Origin: Heptranchias perlo
Taxonomy: Eukaryota
Reading direction: 5' to 3'
Assembly: GCF_035084215.1 (NCBI RefSeq)
Contig: NC_090331.1
Location: 63,798,001 to 63,862,000, forward strand
Length of the DNA: 64,000 nucleotides
Position numbers and translations under genes: made by a program. The notes under the pieces were generated by a model. That model had not been told where the DNA came from. It did not search any database and saw nothing but the letters and a program-made list of their open reading frames with translations. Below, in pieces: positions 1 through 64,000 of the stretch. Numbering within the stretch: position 1 is the first letter of the stretch; the number at the start of each line of letters is the position of its first letter.

Positions 1-1274
1 TGCTCATTTGTGAACCGTGACTCACCAGGTGACAACCCAACTATCTAGCTAACAGAACCCACTGAAGTGCGAATATCTGCGCTGGTGCCTGGTAAGCTTG
101 TGTCCTGTGATCTTGCATCCTCAGAAGGAATCTGCTCCTCTGAGGAAACGCCGTCCGGTAGGCCCATGGGCTGCTGTTCTTCACGTGATGACCCTGAAGG
201 ATAAAAGAGACATATGAATTAATCATGGCAAAGTAAAAATGTTGCTACTTAGCGTAATTAAGGTGATCATATTTCACTCAGTGCTGAAATCAAGTCAGCA
301 AGACTAGTCTTGTATGAGACGTGGGTCACAGACATTTAATACTATCACCAGGCAGCTGCAAAGTCCCAGTCTCTCCATCTCCGATGATCAGGGACACAGA
401 GATGCCACTGATGTCCATGGCCTCTTCCTCTGCTGATATCAGTTGTACTATCTGTGGCGATCCACTTCCGGTCCTCTCCCTCTCCGTTGCATTTTGTGCT
501 CTCTTCTGCAACTGGGGAACGACAAACCTATGAGTGTAAGGCATGTGTTCACCCGACGGATACAAATACATCACAATTGCCACTGGCATGCATTTGAACA
601 TGTGTGTTTACAATCGGGTGAGCTGACTGAGGTGGCATCATGTTGCTATAAGGATTGGGGTGAATGGCAGTGGTAGATGGATAAATGAGGATGTGAGGAA
701 GTGCATAGAAAGTGAACGATGGGTGCTTTTCAAACTTAAGTGGCTGTGCGGAGTGATGTAATGGACAAGGCTTGACAAGACAGAGCGAGAGGGTGTACGA
801 CAAGATGTGGGTGAATCTGCAACTTGCTCACCTTTCCTGACTTGGTTAGGTCATTAAATCGCTTCCTGCACTGGATATGGGGCACTCCTATTGCTGACCT
901 CCTCAGCCACCTCTAACCACACCTTTTTGGTGACAGCAACAGGTTTTTACTTGCCGTTGCTTAAGAATATTACCTCCTTTCTGCACCTAGCAGTTCATCA
1001 AGTGACACATCATTGAAACAGGGTGTAGCATTTCATCGTCCTGAATCCATCTTCGAACTTTTCCAGCTCTGTACAAAGGCTTCCAACTCCTCCAAATTCC
1101 ATTTTTGCGTTGGCCTTTTAAATAGTCAAGTTGAGATCACGCATTGGAGATGTGAAATCTAATGAGCTATCCATGTTGAAATTGGACATTCCCACACGTC
1201 CAAACGTCTTCCAGGTTTCTCACCCGTTACCCCCCTCACCTCTGCTCAGAATGTGTCTCTGTATTATCAGGCCC
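1..1274 (-). mobile_element. Decayed PIF/Harbinger-like transposon with spliced Myb/SANT-like gene relic
   Basis: Exon 1050-832: PCFNDVSLDELL, TKKVWLEVAEEVS, IQCRKRFNDLTKSGK|GTGAGC with stops and frameshifts; next exon from 505: KRAQNATERERTGSG; candidate terminus GGGCC at 1274. Confidence 0.65.
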
Positions 1275-1929
1275 ATTAACTTCCTTCCCAGTCAAGGATG
1301 AGATACACAACAGGGAATCCTGTGGAACTGTACCTCAGCACAAATCATTGCTCTCAGGAGAGCAAAGGGGAGAAAATTAGCAGGAATATTTGAGAATTAA
1401 ACACTATATGAATTTTTTTTTTTAAAAGGCACAAGTATTACCTGCCTGAAGTACTTAGAAACATGAGTCTAGAAATCTGTGTGCAATGTTAGCTTAATGT
1501 GTTCATATGACATTACTTTGTCTGCTGTTTTAAGCATTTGTACACTAATATTGTAGTTATTTTCTAGGTTATGGTGCATCAAAATGTTTATCAGATTAAT
1601 AAAAACTCGCCAAACACTTCAACATAAAGACTCACTTGCATTATGATGTGCCACGAAAACATCACATCACCTGCCCATACAGATCATTGAAATCAGCTTT
1701 TGTTGCTAGTTTAAAAACCTGAGTTTAATCAGGTGTTTTTCAGGGTTTTGTTTTGCGTCAAAAACCAGATGAAAATTGGTGGGGGTGGGGGTGGGGGTGG
1801 AAATTGTAATCCAAAAAACTCAGGTAATTTTTTTAAAATCAATTTTTATTTAAACATCGCTAAAACTCAAGTAAATAAGCAGTAGACTAATAAAAAGGCA
1901 TGGTCACGTTAAACCATAATTATTACAAG

Positions 1930-2892
1930 TTACCTGATCCAGATGGGATACAACCTAGGTTACTGAGGGAAGTAAGGGTGGAAATTGCAGAGGTCCTGGC
2001 CACAATCTTCCAATCCTCCTTAGATATTGGGGTGGTGCCAGAGGACTGGAGAATTGCAAATGTTACACCCCTGTTCAAAAAAGGGTGTAAGGATAAACCT
2101 GGCAACTATAGGCTAGTCAGTTTAGCCTCAGTGGTGGGGAAGCTTTTGGAAATGATAATCCAGGACAAAATTAACAGGCACTTGGACAATTAATAAAGGA
2201 AAGCCAGCACGGATTTGTTAAAGGCATATCGTGTTTAACTAACTTGAGTTTTTTGATGAGGTAACAGAGAGGGTTGATGAGGGCAATGAGGTTGATGTTG
2301 TGTATATGGACTCTGAAAAGGCATTTGATAAAGTGCCACATAATAGGCTTGTCAGCAAAATTGAAGCCCATGGAATAAAAGGGACAATGGCAGCATGGAT
2401 ACGAAATTGGCTAAGTGACAGGAAACGGAGAGCAGTGATGAACAGTTGTTTTTCGGACTGGAGGAAGGTATACAGTGGTGTTCCCCAGGGATCGGTACTA
2501 GGACCACTGGTTTTTATGAAATATATTAATGACTTGGATGTACAGGACACAATTTCAAAATTTGCAGATGTCACAAAACTTGGAAGTGTAGTGAACAGTG
2601 AGGAGGATAGTAGTAGACTTCAAGAGGACATAGTCAGGCTGGTGGAATGGGCGGACATATGGCAGATGAAATTTGACACAGAAGTACAAAGTAATACATT
2701 TTGGCAGGAAGAATGAGGAGAGGCAATATAAACTAAATGCTACAATTCTAAAGGGGGTGCAGGTACAGAGAGACCTGGGGATATACGTGCACAAATCTTT
2801 GAAGGTGGCAGGACTGGTTGAGAAAGCGGTTTAAAAAAGCATATGGGATCCTGGGCTTTATAAACAGAGGCATAGAGTACAAAAGCAAGGAA
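1930..2892 (+). mobile_element. CR1 LINE ORF2 RT fragment, decayed
   Basis: [44 protein letters not shown]. Confidence 0.88.
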
Positions 2893-2896
2893 GACA

Positions 2897-3520
2897 GGGA
2901 ATTAAAATGGCAAGCGACCGGGTCACGCTTGCGGACTAAGCAGAGGTCACTTAGCAGAGGTCACTTGCCATTTTAATTCCCTGTCCCACTCCCACTCTGT
3001 TCTCGGCCTCTTACACTGTTCCAATGAAGCTCAGAGGAAGTTTGAGGAATAACACCTCATCTTTCATTTAGGCACTTTACAACCTTCTGGACTCAACACT
3101 GATTTCAATAACTTCAGATCATAACCACTGCTCCCATTTTTTCAGACAGCATGTGCTGGTAATGGTTCTGCTGTTGCCATTTACAACTCCTCTAGACCCA
3201 TTTTTTGTTTCTTTACTCGTCCCATTATCACCCTCCTTGCCTTGCACCATCATCTCATTTGTCATTTAATCACTCGTGCCCTCCACCCCATCAAAGACCT
3301 TCCCTTTTGTTCTTTCCTCCCCTCCCTCTCCCTCGTTCCCTGGCTCTGTACTTGCTTAAAAACTGTTTAATCTTCAACTTCTACCAGTTCTGACAAAGGG
3401 TCATCGACCTGAAATGTTAACTGTTTCTTTCTCCACAGATGCTGCCCGACTTGCTGAGTATTTCCAGTATTTTCTGTTTTTATTTCAGATTTCCAGCATC
3501 TGCAGTATTTTGCTTTTGTA
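2897..3520 (+). mobile_element. Penelope-like element family 2, 3' fragment with short 5' inversion and degenerate hammerhead
   Basis: Decayed GIY-YIG C-terminus; CAGTT-CTGACAA...GAAATGTT-AACTG at about 3385-3423; homologous to 33225-34315. Confidence 0.75.
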
Positions 3521-6500
3521 TTCAAATATGTTTTGCATCAACTGATCTGATGGGATGCAGAATGATACACAGAGATTGCAATCGCACACTAAGCACGAGT
3601 GCAGACAAGAGTTTTGATTGGGCCTTATTTCTGCACAGAGATGTAGATGCATTAAGTCTGTGATGTCAGCACAGCACAAAATGCACATGCTGATATCACA
3701 GTTGCGATACATGGGCATTGCAGGAGGCAATTTTAAGAAAATAACTGGAACTTTTGGAGGCAAATTTGAGAAGAAATCACTTTTACCAATCCACTACTCC
3801 TCCTTACAAATGGGAATTTTTGGTGGAAATTAGTTAAAAAATCAATTTTAATAATCCTTACTGGTCCACAAAGTCATTGTGCCCAAAAAAAATTAGCCGG
3901 TTCCCTCTGCCCCAGCCAATAAATACCTCTTTAACTAGAATGTTTCTCTAATCACTGAATGGGTAAATATACTGCCCAATATGCTAGAGCCATACAGATC
4001 AAGAAGTTCAAGATCCAATCTCAAGTGTTGAGTTAGCTGATTTTTGCCAGGGTGACAAGTGGAGGCACTAAAATTGGCCTCAGTGCCCCGAGGAAAAAAA
4101 ATCAGTCAGGCTTCCTTGCTCCTGATTTCTATCCTTGATCCTTTTTGGGAACTATACATGTGAACGTTAAGCGAGGATAGGTTCAGTCACCATTACTGTC
4201 CAGGTTGGCAGGTTCAGAATGACTACTTCTTAGGTGCAGTACTGGAGAGCTGCCAACACCTTTAAAACTGTACCCCAGCATGAATCGGCACCTTCAGGAC
4301 ACAGGAAAATAAAAATGGACGGGAAAGTTAGAAGAACAAAATAATAAGTCAACTCATATCTATCTCTGGGTCACAAAGTTGTTCCAAAAGTATAAAACAG
4401 TACAGTATTGGTTTCTAAGCACCTTAAACAGTTTTGATTTGTTCTGTAATTGACACGGAAAATATTTTTGAATCTGTGCAGCAAGCTCATTAAGGAGATA
4501 AAGGAACATTCCCTCAAAGTAGGTTCACATTGAAACTGATATGATTTTGAGGCCAAAAACAACTTTGTGTCACTTTTACATTTGTAACAATACAAATAAT
4601 TGCAAGCTCCTTACTTTCTTTGCCTTTTTTCTTCCCAAGAACACCAACTGAAGGCCTCACCCAAGTCACCAATCACAGTGGAGGTCAATCCTGTTCTCAT
4701 GCAACGTGCACACTTTCCAGCACTGGATGATAATTAGGAGTGACAACCTGCTCTCAGCCTGGTCAGTAGATTGGGTTTTACAGTTGGCTTTGGGGGCCAA
4801 TTGCTGTGCTGACTAAAATCCAAAAACTCAGCACAGCCCGAGAATCAAGTCTGCATTCTTCTAGTCTGTATGGCTTAGTACTACAGTAGGGTCTGGTTTT
4901 ACCCAATTTGGTATTAGGGAGAGCTGTTCTATAGTTTTGCTTGTCCGATTTCTTTGAGCAGAGTTAGTTTGGATGGTAAGTATCACATCCAGTAATTGTG
5001 AGTTGCTAATAATCCCTTCCACAGTCCTCATTTGTCAGCTTTGTGTCAGGGTAAGGAAGAACTTCCAAAATAGCAGATATATGAAGTAAGGATATACTAA
5101 GATTAATTGGACAGATTTGATTTGTTCCAAAAATCCAAAAATTTATTCAGAGCTCTTCACAAAGCATTGGAAAGCAAGTAGTATATAGTATTTTTTTTCC
5201 TGTTGGCCAAGAGGACTGTTGGGAGGTTACACAAAAACAAAAGACAGGTTCCCCCACCTCCTCCTCTGTGAGAAAGCACAGAACATTTGAACAAGAGTAA
5301 GCCATTTACCCCACTGAATCTGCTCCACCATTTCCTTAGCCACAGTAAGGTCCAAATCAGAACATAGGGGAGTACTTGGCTTCCACTCAGTGCAGCACTA
5401 ATTAAATTGAGTTTTGCAACTGTGAATCCATGAGTTATCACTCTGTAGCACAGTGCACTGAAATCCAATGTGAAGCCTGAGCATGCAGTGTTTAGTTAAT
5501 TTTACTGTATTCTTACCGGAACCAGAAAGGAATGCATTTTGAAAATTTCTGAACTTGAAATCAAAGTATGACAATTTACACATCACTCCATTAAGCACAA
5601 TTCTCTTTATAATAATATTTATGCAACAAACAAATGTTGCTGTTTTTATTTTACTTATTTGTGTGGAACATTTTTTTATTTCAATTAAATATTTTTGCTC
5701 AAGTTCAAATTTTGAACTTCACTTCTTTCCTACATTGAAAAATTGTATAATATTAAGATTTTTCTTTAAAGTCGAGCACACTAGTTCTGTAGATCTTCAC
5801 TAGCAGTTTTAACTTTTTATTTACTCCAATAGGACAAGAGAAAGCTGACTTTACAGAAACAAAAAGGCAAGGGAAAACAGGATCCCAACTCATTTAAACT
5901 GACATTATTTTTTTTTAATATCCAAATTCCACATTTTAGACCATAAATTAACTGCAGTCGAACATGATGTACTGCACAGGGACATGGTAGGTCTAAAGCT
6001 TAACAGAAGGCAACTGATCTGCTTCCAGGCCTCTACAATTACCAGTTTATCAGCTGGGTAGGAAAGCAACAATGCCCTGGGTGACTCTACTTTTGATTTC
6101 TCCTCTTCTCCCTATTGACAACATACACCTGTAAAACTTTTGCACATAATCTACAACCTGAACTTTTTACCCATTTGACTAACAGTTTCAGGTGAAAACA
6201 TTTCAACTCTTTTGTGAAAATGTTAGCATACAAGGTTACATTCCCTGTGCTCTCAGCAGGGCGTCACACTTGAAGGGACAACAGTTTTGTAGCCCTATCT
6301 CTAACCTGCACTTCCTTTGAACACAGCTCCCCACTGGCACTGCAAGATTAGGGAATTTATTCCATGTCATACACACCTGGGGTTGAGGTCCATTTTTCTG
6401 GTAAAATGATGCCCATTATATATAAAGGTTTCACATTTAATGTACATCCATTGCATTCTAAAAACACTGAACTCCATAGTGTCACATTGTGTTGCAGATG

Positions 6501-7368
6501 AAAACAATCTTAAAAGCCAGTCATTTCATGACAAGTATTTCTGAACTGCAGCCAGAAATTTACAAGCAGAAACAATTTCTCTAACTGAAATCAGGAATTA
6601 TAAGCAGCTACTACTATCTTGAACCTATTTAGACCACTTACCCATAGGGAATAATTTTAAAAGTAGAGGCCAGATTAAACACAACTCCATTTTAGCACTA
6701 AACATTACAATAGTGCTCCAGACACACGCTACTGTGAACAATGCCACAAGATCTGCCATTCTAAGTTTTGACACTTCAGACGTTACATTCCAGAAGTCAC
6801 ACTTCACAGTGTTAAAAAATGTTTAAAGAGAGGCAACCATTTGAGATTGTTTTACTTGATCTGGGGCTAGGAATTTACAAGCATCTTTCAATTGGCAAGC
6901 TTTGCTCATCAACAGCAATTAAACACTGAGTAACCTCAGGCTGTGTTCACTTACAGCAACTTAAAAGGATAGGCCAGTTAAAATATAGTTCCACTTTAGC
7001 AGCAGAAAAATAAATTCTGGGATACATGGTATAACAGACCCATCATATAAAACAGCTTTATCATCCAACTTACAATGAGCAACGCCACAGGTGATTTCCT
7101 AGGCTACATTAAATGCTGTTATCTTTACACCAGATGCAACGAAAAAGAGCCTTGGTTACTTGAATATTGGAATTTTCACTCACTTGTTAAATATCCTCAT
7201 TGGTTTTTTGATATTTCAAACAAGCACATTTTGTTAACTTAGCAATTTATAATGTAGTGGAATACAATATGCATGTATTTATTTTAAAATCAAGAACAGT
7301 GTAGTTTCCTCAGTTCTGATCAATGCTCTGTTTCCTAAAATGACAGACACCCAGAGAAGCCCTATTAT

Positions 7369-7447
7369 TCATATCTTCAATTTAAGATAAGGAACACTGA
7401 GGGCTGCTTTCTTGACTTGTTCCGAAAAATCTATTCCAAGAGGGGCT
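7369..7447 (-). CDS. OSGEPL1: OSGEPL1 last coding exon
   Basis: TGTAG acceptor; APLGIDFSEQVKKAALSVPYLKLKI-TGA; seven exons sum to 1218 nt = 405 aa + stop. Confidence 0.9.
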
Positions 7448-7683
7448 CTACAAAACAAAATAAGTGACAGCAAATTAAGTTAGCAATAACAGCAATGCAT
7501 TTTTATTTTACTTACTTCTGTATTTGCTTGCTTTAAAATGATATTATTCAGCCATAGATTTGCAACAACATTGAAAATAATTCTTAAAAAGTGTAAGTTC
7601 AAAATGAAAAAATATATCCATTACTCAAAACTCAGTTATTTAAGGATTGTGATTTAAAAGAAACTAAAAGCTTTGTTACTTAC

Positions 7684-7755
7684 TTCGGCTCATAGCGAAT
7701 TGCTTTTGGATTATGTAGAACGTCTATTCCTGCTCGAAGTCTCTCAATACCATTC
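7684..7755 (-). CDS. OSGEPL1: OSGEPL1 coding exon 6
   Basis: NGIERLRAGIDVLHNPKAIRYEPK; CTCAG / GTAAGT. Confidence 0.92.
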
Positions 7756-8019
7756 CTGAGAACACAGAAATATGGTATCACTGCAGGTGTGCACCATTTT
7801 AACTATTGTACATGACCTGATGGGAGTCAAACACACTGTTTTCAGAATCTGTTTAATACCAGAAAATGAGGAGCTTATAATAAAAGTGATGATTAAATAA
7901 AAAGCTCAGTAAAATATACATAATAGAAACCCAGAATATTTAAAGGCCTTTATGAATCCATTTTGTGTTTAAGGTCTCCCATTAGATAAGATGATTGATG
8001 TGGAATAAAATTGATCAAA

Positions 8020-8560
8020 GGGTGAAGAGAATACTGACCTATGTAGCCAAAGCAGTAGATTACAAGTCAGGGGAAGTTATGTTTAAACTATAACCTAGTC
8101 AAATCACACCCTAAATATTGTATTCAGTTTTGGGCCGCAAGATACAAGGAAGACATTCAAGCCTCGGAGGCAGTGCAAGGAAGAACCATGAGACTAGATT
8201 CAGGTGACTCAGTTATAAGAATAGATTGGACAAACTTGGGCTTTTCAATCATGAAAGGAGATGACCTCGTAAAAGATAGTAAGCAGCACAGAAAAGGTAA
8301 ATCTGGGGCACTAATTCAAATCAAAACATGACAGTAGGATAAAAGGACACAGGTTCAAATTAGCATTGAATTTAGGGCTGATATCAGGAAACTGTTCGTC
8401 ATACAAAGATTGATCAACTTTGGGAATGGACTCTAGGGTAGGGGAATGAAGAAGAAAACCCTGGAATCATTTACAAAGCAGTTAAACTCCGTGGTGAGTG
8501 GACTACAGGGTTTTACTTGGTTGGATGAGCTAAGATGTGCCTTTCTCATCTGTAATTATT
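8020..8560 (+). mobile_element. Old CR1 3' fragment in an OSGEPL1 intron
   Basis: AAATATTGTATTCAGTTTTGGG (YCxQFW) and AGGACACAGGTTCAAA (RGH-type) remnants. Confidence 0.55.
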
Positions 8561-9441
8561 TTGTGACTGTCTGATGACAATGTTTTCAACCTTTGTTAAA
8601 GGGCAGATTCACTATATTTCCAACATTAACTTTATTGAAATTTGTGTGAGATGTGTCATTTTCAATAAATAATTTATTAAAATGTATATAACTGAGTATA
8701 TGTTATGAAATTGTACACTTTGATTGCTTGCTGCTCTGTGCACTGATGCATTAGATTTGTTTGCATGACTGCACATGCTCTGAGAACAATGCATATTTAA
8801 GGACTGAAGTAATTTGTTTACTCTTGGACCTTGGGGTTCATTTAGGTAGGGAGGGCAGAAACAAGGGAATAAAGCTATAGATTATACAATAGAAGGATTG
8901 TACAGCTGGAAGAAGACAACTCAACAACAATTCACATTTATATATCACCTTCAGTGTAGAAAAACGTCCCAATAAATAAAGTCTGCGAAGACTGTAAATA
9001 GTTGTCCTATTCAGGTGTGTCCAATTATTAATTTTTTTTTTAAAGTACAAAATTTTAAATCACCACATCAAACATTTCCTAGCTTGTAAACAGTTACGGT
9101 ACCACGGAGGTCATTTTAACCTAACTCTCCGGGTGGGAAACCTACGGGATCGGGCGGAACGCTGGTTTTGCACCCTGCCCAATATTACTGTCCATTGATG
9201 ATTCCAGCTGAAAGGAATTGTCCAACTTACCCAGGTGAAATTCCTCACTTTCTGGAATACTACAAAAAAAAACTGGGCAGCTGTCGCACATTTATGACGA
9301 AGAAGAAAACTTGGGAACTTCAAGGTTTATACTTTTTTGATTCAAGGTTTCCAGAAAATGACTAAGTTTTAAGATGACCACAAGAATACTTCATTGTATG
9401 CAATATTTCAAAGTAAGATTAAGACTATTTATTGCTCTCAC

Positions 9442-9572
9442 CATGCAATCATGATGCCATTGTCTGTGCAAAGCTTAGGAGGAGGGCAATGCAGTGAGAC
9501 TCCATTTGCTTCAGCTATTATCCGAAGAGCTTTTCTGATGTATTCATTACAGGCCACTCCCCCTGAAACCAC
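9442..9572 (-). CDS. OSGEPL1: OSGEPL1 coding exon 5 (absent from ORF track)
   Basis: [13 protein letters not shown]...[16 protein letters not shown] carries the GGVxxN and TDNG motifs; CTCAG / GTGAGA. Confidence 0.95.
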
Positions 9573-10332
9573 CTGAGATGAAAGTAAGGAATATATATGA
9601 ATAGATGTTCTACAAATGGAAATGTATATCTTTCAAAAATTGGTTTCTCATGGGCTTTACAATGTTTATTTCCTGTTGTGAAATACAAGTTACTAACTAT
9701 GGTCCTATGTTAATGAATACAAATTTAATGCTGTTTGTAAAATCCCCCTTTAATTCCCCAGCCAGCAGGGCATGTAGGTGATCTGCTCCCAGGCCTCTGC
9801 AAATGCTACTCCAATTGATGAGTAAAAAGTATACAAAATTAGCACAAGTTAAATCACTTTTCAATTTGTTCCCTCTATATGTGAAACCATTTTGCCTTCC
9901 CATGTAGACTAGGTCTGAAATTTGCGATGTGCAGACCCCATCACTCTGACTAAAATGCTTTTCATGAGCACAATGTTTTAGTGAAAGCAAGATTCCCTCT
10001 TACTTTTTAATTTTTCTCCCCCCTCTAATTAATTAGGTCTCTACATGCCACTCATCATCCACCTCTGAGAAAGCAGATGATGGGACGATGTCAGGCCTCG
10101 GTAAAGCTGGGGTGAAACTAGTCACAAGAGCATGTGACTCCCTCTGCTTTCCCTCCTAGTAGAGAAGTGCCTGAGATTCACTGAGAATTTCCCAATGGTG
10201 CCACAGCTAAGGTTGGCAACTCAGCTGGGGAGACTCTAGAAGCACCAATCCATATCCTATCATTCTATGGTGCCATGACCAATATATTTTATTATTACCA
10301 AGTTAAATGTAGGTACACTATGAGGTACTAAC

Positions 10333-10481
10333 CAAGATTGGATTTTTTTGAGGCAACAAACCTTCCTTCTTACAGAAGAGAATGGCTCGATGTGTACGTT
10401 TTGCTAGGTGAGCAGCCACTGTATGTTGTACAGCAGCAGCAATGTCATTCACACATGACAGCATCTGTCCCTCCTGGAGAC
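10333..10481 (-). CDS. OSGEPL1: OSGEPL1 coding exon 4 (absent from ORF track)
   Basis: Hand translation (G)LQEGQMLSCVNDIAAAVQHTVAAHLAKRTHRAILFC...PIL; CCAG acceptor, GTTAGT donor. Confidence 0.93.
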
Positions 10482-10583
10482 CTGGTTAACAAATATACCT
10501 AACTTTATACAGTACACAAAAGAGTACTTGAGTGAGTCAGCACTGTCTGCCACATTAAGTAGAAATATAAAAGACTGACAAAC

Positions 10584-10788
10584 CTTCTTCCCTTTCCTTT
10601 TTGATAATTATTTGATTGACTTGATTGCGGAGACCAGTAAAGGAAAAGTCACAGTCCAGGTGCTGGGCCATAGGCTGCGTTAATTGAACATGTAATCGGT
10701 TTCCCATTTTGGCCAAATACTCAATGGCTTCACCCCCACTCATTGTAGAGCATGCTGGGTGATTTCTGAGGGACAGTCTTCTTGCAAC
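10584..10788 (-). CDS. OSGEPL1: OSGEPL1 coding exon 3
   Basis: CTCAG|VARRL...SGGEAIEYLA...CDFSFTGLRN...EE G|GTTTGT; phases match neighbouring exons. Confidence 0.94.
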
Positions 10789-11222
10789 CTGAGAAGAAAC
10801 ATCTTTGTGGTTTAAAACAGTTACTTTAAAAAAACAGTATTGCTACTATTTTCTAAACCAAGAGTTTTTGTGCATGTGATTTGTAATGTGATCAGAAGTG
10901 ACCATAAGGTTGGTAGTCCTTGAGTATTTGCTTCTGTTGTTTTATATTCACTTAAGGCAGCCACCTCAAGCTATTCTTATAGTAAGGCGCTACATTATAC
11001 CTCCTTTTCTCATATTTAAAAACATTTTAATACGGTTCAGAATCACACAGATCTATTTTTTGAATTTGCATTCTTTAAAGCACACTACTTCGTAACAATT
11101 TTTACGACAAAATAATACTGCAGTTTTGACAAGAAAAATTCCTGGAGCATCTCACAAAATTAAAATACCTTTTAACCAAACCGTGGTGGGTAGACAAAAC
11201 TGAGTAAATAACTAAATATCAT

Positions 11223-13146
11223 GAGGTGGAATTTCCTGTGTATTTGCACCCAAAGACATGTGTAATCTGGGGGGGGGGTAAAGCAAATATCCAGTGTAAA
11301 AGATCGAGGAAACTCAGGCAAGAGTGTGTTGCGCATGTAATTACGCTACGCCCGAATTTCCTCGCTCTTTTATGCCTGTCTATCGATTCCTGCACCGAAC
11401 GCATCTCGGTTCATTAATGGCTCTGCCCCTAGGCTAAAGAGGTGAGGTGAGGTGAGACTGCCCTTGACATCAAGGCAGCATTTGACAGAGTGTGGCACCA
11501 AGGAGCCCTAGTAAAATTGAAGTCAATGGGAATCAGGGGGAAAACTCTCCAGTGGCTGGAGTCATACCTAGCACAAAGGAAGATGGTAGTGGTTGTTGGA
11601 GGCCAATCATCTCAGCCCCAGGACATTGCTGCAGGAGTTCCTCCAGGCAGTGTCCTAGGCCCAACCATCTTCAGCTGCTTCATCAATGACCTTCCCTCCA
11701 TCATAAGGTCAGAAATGGGGATGTTCGCTGATGATTGCTCAGTGTTCAGTTCCATTCGCAACTCCTCAAATAATGAAGCAGTCCGAGCCCGCATGCAGCA
11801 AGACCTGGACAACATCCAGGCTTGGGCTCAGAAGTTGCAAGTAACATTCGCGCCAGATAAGTGCCAGGCAACGACCATCTCCAACAAGAGAGAGTCTAAC
11901 CACCTCCCCTTGACATTCAACGGCATTACCATCGCCGAATCCTCCACCGTCAACATCCTGGGGGTCACCATTGACCAGAAACTTTACTAGACCAGCCATA
12001 TAAATACTGTGGCTACGAGAGCAGGTCAGAGGCTGGGTATTCTGCAGCGAGTGACTCACCTCCTGACTCCCCAAAGCCTTTCCACCATCTACAAGGCACA
12101 AGTCAGGAGTGTGATGGAATACTCTCCACTTGCTTGGATGAGTGCAGCTCCAACAACACTCAAGAAGCTCGACGCCATCCAAGATAAAGCAGCCCGCTTG
12201 ATTGGCACCCCATCCACCACCCTAAACATTCACTCCCTTCACCACCGGCGCACTGTGGCTGCAGTGTGTACCATCCACAGAATGCACTGCAGCAACTCGC
12301 CAAGGCTTCTTCGACAGCACCTCCCAAACCCGCGACCTCTACCACCTAGAAGGACAAGAGCAGCAGGCACATGGGAACAACATCACCTGCATGTTCCCCT
12401 CCAAGTCACACACCATCCCGACTTGCAAATATATTGCTGTTCCTTCATCGTTGCTGGGTCAAAATCCTGGAACTCCCTTCCTAACAGCACTGTGGGAGAA
12501 CTGTCACCACCCGGACTGCAGCGGTTCAAGAAGGTGGCTCACCACCACCTTCTCAAGGGCAATTAGGGATGGGCAATAAATGCCGGCCTCACCAGCGACG
12601 TCCACATCCCATGAACGAATAAAAAAAATGTACACACGAATTTCCTGCAAATTTGCAGCTTCAAAACGGTAACAGGTTGAGTTAATCCCAGAATTTTAGG
12701 TGTAGTAGGAAACAAAGTTATTTTTCTGGTGGTTTATTACAATTTTTTGAGCAATTTTTTTAATCCTCACTGAAACCTGCACGGTATTTTCGGTTTCTTT
12801 GAATGCATTTTTATGGCATCAGAACAAATCAGATTAAAAATTCACAAGCTTCCCTGATTGCATGGTCTGAAACTTGCTGTGCCTAATGTGCATAAGTGAT
12901 GGTTAGATGGCTTGAAACTTTAGTTTGGTACTTAAAAAAGGAATTTATAGTGTGAGTTCAGTGCTTTCCTCTGGCCCCAATTGTTTAGACTCATTTCTGC
13001 TTATTTACGCCCATTTTTACATTCTAGCGTATAGTAATGAGATTGGCAGGAAATTTGGGTGTAAATAGACATCGGTACAATGGGCGCATGAAAGGGCGTA
13101 ATTTCAGGTGTAACTTCCCAATTACGCCCCACAGGAAATTCCACCC
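11223..13146. mobile_element. Non-autonomous TIR DNA element (Harbinger-like) hosting the 11450-12628 LINE
   Basis: GGTGGAATTTCCTGTG (11225-11240) is the exact reverse complement of 13130-13145. Confidence 0.65.
11450..12628 (+). mobile_element. CR1/L2-group LINE, 5'-truncated RT fragment with poly(A) end
   Basis: LDIKAAFDRVWH, GVPPGSVLGP, FADD; ends ATGAACGAATAAAAAAAA. Confidence 0.88.
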
Positions 13147-13773
13147 ATAACACTTAGATTTAAATACAAAATGTCTGAACTGATGTTTCTGTAATTACTA
13201 CATATATAAATTTTAGAAAATTACTTCAATTGCCATCTAATTTGTAGAACGATAAATCCATTAATTACATAATGTGATCTAGGCTTGCTACTTATTACCC
13301 AAGAGTTGAAAAGTTCTAATTAGTTAGACTTTACCCAGTGTAGTAAACCACTGAACATCTGAGGAAACCAAATTTAAAATATGTATAATGAATGAAGAAT
13401 GTGCTTGGTATATTCACCTACAGTCTACTCCTTTTAATTCAAAGTTGTTTAATTTAAATTATCTGATAACTCAATTTTTGGCACTAAATTCCTACTTAGC
13501 TGTCTCACTTGCATTACTAAATTCAAATTGCTGGATAATTCAAATTCTTTTAGTACAAAAATGACTGAAATATCAGTAGACTGTACATTTGTTGATTATT
13601 TGCTTTAAGTTGAAGTTTAAAACATAATAACGCTTTTTGCCGATCCTTAGATTCTCAGACATAGATTGTGCAATTAGTCATTAATAAATAAAAGTTTGAA
13701 TGTCCTTCAAATTACAGTGACAATATCTTACAAATTGATCACTGCTGATTTTAAAGTTCTACTCTATACATAC

Positions 13774-14161
13774 CTTGTCTAATGTGTCTCCAGGGGCTTC
13801 ATCCAATGTCTGTCCAAGGAGAAGAAAGTCAGAGACTCCACGAGCAACGGCCAGCAAACTGTGGCCACCAGAAACCAAGAGGACCAAGAAGGGAAATTCC
13901 ACGAAGTGTAGCATTCGAATAGTCAGTGCATGTGCTTCCATATGGTGAATAGGAATAAAGGGTTTCTTATATTGCTGTATTAGTTTTAAGCTGTACTCTA
14001 GACCCACTCCCAGGCTTAATGCAAGTCCTGGTTTTACTGTAGTTGCTATTGCTGTTAGTTCACAAGGAGAGACTCCACTGTTATCCACAGCTTCTTGCAC
14101 CACTCTTTCAATGTGTTCTTTGTGCAGCCTTTGAGCTACTGGTGGAATTATACCACCTGCC
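13774..14161 (-). CDS. OSGEPL1: OSGEPL1 coding exon 2
   Basis: TTTAG acceptor; GGIIPPVAQRLH, PGLALSL, metal-binding IHHMEAH, LLVSGGH, TLDEAPGDTLDK; donor AAG|GTATGT. Confidence 0.96.
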
Positions 14162-15110
14162 CTAAAGCAAAAACAAAATACAGCTAACAAAATCCAAAAA
14201 CTATTTTTGATTTATAAATTAATAATATCAAAAAAAAATCTTTCTTTTCAGTGAAGCATCTAGGACTAGCCAATTAACAATGTTATTTATTTAAGTTACC
14301 ATTTAGAAACAGGGATTTAGCAGTTGAGCACTTGAATTCAAATCTATCATAAGTTTGAGTCACCTGCTGCAGTTTTCATGCAGCTCCAAAAAAGGATAAG
14401 TAATTTACATCTCAGCAAAGATAAATCTGCTTTGCATTAAAAATCACTTATCATCATGGAACAATCAGAAGGAAATCTGTGTTCCAGACTGTCCCAGCTA
14501 AAGGATGGACAATATTGAGCGGCAAGGGAGAAGTGAAATTATTCCCTTTTGATCATCACAAGTTATCATTTTCATCTTTTTAGTTTCCGAGCCAGAGAAC
14601 AAAATCAGGATTTTTAAAAAGTTTATCCACATAAACTTATTTTAACAAGCATTTATTGTGTATACATTGTCTAAGTTATCCTTAAAGCAATCAGAAATTG
14701 ACATTCATTTGCAACTCTGGAATAAATATTGTGACCAAACGGAATAGGGAATTATTATAAGGTAATAGCCACAGGAGTGAGTACAAGTGAAATGGTGATT
14801 CAATCCTGGTATTTATTTTTAAAACCAAAGTTATTCGTATTGGCTCATATTTTAAAACAAATTAGAATTGGTTTATTTAAAGTCAAAGTGACCAAAATGT
14901 TGATAATGAGGTAGGTGCCCATCAACAAAAACATGACGTGAGATTGTCAGCGATTACAATAGGAACAAACATGGTATAAATTATTAAATCTGAAACTAAT
15001 TGAGGGATTAATGTATTGAATGTCACTTAAAGAAATGTATCTTTTTTTCCCCCCAAATATAAGCTTCACTTGTAATTACTGGTGGAAGCTTTTACATTAG
15101 GAATACCTAC

Positions 15111-15304
15111 TTGAGATGAGTTTCTTTCTGCGAATACAGGGCTTCTCCTAAGATCCGGCCCGTCTCGTCCACCACGGCCGCGCCAGTGTCATCGCAGCTG
15201 CTTTCGATGCCCAGCACCACTCTGGGTTCGCACCGCGGCTGCGCGACAAGCCCGCGGGCGGCCACCCCACTCAGGGCTCGGAAGCGCAGGCAATGTGTTA
15301 CCAT
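15111..15304 (-). CDS. OSGEPL1: OSGEPL1 coding exon 1 (mitochondrial tRNA t6A37 threonylcarbamoyltransferase, Kae1/Qri7/TsaD family)
   Basis: Kozak GTCGCCATGG; Arg-rich presequence-like N-terminus then VLGIESSCDDTGAAVV; donor AA|GTAGGT. Confidence 0.95.
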
Positions 15305-15700
15305 GGCGACCCGGCCCGGCCCGGCCCTCTGTCACGAACCAAAGAGAAGCAGCAGCAACAACGCTCAAAGTAAGTAAACGCAGCCCGGGCTATGCCGGTA
15401 CACCCGCAGCTCCCACTGATTTACACCATGCACTACTTTAATTTGAACACCGTCAAAAACCAAAACAGATGAACAACAGGGCGGTAGAAACAGACCCCGA
15501 CCCTCTTAAACTGAGATTTCCGGGAGTGAGACTGGGCCTTCTGTGTCACGTGTCGGTGTTCCCCCAGCTCCACCAGGAGCGCAATTTCAATTCCGGCATT
15601 TGAAACGTTCCGCCTCGCATTTAAATTGTTGTCCGCAATTTCGAACCACCTTTTGTCACCTTTGCTCAAACGGCCGTCCGAATATCTCCAATGGCGAATA
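15150..15700 (-). promoter_or_regulatory. CpG-rich promoter/first-exon region of OSGEPL1, with E-box GTCACGTG at 15545-15552
   Basis: Local CpG enrichment against a CpG-poor background, spanning the start codon. Confidence 0.65.
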
Positions 15701-16877
15701 TTTAAACCGTAGAATTTGATAATTATACTGGATTATGTAGGTTGTTTATTAATTCATTAACGCCTGTTTTCTGATTTAAAAGGTTTAATAATTAAAGGTA
15801 TCCAAGATGGTATTGGTTACATTGAGTCCACTATGATGCGTTTGGTGATGTTAGTGAACAATTTCAAATAAATAAACTGTTTAGAAAAATTGTTAGTACA
15901 AACGAAAAGGAAGCTGATCACAGCCAATTTGCCCCAGTGTTTTCTTGCCTTGCAAATAATGCAGCCCTTAAATAAGCTTTGATAAGGTTTTTCTATCCAG
16001 GAGTTTCTTATTTGCATTCCATGTGTATTTTGTTAATAAAAACGCTCACAGCATACTTTAAAATAAGATTATTTTTGCAGGAAAATAAATATACAACAGA
16101 AAATGTACACCTGAATTAATATAAATTGAATCTAGCTAAGGAACTGGTAGAGCAAGATGTTTTGCACAAGCTGATGATTGATGTTTCTTGCAGTCTTTTA
16201 ATTCTTCCAACTCATATGCATGTACTTTAGACAAAAGAATCAAAAGACTGCGAGGAACGTGGATTATCAGCTTGTCTTAAACAGTTTTCTCTACCTGTTC
16301 CTTAGCCTGATTCAATTTGCATTGATTGTTTGGGTAATTCTAAGAATTAGAGTGGGATGGATGGAATTGCTCAAATATACCTAAAATTTTGGTTACAAAT
16401 ACTTTGTGAGATTAAAATAAAGAATACCTCTGAATATATCAGCGTCTTTAATAGAGGCATGGTTTTTGGAATGGGAGAAGAGGATCACATTCGCCTGGAT
16501 TAGGGAAATGTTAGATGTGGTTTTCTAAATTGACTAGTCTATTTTCTAACATATTAAAATGAGCAATTATGAGTCTCTAAACCATGCGACATGTCAACAC
16601 ACACTGTTCAATGCATTTACAAAAGACCACAGCCTTTCTCCAAGTGTTAGAAACATTGGTCCGGTATTTACTGTAAGTGGCGAAAGAACGTTGTCTGCCG
16701 TTCGTCAGACTTGCCCTTGGCCATATACTTTCCATAAGCTTTTGCACTGGTAGTTGCTGTAAATTGGAGATCTAAACAGAGGTGCCCTCTACAGGGCTTC
16801 TGGGACCTATGTGAACAGGCCATGCAACTGTGTATCTTCTTAACCAATGAGATTGAAGAATCGTTAATGAGTAGCTC

Positions 16878-19009
16878 GCCGCCGCGGAGTGTCTGATTAA
16901 GGTTAACGGATCCTTGACGGCGCCCCTTCGCTTCGGGAGAGGAGTGCGTCAGGGGTGCCCCATGTCCTGCCAATTATATACCATCTGCGTAGAGCCTTTC
17001 CTGCGCCTCTTGCGAAAGAGGCTGTCGGGACTGGCTCTGCGCGAGCCGGGCGTGGAGGTCGTCCTTTCGGCTTACGCCGACGACGTGCTCCTCATGGTCA
17101 CCGATCCCCTTGACTTGCGGAGAATGCGCGAGTGCCAAGAGGTCTACTCTGCCGCGTCCTCCGCAAGAATCAACTGGGAGAAATGTTCCGGACTCCTGGT
17201 GGGTCAGTGGCGGGTGGACTCCATGCCGGAGGAGCTCAGGGCTTTCGCCTGGAGTACCACGCACCTCCGGTACCTGGGAGTCTACCTCAGCCCTGCCGAG
17301 GAAGCCTGGCCGGCGAACTGGGTAGAGCTGGAGGCCAAAGTCACCGCTCGCCTGGCACGCTGGACAGGACTGCTCCGAGTGTTATCCTACAGGGGTCGAG
17401 TGCTGGTCATAAACCAGCTGGTGGCCGCCATGTTGTGGTACCGGTTGGTTCCTTTGACCCCCCCTTGATTTTGTCGCCAAGATTCAGAGGAAGTTCGTCG
17501 ATTTCTTCTGGGCCAAAGGGATGCACTGGGTCGCTGCCGCGGTCCTGAGTCTCCCGCTTAGGGAGGGCGGTCAGGGGCTGGTGTGCGTCCGCACCCAGGT
17601 GGCAACTTTCCGCCTTCGGACGCTGCAGCGATACCTGTACGCGGAGCGTCCTCTTAGATGGCGTGCGCTGGCGACGTATTTTTTCCGCCAGCTGCACGGC
17701 CTGAACTACGACACGCAGCTCCTGTTCGTCTCGCTGTTGGGCAGCCGCACGTCTTTGCAGGAGCTGCCTGTCTTGTACCAGGATCTGCTCAGGGTCTGGA
17801 CCATGGTCGCCTCCAGCCGGAGCTCTCGCCCGTCGGGGGTAGCGGCCGTCCTGCAGGAGCCGCTGCTCGGGAATCCGTTCCTCCGCGATGTCGGCTTCGG
17901 CCGCTCGTGGCTGACGGAGCGGAGGGCTGTGGCCGGTCGGGTGACCAGAGTCAGGGACGTCCTGGATGGCGGAGGGTCGGGTTGGCTCGAGCCGTGGGCG
18001 CTCGCCGCTCGCATGTCCTCGTGGCGTGCCGGGGACGCGGCCACCGCCATCCAGGCGTTGAAATCGGCGCTCGGCCCTGACTCCACTCGGGGTGTGGAGG
18101 CGGCTCAAGCGTGCGGAGCCATCCCGTCCGACCTGACCCCCGTTCGGACGGAATTCCTCCTCGGCGCCAAACCCCGGAACCTCCCTCGGAGGGCCGCGCC
18201 TCACAACTTGAGCCGTCTCTCGGAAATTCCCTCCGTGCCGTTTCACACCGCGCGGAGGGATTTCCTGTACGGGCTGCTCCTGCACACCATCCACTTCCTC
18301 GCCCTCGTCTCTCGCCCGGACACGCCCTGGCGTGCCATCCTGCTGTCCGGCGGAGACGGGGGTCCCCAGTGGGAGGCTCTCTATACAGGGGTCCTCCCGT
18401 GTTACTTTGGGGATCTGGGATGGAGGGTGTTGCACGGAGCAGTCCCGTGCAACAGGCGTTTACGCCATTTTACGGACACCCAGGCCGCTTGCATTTTCTG
18501 CGGCCTGGAGGAGTCCGTTTTTCATTTGTACACTGGGTGTGCGAGACTGCAGCCCCTGTTCCATTATTTGGAGGGGCTGCTCCTCAAGTTCTGGCTGCAC
18601 TTTAGTCCCACGCTCCTGATCTTTGGCCGCCCGGTGAGGAGGGGGGCGGGCAGGTCAGTGGACGTCCTCGTGGGCCTGCTCCTGGGCCTGTCCAAGGTGG
18701 CTATCCACAGGTCCAGGATGCTCGCAGTCCGTGGGGGCGAGCGCTCGGCCTGTCTGCCTCTCTTTCGCGGGTTGCTCCGCGCCCGGGTGGCCCTGGAGAT
18801 GGAGCACGCGGTGTCTGCCGGTACGCTTGAGGCATTCCGCGACTGGTGGGCACCGCAGGGGCTGGAGTGCATCCTGAACGAGGATAATAAAATTTTGATT
18901 TGAACTCTTGGTTTTGGTTTGTTTGGTTTTTAGTTGTTAAGCACACCCCACACCCCCCCTTCTTATAAAAGGGGGGCCTAATTAAAAAAAGAAAAGAGAA
19001 AAAAAAAAA
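16878..19009 (+). mobile_element. Tx1/L1-clade non-LTR retrotransposon, 5'-truncated, young and GC-rich
   Basis: GVRQGCPMS, YADD, YLGV, then CIFCGLEESVFHLYTGC zinc knuckle; one frameshift at the C-run near 17460; 3' stem-loop CCCCCCTT...AAGGGGGG and A-rich tail. Confidence 0.9.
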
Positions 19010-19331
19010 TCAGGAAGTGTAAATTAGAATAGTGAATTCAATGTCAAATCAGGTACAGAAAGTGAAATAAAGAGAGGGAAAGACAGATTGGATTAAGAGA
19101 GAGAGAAAACAGAGACAGAAAGAAAAATTATTTTAAAAATTATTTAAATTTTTAAAAAATCACCAACAACAATTAAAAGCTGAAGGAATGGGACTGAACA
19201 CTTGTAAGCGTAAATTTTCAGTGCCAGAGAGGTTGTTTGGCAGTAATTAAGATTTATCATGCCATTAAGAAGGGTATTTAGACTGGAATGGACAAGCCCT
19301 AACTTTCTGTGGCAAGTTTAGTTCGTATCTA

Positions 19332-19550
19332 AGAAAGGAAGACTTGTATTTGTATAGCACTTTCACGACCTCAGGACTTCCAAAAGCGCTTTACAGCCAA
19401 TGAAGTACTTTTGAAGTGTAGTCACTGTTGCAATGTAGGAAAGGTGGCAGCCAATTTGGGCACAGCAAGCTTTCACAAACAGCAATTTGATAATGACCAG
19501 ATAATCTGTTTTTAGTGATGTGGGTTGAGGGATAAATATTGGCCAGGACA
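19332..19550 (-). mobile_element. 3' fragment of the same SINE, nested in a DNA element
   Basis: Matches 61036-61254. Confidence 0.7.
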
Positions 19551-21391
19551 CAATATACCCCGCAAATACAGGAAATTCACACTGTACAATGCACGTGAAT
19601 AGTGTGTCAGACAGCGAGATTCAGTTTTCGGGAAGCTAACAGCAGAGCAGCACATCTCAGACAGCAACTTCCGGATTTTCACATCTAACCTCCCATCTGC
19701 CCTCGACTGAAGTTGCTGTATGATTTGCGCCATTAGCCTCACCATTATTTTGACAGTAAATTCTGGCCCAAGGTTTGAAATATAAATCCAATGAAAATTG
19801 GCCAACCATCTGAATCAGTGCATCAATGACACTAGATACTTTTAAAATCGCAATAACTTGCAGATTGTTGTGTACACCCAACACCAGACAGATCCTATTT
19901 TCATATGTTACAAATTTTATTTTTCAGGATGTATAGATATTGAAAGAACATAGATTTGTTTTCAGGCATATGATCTGTATTCCAATTCAGGCTTCTTCCT
20001 AACACTTTCACTCAGCAATCACAATTGAGGCTCATATGAACCAAATTCTATCCTCTTTTGCATGCCATGAGTGTGATAGTATGCCATGAGACTAACAATT
20101 ACTCCTTAGCCACAGTATAGCAGATCAGAGACCATGTGGATGCCCACCATGTGTTTCAGTCTATTCTGAAAGGTGATAATAGCACAACATCAGGCCAATG
20201 TTTATGGCTAAAACGACTAGAAAAATTTGTAAGATTACATACAGAAGCAGAAAGAGATGGAAAAATACTAAAAGCACAAGAACAATGATAATGCAGATTC
20301 TTTGTAATTCTCTTCAGCAGCTCCTAAGTCTCTGATAGATAGTATGAAGCAGGAAACTGGAGTCCACAAGACTGTTCCTCAATTACATCTCTGTCTTTAC
20401 TTTGATGTTAAAATGGGCCCATTAGCTAATCAAATTATTTCTTCTCAATGGTTGGGTAATTAAGGTGTTAACCAATTTTAACACTTAAGTAGATAAGGTG
20501 TGAATTGTAGTTTCCTGGTAATCTGATGGTCCAGTTACTTTTGACACATGATAGCAATTAAAACCATGATCTTCCATCTGATGTGCATAAGCTGGTACAG
20601 ATATGGCACAGTCCAGCACACTACAAAGAATAGCAGTAGAGCTACACACTGGGTAAGTCATTCTCAAAGATGTTACTTCTGGTTTCAAAACAAAATCATA
20701 CCTTGGACACCTGATTAAAAATCAGAGTTTTCCATGTTGTACCTTTAATTTAGGAACAAGATATATTCATGTAACCTTTTAATAGTCCCTCTAAAGAAGC
20801 TTGATAAGCTTTTTGTCTTCTTCTATCATTCTGTTTATATGAAATCCTATGGTTTGGAACTTAGCCTACTTAAGCCAACAGTCACAGTGAGGGATTAGGC
20901 TCCTTTTGCAGGCCTACGTGTCAATTCACATAACACTGGCAGGAAACACAATATCATCGCACAACTCATGCTCACATATTGGCACACTTTTATCATTAGC
21001 AGTGCAGGGGCATGCAGCTATATTTGACTGGAAACCTTGCCATGTGTAACCCAACCTACTTCAATGCGAAATGCTATAATCAAAATGTTATTTTTGGGGG
21101 TGGGGGAGGAGTTGGCTCATTATCAAAGCCTTGCCTGATTCAACAGTGGAAAACTAAACAGTCCAGCAAATGGTATACTTTTGCTGTAATTCTCATTTTG
21201 ATAAATTCTGTGCCGCTGAGGATGGTATTCCTAGTATTATGTAACAATGTGCTCAGCCATTTCATTGTTTACTATATTGGGAGTAATGGCGACCTAAGTA
21301 AAATGTGAGCTACTATAAATATACTCCGAGTAGCCAATTTGACAGGTGGACTGAAGTAATTTGAGTTGCTTCAGTACACAACAGTTATTCC

Positions 21392-21595
21392 GGGATGTGT
21401 CCAATACACTTTAGATCTGTGAGAATCTTTCCAGTATACTATAGCCATTTGGGATGTTTTCCAGCACAATGTAGCCATTTGAAAGTCGACCTAGGCCATT
21501 ACAGCAATTCAGGAGTTTTTCCAGTACATTGCTGTTATTTGGGAGTTTCTGCTGTGCACTACAGTTAATTGACAGTCTCCAGTATATTCCATTTG
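21392..21595. repeat. Degenerate 30-bp tandem repeat, about 7 units
   Basis: Units in register at 21421, 21451, 21481, 21511 and 21541 (G.GA.TTTTCCAG.A.A.T.TAGCCATTT-like). Confidence 0.65.
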
Positions 21596-21892
21596 ACTGC
21601 TTGTTTATGTTGCATTGAAGCACTAACCCTCTAGTCCATTCTACTACCTGGATATCATTTTATTTACAGATTTTAAAAATTAATATGTAGCAGTGAAAAT
21701 TTAGGAGAAAAGTAATTAAAAACATGAATTACTTCCAGAGTAACAGTCATTTTGCTCCATTAAGGCTACAATTTTATGAGCAGACTGTAACTTTACATTT
21801 TCAACCAACTACCTGTAGATCCTAATTCTAAGGTAACACGATTTCAAACTGTAAAAGTGCTACACATTCTCAGCAGTAATACCACAGTTTTC

Positions 21893-22125
21893 CCCCTGCC
21901 TCTCTTCCACGGCTTTGTCTGCACCCAGGTGGCCCTGGAGAAGCACACAGTGTGTGTCCATCAGCTGTACTGCTGTCCTTTGTAGTGCGCTGGACCGGTG
22001 AGCACCTCTGGCTGGAGTGCTTGGTCGATACAGGAAATGCGTTATTATTTAATTTGATAAGTTTCCTTTGTCTTTTGTATAATCTGGGTGATTTTAGTTG
22101 TGCCTCTCTGAAAAGGGAGCACTTT
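21893..22125 (+). mobile_element. Old 3' fragment of a related Tx1-like element
   Basis: TGCCTCTCTTCC...GGTGGCCCTGGAGA...GCTGGAGTGC matches 18756-18870; terminal stem-loop GTGCCTCTCT..AGGGAGCAC. Confidence 0.6.
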
Positions 22126-22689
22126 TGTTAAGATTTTTTAGTTGATGACACTGGGGCAACCCAGTTGTCTCCTTATAGTTTCCCCTGCCTCCATTGCTGT
22201 TGAATACTGAATGGCATCTCCTTCAGCCTGCAAAGCACTGCCAGCCAACGAGAGCAGATTCTACTTTTAAAAATGCCATTATGAAGATAGGCTTCTGGGT
22301 GCCAACTTTCAGTGTTAAATGTACCTTATGATTCATAAGGACACAGAGCTGGGGATGAAAAGAGCACGATTAAGCTAAATTGAAGTTTAAAAGTTATTAC
22401 ATTTTAATGAGTTTGGAATGAGACTGTTGGGATTAGCGTTAAAATGTCGACATCAGGCGAGTAAAGACATCGTGAGCCTGTCGGAAAGCCATTTTACTTT
22501 ACACTTTGGGTACCGTACGTCATGAATAGCATGCAGCCCAACAAATTTGGTCATATGTTACATATTGGACATTTAGGGGTTGAGAGGTTTAAATTTTAAA
22601 ACTTTTAGATGTGGTTAGCTCACTTTGGTGTCCATCATTTCAGCTGTCCACAGAAATATGTTTCCCTTTGGATTTGTAGTGCAAAAAAC

Positions 22690-25600
22690 AATAACTATCA
22701 AGAGGGGGAGAAAGGTTAGGGGAGCAGACAGGCATTTCTGCAGCCGCAGAAATGATTCCAGGATGGTATGTTGCCTCCCTGGTGCCAGGGTCAAAGATGT
22801 TACTAAGCGGCTGCAGAACATTCTTGGGGGGAGGGTGAACAGCCAGAGGTCGTGGTCCATATTGGTACCAACAACATGGGTAGAAAGAGAGATGAGGTCC
22901 TGCAGGCAGATTTTAAGGAGTTAGGAAAGAGATTAAGAAGCAGGACTTCAAAGGTAGTAATCTCCGGATTACTCCCGGTGCCACGCGCTCGTGAGCATAG
23001 AAATAGGAGGATAGAGCAGGTGACTGCGTGGCTGGAGAGATGGTGCAGGAGGGAGGGCTTTAGATTCCTGGGGAAGGTGGGACCTGTACAGATCTGACCT
23101 GGGTAAATTGGAATCAAAGATTGGCAGGCAAAACTGAACAGTGAGCGGCCTTTAAAGAAGAGATGGTTTGGGTACAGTCTAAGCACATTCCCACGAGGCA
23201 GAAAGGTAGGGCAACTAAAGCCAGAGCTTCCTGGATGACACAAGAGGTAGTGAGTAAGATGAAACAGAAAAAAGGGGCGTGTGACAGATGTCAGGTTGAT
23301 AACACAAGTGAAAACCAGGTAGAATATAGAAAGTTCAGAGGGGAAGTAAAGAAGAAAATAAGAGGGGCAAAGAGAGATTATGAGATTAGACTGGCGGCAA
23401 ACATAAAAGGGAATCCAAAAATCTTCTACAGGCATATAAATAGTAAACGGGTAGAAAGAGGAGGGGTGGAGCTGATTAGGGACCATAAAGGAGAACTACT
23501 CCGAGGTACTAAATGAGTACTTTGCATCTGTCTTTACCAAGAAGTCGCTGCCAGAGTCTCAGTAAAGGAAGATATAGTTGAGATACTGGATGGGCTAAAA
23601 ATGGGAAAAGAGGTACTTGAAAGGCTAGCTGTACTTAAAGTAGATAAGTCACCCGGTTTGGATGGCATGCATCCTAGGTTGCTGAGGGAAGTAAGGGTGG
23701 GAATTGCGGAGGTACTGGCCATAATCTTCCAAACATCTTTAGATACGGGGATGGTGCCAGAGGACTGGAGAATTGCAAATGCTACACCCTTGTTCAATAA
23801 AGGGTGTAAGGCTAAACCCAGCAACTATAGGCCAGTCAGTTTAACCTCAATGGTGGGGAAACTTTTAGAAATGATAATCTGGGACAGAATTAAGTCACTT
23901 GGATGTGTGTGGATTGATCAGGGAAAGCCAGCACTGATTTGTTGAAGGCAAATCGTGTTTAACTAATCTGATAAAGTTTTTTGATGAGGTAACAGAGAGG
24001 GTAGATGAGGGCAATGCAGTTGATCTGGTGTATATGGATTTTCAACAGGCGTTTGATAAAGTGCTGCACGGTAGGCTTATCATCAAGATTGTGGCCCATG
24101 GAATAAAGGGGGCAGTAGCAACACGGATACAGAATTGACTAAGGGACAGGAAACAGAGAGTAGTGGTGAACGGTTGTTTTTTGGACTGGAGGGAGGTGTA
24201 CAGTGGTGTTCCCCAGGGGTCGGTGCTGGGACCACTGCTTTTCTTGAGATATATATTAATGACTTGGACATTGGGTATACAGGGCACAATTTCAAAATTT
24301 GCAGATGACACAAAGGGTGGTAAACAGCGAGGAGGATGGTGATAGATTTCAAGAGGATATAGACAGGCTGGTGGCATGGGCGGACACATGGCAAATTAAA
24401 TTTAACACGGAAAAATGCAAAGTGATACATTTTGGTAGGAAGAACGAGAAGAGGTAATATAAACTAGAGGGCACAATTCTAAGAGGTACAGGAACAGAGA
24501 GATCTGGGGGTATATGTGCACAAATAGTTGAAGGTGGCAGGTTGAGAAAGCGGTTAAAAAAGTATACGGGATCCTGGGCTTTATAAATAGAGGCATAGAG
24601 TACAAAAGTATGGAAGTCATGATGAACCTTTATAAAACACTGGTTTGGCCACAACTGGAGTATTGTGTCCAGTTCTGGGCACCTCATTTTTAGGAAAGAT
24701 GTGAAGGCCTTAGAGAAGGTGCAGAAGAGATTTACTAGAATGATTCCAGGGATGAGGGACTTTAGTTATGTGGATAGACTGGAGAAGCTTTTTTATAATT
24801 CGTTCATGGGATGTGGGCATCGCTAACAAGGCCAGCATTTATTGCCCATCCCTAATTGCCCTTGAGAAGATGGTGGTGAGCCGCCTTCTTGAACCGCTGC
24901 AGTCCGTGTGGTGAAGGTTCTCCCACAGTGCTGTTAGGTAGGGAGTTCCAGGATTTTGACCCAGTGGCAATGAAGGAATGGCGATATATTTCCAAGTCAG
25001 GATGGTGTGTGACTTGGAGGGGAACGTGCAGGTGATGTTGTTCCCATGTGCCTGCTGCCCTTGTTCTTCTAGGTGGTAGAGGTCATGGATTTGGGAGGTG
25101 CTGTCGAAGAAGCCTTGGCAAGTCGCTGAAGTGCATCCTGTGGATGGTACACACTGCAGTCACGGTGCGCCGGTGGTGAAGAGAGTGAATGTTAGGGTGG
25201 TGGATGGCGTACCAATCAAGCGGGCTGCTTTGTCCTGGATGGTGTCGAGCTTCGAGTGTTGTTGGAGCTGCACTCATCCAGGCAAGTGGAGACTATTCCA
25301 TCACACTCCTGACTTGTGCCTTGTCGATGGTGGAAAGGCTTTGGGGAGTCAGGTGAGTCACTTGCCGCAGAATACCCAGCCTCTGACCTACTCTTGTAGC
25401 CACAGTATTTATATGACTGGTCCAGTTAAGTTTCTGGTCAATGGTGAACCCCAGGATGTTGATGGTGGGGGGGATTTGGCGATGGTAATGCCGTTGAATG
25501 TCAAGGGGAGGTAGTTAGACTCTCTCTTGTTGGAGATGGTCATTGCCTGGCACTTGTCTGGCGCGAATGTCCAGGCCAAGCCTGGATATTGTCCAGGTCT

Positions 25601-26050
25601 TGCTGCATGCAGGCACGGACTGCTTCATTATCTGAGGGGTTGTTGTCCTTGGAACAGAGACGGTTGAGAGGAGATTTGATAGGTATTCAAAATTATGAAG
25701 GGTCTAGACAGAGTAGAACAGAAACTGTTCCCATTGGCAGAAGGGTCAAGAATCAGAGGACATAGATTTAAGGTGATTAGCAAAAGAACTAAAGGTGATA
25801 TGAGGAAAAACATTTTTAGACAGCAAGTGGTTAGGATCTTGAATGCACTGCCCGAGGGAGTGGTGGAGGCAGATTCAATCATGGCCTTCAAAAGGAAACT
25901 GGATAAGTACTTGAAAGGAACAAAATTTGCAGGGCTACGGGGATAGGGCGGGGGAGTGGGACTAGCTGGATTGCTCTTGCATAGAGCCAGTCCGTACTCG
26001 ATGGGCCGAAAGGCCTCCTTTTGTGTTGTAACCTTTCTATGATTCTATAA
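22690..26050 (+). mobile_element. CR1 LINE with ORF1 esterase remnant, internal deletion, ORF2 RT and 3' end
   Basis: MVCCLPGARVKDV and VHIGTNN (SGNH esterase-like ORF1p); RT motifs; ends TTCTATGATTCTAT. Confidence 0.88.
24789..25642 (-). mobile_element. Same LINE family as 11450-12628, inserted antisense into a CR1
   Basis: Reverse complement of about 11760-12628; host CR1 resumes at GGGGTTGTT. Confidence 0.85.
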
Positions 26051-26149
26051 CTGAGTTTCCAAAATGAACAAATAAGTGAATATCACACCTTGTACCTGAG
26101 GCGACCTGATCTCTGGATGCAGACGGTACTGTTGGGGAGGGGGTCAGGT

Positions 26150-26373
26150 AGTGTTGGTACACCGGAAGTGGCGGATGAAGAGGCCGGCGGGTGCTGTTTT
26201 AGGGACGGACTCATTAATACATCACCGTTTCTTTGGCCGTCACATCCGGGCGGTGAGAGCGGCGGCTTCACTCGGCGCTGGGCCTCGGCCGGCGGGTCCC
26301 AGCTGCAGCGAGAAGGGCTGAGAGACCGAGGCCGGGTTTAACCTCGCGGGAAGCGGCACTTGGAAAGGAAGAG
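26150..26373 (+). promoter_or_regulatory. ADAT3: Probable ADAT3 CpG promoter and non-coding exon 1
   Basis: CpG-rich; ETS motif CCGGAAGT at 26162-26169; strong donor GAG|GTGAGT after 26373; acceptor at 29800 precedes the CDS. Confidence 0.65.
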
Positions 26374-26433
26374 GTGAGTTGGGATCTACCCGAATCCCGC
26401 TGGTGTGGCTGGAGACCCCGCGCTCCTCCGGTG

Positions 26434-26998
26434 GACACCGGGTGTGAGGGGGGGGGGGGAGGAGACGCCGGTGGTGGGGGGTGTGAGGGGGGGGGGAGGA
26501 GGAGACGCCGGTGGTGGGGGGGGGAGGAGGAGACGCCGGTGGTGGGGGGGGGAGGAGGAGACGCCGGTGGTGGGGGGGGGAGGAGGAGACGCCGGTGGTG
26601 GGGGGTGTGGGGGGGGGGGGGAGGAGACGCCGGGGGGGGAAGGAGACGCCGGGTGTGAGGGGGGGAGGAGACGCCGGTGGTGGGGGGTGTGAGGGGGGGG
26701 GGGAGGAGGAGACGCCGGTGGTGGGGGGTGTGAGGGGGGGGGAGGAGGAGACGCCGGTGGTGGGGGGTGTGAGGGGGGGGGGAGGAGACGCCGGGTGTGA
26801 GGGGAGGAGGAGACGCCGGTGGTGGGGGGTGTGAGGGGGGGGGGAGGAGGAGACGCCGGGTGTGAGGGGGGGAGGAGACGCCGGTGGTGGGGGGTGTGAG
26901 GGGGGGGGGGGAGGAGACGCTGGGGGGGAGGAGACGCCGGTGGTGGTGGGGGGTGTGAGGGGGGGGGGGGGGAGGAGACGCTGGGGGGGTGGGGGGGA
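26434..26998 (+). repeat. G-rich minisatellite, unit approximately GGAGGAGACGCCGGTGGTGGGGGGTGTGAG(G)n
   Basis: More than 15 copies of GGAGACGC separated by variable G-runs. Confidence 0.92.
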
Positions 26999-27469
26999 AG
27001 ATCCTGTCAGCTGCAGCCACCTGTTCGCAATGCAGCAAATTGAGGGCACGGGGTTGTGTATTTTATTTGAAAACATCCACCGGCGATGTTACCCTGGTTT
27101 CCAGCTGGCATTAGCATCACTATAATTAAATGTTCATTAAATCAGTGCATTGATTCCGCCTCCCTCGTCCATTCTAATATTGACGATAAGAGTCTGGTCA
27201 TCAAAGCTCCGCACTGGGAGGTTGTACAACCTGCGCAAGGTAACCACGGATGTTGAGGACCATATGACCCATCTTGGTTTCTCCTTTCAGGAAGACCTTG
27301 GAGCACCCCACCCCACTAACTGCACTATGCTATTGTTTCTTTATGATTCCAGGATTTTTGCCACTTACTCTACCTGGAGTTCCATTTCAAGTGCTGATCA
27401 GTCTTGGGTGAAGAATTTCCTGATATCAGTCCTAAATTTACCTTTTACTAGTTTGAACCTGTGCCCCCT

Positions 27470-28705
27470 TAATGACTTTGATGAAGGGACCAAGTGTCTT
27501 ATGCTAGAATCTATTAAGATGTACTAACAGGGCACTTAAAGTCACATGATTAGGCAGAGTTAACATGGTTTTATGTAAGGGAAATTGTCTTTGACAAATC
27601 TATTAAGAGTTTTTTGAGGATGTAACTAGCAGGGTAGATAAAGGGGAACCAGTGGATGTTGTCTATTTGGATTTTCAAAAGGCATTTGATAATGTGCTGC
27701 ATAAGAGGTTGTTACACAAGATTAGGGGGTAATATATTAGCATGGACAGAGGATTGTTTTCTGTCCGTTAACCAGAGTAGGAATAAACGAGTCATTTTGT
27801 GGTTGGCACGGTGAGACTAGAGGGGTGCGGCAGGGATTGGTGCTTAGGCGTCAGCTATTTACGATCTCTATATTAATGACTTAGATGAAGGACCGAGTGT
27901 AATGTACCCAAGTTTGCTGGTGATACAAAGCTAGGTGGGAAAGTAAGCTGTGAGGAGGATGCAGAGTCTGCAAAGGGATAGCAACAGGTTAAGTGAGTGG
28001 GCAAGATGGAGTTTAATGTGAGGTTATTCACTTGGTAAGAAAAATGGAATATTTTCTAAATGGTGAGAAACTATTAAATGTTAGTGTTCAGAGGGATTTG
28101 GGTGTCCTTGTACACGAAACACAGAAAGTTAACATGCAGGTACAGGGCTTTGGTGAGACCTCACCTGGAGTACTGTGTACAGTTTTGATCTCCTTATCTA
28201 AGGAAGGATCTACTTGCCTTAGAGGCAGTGCAACAAAGGTTCACTAGATTGATTCCTGGGATGAAAGGGTTGTCCTATGAGGAGAGATTGAGTAGAATGG
28301 GCCTATACTCTTGAGTTCAGAAGAATGAGAGGTGATCTCATTGAAACATATAAGATTCTGAGGGGGCTTGACAGGGTAGCTGCTGAGAGGCTGTTTCCCT
28401 TGGCTGGAGAGTCTAGAACTAGGGGGCATAGTCTCAGGATAAGGGGTCAGCCATTTAGGACTGAAAGAGAGAAGGAATTTCTTCACTGAGGGTTGTGACT
28501 CTTTTGAATTCTCTACCCGAGAGAGCTGTAGATGCTCAGTTGTTGAGTATGCTCAAGACTGCGATCAATAGATTTTTAGACTCTAAGGGAATCAAGGGAT
28601 ATGGGGATCGGGCAGGAAAGTGGATTTGAGGTCGAAGACAAGCCATGATCTTATTGAATGGCGGAGCAGACTCAAGGAGCCGTATGCCAACTGCTATTTC
28701 TTATT
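27470..28705 (+). mobile_element. CR1 LINE 3' fragment (second subfamily)
   Basis: Decayed RT (QRDLGVLVH) and CR1-type 3' UTR. Confidence 0.8.
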
Positions 28706-29160
28706 ACTTTAAATTGAGTAGGACATATTTTGGATTTAACTTTTCCATTCCCTTAACTATCTTGCATTCCTCTCACACATGTCCTTTCTCTACTGAAAAG
28801 CCCAAGTTTCTCCCACCTTTCCTCATAACTCAGACCTTTGACACTAGCGATCAGTTTTGTGACTCTTCTCTGCATTGTCTCTAGTACTTGGATGTCTCCC
28901 ATGTATCTCAGCAACCAGAACTGAACACAGTACTCGCGGTGCGATCTGACCAGAACCACTGTACAGTTTGGTCAGCACTTCCTCTGCCTATTCTACTATT
29001 TTGGCTATGTAGTTCAACATTCTATTGGCTTTGTTGATTACTGCTCTGCATCGGCTGGGCATGTTGAGCATGAAGTCTAATAGGACTATTGAAGTGACTC
29101 TACTTGATCCTTAGTTATATCAACACCATTTGTGAAGTACGTGTAAACCATTTTTCCCTC
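28705..29160 (-). mobile_element. Old CR1 fragment
   Basis: LVRSHREYCVQFW...LSYEERWEKLGLFS. Confidence 0.7.
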
Positions 29161-29850
29161 TTGTGTGCAGTGTAAGCATAAGGGATGAAAATCCTGTGGG
29201 CTTTGTTAATTAGGAACAGTTCATTATAATATCAATCACTGAGTTACTTGTGTATGTTTCTTTCTCTGGCCCCTTGCCAGCACATTATACAATCTGCTCA
29301 TAAGTGTTAGTGCTAAAGAACATACAGCTATACTGTGAAATATATTATGATTTCACTGAATATATGAGATATTGATGGTAGCGTGCTGCTTGGTTTGAAA
29401 TACAAGCACTAACAGCCCAACTGGAAATAATTAATGCTAATACTGGGTAGCAAAATGGGAAAATGTTCCATTCCTCAGCATTAAAATCCCTCGCCATGAT
29501 GGACACAATTTAATAAAATGAAAAAAAATCATAAGAATAAAGGCAAGTAGAAATTTTACACAGAGCAGATATACTTTCAAGTAAAACAGAACCAACTATA
29601 AATTGGAGCACCTGCTACCTAAGGGCTAAGATCTTTAGTGCAATTGGTGTACATTCCAATTGGATTCATGACTCAAAGGCGTGCATGTTTTTGGCTACTT
29701 TGTAAATCTAATTGAGAATGGAAGCTATAACTATTGGAAAGGTTATAGCTCTTTTGACTTTGATTTAACTGATGCTTAATTGTCTTTCTATTCTCTTTAG
29801 CTTCTGACTGTCACTGTAACAAATCTCCCAATTCTGATGTCGAAGGTACG

Positions 29851-30924
29851 ATGGAGCCACAGTGCAAAAAGAGAAAAACTGGAGCAATCGACACTTTCAC
29901 ATGGGAGCTGATGCCTGTACTTTCAGATGAGAAGTCATGTGAAGTTGAACTTCTAGAAGCATACGCGGCCCCTATTATCAATAAAAAACAAACCTCTTGT
30001 CTTGTTAAACAACTGGCTGATGTCTACCCACTGAACAATCTCCCACATATCAAGAGAGTACGAGCCTGCAGGGATAAGAACAGTGATCATCCTTTAGAAA
30101 TCATCATTTGCCTATTTAGGGATTTGAATGGCCCAGATGTACCAAATAGAGGAGTGTCCCTTAGTGATCTCTTTCCTGATGGAAAGGCTAATGGCATTGG
30201 ACTTGGAGAACCTTTCCAGGTCAAGATACCAGCATACCAACCGTTGACCAGACCTCAGTTTGAAGCAGCTAGCCAGCACTGGCCAACATCATTCCATGAA
30301 AACAAGCAAGTGACTGAAGCCCTCCGAGGCCAGCTTTTTAGCACTGAAGAGAAAGCAAAGATGCAGACTTTTATGGAAAAAGCTATCAAAGCAGCAAAAG
30401 TAGGAAAGGAAATGGGAATGGAACCAGTAGGTGCAGTGATTGTTAACCCAGCCACTGACGAGGTTATCGCAGTAGGTCACGACTGCAGAAATGGACCAAA
30501 TCCATTGCTCCATGCAGTTATGGTGTGTATTGATCTAGTTGCCTACAGGCAAGGTGGTGGTGCTTTTAATCATAACAAATATCCGAACTGTCATTTTAGG
30601 TCTGTAGAATCTTTTTCAAGTGACCGTACAATCGACATTGGTAAACCTTTGCTTCCTTTAGAGGATCATAGCTCCATAGGAGCTACTGCAAATGGGTTGC
30701 CTTACATATGCACTGAGTATGATCTGTATGTTTCCAGAGAACCATGTGTAATGTGTGCTATGGCACTGGTCCATTCCAGAATACGCACAGTTTTTTATGC
30801 AACATTCTCTCCTGATGGAGCATTGGGCACTAAATATAAAATACATACAAAGAAGGATCTTAATCATCATTATGATGTTTTTAAAGGACTGATGGAAAAG
30901 GAATGTCAACTTCTTTCATCTTAA
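29851..30924 (+). CDS. ADAT3: ADAT3, non-catalytic subunit of tRNA adenosine-34 deaminase; single coding exon, 357 aa
   Basis: LPHIKRV, HWPTSFH, PLLHAVMVCID (HAV replaces catalytic HAE), YICTEYDLY..EPCVMCAMALVHSRI, LNHHYDVF; polypyrimidine + TAG acceptor ending 29800. Confidence 0.95.
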   Translation: MEPQCKKRKTGAIDTFTWELMPVLSDEKSCEVELLEAYAAPIINKKQTSCLVKQLADVYPLNNLPHIKRVRACRDKNSDHPLEIIICLFRDLNGPDVPNRGVSLSDLFPDGKANGIGLGEPFQVKIPAYQPLTRPQFEAASQHWPTSFHENKQVTEALRGQLFSTEEKAKMQTFMEKAIKAAKVGKEMGMEPVGAVIVNPATDEVIAVGHDCRNGPNPLLHAVMVCIDLVAYRQGGGAFNHNKYPNCHFRSVESFSSDRTIDIGKPLLPLEDHSSIGATANGLPYICTEYDLYVSREPCVMCAMALVHSRIRTVFYATFSPDGALGTKYKIHTKKDLNHHYDVFKGLMEKECQLLSS

Positions 30925-31299
30925 CATTGAGCAGTGGTTTCATTTTGCTTGTTTAAGGAAATGGAAGAAAATATATTTTTAGTACAAATGTTTTTAAATG
31001 TATTTTTATTAATACTGTTTAATCTTGAATGGACTCTTATTTCCAAAAAAATTATTTTGAATAGTTGTAACACCATGATATTTTATTACTTATTAAATAA
31101 TATACATTAATACAGATCTTAGTATTAATGTAGAAAACTCATGACATATACAGAAACAAAAATAGAGTAAAGCTTGTAATTTTTTAAGTGATGCATCATT
31201 GAATGCAATAGGTCTGGATAGGCAACACAACATTGTGTATATATTGGAACAGGAATGAGCCTCAGGTCAGGAATTGATTTAACAAAAAAAATTGTTTGG

Positions 31300-31960
31300 A
31301 TCATCAACAGCTTATATTTGAATAGCTTTCCTCTCAGTGAAATGCCTCAAGTGCATTACAAGGCAATGATTGGACACATGAGTGGAGGGAGAAAGGGAAG
31401 AAAAGAGATTTGGAGGGAGTGAAAACATAGTCAAATAGATGGGTTGTTGAGAGGCTTTTGAAAGTAGAGAGGGAACCGGCCAGGTGAGATGAGGAGGGAG
31501 AGTATTCCAGGGAATGAGAATATAATGGCTGACGGAGCAGCCGTCAATAGTGGAGCGGGGAACAGGAAGTAGACTGTTGTCAGAGGGTGTGCAAAGGAAC
31601 GTTTGAGAGGTAAGAAAAGACGAGACTATGGAGCGATTTGAAGGTGCGAATCTTAGTCAATTCTATGGGGAGCTATTGAGCATGGAAAGGTTGGGGATGT
31701 GGGCCTTAGTTCAGGTGAGAATGTGGCAAAGATGCTCTGGATGAGTTGCAGTTTATGCCAGGTAGAAATGGGGAACCCAGCAAGGAGGACAGTGTTGGAG
31801 AAATCCAGCCTTGTGTAACAGGCATGGGTTAGGTTTTCTACTGTAGAGGGGGAGAAGTCGGTCAGAGGCGAGCAATATTTAGGAGGTGAAAAAAGCAGTC
31901 TTTTGTAATGGATCAGAGAGGAAGCTGAAATTTTGGCCAAGCACTACAACCAAGGTTTTG
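31300..31960 (-). mobile_element. L2-like LINE 3' fragment
   Basis: ENLTHA..TRLDFSNTVLLAG..KLQLIQ, typical L2 C-terminal motifs. Confidence 0.6.
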
Positions 31961-33224
31961 CACTTGAGATCACTTACGCACACACACATACTGGACTTTA
32001 AGTGGAAAACAGTATCGCAATAGCTAAATAGCTTGGTATCCTGTCAAAGATGAAAAACCAGCCCAGTACTAGAAGTGGTTGACCCTTGAGTTCTGAGGGT
32101 GCTCATCACTCAAAAACATCCCTTCTACAGGTGAGTTTCTTTTAGTTAACTATGCCGCAAGAGGGAGAGAGATCTGCTTGGAAATTAGGTCATTTGTCTG
32201 CGAATGGATTTTAGGGAAAGTTAGCACACTCAAACTGGGCTATAAGATGCAAATTTTTTTTAAAAACTTGCAAATCTTTGAATTGTTGGAGATGATTGCA
32301 TTATAGCTGCAACACATTTTGAATAAAAAGTGTACCACAGCCAGAGGGTAAGTTGCCAATATCTGACATAGAAGGATGGAGGCCCAAGACCACCACCCTA
32401 TCCATACCTTAATATAAACTTTGACAATACCTACAGCAGTTTAGGAAGCGAAGAAAGTAGTGTTAGTTAAAGCAAAGGAATTTCTCTGCATTACTGGCTG
32501 AGGATCTGGGAGACACGAACTGAGGTGCTACAGTGCTGCTACTGGTGCGATGGTGTAATTATAGCACAAGAAGTTTACATAGGTGATCTCCATTATAAAA
32601 GTGGACATAGAAACTTGTACAGATTTATGATTTTTAACATAGATCATTTTAAAGTTGTGTTGCCCTCAAATAAAACTGTCATGGTGGGTGCAGATGGTTT
32701 CTGGTTCAAATCACCTGTGAGCTTAGTTGCCAAGTTTAATCAAATTACAGGTTCTTTAAAAGACAACTAATTCCAATTCCATTACACAAATTGAGTTGTG
32801 TTTTTCGATCGTTGTCACACATCAAAAACAAATGGACTACAAGGGCAAATGGAAGACTTAATATTAAGTGATTAATACTTTGATTGCCTGACTTGAGAAG
32901 AAATTGTTGTTTGAAGGAATAGATGCTTTATAACCTTTAGCCTTCTATGTTACTTAGCCTTGATGAGTAAGAATAGGAACTACAGGAGTAATCTCCCACT
33001 ATCACCAGAGACTGTTACTAAGAACTTACTCTTGACTTGTGTATTTGAACAGTTCGTATATAGTGTAAGTTTGGTTGTTGAGTTCTATTACTACTTTGCT
33101 CTGATAGTTTTTCCTTTCCACCTTCTGAAATCATGGGAGTGTGACCGAAGCAGAGCTCCGTCCTGCTTTTTTGATATTAGTTGTTTTAATAACTTTAGTT
33201 AGTTTTGAACTAACTAGTGTTGAG

Positions 33225-34315
33225 ATGGAATAAAAACGGAAAATGCTGGAAATAGATGGCAAATCAGACTGTGGGGAAAGAAACCTAGTTAACGTTTCAG
33301 GTCGATGATCTTTCGTCAGAACTGGAAGAAGTTAAAGATTTAACAACAGTTTTTAAGCAAGTACAGAGCCAGCAAAAAAGGGAGAGGAGGACAGAACAAA
33401 AGGGAAGGTCTGAGAGGATGGAGGGCAGGAGTGATTAAATGACAACAGGGGTGATGGTGCAGGGCAAGGAGGCTGGTAAGACAAGTAAAGAAACAAGAGA
33501 TGGGCAATGGGGAACTGTAAATGTTACCAGCAGCGACTGTCTGGAAAAAATGGGAGCAATGGTTATGATCTGAAGTTATTGAAATCAATGATGAGTCCAG
33601 AAGTTTGTGAAGTACCTAATCGAAAGATGAGCTGCTGTTCCTCGAGCTTCTGTTGAGCTTCCTTGGAACAGTGTAGGAGGCTAAGGACAGAGGTTAGAGT
33701 GGGAGTGGGACGGAGAATTATAATGGCAAGCAACCAGAAGGTCAGGGCTATGCTTGCAGACTGAGCCGAGGTGTTCAGCAAAGTGATCACCCAGTCTGAG
33801 TTTGGTCTCCCCAATGTGGAGGAGACAACATCCTGAGCAGCAAATACAGTATACTAAATTGAAAGAAGTACAAGCAAATCGCTATTTCACCTGGAAAGTG
33901 ATTGGGGCCTTGGATGGTGGGAAGGGAGGAGGTGAAAGGGCAGGTGTAGCATCCCCTGCGCGTGGGAAGGAGAGCAGACGTGGGTGATAGAAGTGTGGAC
34001 CAGGGTATTGGGGAGGGAACGGTCCCTCCGGGTGCTTGGAGGGGAGGGAAAGATGGTAGTGGCATTGTGCTGGAGATGGCGGAGGATGATACGTTGAATG
34101 TGGAGGATGGTGGGGTGGAAGGTGAGGACAAGGGGCCCCTATCGTGGTTCTGGGAGGGAGGGGAAGAGGTGAGGGCAGAAGTGCGGGAAATGGAATGGAC
34201 ACGGTCGAGGGGCCCTGTCAACCACAGTGGAGGGAAATCCTCAGTTGAGGAAAAAGGAAGACACATCGGAAGCACTGGTGTGGAAGGTGACATCATCAGA
34301 ACAGTTGCGACAAGG
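33225..34315 (-). mobile_element. Penelope-like element family 2, decayed RT C-terminus, GIY-YIG and hammerhead
   Basis: RGCYTCPFT, QQKLEEQQLIFRLGTSQTSGLIIDFNNFRS; - strand CAGTT-CTGACGA-AAGATCATCGACCT-GAAA-CGTT-AACT at about 33287-33324. Confidence 0.8.
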
Positions 34316-34749
34316 TAGTGTTAAAATGGAAACTGTCACGCCCTGTTAGCTACAAAATGGAGGACCAGTACTAGGGGACTGCAGGACACAAACCTTTTAT
34401 ATCTGATGCAATTTTACCTTGTCACAGAATTACTGGATATGCAAAACCTGGACAAGGTATGACTTTGTCATGGTGCCCCATAGTGTCTTGATTGATAGCT
34501 CTTAGTTCTATTCAATAGGCTTTCATTATATTTTCAGTCCTCTTGTGTCAACTGTTTTCCATGGCAGTGGTGAGATGGGATTCCATGGAGTGAACTAACA
34601 CCCATTATGATCTTCAAAGGCGCACTTAAAAGATTCTGGAAAGAACACTAAGATTTTGAACACATTGTTATTTGTGTGACAGTGTGTAAAATAGTATGCA
34701 AGTCAGGCATTTGTATTGCTGAGTTGTCATCAACTCCTGTTGGCATAAT

Positions 34750-35200
34750 TCCTAGGCTGCTGAAGGAAGTCGAGTGAAGGTAGCAGAGGCTTGGAGTAAA
34801 AATTCAGACCTCACTAGATATGCAAATTGTGCTGGGGGATCTGGAGTATAGTCAATGTAAGCTCTATTCAAGAAGGGAGAAAAGGATAAACCAGGTAACT
34901 CTAGACCAACTAGTCTAACCTCAATTTTGGCCAAACGTTTAGAATCTGTAATGAGATCAGGTTAGTGTGTTCTTAAAAATGCATAGGATAATCAAACAGC
35001 CAGCATAGATATTAAGGGCGAGTCATGTTTGACTTTTTAAAAGCAGTGGCTGATTCTATAGATAAGGGATATGCAGTAGATGTGGTGTTTATGGATTTTC
35101 AGGAAACATTTGATAAGTTGTCTCATGAGGCTTGTTACAAAAGTTCAGGTACAGGGTATAAGAGCAAATGTAGCAGGATGGATCAGAAGATGGTTGACAG
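34750..35200 (+). mobile_element. Old CR1 RT fragment
   Basis: KGEKDKPGN.RP.SLT and VDVVFMDFQETFDKL. Confidence 0.65.
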
Positions 35201-35212
35201 TTGGGAAATAGT

Positions 35213-35935
35213 TAACCACCTCGCCTTGACAGCATTACCATCGGCAAATCCCCCATCAACAACATCCTGGGGGTCACCATTGACCAGAAACTTAACTGGA
35301 CCAGCCACAAATACTGTGGCTACAAGAGCAGATCAGAGGCTGGGTATTCTGTGGCGAGTGACTCACCTCCTGACTCCCCAAAGCCTTTCCACCAACAGTC
35401 AGGAGTGTGATGGAATACTCTCTACTTGCCTAGATGAGTATAGCTCCAACAACACTCGAGAAGCTCGACACCATCCAGGACAAAGCAGCCCGCTTGACTG
35501 ACACCCCATCCACCACCCTAAATATTCACTTCCCTTCACCACCGGCGTACCTTGGCAGCAGTGTGTACCATCCACAGGATGCACTGCAGCAACTCGTTAA
35601 GGCTTCTTTGACAGTACCTCCCAAACCCATAACCTGTACCACCTTTTTTTTATTCGTTCATGAGATGTGGGTGTTGCTGGCAAGGCTGGCATTTATTGCC
35701 CATCCCTAATTGCCCTTGAGAAGGTGGTGGTGAGCCACCTTCTTGAACTGCTGCAGTCCGTGTGGTGAAGGTTCTCCCACAGTGCTGTTAGGAAGGGAGT
35801 TCCAGGATTTTGACCCAGTGACTATGAAGGAACGGCGATATATTTCCAAGTCGGGATGGTGTGTGACTTGGAGGGGAACGTGCAGGTGGTGGTGTTCCCA
35901 TGTGCTTGCTGCTCTTGTCCTTTTGGTGGTAGATC
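35213..35935. mobile_element. Same LINE family, rearranged copy (5' part +, 3' part inverted)
   Basis: 35213-35642 matches about 11896-12345 forward; 35643-35933 matches about 12338-12628 in reverse. Confidence 0.75.
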
Positions 35936-38900
35936 TGGGTAAATGGAGTTGAAGTATAGATCAGCTATGATCCAATTGAATGCTGGATCAGGCTTGATGA
36001 ACTGAATAGCATACTCCTGTTACTATGGTCCTTACATTGGAAGTGGTGTAGCCAGGCATCAGTTGTGGGTGCACTTTTGACCTTATATATGTGATTTGGA
36101 CTTGAATAGGGAACATAGAATCTGTTAATGATACAAATGTAGGGAGTTGGGCAAACAGCAAGGAGGATTGTAAATTTGATCAGTATGTTAGCAAAATGGG
36201 CACAAGTAGATGCAATTTAATGGAGATGGTAATGGTATGTCCTGCCTTCCAGAATGAATAGAAATGCAGTAGGCAGCCTGTGCAATCTTCAGTGTGAAAT
36301 GTCATGGTCTAAGGCTAATTATGTGACACTCTGGCCTCATACCTAAGAGTAAGTTTTAGATCATAGGCAATGCAGGGCTGCCTATGGAAACTGCCCTTTG
36401 GTGCAACCATGGGAGAGCACCCAAATTGTAACCACCTAATCTGTGTCTTTTTAAAATGTTTAAGCTGATGGTACTGGGAAGTAGAATACTTTTGTCACTC
36501 CATGTTAGCACCAAGCACTCCCACATCAAATACAGCAGTCGCATTCAAAGTTACTCTTACTCTGTCCTAACAATGTGTCTCAGTCACATCAAACGTCCTT
36601 GGAGCCTCTGGGTAAATTGGTGCAAAGTTCTTTAAACAATACCATAATGTGTTAGGCACCTACAAGGACTGGGTTAGCTCAAGAGGGTAGAGGGGCCTCT
36701 GCAAGAGCCATCACCGTACTGTGGTATCAAACATTGAAGTAGTGGACTGTTATTCTAGGTTGTCTGGGTGTGCATCCTTTGGAAAATTCAAAAAAAAGTT
36801 TCCACACAAAAGGAGTCCAAACTGGTGCATTTATTTGTTGATAACACAACCTAACAAGTATGGGGATACCCAATTGATCTGAGGAGGTCTAGGTTGGGCT
36901 TACCACTGTTCCTGTTTTGAAATTGAGAAGTACTTGTTACTCTCAGTCTTATCCATATTCATTGCCTGGGCTGAAATTTCTATTTTATATGAATTTGAGC
37001 AATAGAATAGTATAAAGTAATGATTCATTAACCAAAATTCCTGGACCTCCTTCCATGTTACTCAGTCCCTAGTGTTTTGTTATGCCAGCAATCTCTGGCC
37101 TCTCTGTGCTTTTCCTATTGTGATTTCCAGCTAACCCATGTTTCAAGATGTCAGTGTCCAAATTAATCTTAGTCTTATGTACACCACAGTATTTGGCTTC
37201 TCTGAATACACCCCACTATGACAATCCAGGGTGCTCCATTTACAGATCAGATCCAGATGGGCACATTTAAAAAAAACTGGTTGATCTATGATACTCACTT
37301 TTTTTTTCTCTCCCTTTATTTCTTTCCTTATATCAGAACTATGGAAGGATACCTTAATATAACTTGTTCCAGTGTGAAATGCTCAAATAATCCCCAATTC
37401 CTGGAATTCATTACACTTATTTTTGGTCAGAACAAAATTTAAATTTTGCCACTCTGCACTCTTAGGATCTATTCTTGTTTAACCTCTCAGCACATATCAG
37501 CAGACATGATAATGCAGTACTTACATGTGAACTGAACCATAGCTAAAGTTGCTTAATTTTAGAAATACAAGAATTGCAAATGACAAACAAAATTTAGATC
37601 TTCAGTGTGCAGTAGGGAAGCTAAGTACCATTGAGTGTGCACGTTGGAAACTGGAAAAACATGAAATTATTTTCCATTTCTGCAATTTAAAATATTAAAT
37701 GTATTACTGTACACAGTTCAGGATTCCATTGCATTAAAGGCCTTTGCTTTTTTTTTGGTGTTTGACCTACACCAACTTGGATTTCCAACTTGGGAGAAAA
37801 AAAAAGCAATTTCCTATGAAAATAAAAACTGGCCCATATTTATTTTATACCTGGAAATGGTTAGTGTAATTTTGTACAGTAAAATGTTACTCAGCTAGAG
37901 TATTCTTGGAGACAATGTACGCTGTAATAACAAATCTTAAATATAAAATCATGTGTTTCCAAATTAAGAGCTTAGCAGATAAATGTTCACCATATTTACA
38001 GGGGCAGATATATATATTTTTTAAAACACATTTCTTCTCTGCCCCTTCCTATTTTCACAGTTGTTACAAAATAGCATCACCATATAGCCAACTGCTCTAC
38101 TGCCATCTGAATTTAATAAGATCACTTTTCTGCATGTGAACAAAATCAGACAGTGAGGAATGGCAAAAAGGTAGGAATGGAAACAGCACCCTGAATAAAT
38201 TAGTAAGAAAAGCAACACCAAATACAAAATAAATTTTATGGAATGAAATACAATGGATTACAGCACAAGATACATTTATATCTCCATTATTTTAGCATTT
38301 AACAATTATTCCAGTTCTTATTGCTTCAACTTTATATGGAGGCATTCAACCATTCAAAATACAGCATTAATTCTTAAATGTCAATCAGCACAGTTTAAAA
38401 AAGATATGGGCCACAATACTGTAAGGTCAAAACTTTTATTGTTTATGAAGAATTCACTTTTCCCCCCAAAGTTGTTTTAATTGCATAGAAGGAACATACA
38501 GATGTTTTACATTTTTGGAAATACCTACTAGCAGGAAGCTCAATTGTCTCAAGCTTTTTAAAAATTGATTTTACCAATAAATAGCTCTACTCAAACCTGT
38601 TTCAGAAATCAACAGTTCAAATAAAATTAGACCAGATGTGTGGTCTTGGGTAATGCTTGCAATTTTTTTGTAAGCACTTACCACAATACAGAATGTTGAA
38701 CCAACCTCAATTACCATTTGTGCTACTGCTAACCTGCAAAGACACACTGGGGGATTTAGATGTGTCGGCAAGCACAAGTCGATGCAATTTGAGTTACTTT
38801 TACTATTCCTCACAGCAACTCCAAGAGTTATGAAAAAAACATTACATGGCTGAGAAGGGGAACAGACAACCTACTGCCAGTACTCTCAGTGTCACTATTA

Positions 38901-40055
38901 AGCCAGCTACTAAGATTTGTGCAAGAGCAGCTGGGGTGACCAGTCCAATCTCCTTTCCACATGAAGGTAGTTAGCTTCTGCTCAACACATTTTCCTGAAA
39001 GCATGCAAGAGATTGAGAAATTACCATGAGTTGTAAATGTATGAGCACTGACATATTTACCCCACCACTGTCACTAAATCAAATACATCAGTGGTACAGA
39101 AGAGCTGAGAAACCTTTGGTATCAACCAAACTGTAAAATATCATTGGTCAAAACAACCATAACTTCACACCTCAAACCACATAAGTTTTTCTGAAATACT
39201 ATTTCATAATAATTCCCTCCTCCAACATGAAATACATAGGAAGCACACTGTCCAATGCAATACCACATTGATACAACTGTTTACACTTAGTGTCAGGTGA
39301 CACTCATTATATGGAACAGAAGCATGTATCCTGCTGTATATTCCCAAGCAATTAAGTTTCACCAATCAGACCTACAATATAATTGTTTGATAAAAATTAA
39401 GCTATTAACCAAACTAGTATAATCCATACAAATGGATTACATTAGCTCAAAATAAATTTAGCATTTAGTTTGATTCTCCACAAAAATCTTGTCCTGTACC
39501 ATGATTTGCTTAATCTTTAATGAAAAAAATAACAACAGTATGCTTTTAATCAAGAGTTCCGATGACAAAAATAATCTTCTTATAAAACTCAAAAATTGCC
39601 ACCCATCTAGTAATGATGGCAGTGCCTCATTCTTCTGTACCTCAGTAAATAAACAATAAGCTATTCACTCCTCAAGTGTCCGAAGTTGCTGTAATTCCGT
39701 GCAACTCCTCTCTCTAATACACTTGTGCCAGCTTTGTAAAGCTGTGTACAACAATTTCTTCAGTACAATAAAGCTTCCAATTTCAGAACTGGGCCCGCCC
39801 AGTTTCTTGTAAGAAGCTTTTACAGTATTAAGTATTTATGCCTGCTCCAATGACCAGATTTCATTTGTTTTTTCTCCTTTTACAAAACCAACATACAAAT
39901 CCTTTTTTGAAATGGATACAAACAATGAAAATGGCATTAAGACATACAGAGACTGCTCAGTACACCCTAGTAACAGTTAACAGTACAGATTACCAGTTTT
40001 AAATCTTCCCAGTAAATGTAACAAGCTAGTTAGAACATGGGTGATGAATTCCAAA

Positions 40056-40191
40056 TTAGTATTTATTGATTCCAAGGATCCGAACTCCATGTAGTTGAGG
40101 CAGCTTAGGAATCAACACAGTCAAAAGAGATGCTGTATTGACAATAAAATGTGTTGGGTCATACTTAGTGTAAAAACTGGCCAAGAAATAC
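40056..40191 (-). CDS. ORMDL1: ORMDL1 last coding exon
   Basis: [15 protein letters not shown]...[20 protein letters not shown]; total CDS 462 nt = 153 aa + stop. Confidence 0.96.
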
Positions 40192-40305
40192 CTGCAAGAA
40201 ATAAAATTATATTTAGAAAACTCAAATGATAAGCAGCACAATATTTCCTTACAAAACTACACAGTTTAACAAAGCTCCGTAACTATTAATACCAATGTAA
40301 TTCTT

Positions 40306-40521
40306 GTAAACAATTTTACAACACCAAGTTATAGTCCAGCAATTTTATTTTAAATTCACAAGCTTTCGGAGGCTACCTCCTTCGTCAGGTGAACGATGTC
40401 ACCTGACGAAGGAGGTAGCCTCCGAAAGCTTGTGAATTTAAAATAAAATTGCTGGACTATAACTTGGTGTTGTAAAATTGTTTACAATTGTCAACCCCAG
40501 TCCATCACCGGCATCTCCACA
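40306..40521. mobile_element. Miniature fold-back copy of the same Penelope-like family; 13-bp TSD
   Basis: Perfect 89-bp inverted repeat 40304-40392 / 40399-40487, 6-nt loop; CAATGTAATTCTT at 40293-40305 and 40522-40534. Confidence 0.9.
40399..40436 (+). ncRNA. Minimal type I hammerhead ribozyme motif (mirror copy on - strand at about 40355-40393)
   Basis: TCAC-CTGACGA-A-GGAGG(TAG)CCTCC-GAAA-GCTT-GTGA: stem I, CUGANGA box, stem II, GAAA box, palindromic stem-III remnant. Confidence 0.75.
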
Positions 40522-40959
40522 CAATGTAATTCTTACTCATGGGATTCTGTATATCCGTAAAGGAAACGTTTTCAAAACAAACACCTTTTACAAGCATGTT
40601 AAATTCACTCATTTTTTCCATAATTTATTTCCATTTTTTATTACCATTGTTTCTGCAGCAGGATATACAGATTTTACAAGAATTCAAATAATTAAAAATG
40701 TTCTCTGTATCTTTAAATAAACCCACCAGCTACGAATTTATATAGATTGAAGATGGACAGGTGGCCTGCTCCCAGATCTTCACCCATCAGAAATGGCCAC
40801 TTCGTGTGGTGAAGTGCTCCTTTCGCTATTTCATGTTACCCTCACTATGAGAAAGTGCTTGATCTTCTTTCAACACAATCTCAACCAAAATGGGATCTTG
40901 TGAGCCTGCACTATATAACACTGTTACAGCATCCCATTCCATCACAAATTTTGTATTGT

Positions 40960-41500
40960 GTCAAATTTGGCGAGCTGTTCAACTGTGAGCTGAGTTTCCG
41001 AGACACAATCATCCTCTCAATCACAAAGACCGTTTACTTCCATCTCCACAACACTGCTCACCTCTGCTGCTACCTCAGCCTCTCCACTGCTGAATCCCTC
41101 ATACATGCCTTCATTAGCTCCAGAATCTACTGTTTCAAATCTCTTTGCTGGCCACACATCCTCCACAAACTCCAACTTGTCCAAACTTCACTGCTCATAT
41201 CCTATCCTGCACTTAGTTCTGGTGATCCATCACCCTTGTCCTAATCAACCTAAATTGGCTCCCCACAACTCAGATTTAAAATCTTCATCCTCGTCTTTAA
41301 TCTTTCCATGGCCTCGCTGGGTCCTACTCTAAAGAATTCCCCCCCCAAAACCTCTGCACCTCCTTTAAAAACCTTCCCAAACTCAACCCTTTCAACCAAT
41401 GTTTTGGACATCCCTCCTAATCTTGTCTTCCATTTTCTTTAGGCCTATCTATGTAGCACCTTGGGATTTTTTTTACATTACAGGCACTATATAAATACAG
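40960..41500 (+). mobile_element. L2-like LINE 3' fragment in an ORMDL1 intron
   Basis: ITKTVYFHLHNTAHL...AESLIHAFISSR...LHKLQLVQ. Confidence 0.65.
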
Positions 41501-42234
41501 TTGTTGATAGTTATGTGCTAAAACACTTTCCTCCGGATAATAAAAAATGTTTTCCTCCCTTTCTCTTCTTCAGAGCGTTCCTACAATACATCATCAGCAG
41601 AGAGAGAGCCCACGTGCTCACTCACTCTGGTGGCCTGTTCACAGACCGCTAACATTACTTTATAGATACCTACTGGTTCATAAAAGCAATGTAGAGAATA
41701 GTCTTTCTCATGGTACTTTATATTTCCCTCTATCTAAACAGAAAGCAGCCACTGGCACAGCTTTGATTGAAACCTGCATCCCAAGTGCTATCAGTGCTGT
41801 CCTCACATTTTTTGCTTTGTTGTTTGATGACAAACTTCAAATTTGGCAAGTACTGTTCTGATTGGTTCACTTTACAACAGCTAATTAAAACAATTCTGCT
41901 CTCTCCCGGCAGTATAATGTAACTACACTTAACTCAAGAGGAAAGTATAAAATGTTAGCTCAAGCAAGTTTTAATTCATATTACTCATCATAAAATTAAA
42001 GTTACATTATAATTATATTTTGTCTTATTTTAGTATGACATTTAAAAAACACAACTCATTCAATGCCGAAGACACCTTTTGGTGTTGTCTCCAATGCAGT
42101 GCTCAATTTCAGAACGATGGTGTAGCAGTGCAATGGTTTAAAGCTATCACAAGTCACCATAAACAGCACAGGGTAGTGAATGAGTTATAAGAAAGCTTAT
42201 TTGCATTTACTTAACAAAAGAAGTGGGTTCTTAC

Positions 42235-42386
42235 AGAATAATTGGCGAGATAGTAAGGAATTTTCTGGAAGACGTAAACTGTACGCCATAATCCAATTGT
42301 TCCCAGTGTGTCAGAAGTCTAGCTTTCCCTTGATCAGGTGTTTCGAAGGGTGTGCCTTTGACTGCATGCAAGAACACATACATTCC
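42235..42386 (-). CDS. ORMDL1: ORMDL1 second coding exon (absent from ORF track)
   Basis: [50 protein letters not shown]; 152 nt; TGCAG / GTAAGA. Confidence 0.96.
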
Positions 42387-43122
42387 CTGCAGATGAGAGG
42401 ATGTCAGTTAAATTACAAGTAACATTGCAAAAGGACCACCCCAACCACAAATGGATACCAAAAGTAATGGATTTATGATTCATGGCAGTTTAGCAACAAA
42501 GGAGCACCCAGGAAAATCGAGCATTTCTAAAACTAGGAAAATTGAAAAAGAATTAAGGCTTTACTTCCCACAGTGATCGCGCATTTTCTGTGACATATTT
42601 TGGAGCAAAGATTATATTTTTTAAAAGAGGAATCTTTGAAAGCAAATTTAAGACAGTAAATATACAAGGTAAAGCAGATAAACTCTTGATCACTAGTTTA
42701 AAGCTCTTTCGAAGCTTGAGAAGCAGTCTCAACCCAGTTTTAGTAGACATGGGCTCATCACAAAATAGTATCTAATTCAGCATCAACTGGCATTCTTGGA
42801 AGTCACAAGATGGTTGGTGTGGGAAATGAAAATAGGTCACACTGGTGCAGTAGGGGATGAGGCTAAGGCACAAAGAGGATGCTTTACTCTTCATCTAACC
42901 ACGCTACATCTGGTTTAAATATGCTTAATGCTTACATTTGATACCTGAAATGGAAAGTGTTCCATTCCTCAACAATATCACTTCCCAATGAGCACAATTC
43001 ACCAAAGTAAAACCTGCCGACGTACTGTTTAAACATTCCTCCCTCAACTAAAAACCAGAGTAAATGGTCATTCATCTCATTGCTGTATACAAAATGGCGG
43101 TTGCATTCACCTACATGTGAAA

Positions 43123-44423
43123 ATTGTAAACAATTTTACAACACCGAGTTATAGTCCAACAATTTTATTTGAAAATCACAAGCTTTCGGAGGCTTCCTCC
43201 TTCCTCAGGTGAATGTCAAGAAATCCTCGAACCTTTCGCATTTATAAATCACAGAACAATACCTGATGATTACAGATAATCTTTCCAACTGCCCGTTGCC
43301 AAGGCAATCAAAGTGCTCGGACAGAGAGGTGTTACCTACAGGACCACCGAATATACAAACAACCAAAAAAAAGAGAGCGAGTGAGAGGCAGAAACATTGA
43401 AACATCCGGAAGGAAGAGAAAGACAGCAAATGACCCGTTGTGTTAAAAACAGGTAACTTTTGTTCGCTGGTGGGGTTACGTGTAGCGTGACATGAACCCA
43501 AGATCCCGGTTGAGGCGGTCCTCATGGGTGTGGAACTTGGCTATCAATTTCTGCTTGACGATTTTGCGTTGTCGTGTGTCTCGAAGGCCGCCTTGGAGTC
43601 CGCTTACCCGAAGATCGGTGGCTGAATGTTCTTGACTGCTGAAGTGTTCCCCGACTGGGAGGGAACCCTCCTGTCTGGCGATTGTTGCGGTGTCCGTTCA
43701 TCCGTTGTCGCAGTGTCTGCATGGTCTCGCCAATGTACCATGCTCTGGGGCATCCTTTCCTGCAATGGTACATTGGCGAGACCATGCAGACACTGCGACA
43801 ACGGATGAACGGACACCGCGCAACAATCGCCAGACAGGAGGGTTCCCTCCCAGTCGGGGAACACTTCAGCAGTCAAGGACATTCAGCCACCAACCTTCGG
43901 GTAAGCGGACTCCAAGGCGGCCTTCGAGACACACGACAACGCAAAATCGTCGAGCAGAAATTGATAGCCAAGTTCCGCACCCATGAGGACGGCCTCAACC
44001 GGGATCTTGGGTTCATGTCACGCTACACGTAATCCCACCAGCGAACAAAAGTTATCTGTTTTTAATATAACGGGTCATTTGCTGTCTTTCTCTTCCTTCC
44101 GGATGTTTCAATGTTTCTGCCTCTCTCTCGCTCTTTTTTTTTGGTTGTTTGTATATTCGGTGGTCCTGTAGGTAACACCTCTCTGTCTGAGCACTTTGAT
44201 TGCCTTGGCAACGGGCAGTTGGAAAGATTATCTGTAATCATCAGGTATTGTTCTGTGATTTATAAATGCGAAAGGTTCGAGGATTTCTTGACATTCACCT
44301 GAGGAAGGAGGAAGCCTCCGAAAGCTTGTGATTTTCAAATAAAATTGTTGGACTATAACTTGGTGTTGTAAAATTGTTTACAATTGTCAACCCAAGTCCA
44401 TCACCGGCATCTCCACATCATGG
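43123..44423. mobile_element. Penelope-like retroelement, 5'-truncated, about 1.3 kb fold-back palindrome with GIY-YIG C-terminus and 3' UTR/pLTR on both strands; 12-bp TSD
   Basis: Arms about 43122-43741 and 43765-44385; peptide CRKGCPRAWYIGET...RMNGH...PVGEHF...EQKLI...GLNRD; CTACATGTGAAA at 43111-43122 and 44424-44435. Confidence 0.9.
44294..44331 (+). ncRNA. Minimal hammerhead motif (mirror on - strand at about 43176-43213)
   Basis: TTCAC-CTGAGGA-A-GGAGG(AAG)CCTCC-GAAA-GCTT-GTGA. Confidence 0.72.
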
Positions 44424-45544
44424 CTACATGTGAAACACTCGAACACTTCAGAGATGTGATAATGTGCTATAAATGCATGCAAATTCTGCCTCCCCCCCCC
44501 CCAACCTTTCTTAATCTAGCACTACACATGCTGCAATGCAGTTTCTGTCCAGCAAGGTTAACTTTTAAAATCAGCACCAATCTTTTTCTTTACCACCATC
44601 GAGATGTCCCAACATTGCCACCTAATGCTAACATATATCTCTGGTTGCAATCCTTGCTCGGTAAATCTAGCCAAGAAGGAAAATCTGTGAAGGAGACAAG
44701 TATTTTCCAATTTTAGCACAAGAATTTTAAAAAAGAGAACATTTGGTGGAATTTAAAATCTCCAGCATGTATTATCTCACTACCACAAAATAATAAATTC
44801 ACTTTCACATTAATACATTAACGAATTATTCCAAGTAAATAATTCAATTTCATCCAAAGCAACTGGAAAAATAAAATTGCTGCAACTTCTTTACCTCAAA
44901 AACAGTCTAATAACTATGACAAACACAATTACATTTGGCTAGTCATATTGGATTCCATTGAATGCAACTGCCTAGACTTTCCCTGCCTGTTTATCTTCTT
45001 TATTCTTTTCAAAGGTTTTAAAACAAAATTCTGCTTCCTGAGTACAAGACTAATGGCAAAAACTAAATAAGTTCAAACAGTTTTGTAAAAACTTGCATAA
45101 AATTAGTGAATATCATTTTTGTGACCTAGTTTATCAAATTACTTTCACCTAGTTAGAAAGTAGCAACCTGACATTTAGCGCAAGGCTCAAAGCAAATTAT
45201 GTGCATAGCAAGTTGCCAAAAGCTGTCCTACAATGCAATTTTTAAGTTTTCAATCCCTGATGCACAGTATTGCTTGAAAGTGGTTGTGATCTTGAAAAAA
45301 AACCTCTAAGAATCCGAACAGTTTTCTAATCAAACCAAGAAAAGTTAATAGCAAATGCTGGAAATTGACAATACACAGGTCTGTCAGTATCTGAGAAAAG
45401 AAAATCTAGCTCAATGGTTCAGGCTGAGACCCTTTGTCAAAGCTATTTTGTGAATACAATAATTTCTATGAATTTTTTTTTCACAAAGCATCATGGCACA
45501 TATAAAACTGCAAACAGCAACAGTACAGATAGTCAGGTACTCAC

Positions 45545-45718
45545 CAAGTTGTGGATTACATTTGTTAAAGTCCACACAACAGGAACGGTGAAGAAGGGGA
45601 TGCTCAAAAGCACTATATGAAGCATCCCAACACCAAGCGCATATGTCAGCCATATCCCACGGCTGTTCATTACTCTTGTGTTGGGATTCACTTCACTGTG
45701 TGCAACACCAACATTCAT
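45545..45718 (-). CDS. ORMDL1: ORMDL1 first coding exon (serine palmitoyltransferase regulator)
   Basis: [26 protein letters not shown]...IHNL, 174 nt; acceptor 8 nt upstream of ATG; donor GTGAGT; paralogue assigned by linkage to OSGEPL1 and PMS1. Confidence 0.95.
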
Positions 45719-45989
45719 CTTTTTACCTGCAAGGACAAAAAAAAGGTTTACACACCTACTTTCTTGGCGTCAAGTATTTATTTTCAGTGAGTCAGATAAA
45801 AAATAACAATGGGTGTTGAAGCTTTTGCTATCTGCTAGACAATGGTTAGAAAGGTGCGTGCTTTTCGTGGTGCATCTAATTCAATTGCTAGGATTTTCCT
45901 TAACTTCTAATTAAAATAGTCCTTTTTCAATCTACGTCCATTTATGAATGCATGTAGAATAAGTGTGGCATAGAAATATAATTAATCAT

Positions 45990-47775
45990 AAATCTCTTCA
46001 GCAATATTTTATAAACATAAATAGTAAAAGGATAGTCAAAAGAAAGGTGAAGCCAATTAGGGACAAAAAAGATCTTCTTGTGGAGGCAGAGAGTATGACT
46101 GACGTACTAAATGAATACATCACATCAGTCTTCACTAAAGAAGAGGATGCTGCCAATGTAGCAGTAAAGGAGGAGGTAGTAGCGAAATTGGATAGGATAT
46201 AAATAGATAAAGAGGAGGTACTTAAAAGGTTGGCAGTACTCAACGTAGAAAAGTCATCTGGTCCAGATGGGATGCATCCTAGGTTACTGAGGGAAGTAAG
46301 GGTAGAATTTGCAGAGGCTCTGGCCACAATCTACCAATCCTCCTTAGATATGGGGACAGTACCAGAGGACTGGAGGATTGCAAGTGTCACATCCCTGTTC
46401 AAAAAAGGGGAAGCGGGATAAACCCGACAATTACAGGGAAGTCAGCCTAATGTTAGTGGTGGGAAAACTTTTAGAGACAATAATCTGGGACAAAATTAAT
46501 TGGCACTTGGAAAAGTATGGGGTAATAAATGAAAGTCAGCATGGATTTGTTAAAGGACAATTGTGTTTGACTAACTTGATTGTGTTATTTGATGAAGTAA
46601 TGGAGAGGGCTGCTGAGGGTAATGCAGTTGATGTTGTGTATATGGAATTTCAAAAGGCATTTGATAAAGTATCACATAATAGACTTGTAAGCAAAATTAA
46701 AACCCATGGGATAAAGGGACAGTGGTAGCATGGATAAAAAATTGGCTAAGGGACAGAAAGCAGAGGTGAACAGTTGTTTTTCAGACTGGAGGGGAGTATA
46801 CAGTGGTGTTCCCCAAGGGTCGGTATTAGGGCCACTGCTCTTTTTGATATATATTAAATGACCTGGACTTGGGTATACAAGATATAACTTCAAAGTTTGC
46901 AGATGACACAAAACTGAGAAATGCGGTAAACAATGAGGATAGTAACAGATTTCAGGAAGACAGACTGGTGAAATGGGCAGACACATGGCAGGTGGAATTT
47001 AACACAAGTGAAGTGATACATTTTGATATGAAGAATGAGAAGAGGGACTATAAACTAAATGGTACAATTTTAAAAGGTGTGCAGGAAGAGAGGTGGGGGT
47101 GTATGTATACAAGTCTTTGAAGGTTGCAGAACAAGTTGAGAAGGCTGTTGAAAAAGCATATGGGATCCTGGGCTTTATTAATAGGCATAGAGTACAAAAG
47201 CATGGAAATTATGCCAAACTTTTTTAAAAGACTGGTTTGGCTTCAGCAGGAGTATTGTGTTCAATTCTCAGCACCACACTTTCAGAAGGATGTCAATGCG
47301 TTAGAGAGGGTGCAGAAGAGATTTATTAGAATGGTATCAGGGATGAAGGACTTCAGTTATATGGATAGACTGGAGAAGTTGGGGTTGTTCTCCTTAGAGC
47401 AGAGGAGGTTGAGAGGCGATTTGATAGAGATGTTCAAAATCATTAACAGTTTTGATAGAGTAAATAAGGCAAAACTATTTCCAGTGGCAGGCAGAGGACA
47501 CAGATTTAAGGTGATTGGCAAAAGAATCAGAGGTGACATGAGGAAGCACTTTTTTACGCAGCGAGTTGTTATGATCCGTAATGCACTGCCTGAAAGGGTG
47601 GTGGAGGCAGATTCAATAGTAACTTTCAAAGGTGAATTAGATAAATACTTGAAGGGAAAAAGTTACAGGGCTATGGGGAAAGAGCAGGGGAGTGGGACTA
47701 ATGGCATAGCTCTACCAAAGAGCTGGCACAGGTACAATGGGCCGAATGTCCTCCTTCTGTGCTGTATCATACGTT
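45990..47775 (+). mobile_element. CR1 LINE, 5'-truncated, decayed
   Basis: GPDGMHPRLL, QHGFVKG, KFADDTKL, LERVQKRF, RGHRFK and 3' UTR. Confidence 0.9.
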
Positions 47776-48019
47776 AATGATGTTTTAATATAATTAGAAG
47801 CTAACCATCTCATATATAGCACTGTAATGCACATTGCTACATCAAGGTGTGTGTTTTATATAAGCCCATTGCTTACCTAATTGGGTGACCAACATCCTGT
47901 CAATGTGAATTTTGAAATTTGCTACCTGATGCAGTAGAGAACCACAGAGGTTTTATGGCTTCATCTTCCTGAGCTCGCACTTTCAGGGAATTATGTACTT
48001 GGAAATCCTACATCTCAAT

Positions 48020-49560
48020 GTTCATCCACACTCTTCAGCCTCTTTCCATTAAGTGTATACTCCCATTTGTTTTTCTTCCAAAATGTATTACCTCACACTT
48101 ATCAAAATTAAATTGCACATGTCTGCCCATTCCACTAACTTGTCTATGTCTTCCTGAGACCTTTTACCGCCTTGTTTGCCAAACCCCCTATTTTTGTCAT
48201 CAGCAAGTTTCAAGGTTGTACTCCCTGTCCCCAAGTCCAAATCATCCATACATACCAAGAACATAAGTGGACAAGCACTGACCCCTCAGGTACACCACTT
48301 CTAACCCTCTCCAATCCAAGCAACACCCATTTACACTAACTCTGCTTCCTGATTGTCAAGCAACATTCTATCCATGCGGTTACATTTCCTCTTATACCAT
48401 CTGTATGAATTTTTCTAACAAGCCTCTTATGAGACACCTTATCGAATACCTTCTGAAGATCCATATATACGACATGTACTGCATTACCTTTCTCTATCCA
48501 ATTGGTCACTTCAAAAAAACACCTAAATTTCTCAAACAGGACTTGCCGTAAACAAATCCAAGCTAACAAATCCAAGTAACACTCGTGTTACTAAAGCTCA
48601 ATAATTAGAATCTATAAATCAAGATAAAGAGAGTTTGCCAACATTAGATTAACTGGTCTCTAGTTATCAGTTTTATCTTTCTCTCACTTCTTGAACAAAG
48701 GAGTTACAATAGTTACCCTCCAGTGCCACAGCACAAGCTGCTTATTTAAGGAGGATTGAAAAATTGTGGCCAGAGCCTCTAATGCCTCCTCTGTGTATGT
48801 TTTCAGCAGCGTAGAGAATGTAATCAATCAGGGCCAGTGATTTATCCATCTGAAGTTCTGCTATTTTTTATTAACACCAATTTCTTTTCTACAGTGATCT
48901 CTAGCAATTGTTTCATATCCTCTCTAGTACATCTACATTCTCAATTTGACCATCATTTAAAAAACCAATGTAAAATATTTAATATCCCTGTCATATCTGT
49001 AATAAGGCCCACAATTGGGCTTCCTCCACACCTGAGCAGCCCTAACCTCCAAATATTTTTTAAAAACTTTTGTATGCTTATAACAGCCCTTACTGTTTGC
49101 TTGTCATCTGCTAGCCTTTTATTAGGCCGTCTATTTTTTTTAACCTCCCCACTACACTTTCTATATCTCTCACAATCTTCTTTAGTATTAGCCCTAACTT
49201 TATCAAATTCCTCAGTCTAGTTTTAACTTATAGAACTCTATCCTTTGGTGCATTCCCTTTTTGCCTTATAGAAATACATTTATTTTGTACTCTGACCATC
49301 TCATATTTGAAGATTTCCCACTGTTATTCAGTTGACCTGTTTGCTAACTTATTTATGCAATTAATTTGGACCTGAACTTTGCCCTTTATCAGTGCAACAA
49401 CTTTACAACTGACTGACTTCCTTTTTAAAAAATTTACATCGAACCTAATTATGTTGTTGTCACTATTTCCAATTGCTCTCATCAGCTACTTGCCCCACTT
49501 CATTTCCCAGAATCAAGCAATGCTCCTCAGTTGGGCTAGTGACATAATCCAAGCAACAGT
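48020..49560 (-). mobile_element. Older CR1 fragment
   Basis: VYMDLQKVFDKVSHKRL on the - strand. Confidence 0.7.
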
Positions 49561-49778
49561 CCTGGATGTATTCTACCGTGTTCCACATTTTGACCACATA
49601 CATAGAATTGTACAGCACAGAAACAGGCCAGTCGCCCAACAGGTCTACACCGGTGTTTATGCTCCACAAGCCTCCACCCACCTTATCAATATACCCTTCT
49701 ATTCCTTTATTATTCACATGTATCATCTCTATTCCATTCTACCATGGGATAGTTAAAATCACCTGACATTATTGCACT

Positions 49779-50140
49779 GTTGTGGCTCAGTGGTAGAACT
49801 TTCACTTCTGAGTCAGAAGGTTGTGGGTTCAAGTTCCACACCAGAGACTGAAGCACGCAATCTCGGTTGTCACCTCAGTGCAGTACCGAGGGAGTCCTCC
49901 ACTTTCAGAGAAGCACTATTCAAAAGGAGTTCTCCCCAGTGTCCTGGACAATATTTATCCCTCAAACAACTTCACTAAAAACAGATTATCTGGTCATTAT
50001 CTCATTGTTTGCACAAATTGGCTGCTATGTTTCCCTACATTTCAACAGTGACTACACTTCAAAAGAACTTCATTGACAGTAAAGCACTTTGGGATGTCCT
50101 GGAGTTGTGGAAGGCACTATACAAATGCAAGTTCTTTCTT
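49779..50140 (+). mobile_element. tRNA-headed SINE with Deu-domain-like core (SacSINE1/AmnSINE1-like)
   Basis: A box TGGCTCAGTGG, B box GGTTCAAGTTC; CAAATTGGCTGC..CAACAGTGACTACACTTCAAAAG..GGCACTATACAAATGCAAG. Confidence 0.75.
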
Positions 50141-51129
50141 TCTATGCAGATCTCCCCCTCTCTCGCTCATCTTCAATGTTTGGTAGCCTGTAATGCAGAT
50201 CAAGAATTGTACCATTTCTCTTCCTCTTTTTAACTCTATCCACATGGATTCTATTTTAACACAACCCACAGGATATTCTTATGTTGTAGCACTTTACTAA
50301 TACTACCTGCCATCCAATCCCCTTTTTCACTCCCCATCTCCCCTGAAAAGGTTATTAGGAATATTTAGTTCAAGTCCTGTCCAAACTAAATCTACAGCTC
50401 AGTTATAGCTACTGTTCCTCCAGTTATTAATGCTTCTAGCTCTCCGATTTGACGTTGAATGCTATGCATTTATATACATAACTCAATCCTGATACCAATG
50501 TGCCACTTTAAAAAAACCTGCACACCGTGCGTTCATTGCTAAACGTCCTTTATATTTCAAACTCTGACCAATGGAGTTTTAACAGCCCTATTTACTATTT
50601 CACGTAAATCCAAAAGTTGTGTTATCGGATTTAACTAGAATAGGAAAAAAAATACCCGAGGCAAAAAGGTACCAATTAACAATTCAATTTAAGATTTTTT
50701 TTAAAAAAGTGACTCCTGGCAGACAAACGTTTGCAAAATGAAGAACAAAAGGCCAGTTGCACTGATTGTGTCTGCACTTTTATTCCATTTAAACGCACAG
50801 GAAACTCCCTTAATTCTGACCTTTGTTCGATGTGTGTTGTCGCCCTGTCAACTTGCTGCATTCCTCTCTTTACAATACAGTATCGAAAGTACAACAAATG
50901 CATTTCACCATACGGTCTACTCTAATCGAAAATCCCGACAACATTTGCGATGCAGTGAACTGTCACATCCCCTAATGTCTCAAACCTACAGCAAAACTGT
51001 CGGACAAATATCCAACCAAACGGTTAAAGAAACATTAAGCAAACTGCAATATTAATCTTACTAAAAACAGTGTTGAAAGAGGGGGGAGGGAGGGGGGGGG
51101 GGGGAGGGTGTGTGTTTTTTTTTTGCAGC

Positions 51130-51700
51130 GCTAGGCCACAAAGGAAATCAGGGAGCCGAGAGCCGAGGGCGCTGCAGCTCACTCTGGACTCTGATCGATC
51201 CAACACCGTTCGTATTTTACAAAATATTAATTTTTTTAAAAACCCACACAAAGGGCGGTTCTCACTCAAGCGCGTTGCAAACAGACGCCGGAAAGCACCG
51301 TTACCCGATTAAGGCCGATGATGTCCTCACCGAGTCTGAGAGGAGGAGGTGATTGAGTCACGGCGCAGCCTCCACAGCTCACACTCAAGCCTCCACCTCC
51401 GGCCGTTCCTATCACAGCGCTGACCCCGCCCCCTCACTCTCTTGGAACGGAAGCATTGTGACGCTGTTTTTTTGAGTGACAGCCGCGGCGGACGCGCTCA
51501 GCCAATCACCAGCTCGCGAAACGCCGTCGGCGCGCGCCCAAGGGAGGGATTTCCGCGGGCGTTCCACCCGCTCTGGGCGCGCGCGCGGTGCGCGGGGGGG
51601 GAGAGACCTGTAGTTGTCGAAGGCGCTGAGCCTGGAGTGTGTGCGCCTGCACCGTGCAAGTCGATACACCCCCGAGCAGAGCTGGCACCAAGGACGTAAG
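51130..51700. promoter_or_regulatory. Bidirectional CpG-island promoter of ORMDL1 (-) and PMS1 (+) with probable non-coding first exons
   Basis: CpG-dense; GC box near 51425, CCAAT near 51503; candidate donors G|GTGAGG (- strand, after 51331) and GAC|GTAAGA (+, after 51695); genes are head-to-head. Confidence 0.75.
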
Positions 51701-54403
51701 AGGAGAGGTGGGGGGGTTTGACAAGTGGAGAGAGAGAGAGAGAGAGAGGACGGATTTCTCCCATTGATAGTACAGTGAAGTGTTGCTAAGTATTTATTTG
51801 AAGCAGTTGATTTGTGTGTTAAGTGCTGCATTAGGTTCGCTGTAGGAAAGCACCATTGGCGGGGCTTTTCTTCATTTGTTCTCTATGAGTTCAAATTATT
51901 TGTCCCAGATAGTGCTCGGAGTATTTCACCGGCTGCACAACTCGGGACAATGCTGTACATGTAGATTTATGCTCCGCTATTAGCCCTAAAAAGCACTGAA
52001 GGACATGTTTTATAGGCGTGTCTATATTTTAAGGTGATGTCAATAAAAGTGCAAATTTGTAGCGATTAATGCAGTTTTAACAGAAACGTTTACAAAGCAG
52101 GAACACGTTTCAATTTGTAACTGGCTGGGAATGAACTAAAAACCATTGTAATTTATTTTTGCTGCTGGAAAGCTATTTCAGTGCTGAAAGAGTTGAACTG
52201 GTTTCACAATTTCTTACTGTATTCTTCAAGTCGCAGATTTCACTTTTTCTGCTGCTCCTTGAGAACGTTTAATCCAGGAAATGTTATGTTTTGCTCATAT
52301 TTTGAATTTAATATTCAAATTCACTGCACAAATGCATTCCCTCTAGGCTGTTCACTTTTCCCCCAGGGCTTTAACAGTTACCCATCAGATAAGTAGACTT
52401 CCACAACTACTTGCATAATATTTCTTCTCAGCCTTTTCCAAAAACTCTATCAGTTTCTCCATCTTGGTCCTATGTGCTCTGACGACTGCACTTTCTGCAC
52501 CAGAGTTCCTAAATATCTTTTTGTACTGCTGTAGTGGAGAAGGCCGTTGGCTGCATTTGCAACATTTCTCCTGTCTTTATTCTTATCTTTTCTCACTCCT
52601 CACACCAGATCATCTACAACATGGTTGCAGCATATCTTCACCTCCCCTTTCTGTCTGTGCTCTTCCCCAGGCATTTCCAGGGAACTTCAGCATAATACAG
52701 TTGAGAAATAGGCTAAATATAGAAAGTACAGAGGAAATCTAAAAAAGGGAATAAGAAGGGCAAGGAGAGAATATGAGAATAGATTAACGGCTAACATAAA
52801 AGGGAACCCAAAAGTCTTTTATAAATGTAAATTGTGGAAGGATGGGACTGATTAGGGACAAAAAAAATGATCTTGTGGAGGCAGAGGGCATAGCTGAGGT
52901 ACTAAATGAATACTTTGCATCCATCTTCACGAGAGAAGAGGATGCTGCTATTGTAGCAGTAAAGGAGGGGGTAGTAGTGATTGGATAGGCTAAAAATAGA
53001 TGAAGAGGAGGTACTTGAAAGATTGGCAGTACTTAAAGTAGAAAAATCACCCGGTCCAGATGGGATGCATCCTGGGTTACTGAGGGAAGTATGGGTGGAA
53101 AGTGTGGAGGCTCTGGCCACAATCTTCCAATCCTCCTTAGATATGGGGACGGTGCCAGAGGACTAGATGATTGCAAATGTCACATCCCTGTTTAAAAAAG
53201 GAGATAGAGATAAACCCGGCAATTACAGGCCAGTCAGCCTAACGTCAGTGGTGGGGAAACTTTTAGAGATGATAATCTGGGACAAAATTAATTAGCACTT
53301 GGAAAAGTATGGGCTAATGAAAGTCAGCATGGATTTGTTAAAGGAAAATTGTGTTTGACTAACTGAGTTTTTTGATGAAGTAATGGAGAGGGTTGATAAG
53401 GGTAGTGCGGTTGATGTGTATATGGAATTTCAAAAGGCATTTGATAAAGTACCACATAATAGACTTGTAAGCAAAATTAAAGCCTATGGGATTAAAGTGA
53501 CAGCATGGATACAAAATTGGCTAAGGGACAGAAAGCAGAGAGTAGTGGTGAACGGTTGTCTTTCAGACTGGAGGGAAGTATACAGTGGTGCTCCCCAGGG
53601 GTCAGTGTTAGGACCACTGCTCTTTTTGATATATATTAATGACCTGGACTTTGGTATAGAGGGTATAATTTCAAAGTTAACAGATGACATGAAACTCGGA
53701 AATGTAGGAAACAATGTGGAGGATAGTAACAGACTTCAGGAGGATATAGACAGACTGGTGAAATGAGCAGATACGTGGCAGATGAAATTTGTTGACCGAA
53801 GTGTGAAGTGATGCATTTTGGTAGAAAGAATGAGGAGACATAATATAAACTAAATGGTACAATTTTAAAGGGTGTGCAGGAACAGTGAGACCTGGGGCTG
53901 CACATACACAAATCTTTGAGGGTGGCAGGACAAATTGAGAAGGCTGTTAAAAAAAAAGTATATGGGATCCTGGGCTTTATTAATAGAGGCATAGAGTACA
54001 AAAGCAAGAAAGGTATGCTAAATCTTTATAAAACACTGGTTAGGCCTCAGCTGGAGTATTATGTTCAATTCTGGGCACCACACTTTAGGAAGGATGTCAA
54101 GGCTGCAGAGAGGGTGCAGAAGAAATTTACTAGAATGATACCAGGGATGAGGAACTTCAGTTATGTGGAGAGACTGGAGAACCTGGGGTTGAGGAGGTTA
54201 AGGGGAGATTTGATAGAGGTGTTCAAAATCATGAACGGTTTTGACAGAGTAAATAAGGAGAAACGGTTTCCAGTGGCAGAAGGGTCGATAACCAGAGAAC
54301 ACAGGTTTAAGGAGTTCGGCAAAAGAGCCAGAGGCAACATGAAGAAACATTTTTTTACACAGTGAGTTGTAATAATCTGGAATGCACTGCCTGAAAGGGT
54401 GGT

Positions 54404-54653
54404 CAATTGTAAACAATTTTACAACACCAAGTTATAGTCCAGCAATTTTATTTGAAATTCACAAGCTTTCGGAGGCTTCCTCCTTCCTCAGGTGAATGTT
54501 GTGGAATGTTGTGGATTTCCACAACATTCACCCGAGGAAGGAAGAAGCCTCCGAAAGCTTGTGAATTTCAAATAAAATTGCTGGACTATAACTTGGTGTT
54601 GTAAAATTGTTTACAATTGTCAACCCCAGTCCATCACCGGCATCGCCACATCA
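54404..54653. mobile_element. Third fold-back copy, inserted in a CR1 LINE; 12-bp TSD
   Basis: About 103-bp arms 54404-54506 / 54517-54619; TGAAAGGGTGGT at 54392-54403 and 54654-54665. Confidence 0.9.
54458..54496 (-). ncRNA. Minimal hammerhead motif; the + strand mirror is mutated (CCGAGGA core, stem II mismatch)
   Basis: Reverse complement reads TTCAC-CTGAGGA-AGGAGGAAGCCTCC-GAAA-GCTT-GTGAA. Confidence 0.7.
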
Positions 54654-54949
54654 TGAAAGGGTGGTGGAAGCAGATTCAGTAGTAATTTTCAAAAGGGAAT
54701 TGGATAAATACTTGAAGGGAAAACATTTACAGGGCTATGGGGAAAGAACAGGGGAATGGGATTAATTGGATAGCTCTTTCAAAGATCCAGCACAGGCATG
54801 ATGGGCTGAATAGCCCCCTCCTGAGCTGTACCTCATATGATATGATACTATGATACATGCACCAGTAGTTCATTTGCTTCTTTACATGCCATTATCTCTG
54901 GTCCCAAACACCCAATCCACATGAGACAATCTAGTCTGCTGTGTTTGCT

Positions 54950-55525
54950 GCTAATTGTTCAGTCACCTATATATTGGGGAGAACAAACCAATTAGGTGAT
55001 CGCTTTGCCAAGAATTCAACTTGCCCCTTCGTATCTCACTCAGAACTTTCTGTCTTGGCCTCCTAGACTGTACACACCAAGCTCAATGCAAACTTAAGGG
55101 TTAGTGGTCTGAACCTTCTTTACCAACTTCAGACCACAGCTAGTTTTCCTGCAAGAGTCTCCCATTTAAATTTCACCACAGATCCTTCCATTCTGGAGCT
55201 ATTTTACTCACATTTTGTCCTCATACCTTTGCAAGCCCGGCTGAGATGCCTTTTGTGAATGATGAGGATTTTTCATCTTTTTACATCTGGTTATAGGCTA
55301 TTCATCTAGTATCTGTCTCTTTGTAATGGTAGCTAGCACATCTGTACTCCTAACCACTGTCCGTTGTTCTCCCCTCCCTCTTTCGTTTGGTCGGTCCTTT
55401 GAAGAGCCTTCTAGTCATCCTATATCATTCTGATGAAAATCTCCAGCTGAAACATTAGCTTGTTTTTTTTTCTTTTTGGGTGCTTTCAGAGCTGCTGTGT
55501 AACTCCAGCATATTTTATTCTTATC
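54950..55525 (+). mobile_element. Older degenerate Penelope-like 3' fragment
   Basis: TATATTGGGGAGA (YIGE) remnant and CTGATGA...GAAAC at about 55430-55452 followed by the family-2-like tail. Confidence 0.5.
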
Positions 55526-57144
55526 AAAACTGGCTGCACTTAATTTATTGTCTGATGCTTATTTCTGTTGCAAATCTGTACAATGCCACCTGAGTGACTG
55601 TTAAGTACTTTAAAATATATATATCTCTCTATCTTAATAAAGTGATTTTTAGTCAATTAATTTTCCATCAATTCTGCAAACATGCCTAAGCCAGCACGCC
55701 TGATGCCTTAGCAATTCATGGAGAATTAGTTGACCACAAGGCTTGTTTTTTTAGACATTTCATGTCCTGTTTTTAATGTGCCTTAGGCATTCATTCTGGA
55801 AAATCTCTAGAAAAGAGATAGTTTAGCAAGTAATGTCCATGTTTCAGCATTATATATTAGGATAGATGGATAAGTTTTAGGTAACTTGCATTGTGCTTGT
55901 ATCCTTGACTTTAGCACATTGATTCCTGTGAACATAACTTCTACGGTTGCTTTACGCTATTGCTGTAACAAAAGGAGTTATATTGACAGAAAAAGTCAGC
56001 TGTCCTGACTCTGTGCAGTGTAACATAAGAGTTCAAACATACTGCAAATTAAAATAATTTGAAGCAGCCTTCTGTAATTAACCTGTCTGCATTGGTACAC
56101 ATGGCATAGGGCATTCATGGGTTATGAAATGTTACAATCCAAAAATTAAATCCCATTTAAAATAGCAATCTGTCTTCATTCCTGTACCACTGTCTTATCA
56201 ATCTAATCCCTATATGAACAGGATCTTTTTGAAAAATAATAATTTAATTAAAACAATAACCAAGTCAATAAGAACTAAACAAACCAACAGCTTTGATTGC
56301 TAACATTTACTGGAAGCACAGATGATTCTCAGTCTCCTATTTGTGTAGGTGATTTGAGACAGGATTTAACTGTTTTTTGAACTTACATTAAATATCTTCA
56401 GATTTTGAAAAAAGTAAATAATACATAGTGAATTCAGACCATCTATCAACAGTGACCAGTTGCAACCTATATTGGTGCACCTCCAGATTAAAAAGGCCAC
56501 GTATAGTCTGTTCAAAAATTGTCTGTTTATAAAATAAATCCTTGCATTGATTACCGAGTGAAATAATAATGTCCATTGTCAGGTAAAGTAAATAAGAATT
56601 GGTCTTAAATGGGCTCAACTCAACATTTTATGGTATATTGAACAAGCAAAGGATTACTGGTCTAGTTGGAGGAGGAGAAAGGGAAAGAGAATGTATCCAT
56701 CAGCCGAGGTGTTCATACAACATTATTAATTACAGTAATTTGCTCTCCTAAACATGTTGTGAAACTGCATACAGTTCTCAAAGAGCTGGAATAGCTAGTG
56801 GAAATGAGCCTTGCAGTCAATAATTTTAAAGTGAAATAATGCAGTAATATGAAAAAAAAATGAACTGCCAACTAGTTGATATAGTTGGAGTGGTATCAGC
56901 ATCATGTGGCTGGCATTAATTGCAATCCTTTTTTCATATTGCTGATCCAGAGTGTAAGAATTGTATGTTCACAACAACTATATCCCATATAATGAATGAC
57001 TCTCATTCAGGTTATCAAGGGAGGTGCCAAATGGGGAATAAGTACTTTCACACCCCTGCCCATGGAGAGGGAAGTCAAATTAGAAGATCCAACCCCATTG
57101 CACACTATACAGCAGATGATTAGTTTCAGTGACCTGGGAGCAAC

Positions 57145-57575
57145 TTAGAATTATACAGCACAGAGGAGGCCAGTCGGCCCATCGTGCCTGTGCCAGCTCT
57201 TTGAAGAGCTATCCAATTAATCCCACTCCCCTGCTCTTTCCCCGTAGTCCTGCATTGTTTTCCTTTTGAAGTTTTTATCCAATTCCCTTTTGAAAGTTAC
57301 TAATGAATCTGCTTCCATCACCCTTTCAGGCAGTGCATTCCAGATCATACCAATTCACTGCGTAAAAAAAATTCTCCTCATCTCCCCTCTGGTTCTTTTG
57401 CCAATCATCTTAAATCTGTGTCCTCTGGTTACCGACCCTTTTGCCAATGGAAATAGGTTTTGATAATGTAAATAAGGAGAAACTATCATGATTTTGAACA
57501 CCCCTATTAAATCTCCCCTAAACCTTCTCTGCTCTAAGGAGAACAATCCCAGCTTCTCTAGTCTCTCTGCATAAC
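57145..57575 (-). mobile_element. CR1 3' end
   Basis: FSLEQRRFRGDLI...TRGHRFK and 3' UTR on the - strand. Confidence 0.8.
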
Positions 57576-58272
57576 TTACTTGCCATGCTCCTGGTTGGGA
57601 AAACTGGCAAAAAATATTTTGTAATGATTAATAAACATAAGGAAAAATTTTGCAAATCAGTCTCTCTGTCACACCATGTTTTGTTCCACAGCTACCAATT
57701 AAAACCACAGTTATAAACATGGTTCTCTTGGCCTGTAGATGAAAAAACTTAAAAGTACTTATTTCTAAAATTTGGAACTCCATCTACTGGGAAGGAATTG
57801 CAATTTTTTTTATATAGTGGGGGTAATTTCAGCACCTAAATGTCGTCGTGTACTTATGCCTCTAATATCTGTATTTTGCCCTGGGTTCCTTCTAGCCTAT
57901 AACTATGGCCCAATAATGAGCAGAGTAACCAGTATAAGTATTCTATGTTCACAAAATGATTCTTTCCCTCAACAACAAGATTATAGATGAATCTTGAATA
58001 GAACATTAAACTACTGCCAGTATAGTGGGAGAAGGAGAATATATTCTGCATCAGCTATTGCACAGCAGCAGTAGAGAGAGTTGTGGATAGCTTTAGTTGC
58101 AGAGGAGGCCATACGTGAGTATGCTCATAATATAAGTCTTTGTAGAAAACAAAGTTTTGGGATAAACATAAGGAAAACAACAATTAATGAATGGTTTTGC
58201 CTGTTTTCCCTTGGTAATCTGAAGAAGCCCATATTTTCTTGTTACAGGCTTGAGTTGGTTCAGTAAGCCATC

Positions 58273-58404
58273 ATGCAACAGCTACCACCGGCGACCATTC
58301 GACTTCTTTCGAGCTCTCAGACAATTTCCTCTGTTGTTAACGTAGTGAAGGAGCTTCTGGAAAACTCCTTGGATGCTAATGCAACAAGCATTGAAGTAAA
58401 ATTA
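58273..58404 (+). CDS. PMS1: PMS1 first coding exon (MutL-family mismatch repair, GHKL ATPase)
   Basis: [44 protein letters not shown]; 132 nt; acceptor ends 58247; donor GTAAGT. Confidence 0.95.
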
Positions 58405-60187
58405 GTAAGTGGCATTGCTTTTATTTTCCCAGTCAAGACTCATTTTAGCTCAGCAGAAATCACGTTCTGTATTGGTTAGAAATGAAAGTAATTGAAAAAA
58501 AAATATTTTTTCCCCCAGAATGTTGTCCCAAATCAGTTCATGTACTGTCATTTGAAAAATGCCTAAAATTAGAAAGAATTTTACTAGATCTTTCCAATAG
58601 TGACAGCATTACCCTGAATTCTCTGAGACCTTGTAATAACATATTTGTGGAGAATCCCATTCTTATAGGGTAGTGAAAAACAGGTTTTGTAACATATATG
58701 TCTAGATTGTTAGCTTTATTAGAAAAAGTTTACTTAAAATGTGTATTATTTTCCGAGTTAAACTGAGAAATTTTCTAAAAGTCAGTGATAACTAACTCAA
58801 TGGAACAACTATTATTCAATTGTTGAATTTGGCTGTTTTTATTACTTACCAACTCACAATGCAGCAACAAAGAAATTTTGTAGATTGCGCGTTGTTGGGT
58901 TATTTTGTCAAAATATGATTTATTCAATTGACTTCAATATTTTAATGTATCTGTACAATCCTTCACATTGATACTTGGCACCAATGAAAATAAAATTAGA
59001 TGGTAAAATATTAGTTACCTTATGAAGCCAATGACTTCATAAGAATAACAGACGATCAATGAGATTCCAGTTCCTTTGCTGGTATCATCCACAAGAACAA
59101 GCCTCCTAATATTTGATCCCTTACATTTATCAATTATTAAGGAATTACAATAAATTAATATTTTTCTTTAACTGAATATCTGTTCTAGAAAAGTGACTAA
59201 TTATGGCCTTTCAGTTTTTTTGTACTACAAAAGATCTGTCATAATAAATCGACTACTGTGTTAGATCCTACTGTACCACCTAGTATCATACAGTGTATTA
59301 ACATCACAGCCATATCTACTGCGCTCTATCCCACTACTGATTTCAGGATTTTGTGCCTGGTACACCACACTTGCAGCTTGGAACCATATTCACCCTATCC
59401 ACTAGATGGTGGAACCTTATGCCCAACCCACCCGCTAGACATGCTAACTCCTGGATGAGACAAAAAGCACCTGTGGTCAACTTCAAGAAAAATTTTGGAG
59501 ACATTCCTCCCCGCCTCCTAGGGCAATCAAGCACACTCTAGGAGAGCGTGGTAACTCATACGCCGCAATAGGCAGACTTGAACTAACACTCCTCACCCTC
59601 CTCTCCCCGAGTACGTCCCAGTTTGCTAAGGAAGATAGGACTAGAGGACCGGAAGCAACCACCTCCAACCAATGGGCTGGTCTCAAAGGTCACAGACGTT
59701 TTATCCCACCTCACCTCTGATATCTTTCAGTAGTCCTGTCTACCAAACATTTATCCATCACCTTCATAAAACATATCATTTTCTACTTTCACTGCCTCCC
59801 CAGGGAGGGTATTCCACATATTTACTGTCCTCTTCGTGAAGAAATTATACCTTAACTGTGTTCATCATCTTGTTTCCTAAGTACACTAACACTTAAAATG
59901 GGATACACATTCAGAACTTAGTGATGTTTCCTGCTAGTTTATTCATTGTACTGAATACTCACATGAGGTACGTATGTAGACTGCAGCATTCTCTATTGTG
60001 GCATATCTTTTGGTGGTATAAGTCTTAACTGTTATTCTCATAAGCTGTTTGGTTGTTGAGTACTTTATAACTAGGACTCATTTGCTGCATTTGAAGGGGA
60101 TTTTGCATTTATTCTTGATAAACCTAATTTAAATTTATAATAAAACTAAAATAACTATTCATGGCTCTTTGTCTGTCCATGAAACAG

Positions 60188-60370
60188 GAAAACAATGGGT
60201 TTGACAGAATTGAGGTACGAGATAATGGAGATGGAATCAAAGCTGTTGATACCCCTGTCATGGGACTCAAGCATTACACATCTAAAATCAGTCATCATGA
60301 GGACTTGGAAGCTCTAGAAACGTATGGATTTCGTGGTGAAGCTTTGGGTTCTATCTGTGCTGTGTCTGAG
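60188..60370 (+). CDS. PMS1: PMS1 second coding exon
   Basis: [17 protein letters not shown]...HYTSKI...[13 protein letters not shown] (MutL signature GFRGEAL); AACAG / GTAAGA. Confidence 0.96.
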
Positions 60371-60679
60371 GTAAGAGAGTGATAGTTTATCTAAAACTAT
60401 CAAGGATGCCACATTCAGATTGCTTTGGTAGCAATTTAGGGTGTTGATTGTTGTACAGCTATGGAAAGAATTAGAGAAAACCAGTTGTCTCATTGCATGG
60501 GATAAAATGAAAATCGGATGCAGTATAGTATCTAAAAATGCACTTATTCCACATTTTTATGAAGCAATGATGCAAAAGTAGCAGTATAAATTGGGAGCCA
60601 GATCAGTGAGCTGACTCTAGAGTGCACCAATAAAAGGGTTACGAAACCACCACCATTAGGTAGTCTCACTTCAATTAAA

Positions 60680-60950
60680 AGTAATTTATGGTAATTGGCA
60701 GATGAATCTGAGGAGAGATGAGATTTTTTTCACGCAGCAAGTTGTTATGAACTGGAATGCACTGCCTGAAAGGGTGGTGGAAGCAGATTTAATGATAACT
60801 TTCAAAAGGGAATTGGATAATTACTTGAAGGGGAAAAATTTACAGGGATATGGGGAAAAGGCAGGAGAGTGGGGCTAATTGGATAGCTCTTTCAAAGAGC
60901 TGGCACAGGCATGATGGGCCGAATAGCCTCCTGAGCTGTGTCATTCTATG
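60680..60950 (+). mobile_element. CR1 3' end
   Basis: GGAATGCACTGCCTGAAAGGGTGGTGGAAGCAG (uninterrupted version of the 54392 target) to ATTCTATG. Confidence 0.8.
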
Positions 60951-61035
60951 AAAAGTTCACACCGGCTGTTATATAACTATCCAGGTGCGCAGTCATATTT
61001 TGAAAATAACCTAAAATAATCTCTTTAATGTTATA

Positions 61036-61333
61036 GAAAGAAAGAACTTGCATTTATATAGCATTTTTCACAACCTCAGGACGTTCCAAAGCGCTTTACA
61101 ACCAATGAAGCACTTTTGAAGTGTAGTCACTGTTGTAATGTAGGAAGCGTGGCAGCCAAATTGCGCACAGCAAAGTCCTACAAACAGCAACGAGATAATG
61201 ACCAGATAGTCTGTTTTAGTGATGTTGGTTGAAGGATAAATATTGTCTAGGACACCGGGGAGAACTCCCCTGCTCTTCTTCGAAATAGTACCATGGGGTC
61301 TTTTACGTCTTCCTGAAAGACAGACAGGGCCTC
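61036..61333 (-). mobile_element. 5'-truncated copy of the same SINE
   Basis: Matches 63110-63385. Confidence 0.75.
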
Positions 61334-61376
61334 ATGCTAGAGGTTACACAAAACTGAAAGAAGCAATTGAGTTATA

Positions 61377-61619
61377 GGGGCTGATTTTAAACCCCAAGAA
61401 CAGGTGGGTTGGGGGCAGGTGGGAATTGAAAATAGTTGTTTTTTGGGTCGCGACTGCAACCTGGCTTTATTTCTGGGTTTAACGTCAGCGTGTAAAAGTA
61501 CAGGCTTCCCACTGGGAATGCAAAGTCTGAAAATTTTGCAGTTGCAACCCAATAAAGCAACTATTTTCAACTCCCACCTGCCCCCAACCCAACCATTCTT
61601 TGGGTTTAAAATCACCTCC
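61377..61619. mobile_element. MITE with about 80-bp imperfect terminal inverted repeats in a PMS1 intron
   Basis: GGGGCTGATTTTAAACCC..GGGTTGGGGGCAGGTGGGA.. mirrored by ..TCCCACCTGCCCCCAACCC..GGGTTTAAAATCACCTCC; TA-rich flanks. Confidence 0.8.
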
Positions 61620-62099
61620 ATAAAATCCAAATTACTTTGGATTTGACATTGTTTAATGATAAACCAGAATTTTCTTGAATACTTAGTAAAATTATGCTCT
61701 AACAGGAATGCTTTGTTCAGTCACTAGAGTTTTCTCTGTGTATAATCATTGTTTCTAAGATGTTGTTAACTTTCCATTAAACTCATTTTCTTAATAAAGC
61801 AAATGATGAGCAGCCACAAAAATTGTTGGAAATAGTAGCTCACTGGCATGTGGAAGTCTCAATGAGTGCTTTCAAATTGTTGAAGAATTATTGCAGATTC
61901 TGTGTAACCAGGGAATTATTGAAGTAATTGGTGAACCCATTGTAAATCACAACCGTATTTTAGGCCGTTTATCCTTTGTCAGGAACCTCTGCCTGTGTGC
62001 AGAGGTTGAAAAAGGTCAAATTTTAGCCAAAGCAGATAAAAGAGAATGTTGAAAACTGTCTTGAATATTTCTACCCCCTCCTGCATCCAATTTTCTCTT

Positions 62100-62260
62100 T
62101 GCAGGGTACTAACTCATTCTGGGGTTGAGTCTTGCAGTTGCTGACTCTGGATGGGGTACAGTCCCACAAGTACGCTCAACGTGTTAACTTGTGATGGGAT
62201 ACAGTACGCATACAGTACGCTCAATGTGTTGACTCATGCTGGGGTACAGTTCTACAGGTG
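62100..62260. repeat. Short degenerate tandem repeat
   Basis: GGGGTACAGT and AGTACGCTCAA.GTGTT.ACT recur two to three times. Confidence 0.5.
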
Positions 62261-62647
62261 CTCTGGCACTTCGATCATGCAGCGTTCTTCATGTGCGTGA
62301 CAAGACCGTGAGTGTTGGTGGGCTGATTGCCTGGGGTGGTGGCACATAACAGTTGAGCCTGATCCTATACTCACATGACATCCACATTCACAAACCTTCC
62401 AACTGAATAATAATCAGGGCATGACTGCTGGCTGATTTATTTTTCCTAATCCATGGGCACTGAGGCTAACTGTAGCACCCGGTCCCACAACTCAGCATTA
62501 ACCAGCCATTAAACCTGCGACCCTCCTGGTCTGTAAAGCACAGTTCTACACAAGGCATTGCATTTATCCATTGAGTCATTGGGGATTACCGTCAATATTT
62601 CTGTAAAGGATTTACACAAAATGCCATCCAGTTTCGCTTTTTCCCAG

Positions 62648-62750
62648 GTTATCGTCACCACTAAGACTGCTGCTGATGAAGTGAGTACACAGTATACTTT
62701 GGACAGCGCGGGACACATCATTTCACAGAAGCCTTCTCACATGGGACAAG
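62648..62750 (+). CDS. PMS1: PMS1 third coding exon; gene continues beyond the window
   Basis: [35 protein letters not shown]; CCCAG / GTATTC. Confidence 0.92.
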
Positions 62751-63104
62751 GTATTCTAAAGTTTTTTTTTACAGAGAGGATGTGATTCTGTGTCTATAGT
62801 CGTGTCTTGGACTTCAGTAATTCAGAGGGTTCAGATCTTAACTTTGGATCTTTAACAGTTGTAACAAACTTTGAAAAGAATTCAGATAACATTTAATTTT
62901 TCTGCAACTTATTGAAAAATAATAACAGCTGGAAACATCTTGAAGCAACATTTAGGATGATTGGATGTTAATAATAAGGGCATAGATTAATTTGGGGCTT
63001 CAGATAACGTTGCATTTTGCGAGATGATTTACAGATCTTTTCAGAATACAGAGGTTCAGTTATATCTCTGTGCTCTATGTAGTCATTTTTAAAAATATAA
63101 AAAA

Positions 63105-63545
63105 AGATATAACTTGCATTTATATAGCGCCTGTCACGACCTTAGGACGTTCCAAAGCACTTTACAGCCAATGAAGTACATTTTTGAAGTGTAGTCACTT
63201 TTGTAATACAGGGAAATGCGGCCGCCAAATTGTACGCAGCAATGAGATAATGACCAGATAATCTGTTTTAGTGATGTTGGTTGAGAGATAAATATTGGCC
63301 AGGACACTGGGGAAATCTCCCCTGCTCTTCTTCGAAAAGTGCCATGGGCTCTTTTAAGTCCACCTGAGAGGGCAGACGGGATCTTGGTTTAACGTCTCAT
63401 CTGAAAAACGGCACCTCCAACAATGCAGCGCTACCTCAGTATTACACTGGAGTGTCAGCCTATGTGCTTATGGTTCTGGTGTGGGACATGAACCTGCAAC
63501 CTTCTGACTCAAAGAGAAAAGTTCTGACACTGAGCCAAGGCTGAT
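63105..63545 (-). mobile_element. Full-length copy of the same SINE
   Basis: Reverse complement has tRNA-like head CCTTGGCTCAGTG and the Deu core. Confidence 0.75.
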
Positions 63546-63804
63546 ACTTGTATATCATCTTAAAACATGAAAGTGTGATAGATATTAAAAGGCGGTACAG
63601 AAATTATATGCATAGGAGACCAAAAAGCAGACTATAAAGGAATTAAGAGGTTAATTACACCTCAACTTAGCGTCATTTTATTCTTGTGGATTTTGAAACT
63701 TGCACAATTTTTGAGCTTTTCAATTTATATCTACATACTATTTTAAGCTTGTATGTCACATAATCCTTATTTGATTGTGTACATTTTGTGTACTATGTAA
63801 CCGC

Positions 63805-64000
63805 GTACAGTTTTGGTCACCTTACCTAAGGAAGGATATACTTGCCTTAGAGGGGGTGCAGCGAAGGTTCACTAGATTGATTCCTGGGATGAGAGGGTTG
63901 TCCTCTGAGGAGCGATTGAGTAGAATAGGCCTACACTCTCTGGAGTTTAGAAGAAAGAGATGTGATCTCATTGAAACGTCTGTAATTCTTGGAGGGCTTG
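63805..64000 (+). mobile_element. CR1 fragment running off the window
   Basis: Matches 28176-28370. Confidence 0.75.

What the first reader, a model, noticed from the sequence alone, without database searches (positions are those of the whole stretch)
40293..54665. Family of fold-back Penelope-like insertions: hairpin + hammerhead motif on both strands + 12-13 bp TSD, three times in 14 kb
Seen: three separate insertions (40306-40521, 43123-44423, 54404-54653) share the grammar [TSD][inverted arm][short loop][forward arm][unpaired tail TCAACCC(C/A)AGTCCATCACCGGCATC(T/G)CCACA..][TSD], all in the same orientation. Arms are 89, about 620 and about 103 bp. Copy-private variants occur in BOTH arms of a copy (copy 1: CTGACGA, GGTAGCC, TTTTAAATT; copy 2: TCCAACAA, GAAAATCAC). 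Known: Penelope-like elements encode RT + GIY-YIG, often have inverted pseudo-LTRs, and carry minimal hammerheads. Inference: each hairpin was made from one template at insertion (truncated cDNA snapping back and copying itself), so this family may always integrate as a hairpin through a staggered 12-13 nt cut. I cannot tell from the window whether this family is already described.
Basis: partly seen in the sequence, partly recalled or inferred. Interest (0 to 1): 0.85.

Follow-up and report, generated by a model that had tools for sequence, protein, structure and literature searches.

The report
Two-armed Penelope retroelement insertions
The three hairpin-shaped inserts are real but ordinary copies of a very abundant Penelope-like jumping gene; their two arms likely come from copying one RNA from both cut DNA ends and joining the copies head to head, not from one copy folding back on itself.

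Summary
Observation real: three head-to-head insertions with 13-, 12- and 12-nt target duplications. They belong to a Penelope-like element with at least 29,640 tail ends in G000 and a full-length RT + GIY-YIG copy. Inverted arm, one-sided tail, TSD and opposite-strand minimal hammerheads are all in print (PMC8557442, PMC3846280, PMC4209133), and this scan noted the pattern before in other genomes (35 notes). The 'private' variants are subfamily variants (832 exact matches). 15 of 62 tail-picked insertions lack an inverted arm. In 110 two-armed insertions the tail-less arm is longer in 50 and the tailed arm in 49; one tail-primed cDNA folding back cannot make the first group. All 110 pair one tailed with one tail-less arm (one two-tailed row set aside). 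Seven solo tail-less copies carry their own TSD, and the target flanks are roughly symmetric. Best reading (inferred, about 0.6): both cut ends prime cDNA at two fixed RNA sites and the cDNAs are end-joined; short hairpins are run-off products to a likely transcription start.

The parts
40293..40305 (+). Copy 1 left TSD (13 nt)
   Evidence: contigs of two other organisms stop aligning exactly at 40305
40304..40398 (-). Copy 1 tail-less arm (ends at site A, TTTACAA); reaches 6 nt further into the element than the other arm; holds an antisense-side minimal hammerhead at about 40352-40392
40399..40487 (+). Copy 1 forward arm with minimal hammerhead (stem I 40399-40402 / 40432-40435, predicted cut after 40431)
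40488..40521 (+). Copy 1 tail (34 nt; 5' leader just before the ORF start codon)
40522..40534 (+). Copy 1 right TSD
43111..43122 (+). Copy 2 left TSD (12 nt)
43118..43767 (-). Copy 2 tail-less arm, including the unpaired 43742-43764, which is element sequence (26 nt further 5' than the forward arm; 3-nt ATG overlap at the junction)
43765..44383 (+). Copy 2 forward arm: GIY-YIG C-terminus, 3' UTR, TATA-like box at 44261, hammerhead about 44293-44333 (predicted cut after 44327), site A ending at 44383
43765..44032 (+). 5'-truncated end of the ORF (WYIGET...EDGLN...SRYT*), GIY-YIG endonuclease C-terminal part
   Evidence: Pfam GIY-YIG E=0.017, below the curated cutoff; 98-99% identical to many genomic copies including the 907-aa frame in L031
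44384..44423 (+). Copy 2 tail (40 nt, includes the ORF ATG at 44420)
44424..44435 (+). Copy 2 right TSD (first 4 nt also match the ORF start)
54392..54403 (+). Copy 3 left TSD (12 nt)
54404..54506 (-). Copy 3 tail-less arm with intact hammerhead core
54507..54516 (.). Copy 3 centre: slipped duplication of the left arm end (TGTTGTGG)
54517..54616 (+). Copy 3 forward arm; hammerhead core mutated (CCGAGGA)
54617..54653 (+). Copy 3 tail (37 nt)
54654..54665 (+). Copy 3 right TSD

Best explanation
These are 5'-truncated insertions of an abundant endonuclease-bearing Penelope-like retroelement, and the head-to-head form likely arises because the element's protein, probably as a dimer, would cut both target strands 12-13 nt apart and would start one cDNA from each cut end at two fixed sites of the same RNA about 36-39 nt apart, after which host repair likely joins the two cDNA ends. 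Shown from sequence: identity of the element; fixed outer ends (site A at TTTACAA, site B at about CCACATCA just before the ATG); 12-13-nt TSD; one tailed plus one tail-less arm per insertion; either arm can be longer; solo copies of both end types; same subfamily in both arms; short overlaps or small templated inserts at the centre. Inferred: the dimer and its double cut with 3' overhangs; priming from both ends; one shared RNA, with strand displacement by the second RT; end joining by microhomology. Also inferred: the many 90-130-nt hairpins (copies 1 and 3) are run-off ('strong-stop'-like) cDNAs that reach the RNA 5' end about 30 nt below the TATA-like box, which is why their arms are nearly equal. 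The hammerhead on both strands is a by-product of copying the pLTR twice.
For: Full-length natural copy L031: 751-nt partial tandem pLTR, 891-aa ORF with RVT_1 (E=2.6e-9), DKGG, YIDD, CX4CXXC and YIGET; nearest Atlas clusters at 0.98, with RT or GIY-YIG families. Arm reach: tail-less longer 50, tailed longer 49, equal 11 of 110; by more than 50 nt, 16 and 25, of which 13 and 22 share a TSD of 9 nt or more. End types: 108 of 110 called tail-less + tailed, and the other 2 show a tail on inspection. 44 of 44 in loci picked by protein, without regard to the tail, where free choice of start site would give about half. Solo tail-less copies with a 9-13-nt direct repeat: L031, L043, L116, L128, L142, L144, L149, 7 of 19 rows called tail-less; chance 12 of 1500. 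Target: in 79 non-redundant sites both flanks read 5'->3' away from the TSD favour G-N-C-A (right +1 G 43, +3 C 42, +4 A 45; left +1 G 42, +3 C 29, +4 A 34), TSD 71% A+T (+1 still P<1e-4 after excluding T). Centre: 29 of 49 pairs with a long arm overlap by 2 nt or more and 14 have inserts. Short pairs reach 20-39 nt below TATAAA in 41 of 61; no peak at the hammerhead cut (5 of 220 inner ends). In vitro, a lizard Poseidon protein cuts and extends both strands, starts at two sites bracketing the tail and is predicted to be a dimer (PMC11167929).
Against: No intermediate was observed; everything is inferred from finished insertions. 10 of 47 long pairs are nearly symmetric (within 30 nt; 1.4 expected). 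A shared broken RNA end explains this, but so does fold-back in a subset. L117 carries the same internal inversion in both arms and L081 the same foreign junction: fine for one RNA read twice, but equally expected if one arm were copied from the other. PMC11167929 found no strand difference in start site and did not test whether both ends are extended in one event. L118, the only two-tailed row (237-nt gap, no shared TSD, different subfamilies), was set aside as two insertions. The motif is weaker on the left flank, and only 5 of 79 sites have CA on both sides. The start site below the TATA box is not shown: no RNA data could show it, and D. virilis Penelope has a TATA-less internal promoter (PMC2377424). 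Unchecked notes e1-7551440 and e1-7551406 report the same layout in nuclease-less elements, which would mean the element's own double cut is not required.
Confidence: 0.6

Rival explanations
1. Two-ended priming but with fold-back: both cut ends are primed, one cDNA (either one) snaps back on itself, copies itself, and then switches to the short primer product at the other end.
For: Excess of near-symmetric long pairs, 10 of 47 against 1.4; shared rearrangements in both arms of L117 and L081; perfectly palindromic centres such as L010; arms nearly always from one template.
Against: It needs the second primer anyway to explain the fixed site A, the tail and solo tail-less copies. 37 of 47 long pairs are far from symmetric and arm reaches are uncorrelated (rho 0.01). 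In finished sequence it cannot be told from end joining of two cDNAs except by RT errors.
Confidence: 0.22
2. Strict snap-back of one tail-primed cDNA: a single truncated cDNA folds back and copies itself, so every insertion is a hairpin.
For: Explains same-template arms and can make the 49 of 110 pairs where the tailed arm is longer, plus the 11 equal ones.
Against: Cannot make the 50 of 110 where the tail-less arm is longer (16 by more than 50 nt, up to 2.8 kb; window copies 1 and 2). It does not explain the fixed site A or solo tail-less copies with TSD, and 15 of 62 insertions have no second arm.
Confidence: 0.03
3. Self-priming on an antisense RNA template, as proposed for rotifer Penelopes (PMC3846280 Discussion).
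For: Published; gives head-to-head orientation and palindromic junctions; fits pairs where the tail-less arm is longer.
Against: By my geometry it predicts one polarity only, while both are equally common (50 against 49). It does not by itself add the tail, and the later in vitro work primes from cut DNA on sense RNA (PMC11167929).
Confidence: 0.07
4. Two RNAs, one per subunit, from the same source locus, each reverse-transcribed from one cut end.
For: Explains independent arm lengths; L131 arms differ at 6 non-CpG subfamily-informative sites in 1202 nt and are not sisters in the tree; L036 is unresolved.
Against: Would need an extra rule to forbid tailed+tailed and tail-less+tail-less pairs (0 of 44 protein-picked pairs). 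It does not explain the excess of near-symmetric long pairs. Arms of one copy mismatch at few diagnostic sites, against a median of 40% for unrelated arms.
Confidence: 0.07
5. Post-insertion effects or artefact: arms made or homogenised later by gene conversion, or palindromes created by assembly.
For: Tight long hairpins are slightly more alike than loose ones (2.0% against 2.5%); no read was seen across a centre.
Against: Arms differ by 141 arm-only private changes spread evenly over codon positions (42/48/51), against 26 both-arm private changes (6/6/14; Fisher P=0.12), so conversion is not strong. 99 of 110 have one TSD of 9 nt or more around both arms, which an assembly artefact would not make.
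Confidence: 0.01

Closest known systems
Canonical endonuclease-bearing Penelope-like element insertion unit (PMC8557442 Fig. 2 legend and text; Pen2a_Av in PMC3846280)
   Same: Single RT + C-terminal GIY-YIG ORF, partial-tandem pLTR, adjacent inverted 5'-truncated copy, 30-40-bp tail at one end only, TSD (9-10 bp in the rotifer), hammerhead in the pLTR.
   Different: Far higher copy number and dominated by 200-260-bp mini insertions; TSD sharply 12-13 nt. The passages read describe the layout without counting arm polarity or end-type pairing.
PAc, Poseidon element of Anolis carolinensis, in vitro (PMC11167929)
   Same: Two RT start sites bracketing the tail, both strands cut and extended, predicted dimer, AT-rich targets, hammerhead not needed for insertion.
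   Different: Poseidon clade; ORF starts inside the hammerhead and RT starts 111-118 nt into the ORF, whereas here both ends lie just before or at the ATG. This element has a CX4CXXC linker. The main text read does not derive the inverted arm from two-ended priming.
Minimal hammerheads of metazoan PLEs (PMC4209133)
   Same: Type I motif without a real helix III, an extra unpaired base before stem II, and dual motifs 100-700 bp apart on opposite strands already reported.
   Different: Self-cleavage of this family was not tested; the cut site is not a preferred arm end here.
L1 twin priming (recalled from memory, no call)
   Same: Both target ends prime cDNA on one RNA, and the two cDNAs are joined by microhomology, giving a 5' inversion inside one TSD.
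   Different: In L1 the second priming site is variable and the two segments do not overlap. Here it is fixed about 36-39 nt from the first, so the segments overlap and form a palindrome.

Membership tests
EN+ Penelope-like elements | Single ORF with RT and C-terminal GIY-YIG endonuclease | tested here: met
   891-aa ORF in L031, RVT_1 E=2.6e-9; VVYLIRC...YIGET at 790-809; Pfam GIY-YIG only E=0.017, below cutoff, on the window fragment; Atlas neighbours carry RT or GIY-YIG families
EN+ Penelope-like elements | DKG motif upstream of the RT core | tested here: met
   DKGG at 296; motif named in PMC8557442
EN+ Penelope-like elements | Partial tandem forming a pLTR | tested here: met
   L031 5136-5886 repeats 8204-8951 at 97.9%; also L066, L115, L131, L137
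EN+ Penelope-like elements | Inverted 5'-truncated copy and a 30-40-bp tail at one end | tested here: met
   47 of 62 tail-picked insertions have an inverted arm; one tail per two-armed insertion
EN+ Penelope-like elements | Hammerhead motif in the pLTR (sequence and fold) | tested here: met
   Stems I and II fold as expected; core regex in 144 of 164 arms; no hammerhead family among the Rfam hits
EN+ Penelope-like elements | Hammerhead self-cleavage activity | not testable with these tools
   Needs an assay
EN+ Penelope-like elements | RT groups with PLE/telomerase RTs in a tree | not tested
   No named reference set was on hand
Neptune clade (shared with Nematis) | CX2-5CxxC linker between RT and EN | tested here: met
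   CHGNLCKTC at 753; criterion from PMC8557442
Neptune clade (shared with Nematis) | Phylogenetic placement in Neptune rather than Nematis | not tested
   Only indirect: Neptune and Poseidon were the widespread clades in vertebrates in bioRxiv 10.64898/2026.07.22.740005
Neptune clade (shared with Nematis) | Microsatellite insertion bias (hypothesised for the linker, not defining) | tested here: not met
   79 target sites are mixed, AT-rich, non-microsatellite; copies were chosen by having a readable TSD, which biases against microsatellites
MITE / foldback DNA transposon | Element moves as a fixed unit with constant interior and equal termini | tested here: not met
   Centre junction differs in essentially every insertion and one end carries a tail; interior is RT-element sequence
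Non-LTR retrozymes | Tandem head-to-tail hammerhead monomers without coding sequence | tested here: not met
   Copies are dispersed and head-to-head, grading continuously into ORF-containing arms; no tandem array at these places
A named Repbase/Dfam family | 80% identity over 80% of length to a deposited consensus | not testable with these tools
   No Repbase or Dfam on hand

The most novel reading that the evidence does not exclude
Penelope-like elements integrate by obligate twin priming: one dimer makes a symmetric 12-nt staggered cut at a loose TGNC-N12-GNCA site and uses one RNA at two fixed start sites, one per cut end. This single rule would explain the inverted pLTR, the one-sided tail, solo copies of both end types, and tens of thousands of mini-hairpins as strong-stop products running to the transcription start. 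I found no statement of this rule, or of the strict tailed/tail-less pairing, in searches or in the passages read; subscription papers were not searchable.
Probability: 0.45. Interest if true: 0.62.

Novelty: new member of a known kind. Interest (0 to 1): 0.33.

Why it matters
The element and its layout are ordinary for the class. What has value is the population: tens of thousands of copies about 2-3% diverged turn an open question, how Penelope elements make their inverted repeats and one-sided tail (called unresolved in PMC8557442 section 15 and PMC11167929), into counts with sharp predictions. These are strict tailed/tail-less pairing, equal odds of either arm being longer, a 12-13-nt symmetric cut and run-off to the transcription start. 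An existing in vitro system could test them directly. The same process scatters many thousands of near-perfect palindromes through a 3.25-Gb genome, and short ones can score as microRNA-like hairpins.

Tried and rejected
Rfam scan of 38000-58000: no hammerhead family hit; only sub-threshold microRNA-like hairpin hits on the palindromes. Pivot at the ribozyme cut: rejected, 5 of 220 inner ends in 3003-3008, no higher per base than neighbouring intervals. Copy-private variants: rejected. Unusual clustering: rejected. Gene conversion as the source of arm identity: little support. A stable structure at the two start sites: none above shuffles (z = 1.05 and 0.56). Mixed-template arms: one candidate (L131), others unresolved; recombinant source or later ectopic conversion not excluded. 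Nearest-neighbour test on short arms was uninformative (partner closer 9, tie 23, farther 27 of 59); on long arms 26 closer, 1 tie, 12 farther of 39. Expression: no RNA holder listed; contigs of a guessed RNA run cannot show starts. Empty site: contigs of organisms D and F stop at 40305 and resume about 41020 with 153 and 160 fewer letters than the window, where 229 is expected for a clean empty site; the stretch between was not listed, so this is consistent but not proven. Paper searches for Penelope + shark (a recalled guess about the host, not tested) gave 0 and 1 papers; the one hit was seen only as a listing. Supplements 1-2 of PMC11167929 gave only figure letters; their images and legends, unseen, may bear on whether two-ended priming was already drawn.


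Full report
OBSERVATION. The three inserts are as described: arms of 89 nt (100%), about 620 nt (97%) and about 105 nt (96%), TSDs of 13, 12 and 12 nt, a 34-40-nt unpaired tail on the right, same orientation. Each arm holds a minimal type I hammerhead: stem I TCAC/GTGA, core CTGANGA, stem II GGAGG/CCTCC, GAAAGCTT. The core is broken in the forward arm of copy 3. Rfam gave no hammerhead hit. The forward arm of copy 2 encodes the end of a GIY-YIG domain.

WHAT IT IS. G000 is 3.25 Gb. The tail end has 29,640 exact matches. A 30-nt arm-end pattern has 60,868, of which 29,007 continue into the tail, so roughly half of all arm ends are tail-less. L031 is a natural full-length copy: a 751-nt partial tandem, then an 891-aa ORF with RVT_1, DKGG, YIDD, a CX4CXXC linker and YIGET. 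The tail is the leader between the end of the pLTR and the ATG. This is an endonuclease-bearing Penelope-like element with the linker that PMC8557442 gives for Neptune and Nematis (passages); no tree was made. At 0.57 expected tailed ends per 64 kb, three in one window has P=0.02, common across a genome of this size. Copy 1's 'private' variant combination has 832 exact matches.

SAMPLES. (a) 63 of the first 100 listed tail matches, all in the first 8 Mb of C1, fetched as 60 loci. One is an internal tail, leaving 62 insertions: 47 with an inverted arm and 15 without (one of the 15, L070, has a vestige of about 16 nt). (b) 60 loci chosen from the 150 listed endonuclease matches, most of the first 20 for long open frames. 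(c) 30 best DNA matches. One search gave 112 two-armed rows. I dropped L001 (= window copy 2) and L118 (two tails, 237-nt gap, no shared TSD, different subfamilies, read as two insertions), leaving 110. Copies with internal jumps or cut by the locus edge (such as L002, L013, L014, L016, L058, L117, L120, L127) are not in the 110.

GRAMMAR. Outer ends are fixed: the tail-less arm ends at about TTTACAA (monomer 3058-3059 in 66 of 110) and the tailed arm about 36-39 nt further on, at about CCACATCA. TSDs are 12-13 nt in 78 and 9 nt or more in 99 of 110. Every one of the 110 pairs a tail-less with a tailed arm: 108 by the script, and 2 miscalled ones show a tail. That includes 44 of 44 in protein-picked loci, where the choice did not depend on the tail. 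The tail-less arm reaches further into the element in 50, the tailed arm in 49, equal in 11. The difference exceeds 50 nt in 16 and 25 cases, up to 2.8 kb, mostly under one TSD (13 of 16; 22 of 25). Window copies 1 and 2 have the tail-less arm longer by 6 and 26 nt. Single-armed tail-less copies with a 9-13-nt direct repeat exist: 7 of 19 rows called tail-less, several of the other rows being parts of complex insertions; chance 12 of 1500. In two of the seven, 17-25 nt of other sequence lie between the repeat and the arm.

SAME TEMPLATE. Arms of one insertion share the pLTR subfamily and mismatch at few diagnostic ORF sites, against a median of 40% for unrelated arms. Long arms differ by 2.0-2.5%, nearest other copies by about 2.9-3.0%. 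Differences are mostly private or CpG: 141 arm-only private changes at 42/48/51 by codon position, 26 both-arm private at 6/6/14 (P=0.12). In a tree of 65 long arms, 5 of 10 pairs are sisters, 3 more lie in clades of 3-4, L036 is unresolved and L131 is split, with 6 informative differences.

CENTRE AND TARGET. Among 49 pairs with at least one long arm, 29 overlap by 2 nt or more, 4 by 1 nt, 2 are blunt and 14 have inserts. Among 61 short pairs, 31 have inserts, often copied from nearby. This is the pattern I recall for microhomology-mediated end joining. In 41 of 61 short pairs the further-reaching arm stops 20-39 nt below TATAAA, with a mode at 29-31. In the tail-pattern loci, 32 of 49 pairs reach 2938-2980 of a 3065-nt unit. 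The 5' pLTR of full-length L131 starts there too, while L066, L115 and L137 start a little above the box and L031 far above it, as for read-through RNAs. The hammerhead cut is not a preferred end. 10 of 47 long pairs are symmetric within 30 nt against 1.4 by permutation. In 79 non-redundant targets both flanks favour G-N-C-A reading away from the TSD, more strongly on the right. The commonest TG-to-CA spacing is 16 nt (10 counts, with 22 and 24 nt at 9 each), which fits a 12-nt TSD plus 2+2. Position +1 is biased by the element end but stays significant after correction.

MECHANISM. A cDNA primed at the tailed end that folds back can only copy what it already holds, so the tail-less arm could never be the longer; that excludes 50 of 110. 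Antisense self-priming (PMC3846280 Discussion, read) gives, by my geometry, only the opposite polarity. Equal odds of both polarities, a fixed site A, solo copies ending at A, and a roughly symmetric target fit priming from both cut ends. PMC11167929 (main text parts 1-2 and passages read) shows in vitro that a Poseidon protein cuts and extends both strands, starts at two sites bracketing the tail and is predicted to dimerise. The text read does not link this to the inverted arm. Strict tailed/tail-less pairing points to one RNA engaged at both sites; the second RT would have to displace the first cDNA. Near-equal arms follow when both RTs run off the same RNA end, usually the likely transcription start, which makes the mini-hairpins. 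I give this 0.6. Two-ended priming with fold-back of either cDNA gets 0.22 and cannot be separated from it in finished sequence: L117 and L081 share rearrangements in both arms, which both models allow.

READS. Run X1, possibly the assembly's own sample, has single-copy contigs across the right junction of copy 1 and both outer junctions of copy 2; no listed piece spans a centre. Contigs of two other organisms align up to exactly 40305 and resume about 41020 with 153 and 160 fewer letters (229 expected), consistent with but not proving an empty site.

KNOWN OR NEW. PMC8557442 (passages and section 15), PMC3846280 (passages and Discussion), PMC8969392 (passages) and PMC2377424 (passages) describe inverted 5'-truncated copies, one-sided tails and TSDs. 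PMC4209133 (part 1 and passages) reports minimal hammerheads in pLTRs, including pairs 100-700 bp apart on opposite strands. The bioRxiv retrozyme paper was seen as passages. Earlier notes of this scan report the same pattern in at least 6 other genomes; they are unchecked and not counted as support. The family is therefore a new member of a known kind; whether it has a Repbase or Dfam name could not be tested. The explicit twin-priming rule was not found in searches, which miss most subscription papers, including the 2005 and 2006 reviews that the papers read cite. Interest 0.33: ordinary element, useful mechanistic counts.

Noticed in passing
window 29773-30924 (+): Uninterrupted 383-aa frame with a cytidine/deoxycytidylate deaminase domain (E=7.9e-16); likely a single-exon host gene such as ADAT3 (name recalled, not tested).
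   Followed up: partly
window 26412-27000: G-rich minisatellite (periods 28-39 and multiples), strongly strand-skewed.
   Followed up: no
window 11451-11990, 16875-18903 (+): Fragments of other retroelements: RVT_1 hits and a weak zf-RVT hit.
   Followed up: partly
window 1891-2770, 23610-25900, 46215-47760, 53008-54820: Several copies of one long interspersed repeat family, CR1-like by recall; copy 3 of the finding is inserted into one of them.
   Followed up: no
window 11844-12631, 24790-25570, 35531-35922: Another repeat family, 91-97% alike, present on both strands; not identified.
   Followed up: no
L002, L010, L058, L075, L130 and L037, L075, L101: Independent insertions hit the same positions of a host repeat (around TTTATAAATAGAGGCATAG, either strand); 10 of 89 targets were redundant.
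   Followed up: partly
L117:6400-6790: Both arms carry the same internal inversion junction; the source may itself have been a two-armed insertion read through.
   Followed up: partly
L081 second copy; L090; L061: Foreign sequence of 33-193 nt at the centre of short hairpins; in L081 the element/foreign junction appears in both arms.
   Followed up: partly
L131:4548-9249: The two arms differ at several subfamily-diagnostic sites clustered at monomer 2048-2367: possible two-template event or recombinant source.
   Followed up: partly
L032:2875-8806: Young near-perfect palindrome with 2821-nt arms, 99.8% identical, under a 12-nt TSD.
   Followed up: partly
L108; L050: Family copies inserted into earlier copies of the same family.
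   Followed up: no
G000:C1:3.93-4.02 Mb and 4.85-4.92 Mb: Dense local clusters of the family, 11 and 7 exact tail matches.
   Followed up: no

Follow-up and report, generated by a model that had tools for sequence, protein, structure and literature searches.

Paired hammerhead motifs in Heptranchias perlo lie in a 216-bp inverted insertion of a Penelope-like element, within a genomic population of pairs whose fold-back position follows the TATA box

Analysing a 64,000-nucleotide window of the Heptranchias perlo genome (the whole stretch between positions 63,798,001 and 63,862,000 of contig NC_090331.1; coordinates below are counted from its first letter) together with relatives across the genome, we identified a 216-bp unit carrying two hammerhead motifs (copy A, 40306-40521) as an inverted-pLTR insertion of a Neptune/Nematis-type Penelope-like element (PLE), a published arrangement. 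We consider it fairly probable that this unit consists of two short leader copies placed head to head, made from uncleaved RNA primed at both cut ends of the target. The feature is real and of a known kind, and a single 216-bp copy, taken alone, is ordinary; its value lies in the population of pairs to which it belongs, whose fold-back position follows the TATA box of the element and not the hammerhead core or the scissile bond, the ribozyme having no part in setting it.

Copy A is bracketed by a 13-bp target-site duplication (40293-40305 on the left, + strand, its final 2 nt shared with the element as microhomology, and 40522-40534 on the right, + strand). Its inverted arms (40304-40392 and 40399-40487) measure 89 nt each, are spaced by 6 nt and are 100% complementary, as the 89-bp palindrome of an earlier note on this DNA had implied. 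The tail-less arm (40304-40398, − strand) is a leader copy that begins 11 nt before the hammerhead C3 and stops at the first, inner 3′ end, while the + arm extends 4 nt upstream of C3, and the two overlap by 1 nt at the head-to-head junction (40393-40399). Since this junction is asymmetric, the 6-nt "loop" between the arms is leader sequence, and the fold-back point placed earlier at 4-5 nt upstream of the core is accurate for the + arm only. Downstream on the + strand come a putative poly(A)-signal-like hexamer AATAAA (40442-40447, with a mirror copy at 40344-40349 on the − strand), a 6-bp hairpin (40471-40486), at whose 3′ foot tail-less arms end and which is a candidate RT-start signal, and a 34-nt tail (40488-40521), which stops just before the ORF start codon position of full-length copies. 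This tail is present on the + arm and missing from the − arm, so that the earlier description of the unit as a hammerhead, a 3′ UTR end and their mirror image was right about the inverted arms and wrong about the completeness of the mirror.

Each arm contains one minimal type-I hammerhead motif, with cores at 40403 on the + strand and 40388 on the − strand. The − strand motif (40355-40393) has its C3 at 40388, a 5-bp helix I and a predicted scissile bond at 40360/40359, the register being read from the sequence. On the + strand (40399-40435), helix I (40399-40402/40432-40435) encloses the core (40403-40409), an extra A (40410), helix II (40411-40415/40419-40423), the GAA that follows it (40424-40426), a helix III remnant consisting of a 4-nt palindrome (40427-40430) and U17 (40431). 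In the numbering that we take to apply, helix III is A15.1-G-C-U16.1, position 17 is U and the extra A follows A9; the AAGCTT regarded earlier as stem III thus presumably spans core A14 and the cleavage-site U17 as well, and the palindromic remnant stands, but helix III is reduced to the 4-nt AGCU. U17 is the weakest cleavage base. The minimal type-I features of PLE hammerheads are present (core boxes, extra base after position 9, G10.1-C11.1 and palindromic helix III remnant), and as far as sequence goes the motif matches the published minimal type, an assignment of the earlier note with which core boxes and repeat family both agree. The two motifs and the 216-bp unit had been correctly recognised there, although the motifs cover 82 of the 216 bp (38%) and do not make up most of it.

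Searches with general models were less informative: the Rfam hammerhead search proposed in the earlier note returned 0 matches in the window at gathering thresholds, and a generic core pattern matched 13 times, a number reached by 3 of 100 shuffles and so weakly above chance, which leaves the hammerhead case resting on the repeat family. In a set of 25 variants made up of copy A and the commoner sequences, 92.4% of helix I/II cells were paired, with G-U-preserving changes at 3 pairs and a two-sided change at 1 of 11 pairs, the paired-cell count being reached by 45 of 500 shuffles; covariation in stems I and II is weak. RNAalifold saw no two-sided change in the 3′ leader, and one pair of the 6-bp leader hairpin was changed on both sides, a weak signal that 40 of 500 shuffles attain; the top pair of this pre-tail hairpin (window 40471-40486 and relatives) is A-U in 174 arms and G-C in 35. 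Segment 40355-40436 folds into a single hairpin of −77.1 kcal/mol, equalled by 0 of 200 shuffles, and the predicted folding energies are −11.5 kcal/mol for one motif alone and −156/−166 kcal/mol for the whole unit. When two hammerhead copies were cofolded, helices I and II formed between the molecules but the AGCU helix did not; the AGCU/AGCU duplex is worth only −2.5 kcal/mol, and this speaks neither for nor against a dimer. The antisense of helix I and the first core bases resembles a splice donor (CAG followed by GTGAGT, GTGAAT or GTAAAT, depending on the subfamily), probably as a by-product of the ribozyme consensus. Two degenerate hammerhead-like motifs with an ACGT-type helix III remnant, from another repeat family, lie elsewhere in the window (33295-33319, −, and 55430-55452, +).

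The repeat family is large, a 16-nt piece of the motif having 83,082 exact matches in the 3.25 Gb genome, and its full-length relatives (L092, L090 and L077) carry an intact single 902-aa ORF with a reverse transcriptase (RT) match (RVT_1, E=3e-10), a C-x4-C-x2-C linker and a GIY-YIG-type end. The endonuclease fragment in the window, in copy B, reaches E=0.036 against GIY-YIG, which misses the cut-off, with a VY-YIG motif visible, and a PDB sequence search with the 902-aa ORF gave no match at E 0.01. A CX2-5CxxC linker between RT and endonuclease defines the Neptune/Nematis clade in the text of a published scheme (PMC8557442), and the linker sequence found here points to Neptune or Nematis. 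Full-length units occur in tandem, spaced by ~3.08 kb, and the hallmarks of endonuclease-bearing PLEs are all found: an ORF with RT and C-terminal GIY-YIG, tandem or inverted pLTRs, a one-sided tail and a target-site duplication. One locus (L090:2317-7920) holds a head-to-head pair of intact 902-codon ORFs separated by 187 nt that include a single hammerhead, and the 5′ end of its right arm coincides with the inner RT start site. The order along full-length copies is TATA box, hammerhead, AATAAA, hairpin, tail and ATG, the latter 121 nt after C3; the 216-bp unit therefore corresponds to two copies of the 5′ leader, and not to the 3′ UTR end alone.

Short back-to-back pairs number 15,814 in the genome by exact-motif count. 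Classified by the gap between 14-nt anchors, with exact matches that make the counts lower bounds, back-to-back pairs in general number 1,390 at 0-30 nt, 11,682 at 31-60 nt (the bin of copy A, whose gap is 48 nt), 4,132 at 61-90 nt, 864 at 91-120 nt and 198 at 301-330 nt. The genome-wide histogram of fold-back positions is hence peaked and not uniform, bearing out the suggestion of a favoured template 5′ end next to the ribozyme, on the upstream side of its core. When the anchor was placed farther downstream, pairs ending near the scissile bond numbered 580, versus 7,951 in the peak bin, and this rarity indicates that the hammerhead of the template was intact. Two candidate causes of the peak were rejected: a template starting at the cleavage site, on the same counts and on 50 listed junctions that mostly centre, by eye, on self-complementary words, and a splice acceptor, as by eye no AG precedes the core and no upstream exon appears in the junctions.

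To locate the ends, we sampled 297 arms (122 pairs and 53 single arms) from the window and ~0.5 Mb of contig C1 loci, the local samples being confined to the initial 22 Mb of a single contig. Most of the 41 long arms, 34 of which served as references, have a TATA-like box 36-47 nt upstream of C3, at a position set by the subfamily. Transcription starts about 30 nt downstream of a TATA box. The 5′ end of the longer arm falls on TATA+29/30 in 25 of 84 short pairs (first 11.7 Mb), and the 5′-end modes relative to C3 are −17/−16, −10 and −8/−4 for subfamilies with the TATA box at −46/47, −39/42 and −36/38, respectively, the assignment of references being partly circular as it draws on that same upstream match. 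Of the 100 arms listed first, 26 stop at TATA+28 to +32, 20 at +33 to +47, 4 farther down and 14 at 0 to 27 from the TATA box, and 36 extend past it; ends located 3-17 nt downstream of the predicted start (the 20 arms) require trimming. Unpaired arms, which have no partner for annealing, also end at TATA+28 to +32 in 14 of 43 cases. Genome-wide, 15,178 arms of the copy A subfamily reach −9, 10,361 reach −15 and 3,328 reach −22, and of the arms reaching −22, 25 of 30 continue to the TATA box at −46; the loss, to which sequence variation contributes, is ~15% per base across the predicted start and <1% beyond, with a baseline of 5 arms. In the TATA-40 subfamily, ends also accumulate at −16 to −18, due in part to duplicated loci and a palindromic 6-mer, and a crossing test between subfamilies was modest (16:13 vs 15:38, p=0.02). 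The depth of RNA contigs over the full-length unit tracked repeat abundance, with no starts seen. Taken together, the preferred 5′ end is best explained by a transcription start ~29-30 nt past the TATA box, as judged from the position of the box.

The pairs also record how their two arms were joined. One tailed and one tail-less arm were found in 103 of the 108 pairs in which tails could be called (14 of the 122 could not), the tail-less arms ending mostly 23-26 nt past a fixed landmark, at the hairpin foot, and the tailed arms around the ATG. A target duplication is present in 79 of 90 pairs, versus 3 of 300 swapped flanks, and measures 12-13 bp in 64 of 80. The duplication overlaps the element by at least 1 nt in 61 of 79 cases at the tail end and 62 of 79 at the other (null 25%); an overlap of 2 nt or more occurs in 42 and 44 of 79 at the two ends (null 6.5%). 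Central junctions show a 1-3 nt overlap in 40 of 106 pairs and extra bases in about half, often as short copies of nearby sequence or T/A runs (e.g. window 54500-54525). Polymerase-theta end joining leaves such short-copy fillers at junctions. In the arm comparison, 69 of 106 short pairs could be aligned over the core, 37 being dropped for lack of the core or 3′ part. Arms were identical in 39 of the 69, versus 5% for random arms, implying that the two templates usually share a source or that one RNA was used twice. At sites where both alleles are common, arms differed at one or more sites in 15 of 69 pairs and at two or more in 10, this type representing 31 of 64 arm differences, versus 7% expected from mutation; under a stricter test demanding both haplotypes in at least two other arms, 6 of 19 haplotype-discordant pairs passed. 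Two of the 21 long pairs differ at 12 of 13 and 8 of 11 such sites, each within a 12-bp duplication, and some long pairs may be separate insertions.

Several other origins were weighed against two separately primed leader copies. A snap-back, in which one cDNA (or, as Arkhipova et al. 2013 propose, an antisense RNA) folds back on itself and is copied so that the second arm derives from the first, would suit the many identical arms, copy A being among the perfect ones, and the junctions often lying on self-complementary words, and it is the reading put forward in the text of PMC3846280. We regard it as unlikely, in that a copy cannot gain a tail and the tailed arm should consequently be the 5′-longer one, yet the longer arm is the tailed one in 37 pairs, the tail-less one in 36 and neither in 17 (n=90); arms of different subfamilies within one duplication, microhomology at both target ends and the existence of loopless perfect palindromes speak against it too. 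The one-tail rule, the 12-13-bp duplications, the two-end microhomology and the mixed-subfamily arms together favour two cDNAs over self-priming. Mixed arms could alternatively have been identical at birth and diversified by later ectopic gene conversion among ~80,000 copies, as the high copy number (83,082 exact 16-mers) and the 1-4 differing sites of most discordant short pairs would allow, but conversion leaves the symmetric 5′ lengths, two-sided microhomology and one-tail rule unexplained, and in the long pairs the differences at sites with two common alleles are numerous; we hold this explanation to be quite improbable.

An unlikely explanation of the pile-up is an RT stop at a folded or protein-bound hammerhead on read-through RNA, instead of at the transcript 5′ end. 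The ends do lie within about 17 nt of the core, and 11 of 84 longer arms stop at −4, the edge of helix I; against this, a TATA box at −46 instead of −40 goes with an outer edge at −17 instead of −10, and the steepest loss in the copy A subfamily falls between −15 and −22, outside a ribozyme that the RT has already passed. Far less probable is the self-propagating, retrozyme-like non-autonomous element considered in the earlier note, whose RNA would be processed by its own ribozymes. The very large number of short palindromes, one junction that occurs twice and the derivation of retrozymes from PLE pLTRs, stated in a preprint (bioRxiv 10.64898/2026.07.22.740005), are in its favour. On the other side, 89 distinct oriented junctions among 90 pairs mean that each short palindrome arises afresh, the unit begins past the TATA box and so lacks a promoter, the pair is head to head with no tandem array, the hairpin hides both motifs, and junctions at the scissile bond are rare, so that this reading is largely refuted. 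The built-in off-switch also suggested for the hairpin fares no better, as the whole-unit fold would always win and leave no on state: whichever strand is transcribed, the complement is made before the sense hammerhead, so that the hairpin would form first and the ribozyme stay permanently off.

Under double priming of leader RNA, the series of events could run as follows. A dimeric enzyme would cut both target strands ~12 bp apart, and transcription starting ~30 nt after the TATA box would yield a ~131-nt leader comprising hammerhead, AATAAA, hairpin and tail before the ATG. Each target strand would then prime reverse transcription within the leader, one at the hairpin foot and the other at the start codon; cDNAs made on leader-starting RNA would stop at the RNA 5′ end after 100-140 nt, which would account for the pile-up observed there, and the two cDNA 3′ ends would be trimmed and joined through the 1-3 nt microhomology or short fillers, presumably by an end-joining repair route. 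For long copies the template would be read-through RNA, with priming at the downstream pLTR. The short product, promoterless and folding into a long hairpin, is probably a dead end with silent ribozymes, and short palindromes are accordingly best seen as probable by-products that record the insertion mode. By extension, we lean slightly towards the view that PLEs insert by double target-primed reverse transcription, with a dimer, cuts 12 bp apart and two RNAs used from two internal start sites, the commonest product being a promoterless palindrome ending at the cap because the start sites lie in the 5′ leader.

Copy A was inserted into the last intron of an ORMDL gene (− strand), where 113 nt separate it from the splice acceptor, the coding part of the last exon being at 40056-40191 (−), and at copy A only the − strand is seen transcribed, as host pre-mRNA. 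This ORMDL-family gene spans window 36800-45770 (−), with coding exons near 45.5-45.7 kb, at 42.23-42.39 kb and from 40191, and a long 3′ UTR covered by RNA contigs of runs X1-X4, which depart at 40191 in a splice-like manner. The window contains three copies, as stated earlier. Copy B (43123-44423), also intronic in this gene, is a long head-to-head pair joined in the endonuclease region, including the end of the endonuclease frame, with a TATA box at 44261 and a 12-bp duplication; copy C (54404-54653) is a short head-to-head pair inserted within an older repeat, with a 12-bp duplication and a U4-to-C change in its + core. Elsewhere, a 383-codon frame (29773-30924, +) with a cytidine-deaminase zinc domain (PF00383), which we take to be ADAT3-like, is accompanied by spliced-looking RNA contigs from 29799, and LINE-like remains with RT (PF00078) and zf-RVT matches occupy 16875-18903 (+).

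These results carry several implications. If double priming is correct, it would account in a single mechanism for inverted pLTRs, the tail on one side only and the duplication of fixed size, thousands of junctions would map the element's transcription start, and capped, uncleaved RNA would be the template in vivo. A substantial fraction of the hammerhead motifs tallied in a genome of this kind would be silent passengers in hairpins, and each insertion adds to host introns, in either orientation, a 90-bp hairpin with AATAAA and a donor-like site. The thousands of independent events in this family test an open mechanism, and favour both-strand priming and a template with an uncleaved hammerhead.

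Within the largely openly available main texts covered by our literature search, we found neither a start-site peak nor a model of double priming described for PLEs; one may exist in the subscription literature (Penelope reviews, Xena, Schostak 2008) or in supplements. In LINE-1 twin priming, both target ends prime and produce an inversion inside one duplication, copying two different parts of the RNA; the inversion within a single duplication is common to both systems, whereas both arms copy the same part here. The origin of tandem and inverted PLE ends is named as an open problem in the text of PMC8557442. Rotifer PLEs are the closest precedent, PMC3846280 describing inverted pLTRs, a one-sided tail, a duplication and a TATA box, which it reads as antisense self-priming. 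Pen2a_Av and relatives (PMC3846280; scheme in PMC8557442) thus share with the present family the head-to-head inverted pLTR, a one-sided tail of 30-40 bp, the duplication and the TATA box in the pLTR. The differences from Pen2a_Av are the leader-only arms, the more than 15,000 pairs and the 5′ ends peaking at TATA+29/30, together with counts that favour two primed cDNAs where that text (PMC3846280) proposes antisense self-priming.

The minimal hammerheads of metazoan PLEs (Cervera and De la Pena 2014, PMC4209133) have in common with ours the type-I core, an extra nucleotide between 9 and 10.1, G10.1-C11.1, a helix I of 4-5 bp and a palindromic 15.2/16.2. That study had also reported motifs on opposite strands at distances of about 100-700 bp, while here helix II has 4-5 bp and the cores are closer, ~15 nt apart; within that same text we found no junction histogram or link to a start site. 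Non-LTR retrozymes of animals (bioRxiv 10.64898/2026.07.22.740005) are likewise short, non-coding, hammerhead-bearing and PLE-derived, but are presented in that preprint as head-to-tail tandems with a hammerhead per unit, in contrast to the head-to-head arrangement and unique junctions of the pairs described here.

Finally, the nearest biochemical counterpart is PAc, the Poseidon element of Anolis (Frangieh et al. 2024), for which the main text (PMC11167929) reports an enzyme, predicted to be dimeric, that cuts and extends both strands, uses unprocessed RNA and has two internal RT start sites bounding the tail, ribozyme cleavage being unnecessary for insertion. Two internal start sites that bound the tail near a stem-loop are found in both systems, although PAc belongs to another clade and its start sites lie inside the ORF, whereas those proposed here end at the ATG; that main text (PMC11167929) does not tie two-strand extension to inverted insertions. 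The pairs of H. perlo thus agree with the in vitro result on PAc, in a second clade and in vivo.

What the first reader, a model, noticed from the sequence alone, without database searches (positions are those of the whole stretch)
43111..44435. 1.3-kb near-perfect palindrome encoding a GIY-YIG endonuclease tail on both strands inside an ORMDL1 intron
Seen: arms of about 620 bp around a 23-nt spacer (43742-43764). The spacer is extra element sequence read on the - strand (CRKGCPRA before WYIGET), so one arm extends further 5' than the other. Arms differ by scattered substitutions and a 2-nt deletion that frameshifts the - copy; the + copy stays open to GLNRDLGFMSRYT-stop. Inference: ORMDL1 pre-mRNA would fold a roughly 600-bp duplex (ADAR/Dicer substrate, possible silencing trigger against the family), and the DNA may be cruciform-prone.
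Basis: partly seen in the sequence, partly recalled or inferred. Interest (0 to 1): 0.7.

Follow-up and report, generated by a model that had tools for sequence, protein, structure and literature searches.

The report
Mirror-image Penelope retrotransposon insertion, shark intron
The 1.3-kb DNA palindrome is real, but it is the usual mirror-image scar that a Penelope-like jumping gene leaves when it lands, here inside an intron of a shark's ORMDL1 gene, and two smaller scars of the same kind lie nearby.

Summary
Observation confirmed: arms 43123-43741 and 43765-44384 (619/620 nt; 13 substitutions, 2 indels) surround a 23-nt spacer inside ORMDL1 intron 42387-45544. It is a dead, 5'-truncated Penelope-like element (PLE) insertion with the published anatomy: 12-bp target-site duplication, tail-less inverted copy, tailed copy (39-nt tail), minimal hammerhead motif in both arms. 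The peptide is 93-95% identical to shark proteins, one with a reverse transcriptase upstream; a relative's model matches GIY-YIG folds (weak E-values). All 3 of 3 family copies in the window (also 40293-40534, 54392-54665) are palindromes, so this is the family's routine product. Penelope editing (lizard) and siRNA from inverted copies (fly) are in print; neither was testable here. One useful detail: each arm holds element sequence the other lacks, so neither is a plain copy of the other. This favours two separately primed cDNAs joined head to head (about 0.5) over fold-back. The scan noted the same architecture before in two other genomes. Ordinary; interest low.

The parts
43111..43122 (+). 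Left target-site duplication, 12 bp (CTACATGTGAAA)
   Evidence: exact direct repeat with 44424-44435; 4 of 2000 random window pairs gave a repeat of 12 nt or more
43123..43741 (-). Left arm: tail-less, 5'-truncated PLE copy (endonuclease 3' end, 3' non-coding part, hammerhead motif); 2-nt deletion near 43688 shifts the frame
43173..43214 (-). Minimal hammerhead motif, left arm
   Evidence: pattern scan; features as in PMC4209133; activity untested
43742..43764 (-). 23-nt spacer = extra 5' element sequence of the left arm (CRKGCPRA, with the two Cys between GIY and YIG)
43765..44384 (+). Right arm: 5'-truncated PLE copy; endonuclease frame from WYIGET (43766) to stop (44032), then non-coding pLTR part
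44293..44334 (+). Minimal hammerhead motif, right arm
44385..44423 (+). 39-nt AC-rich tail, present on the right arm only
   Evidence: the tailed copies at 40486-40521 and 54620-54653 carry the same tail
44424..44435 (+). Right target-site duplication, 12 bp
42387..45544 (-). Host intron of ORMDL1 between coding exons 45545-45718 and 42235-42386
40293..40534 (.). Sister insertion A: 13-bp duplication, 87-nt identical arms, 6-nt centre, 36-nt tail; in the last ORMDL1 intron about 100 nt from the 3' splice site
54392..54665 (.). Sister insertion C: 12-bp duplication, 96-nt arms (2 differences), 24-nt centre, 34-nt tail; splits an RT-coding LINE relic whose paralogue at 47560-47650 shows the empty site

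Best explanation
A dead insertion of an endonuclease-bearing Penelope-like retrotransposon, probably of the Neptune/Nematis type, from a high-copy shark family. Shown: duplication, tail-less inverted copy, tailed copy, duplication, repeated three times in the window. Inferred steps: the element's GIY-YIG endonuclease cut both target strands 12 nt apart; each 3' end primed reverse transcription, one at the tail end of the RNA and one about 35-39 nt further in; both stopped early, 23 nt apart, and were joined head to head; gap filling gave the duplication. Since then both arms have decayed. It makes no protein. While ORMDL1 is transcribed the intron can fold into a duplex of about 620 bp, a likely ADAR substrate that is spliced out with no known effect. 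Confidence in the identity is 0.95; in the two-cDNA route about 0.5; in editing at this locus about 0.65.
For: Anatomy in 3 of 3 family copies: duplications 13/12/12 bp, tails 36/39/34 nt, hammerhead motif in 6 of 6 arms; empty site of C seen in a paralogue. 51 relatives among 81 candidates, best 93-95% in Heptranchias perlo; 3 of 5 scanned carry RVT_1 above cut-off upstream of the same endonuclease in one ORF, with a C-x4-C-x2-C linker. Model of relative P0009: top folds I-TevI (probability 1.00, TM 0.80 by target, E 0.039), T4 EndoII, UvrC. 46,602 contigs of one DNA run lay on the stretch, with depth on the element 4-5 orders above the unique flank (not a copy number). Same anatomy in print: PMC8557442, PMC3846280. 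Two-cDNA route: left arm has 23 extra 5' nt and right arm the tail; in C the tailed arm is the longer by about 4 nt, with 6 nt copied from the other arm's end; the lizard enzyme nicks and extends both strands and starts at two sites that bound the tail (PMC11167929). Both arms share 5 letters that 92-99.7% of family depth lacks, so they come from one template or closely related ones.
Against: No GIY-YIG score reached Pfam's cut-off (14.8 and 15.3 bits for the window peptides, best relative 21.9, cut-off 22.6) and no fold match reached E 0.001; the CDD PLE profile was not available. The centre junction was not shown in read contigs, and no empty site was seen for this insertion. The two-cDNA route rests on three junctions; a 3-bp pairing with one slipped base at B's centre keeps fold-back open. 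The lizard element is a Poseidon, not a Neptune, and its paper does not link its result to inverted copies. Clade was not tested by a tree.
Confidence: 0.92

Rival explanations
1. Same element, but made by self-priming: one antisense strand folds back and is copied, and the endonuclease later trims the tail from one arm (the route suggested in PMC3846280 and PMC8557442).
For: Arms share 5 rare letters. The left arm's last three bases can pair with the family sequence at the start of the right arm if one base slips (my reading). C's centre sits at a short natural hairpin.
Against: A plain fold-back from the right arm cannot supply the spacer, and one from the left arm cannot supply the tail; it needs an added trimming or template-switch step. 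The longer arm differs between B and C.
Confidence: 0.4
2. The palindrome has been kept because it works: a hairpin-RNA source that silences the family, or a regulator of ORMDL1 splicing.
For: Very stable predicted duplex; siRNAs map to inverted Penelope regions in transformed flies (PMC3681739, passages).
Against: Palindromes are the family's default (3 of 3), so this copy is not special; decay looks neutral (11 of 13 transitions, 5 at CpG, frameshift); the same paper says those siRNAs do not silence efficiently; no conservation in other species was shown.
Confidence: 0.05
3. Assembly or library artefact (fold-back chimera).
For: No contig shown bridges the centre; such structures trouble assemblers (PMC8557442).
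Against: Arms differ at 13 sites plus 2 indels, with non-majority letters on both arms; exact 12-bp duplication; one-sided tail; two sister copies of the same build; four DNA runs of one sample hold 0.91 of the words of 41500-46000 (possibly the source, so not independent).
Confidence: 0.02
4. Two independent insertions head to head, or a DNA transposon with long terminal inverted repeats.
For: High-copy family; the left arm seems to carry most of the non-majority letters.
Against: One duplication encloses both arms, none lies at the centre, the arms are within 23 nt in length and share rare letters; the arms are a retroelement ORF end and are asymmetric; duplication length varies (12-13).
Confidence: 0.01

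Closest known systems
EN+ Penelope-like element insertion unit with adjacent inverted 5'-truncated copy and 30-40-bp tail (Craig et al. 2021, PMC8557442, passages and Fig. 2 legend; Arkhipova et al. 2013, PMC3846280, passages and Discussion)
   Same: Head-to-head inverted truncated copy, one-sided tail, target-site duplication, C-terminal GIY-YIG with two Cys between the motifs, hammerhead in the terminal repeat.
   Different: No full-length body here: both copies are truncated to nearly the same point, so the whole insert is a palindrome. Duplications are 12-13 bp against 8-10 bp in the rotifer examples read.
Poseidon from Anolis carolinensis (Frangieh et al. 2024, PMC11167929, parts 1-2 of 4 read)
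   Same: AC-rich tail between two end positions; hammerhead just upstream; AT-rich targets.
   Different: The shark family's relatives carry the Cys linker that Poseidon lacks (against PMC8557442); that paper does not discuss inverted copies.
LINE-1 twin-priming 5' inversions (recalled, no call)
   Same: Both target strands prime cDNA; head-to-head join within one duplication.
   Different: In L1 the inverted part is the upstream part of the RNA and there is a poly(A) end; here both cDNAs copy the same 3' end, giving a palindrome, and there is no poly(A).
Repeat-derived intronic dsRNA edited by ADAR (Porath et al. 2017, PMC5625713, passages)
   Same: Long near-perfect duplex in pre-mRNA; Penelope is named as the massively edited LINE in lizard; hyper-editing is reported in elephant shark.
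   Different: Editing at this locus was not measured.

Membership tests
EN+ Penelope-like elements | RT and C-terminal GIY-YIG endonuclease in one ORF | tested here: met
   Met in relatives, not in the truncated copy: P0002 (93% to the peptide), P0012 and P0035 carry RVT_1 above cut-off upstream of the matched end
EN+ Penelope-like elements | GIY-YIG domain by profile score | tested here: inconclusive
   PF01541 hits at E 0.036 and 0.025, under cut-off; 4 of 17 aligned members hit, best E 0.00021, 21.9 against 22.6 bits; CDD cd10442 not available
EN+ Penelope-like elements | GIY-YIG fold | tested here: met
   Model of relative P0009 (77% to the peptide; pLDDT 77.6): ranks 1-11 are I-TevI, T4 EndoII, UvrC and one PD-T4-3 nuclease; none at E 0.001 or better; profile's best solved chain is EndoII, E 0.017
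EN+ Penelope-like elements | CCHH motif with two Cys between GIY and YIG | tested here: met
   CRKGC in the spacer frame and conserved His downstream; definition from PMC8557442
EN+ Penelope-like elements | Adjacent inverted 5'-truncated copy | tested here: met
   3 of 3 copies in the window
EN+ Penelope-like elements | 30-40-bp tail at one end only | tested here: met
   39, 36 and 34 nt
EN+ Penelope-like elements | Target-site duplication of variable length | tested here: met
   12, 13, 12 bp; empty site for C in a paralogue
EN+ Penelope-like elements | Minimal hammerhead motif in the terminal repeat | tested here: met
   Core, extra base before stem II, G-C first pair and palindromic stem III in 6 of 6 arms, one with a core change (features from PMC4209133); Rfam gave no hammerhead hit
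EN+ Penelope-like elements | Ribozyme self-cleavage | not testable with these tools
   needs an in vitro assay
Neptune/Nematis clades | C-x(2-5)-C-x2-C linker before the endonuclease | tested here: met
   Present in RT-bearing relatives P0002, P0012, P0035; cut off in this copy
Neptune/Nematis clades | Placement in the RT tree | not tested
   no reference RT set was gathered
LINE-1 twin-primed inversion | Inverted part is non-overlapping upstream RNA; poly(A) end (recalled) | tested here: not met
   Both arms copy the same 3' end; no poly(A)
ADAR-edited or Dicer-cut intronic hairpin | A-to-G clusters or 21-23-nt reads from this locus | not testable with these tools
   only assembled contigs were on offer

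The most novel reading that the evidence does not exclude
Penelope-like palindromes are made by double-ended priming: a dimeric enzyme primes cDNA on both target strands, one from each of the element's two start sites (tailed and tail-less), possibly on two RNA molecules, and host end-joining fuses the two cDNA ends. This shark family makes such inserts by default and in very large numbers, so a census of junctions in one genome could decide between this route and self-priming. I did not find this route stated for PLEs or 51 (open-licence library only; supplements unread).
Probability: 0.45. Interest if true: 0.45.

Novelty: new member of a known kind. Interest (0 to 1): 0.17.

Why it matters
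As a locus, little: one dead copy in a spliced-out intron. As a family it has two uses. Its junctions bear on how PLEs form inverted copies, which the papers read leave open. And if most of its many copies are palindromes, shark introns hold a large load of self-folding dsRNA, which would matter for ADAR editing, innate dsRNA sensing and assembly quality in these genomes.

Tried and rejected
Whole-genome census: no genome is held for this window, so the palindrome rate rests on 3 copies. Rfam scan of 38000-50000: 3 weak hits, all far under gathering score, taken as chance hairpin matches; no hammerhead family hit. Run search: no RNA holder on record was listed; no evidence either way on expression. 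Read laying on 43715-45800, 4 of 24 listed runs, contigs only: no contig across the centre was shown (tables are cut); the run guessed to be RNA covers the exon 45544-45726 in a 2263-nt contig and not the unique intron, which says nothing on editing; runs of two other organisms hold the family but barely cover the flank, so no empty site. The 129-aa + frame across the centre was considered as a chimeric gene and rejected: antisense to ORMDL1, no GIY strand, no first two Cys. Strand bias of mismatches (9 of 11 transitions give A.C pairs in ORMDL1 RNA, p 0.065; with C's 2, p 0.022) was set aside: post hoc, and four sites cluster within 36 nt. Literature searches for Neptune in sharks and for Penelope palindromes in sharks gave nothing specific. 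Earlier-notes search by place was empty.

Full report
1. Observation. The palindrome is real. The arms are 43123-43741 and 43765-44384, differing by 13 substitutions, a 2-nt gap and a 1-nt gap, with a longest perfect run of 172 nt. The 23-nt spacer reads CRKGCPRA in frame with WYIGET on the - strand, as in the family protein, and family contigs part from the window right after it, so it is extra 5' sequence of the left arm. The + frame is open to the stop at 44032 and the - frame is shifted by the 2-nt deletion. The insert lies in the intron 42387-45544 of an ORMDL gene on the - strand. Named hits of the upstream exon are ORM1-like protein 1 (best 120 of 454 listed), and the neighbours are TsaD-family and PMS1-like.

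2. What it is. The right arm carries a 39-nt tail that the left lacks, and both carry a minimal hammerhead motif with the features listed in PMC4209133 (parts 1-2 of 4 read). The peptide has 51 relatives among 81 candidates, the best at 93-95% in a shark. Of 5 relatives scanned, 3 carry RVT_1 above cut-off, upstream of the same endonuclease and a C-x4-C-x2-C linker, which points to Neptune or Nematis (PMC8557442 passages). GIY-YIG profile scores stay under Pfam's cut-off, but the fold of a relative matches I-TevI, EndoII and UvrC first, with weak E-values.

3. It is the family's routine product. A BLAST of the element against the window finds two more insertions, 40293-40534 and 54392-54665, and both are palindromes with duplications of 13 and 12 bp and tails of 36 and 34 nt. 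The second splits a LINE relic whose paralogue at 47560-47650 shows the empty site with one copy of the 12-mer. In one DNA run 46,602 contigs lay on the stretch, with depth on the element 4-5 orders above the unique flank; the tool warns this is no copy number. The same build is described in PMC8557442 (passages) and PMC3846280 (passages and Discussion). Two earlier notes of this scan report it in other genomes; they are unchecked notes, not support.

4. How it most likely formed (inferred). Each arm holds element sequence the other lacks, so neither is a plain copy of the other. In copy C the tailed arm is the longer by about 4 nt and 6 nt repeat the end of the other arm (with the family variant seen). 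The lizard enzyme nicks and extends both strands, is modelled as a dimer, and starts at two sites that bound the tail (PMC11167929). The simplest reading is two cDNAs, one from each target strand and start site, joined head to head. Both arms share 5 letters that 92-99.7% of family depth lacks, so the templates were the same or close. Against: three junctions only; a 3-bp pairing with one slipped base is possible at the centre; and self-priming with later trimming, as proposed in print, also fits. I put the two routes at about 0.5 and 0.4.

5. What it does now. It makes no protein: RT and the GIY strand are missing. The ORMDL1 strand folds into one stem of -1215 kcal/mol (no shuffle control). 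Editing is likely by analogy: Penelope is the massively edited LINE in lizard and hyper-editing is reported in elephant shark (PMC5625713 passages); siRNAs come from inverted Penelope copies in flies but silence poorly (PMC3681739 passages). Neither could be tested, as only contigs were on offer. The sense arm is transcribed second, so its hammerhead would meet a ready antisense partner and probably not fold (inference). The pattern of change looks neutral: 11 of 13 transitions, 5 at CpG.

6. Results that do not fit neatly. Two substitutions put the non-majority letter on the right arm (43892, 44033); the other 11 seem to put it on the left, but that rests partly on absence from a cut table (31 rows not shown). 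In C both changes are on the right arm. This could mean two templates or chance. The centre junction was not shown in contigs.

7. Verdict. Interest 0.17. The junction argument is the only part that reaches beyond routine; I did not find the two-cDNA route stated for PLEs, which cover open-licence papers only, and no supplements were read.

Noticed in passing
window 40293-40534: Sister palindrome A: arms identical over 87 nt and sharing three letters absent from B and C; source variant or arm-to-arm conversion. It sits about 100 nt from an ORMDL1 3' splice site.
   Followed up: partly
window 54392-54665: Sister palindrome C, between the CpG-rich stretch near 50.5-52 kb and the PMS1-like exons at 58.3 and 60.2 kb, so probably in a PMS1 intron (inferred); its centre has a short templated repeat.
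   Followed up: yes
window 40293-54665: All 3 insertions have the tailed arm on the right although they seem to lie in genes of opposite strand; chance is 1 in 4.
   Followed up: no
window 43123-44384: 9 of 11 transitions between the arms give A.C rather than G.U pairs on the ORMDL1 strand (p 0.065); four cluster at 44033-44068. Post hoc and weak.
   Followed up: partly
proteins P0001, P0010, P0016, P0021 and others: Several shark gene models (named XRCC5, PPP1R12A-like, FAM210B, septin 5a isoforms) contain this endonuclease fragment: exonisation or annotation error.
   Followed up: no
window 61372-61623: A second, unrelated inverted repeat (72% over 272 columns) with long terminal arms; looks like an old MITE.
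   Followed up: no
window 29773-30921 (+): 383-aa open frame with a dCMP/cytidine deaminase domain, between the TsaD-family gene and ORMDL1; ADAT3-like by recall.
   Followed up: partly
window 16875-18900 (+): GC-rich retroelement relic with RVT_1 and weak zf-RVT hits; L1/Tx1-like by recall.
   Followed up: partly
window 26243-27088: Strongly G-skewed, low-complexity GC-rich repeat with long open frames on both strands.
   Followed up: no
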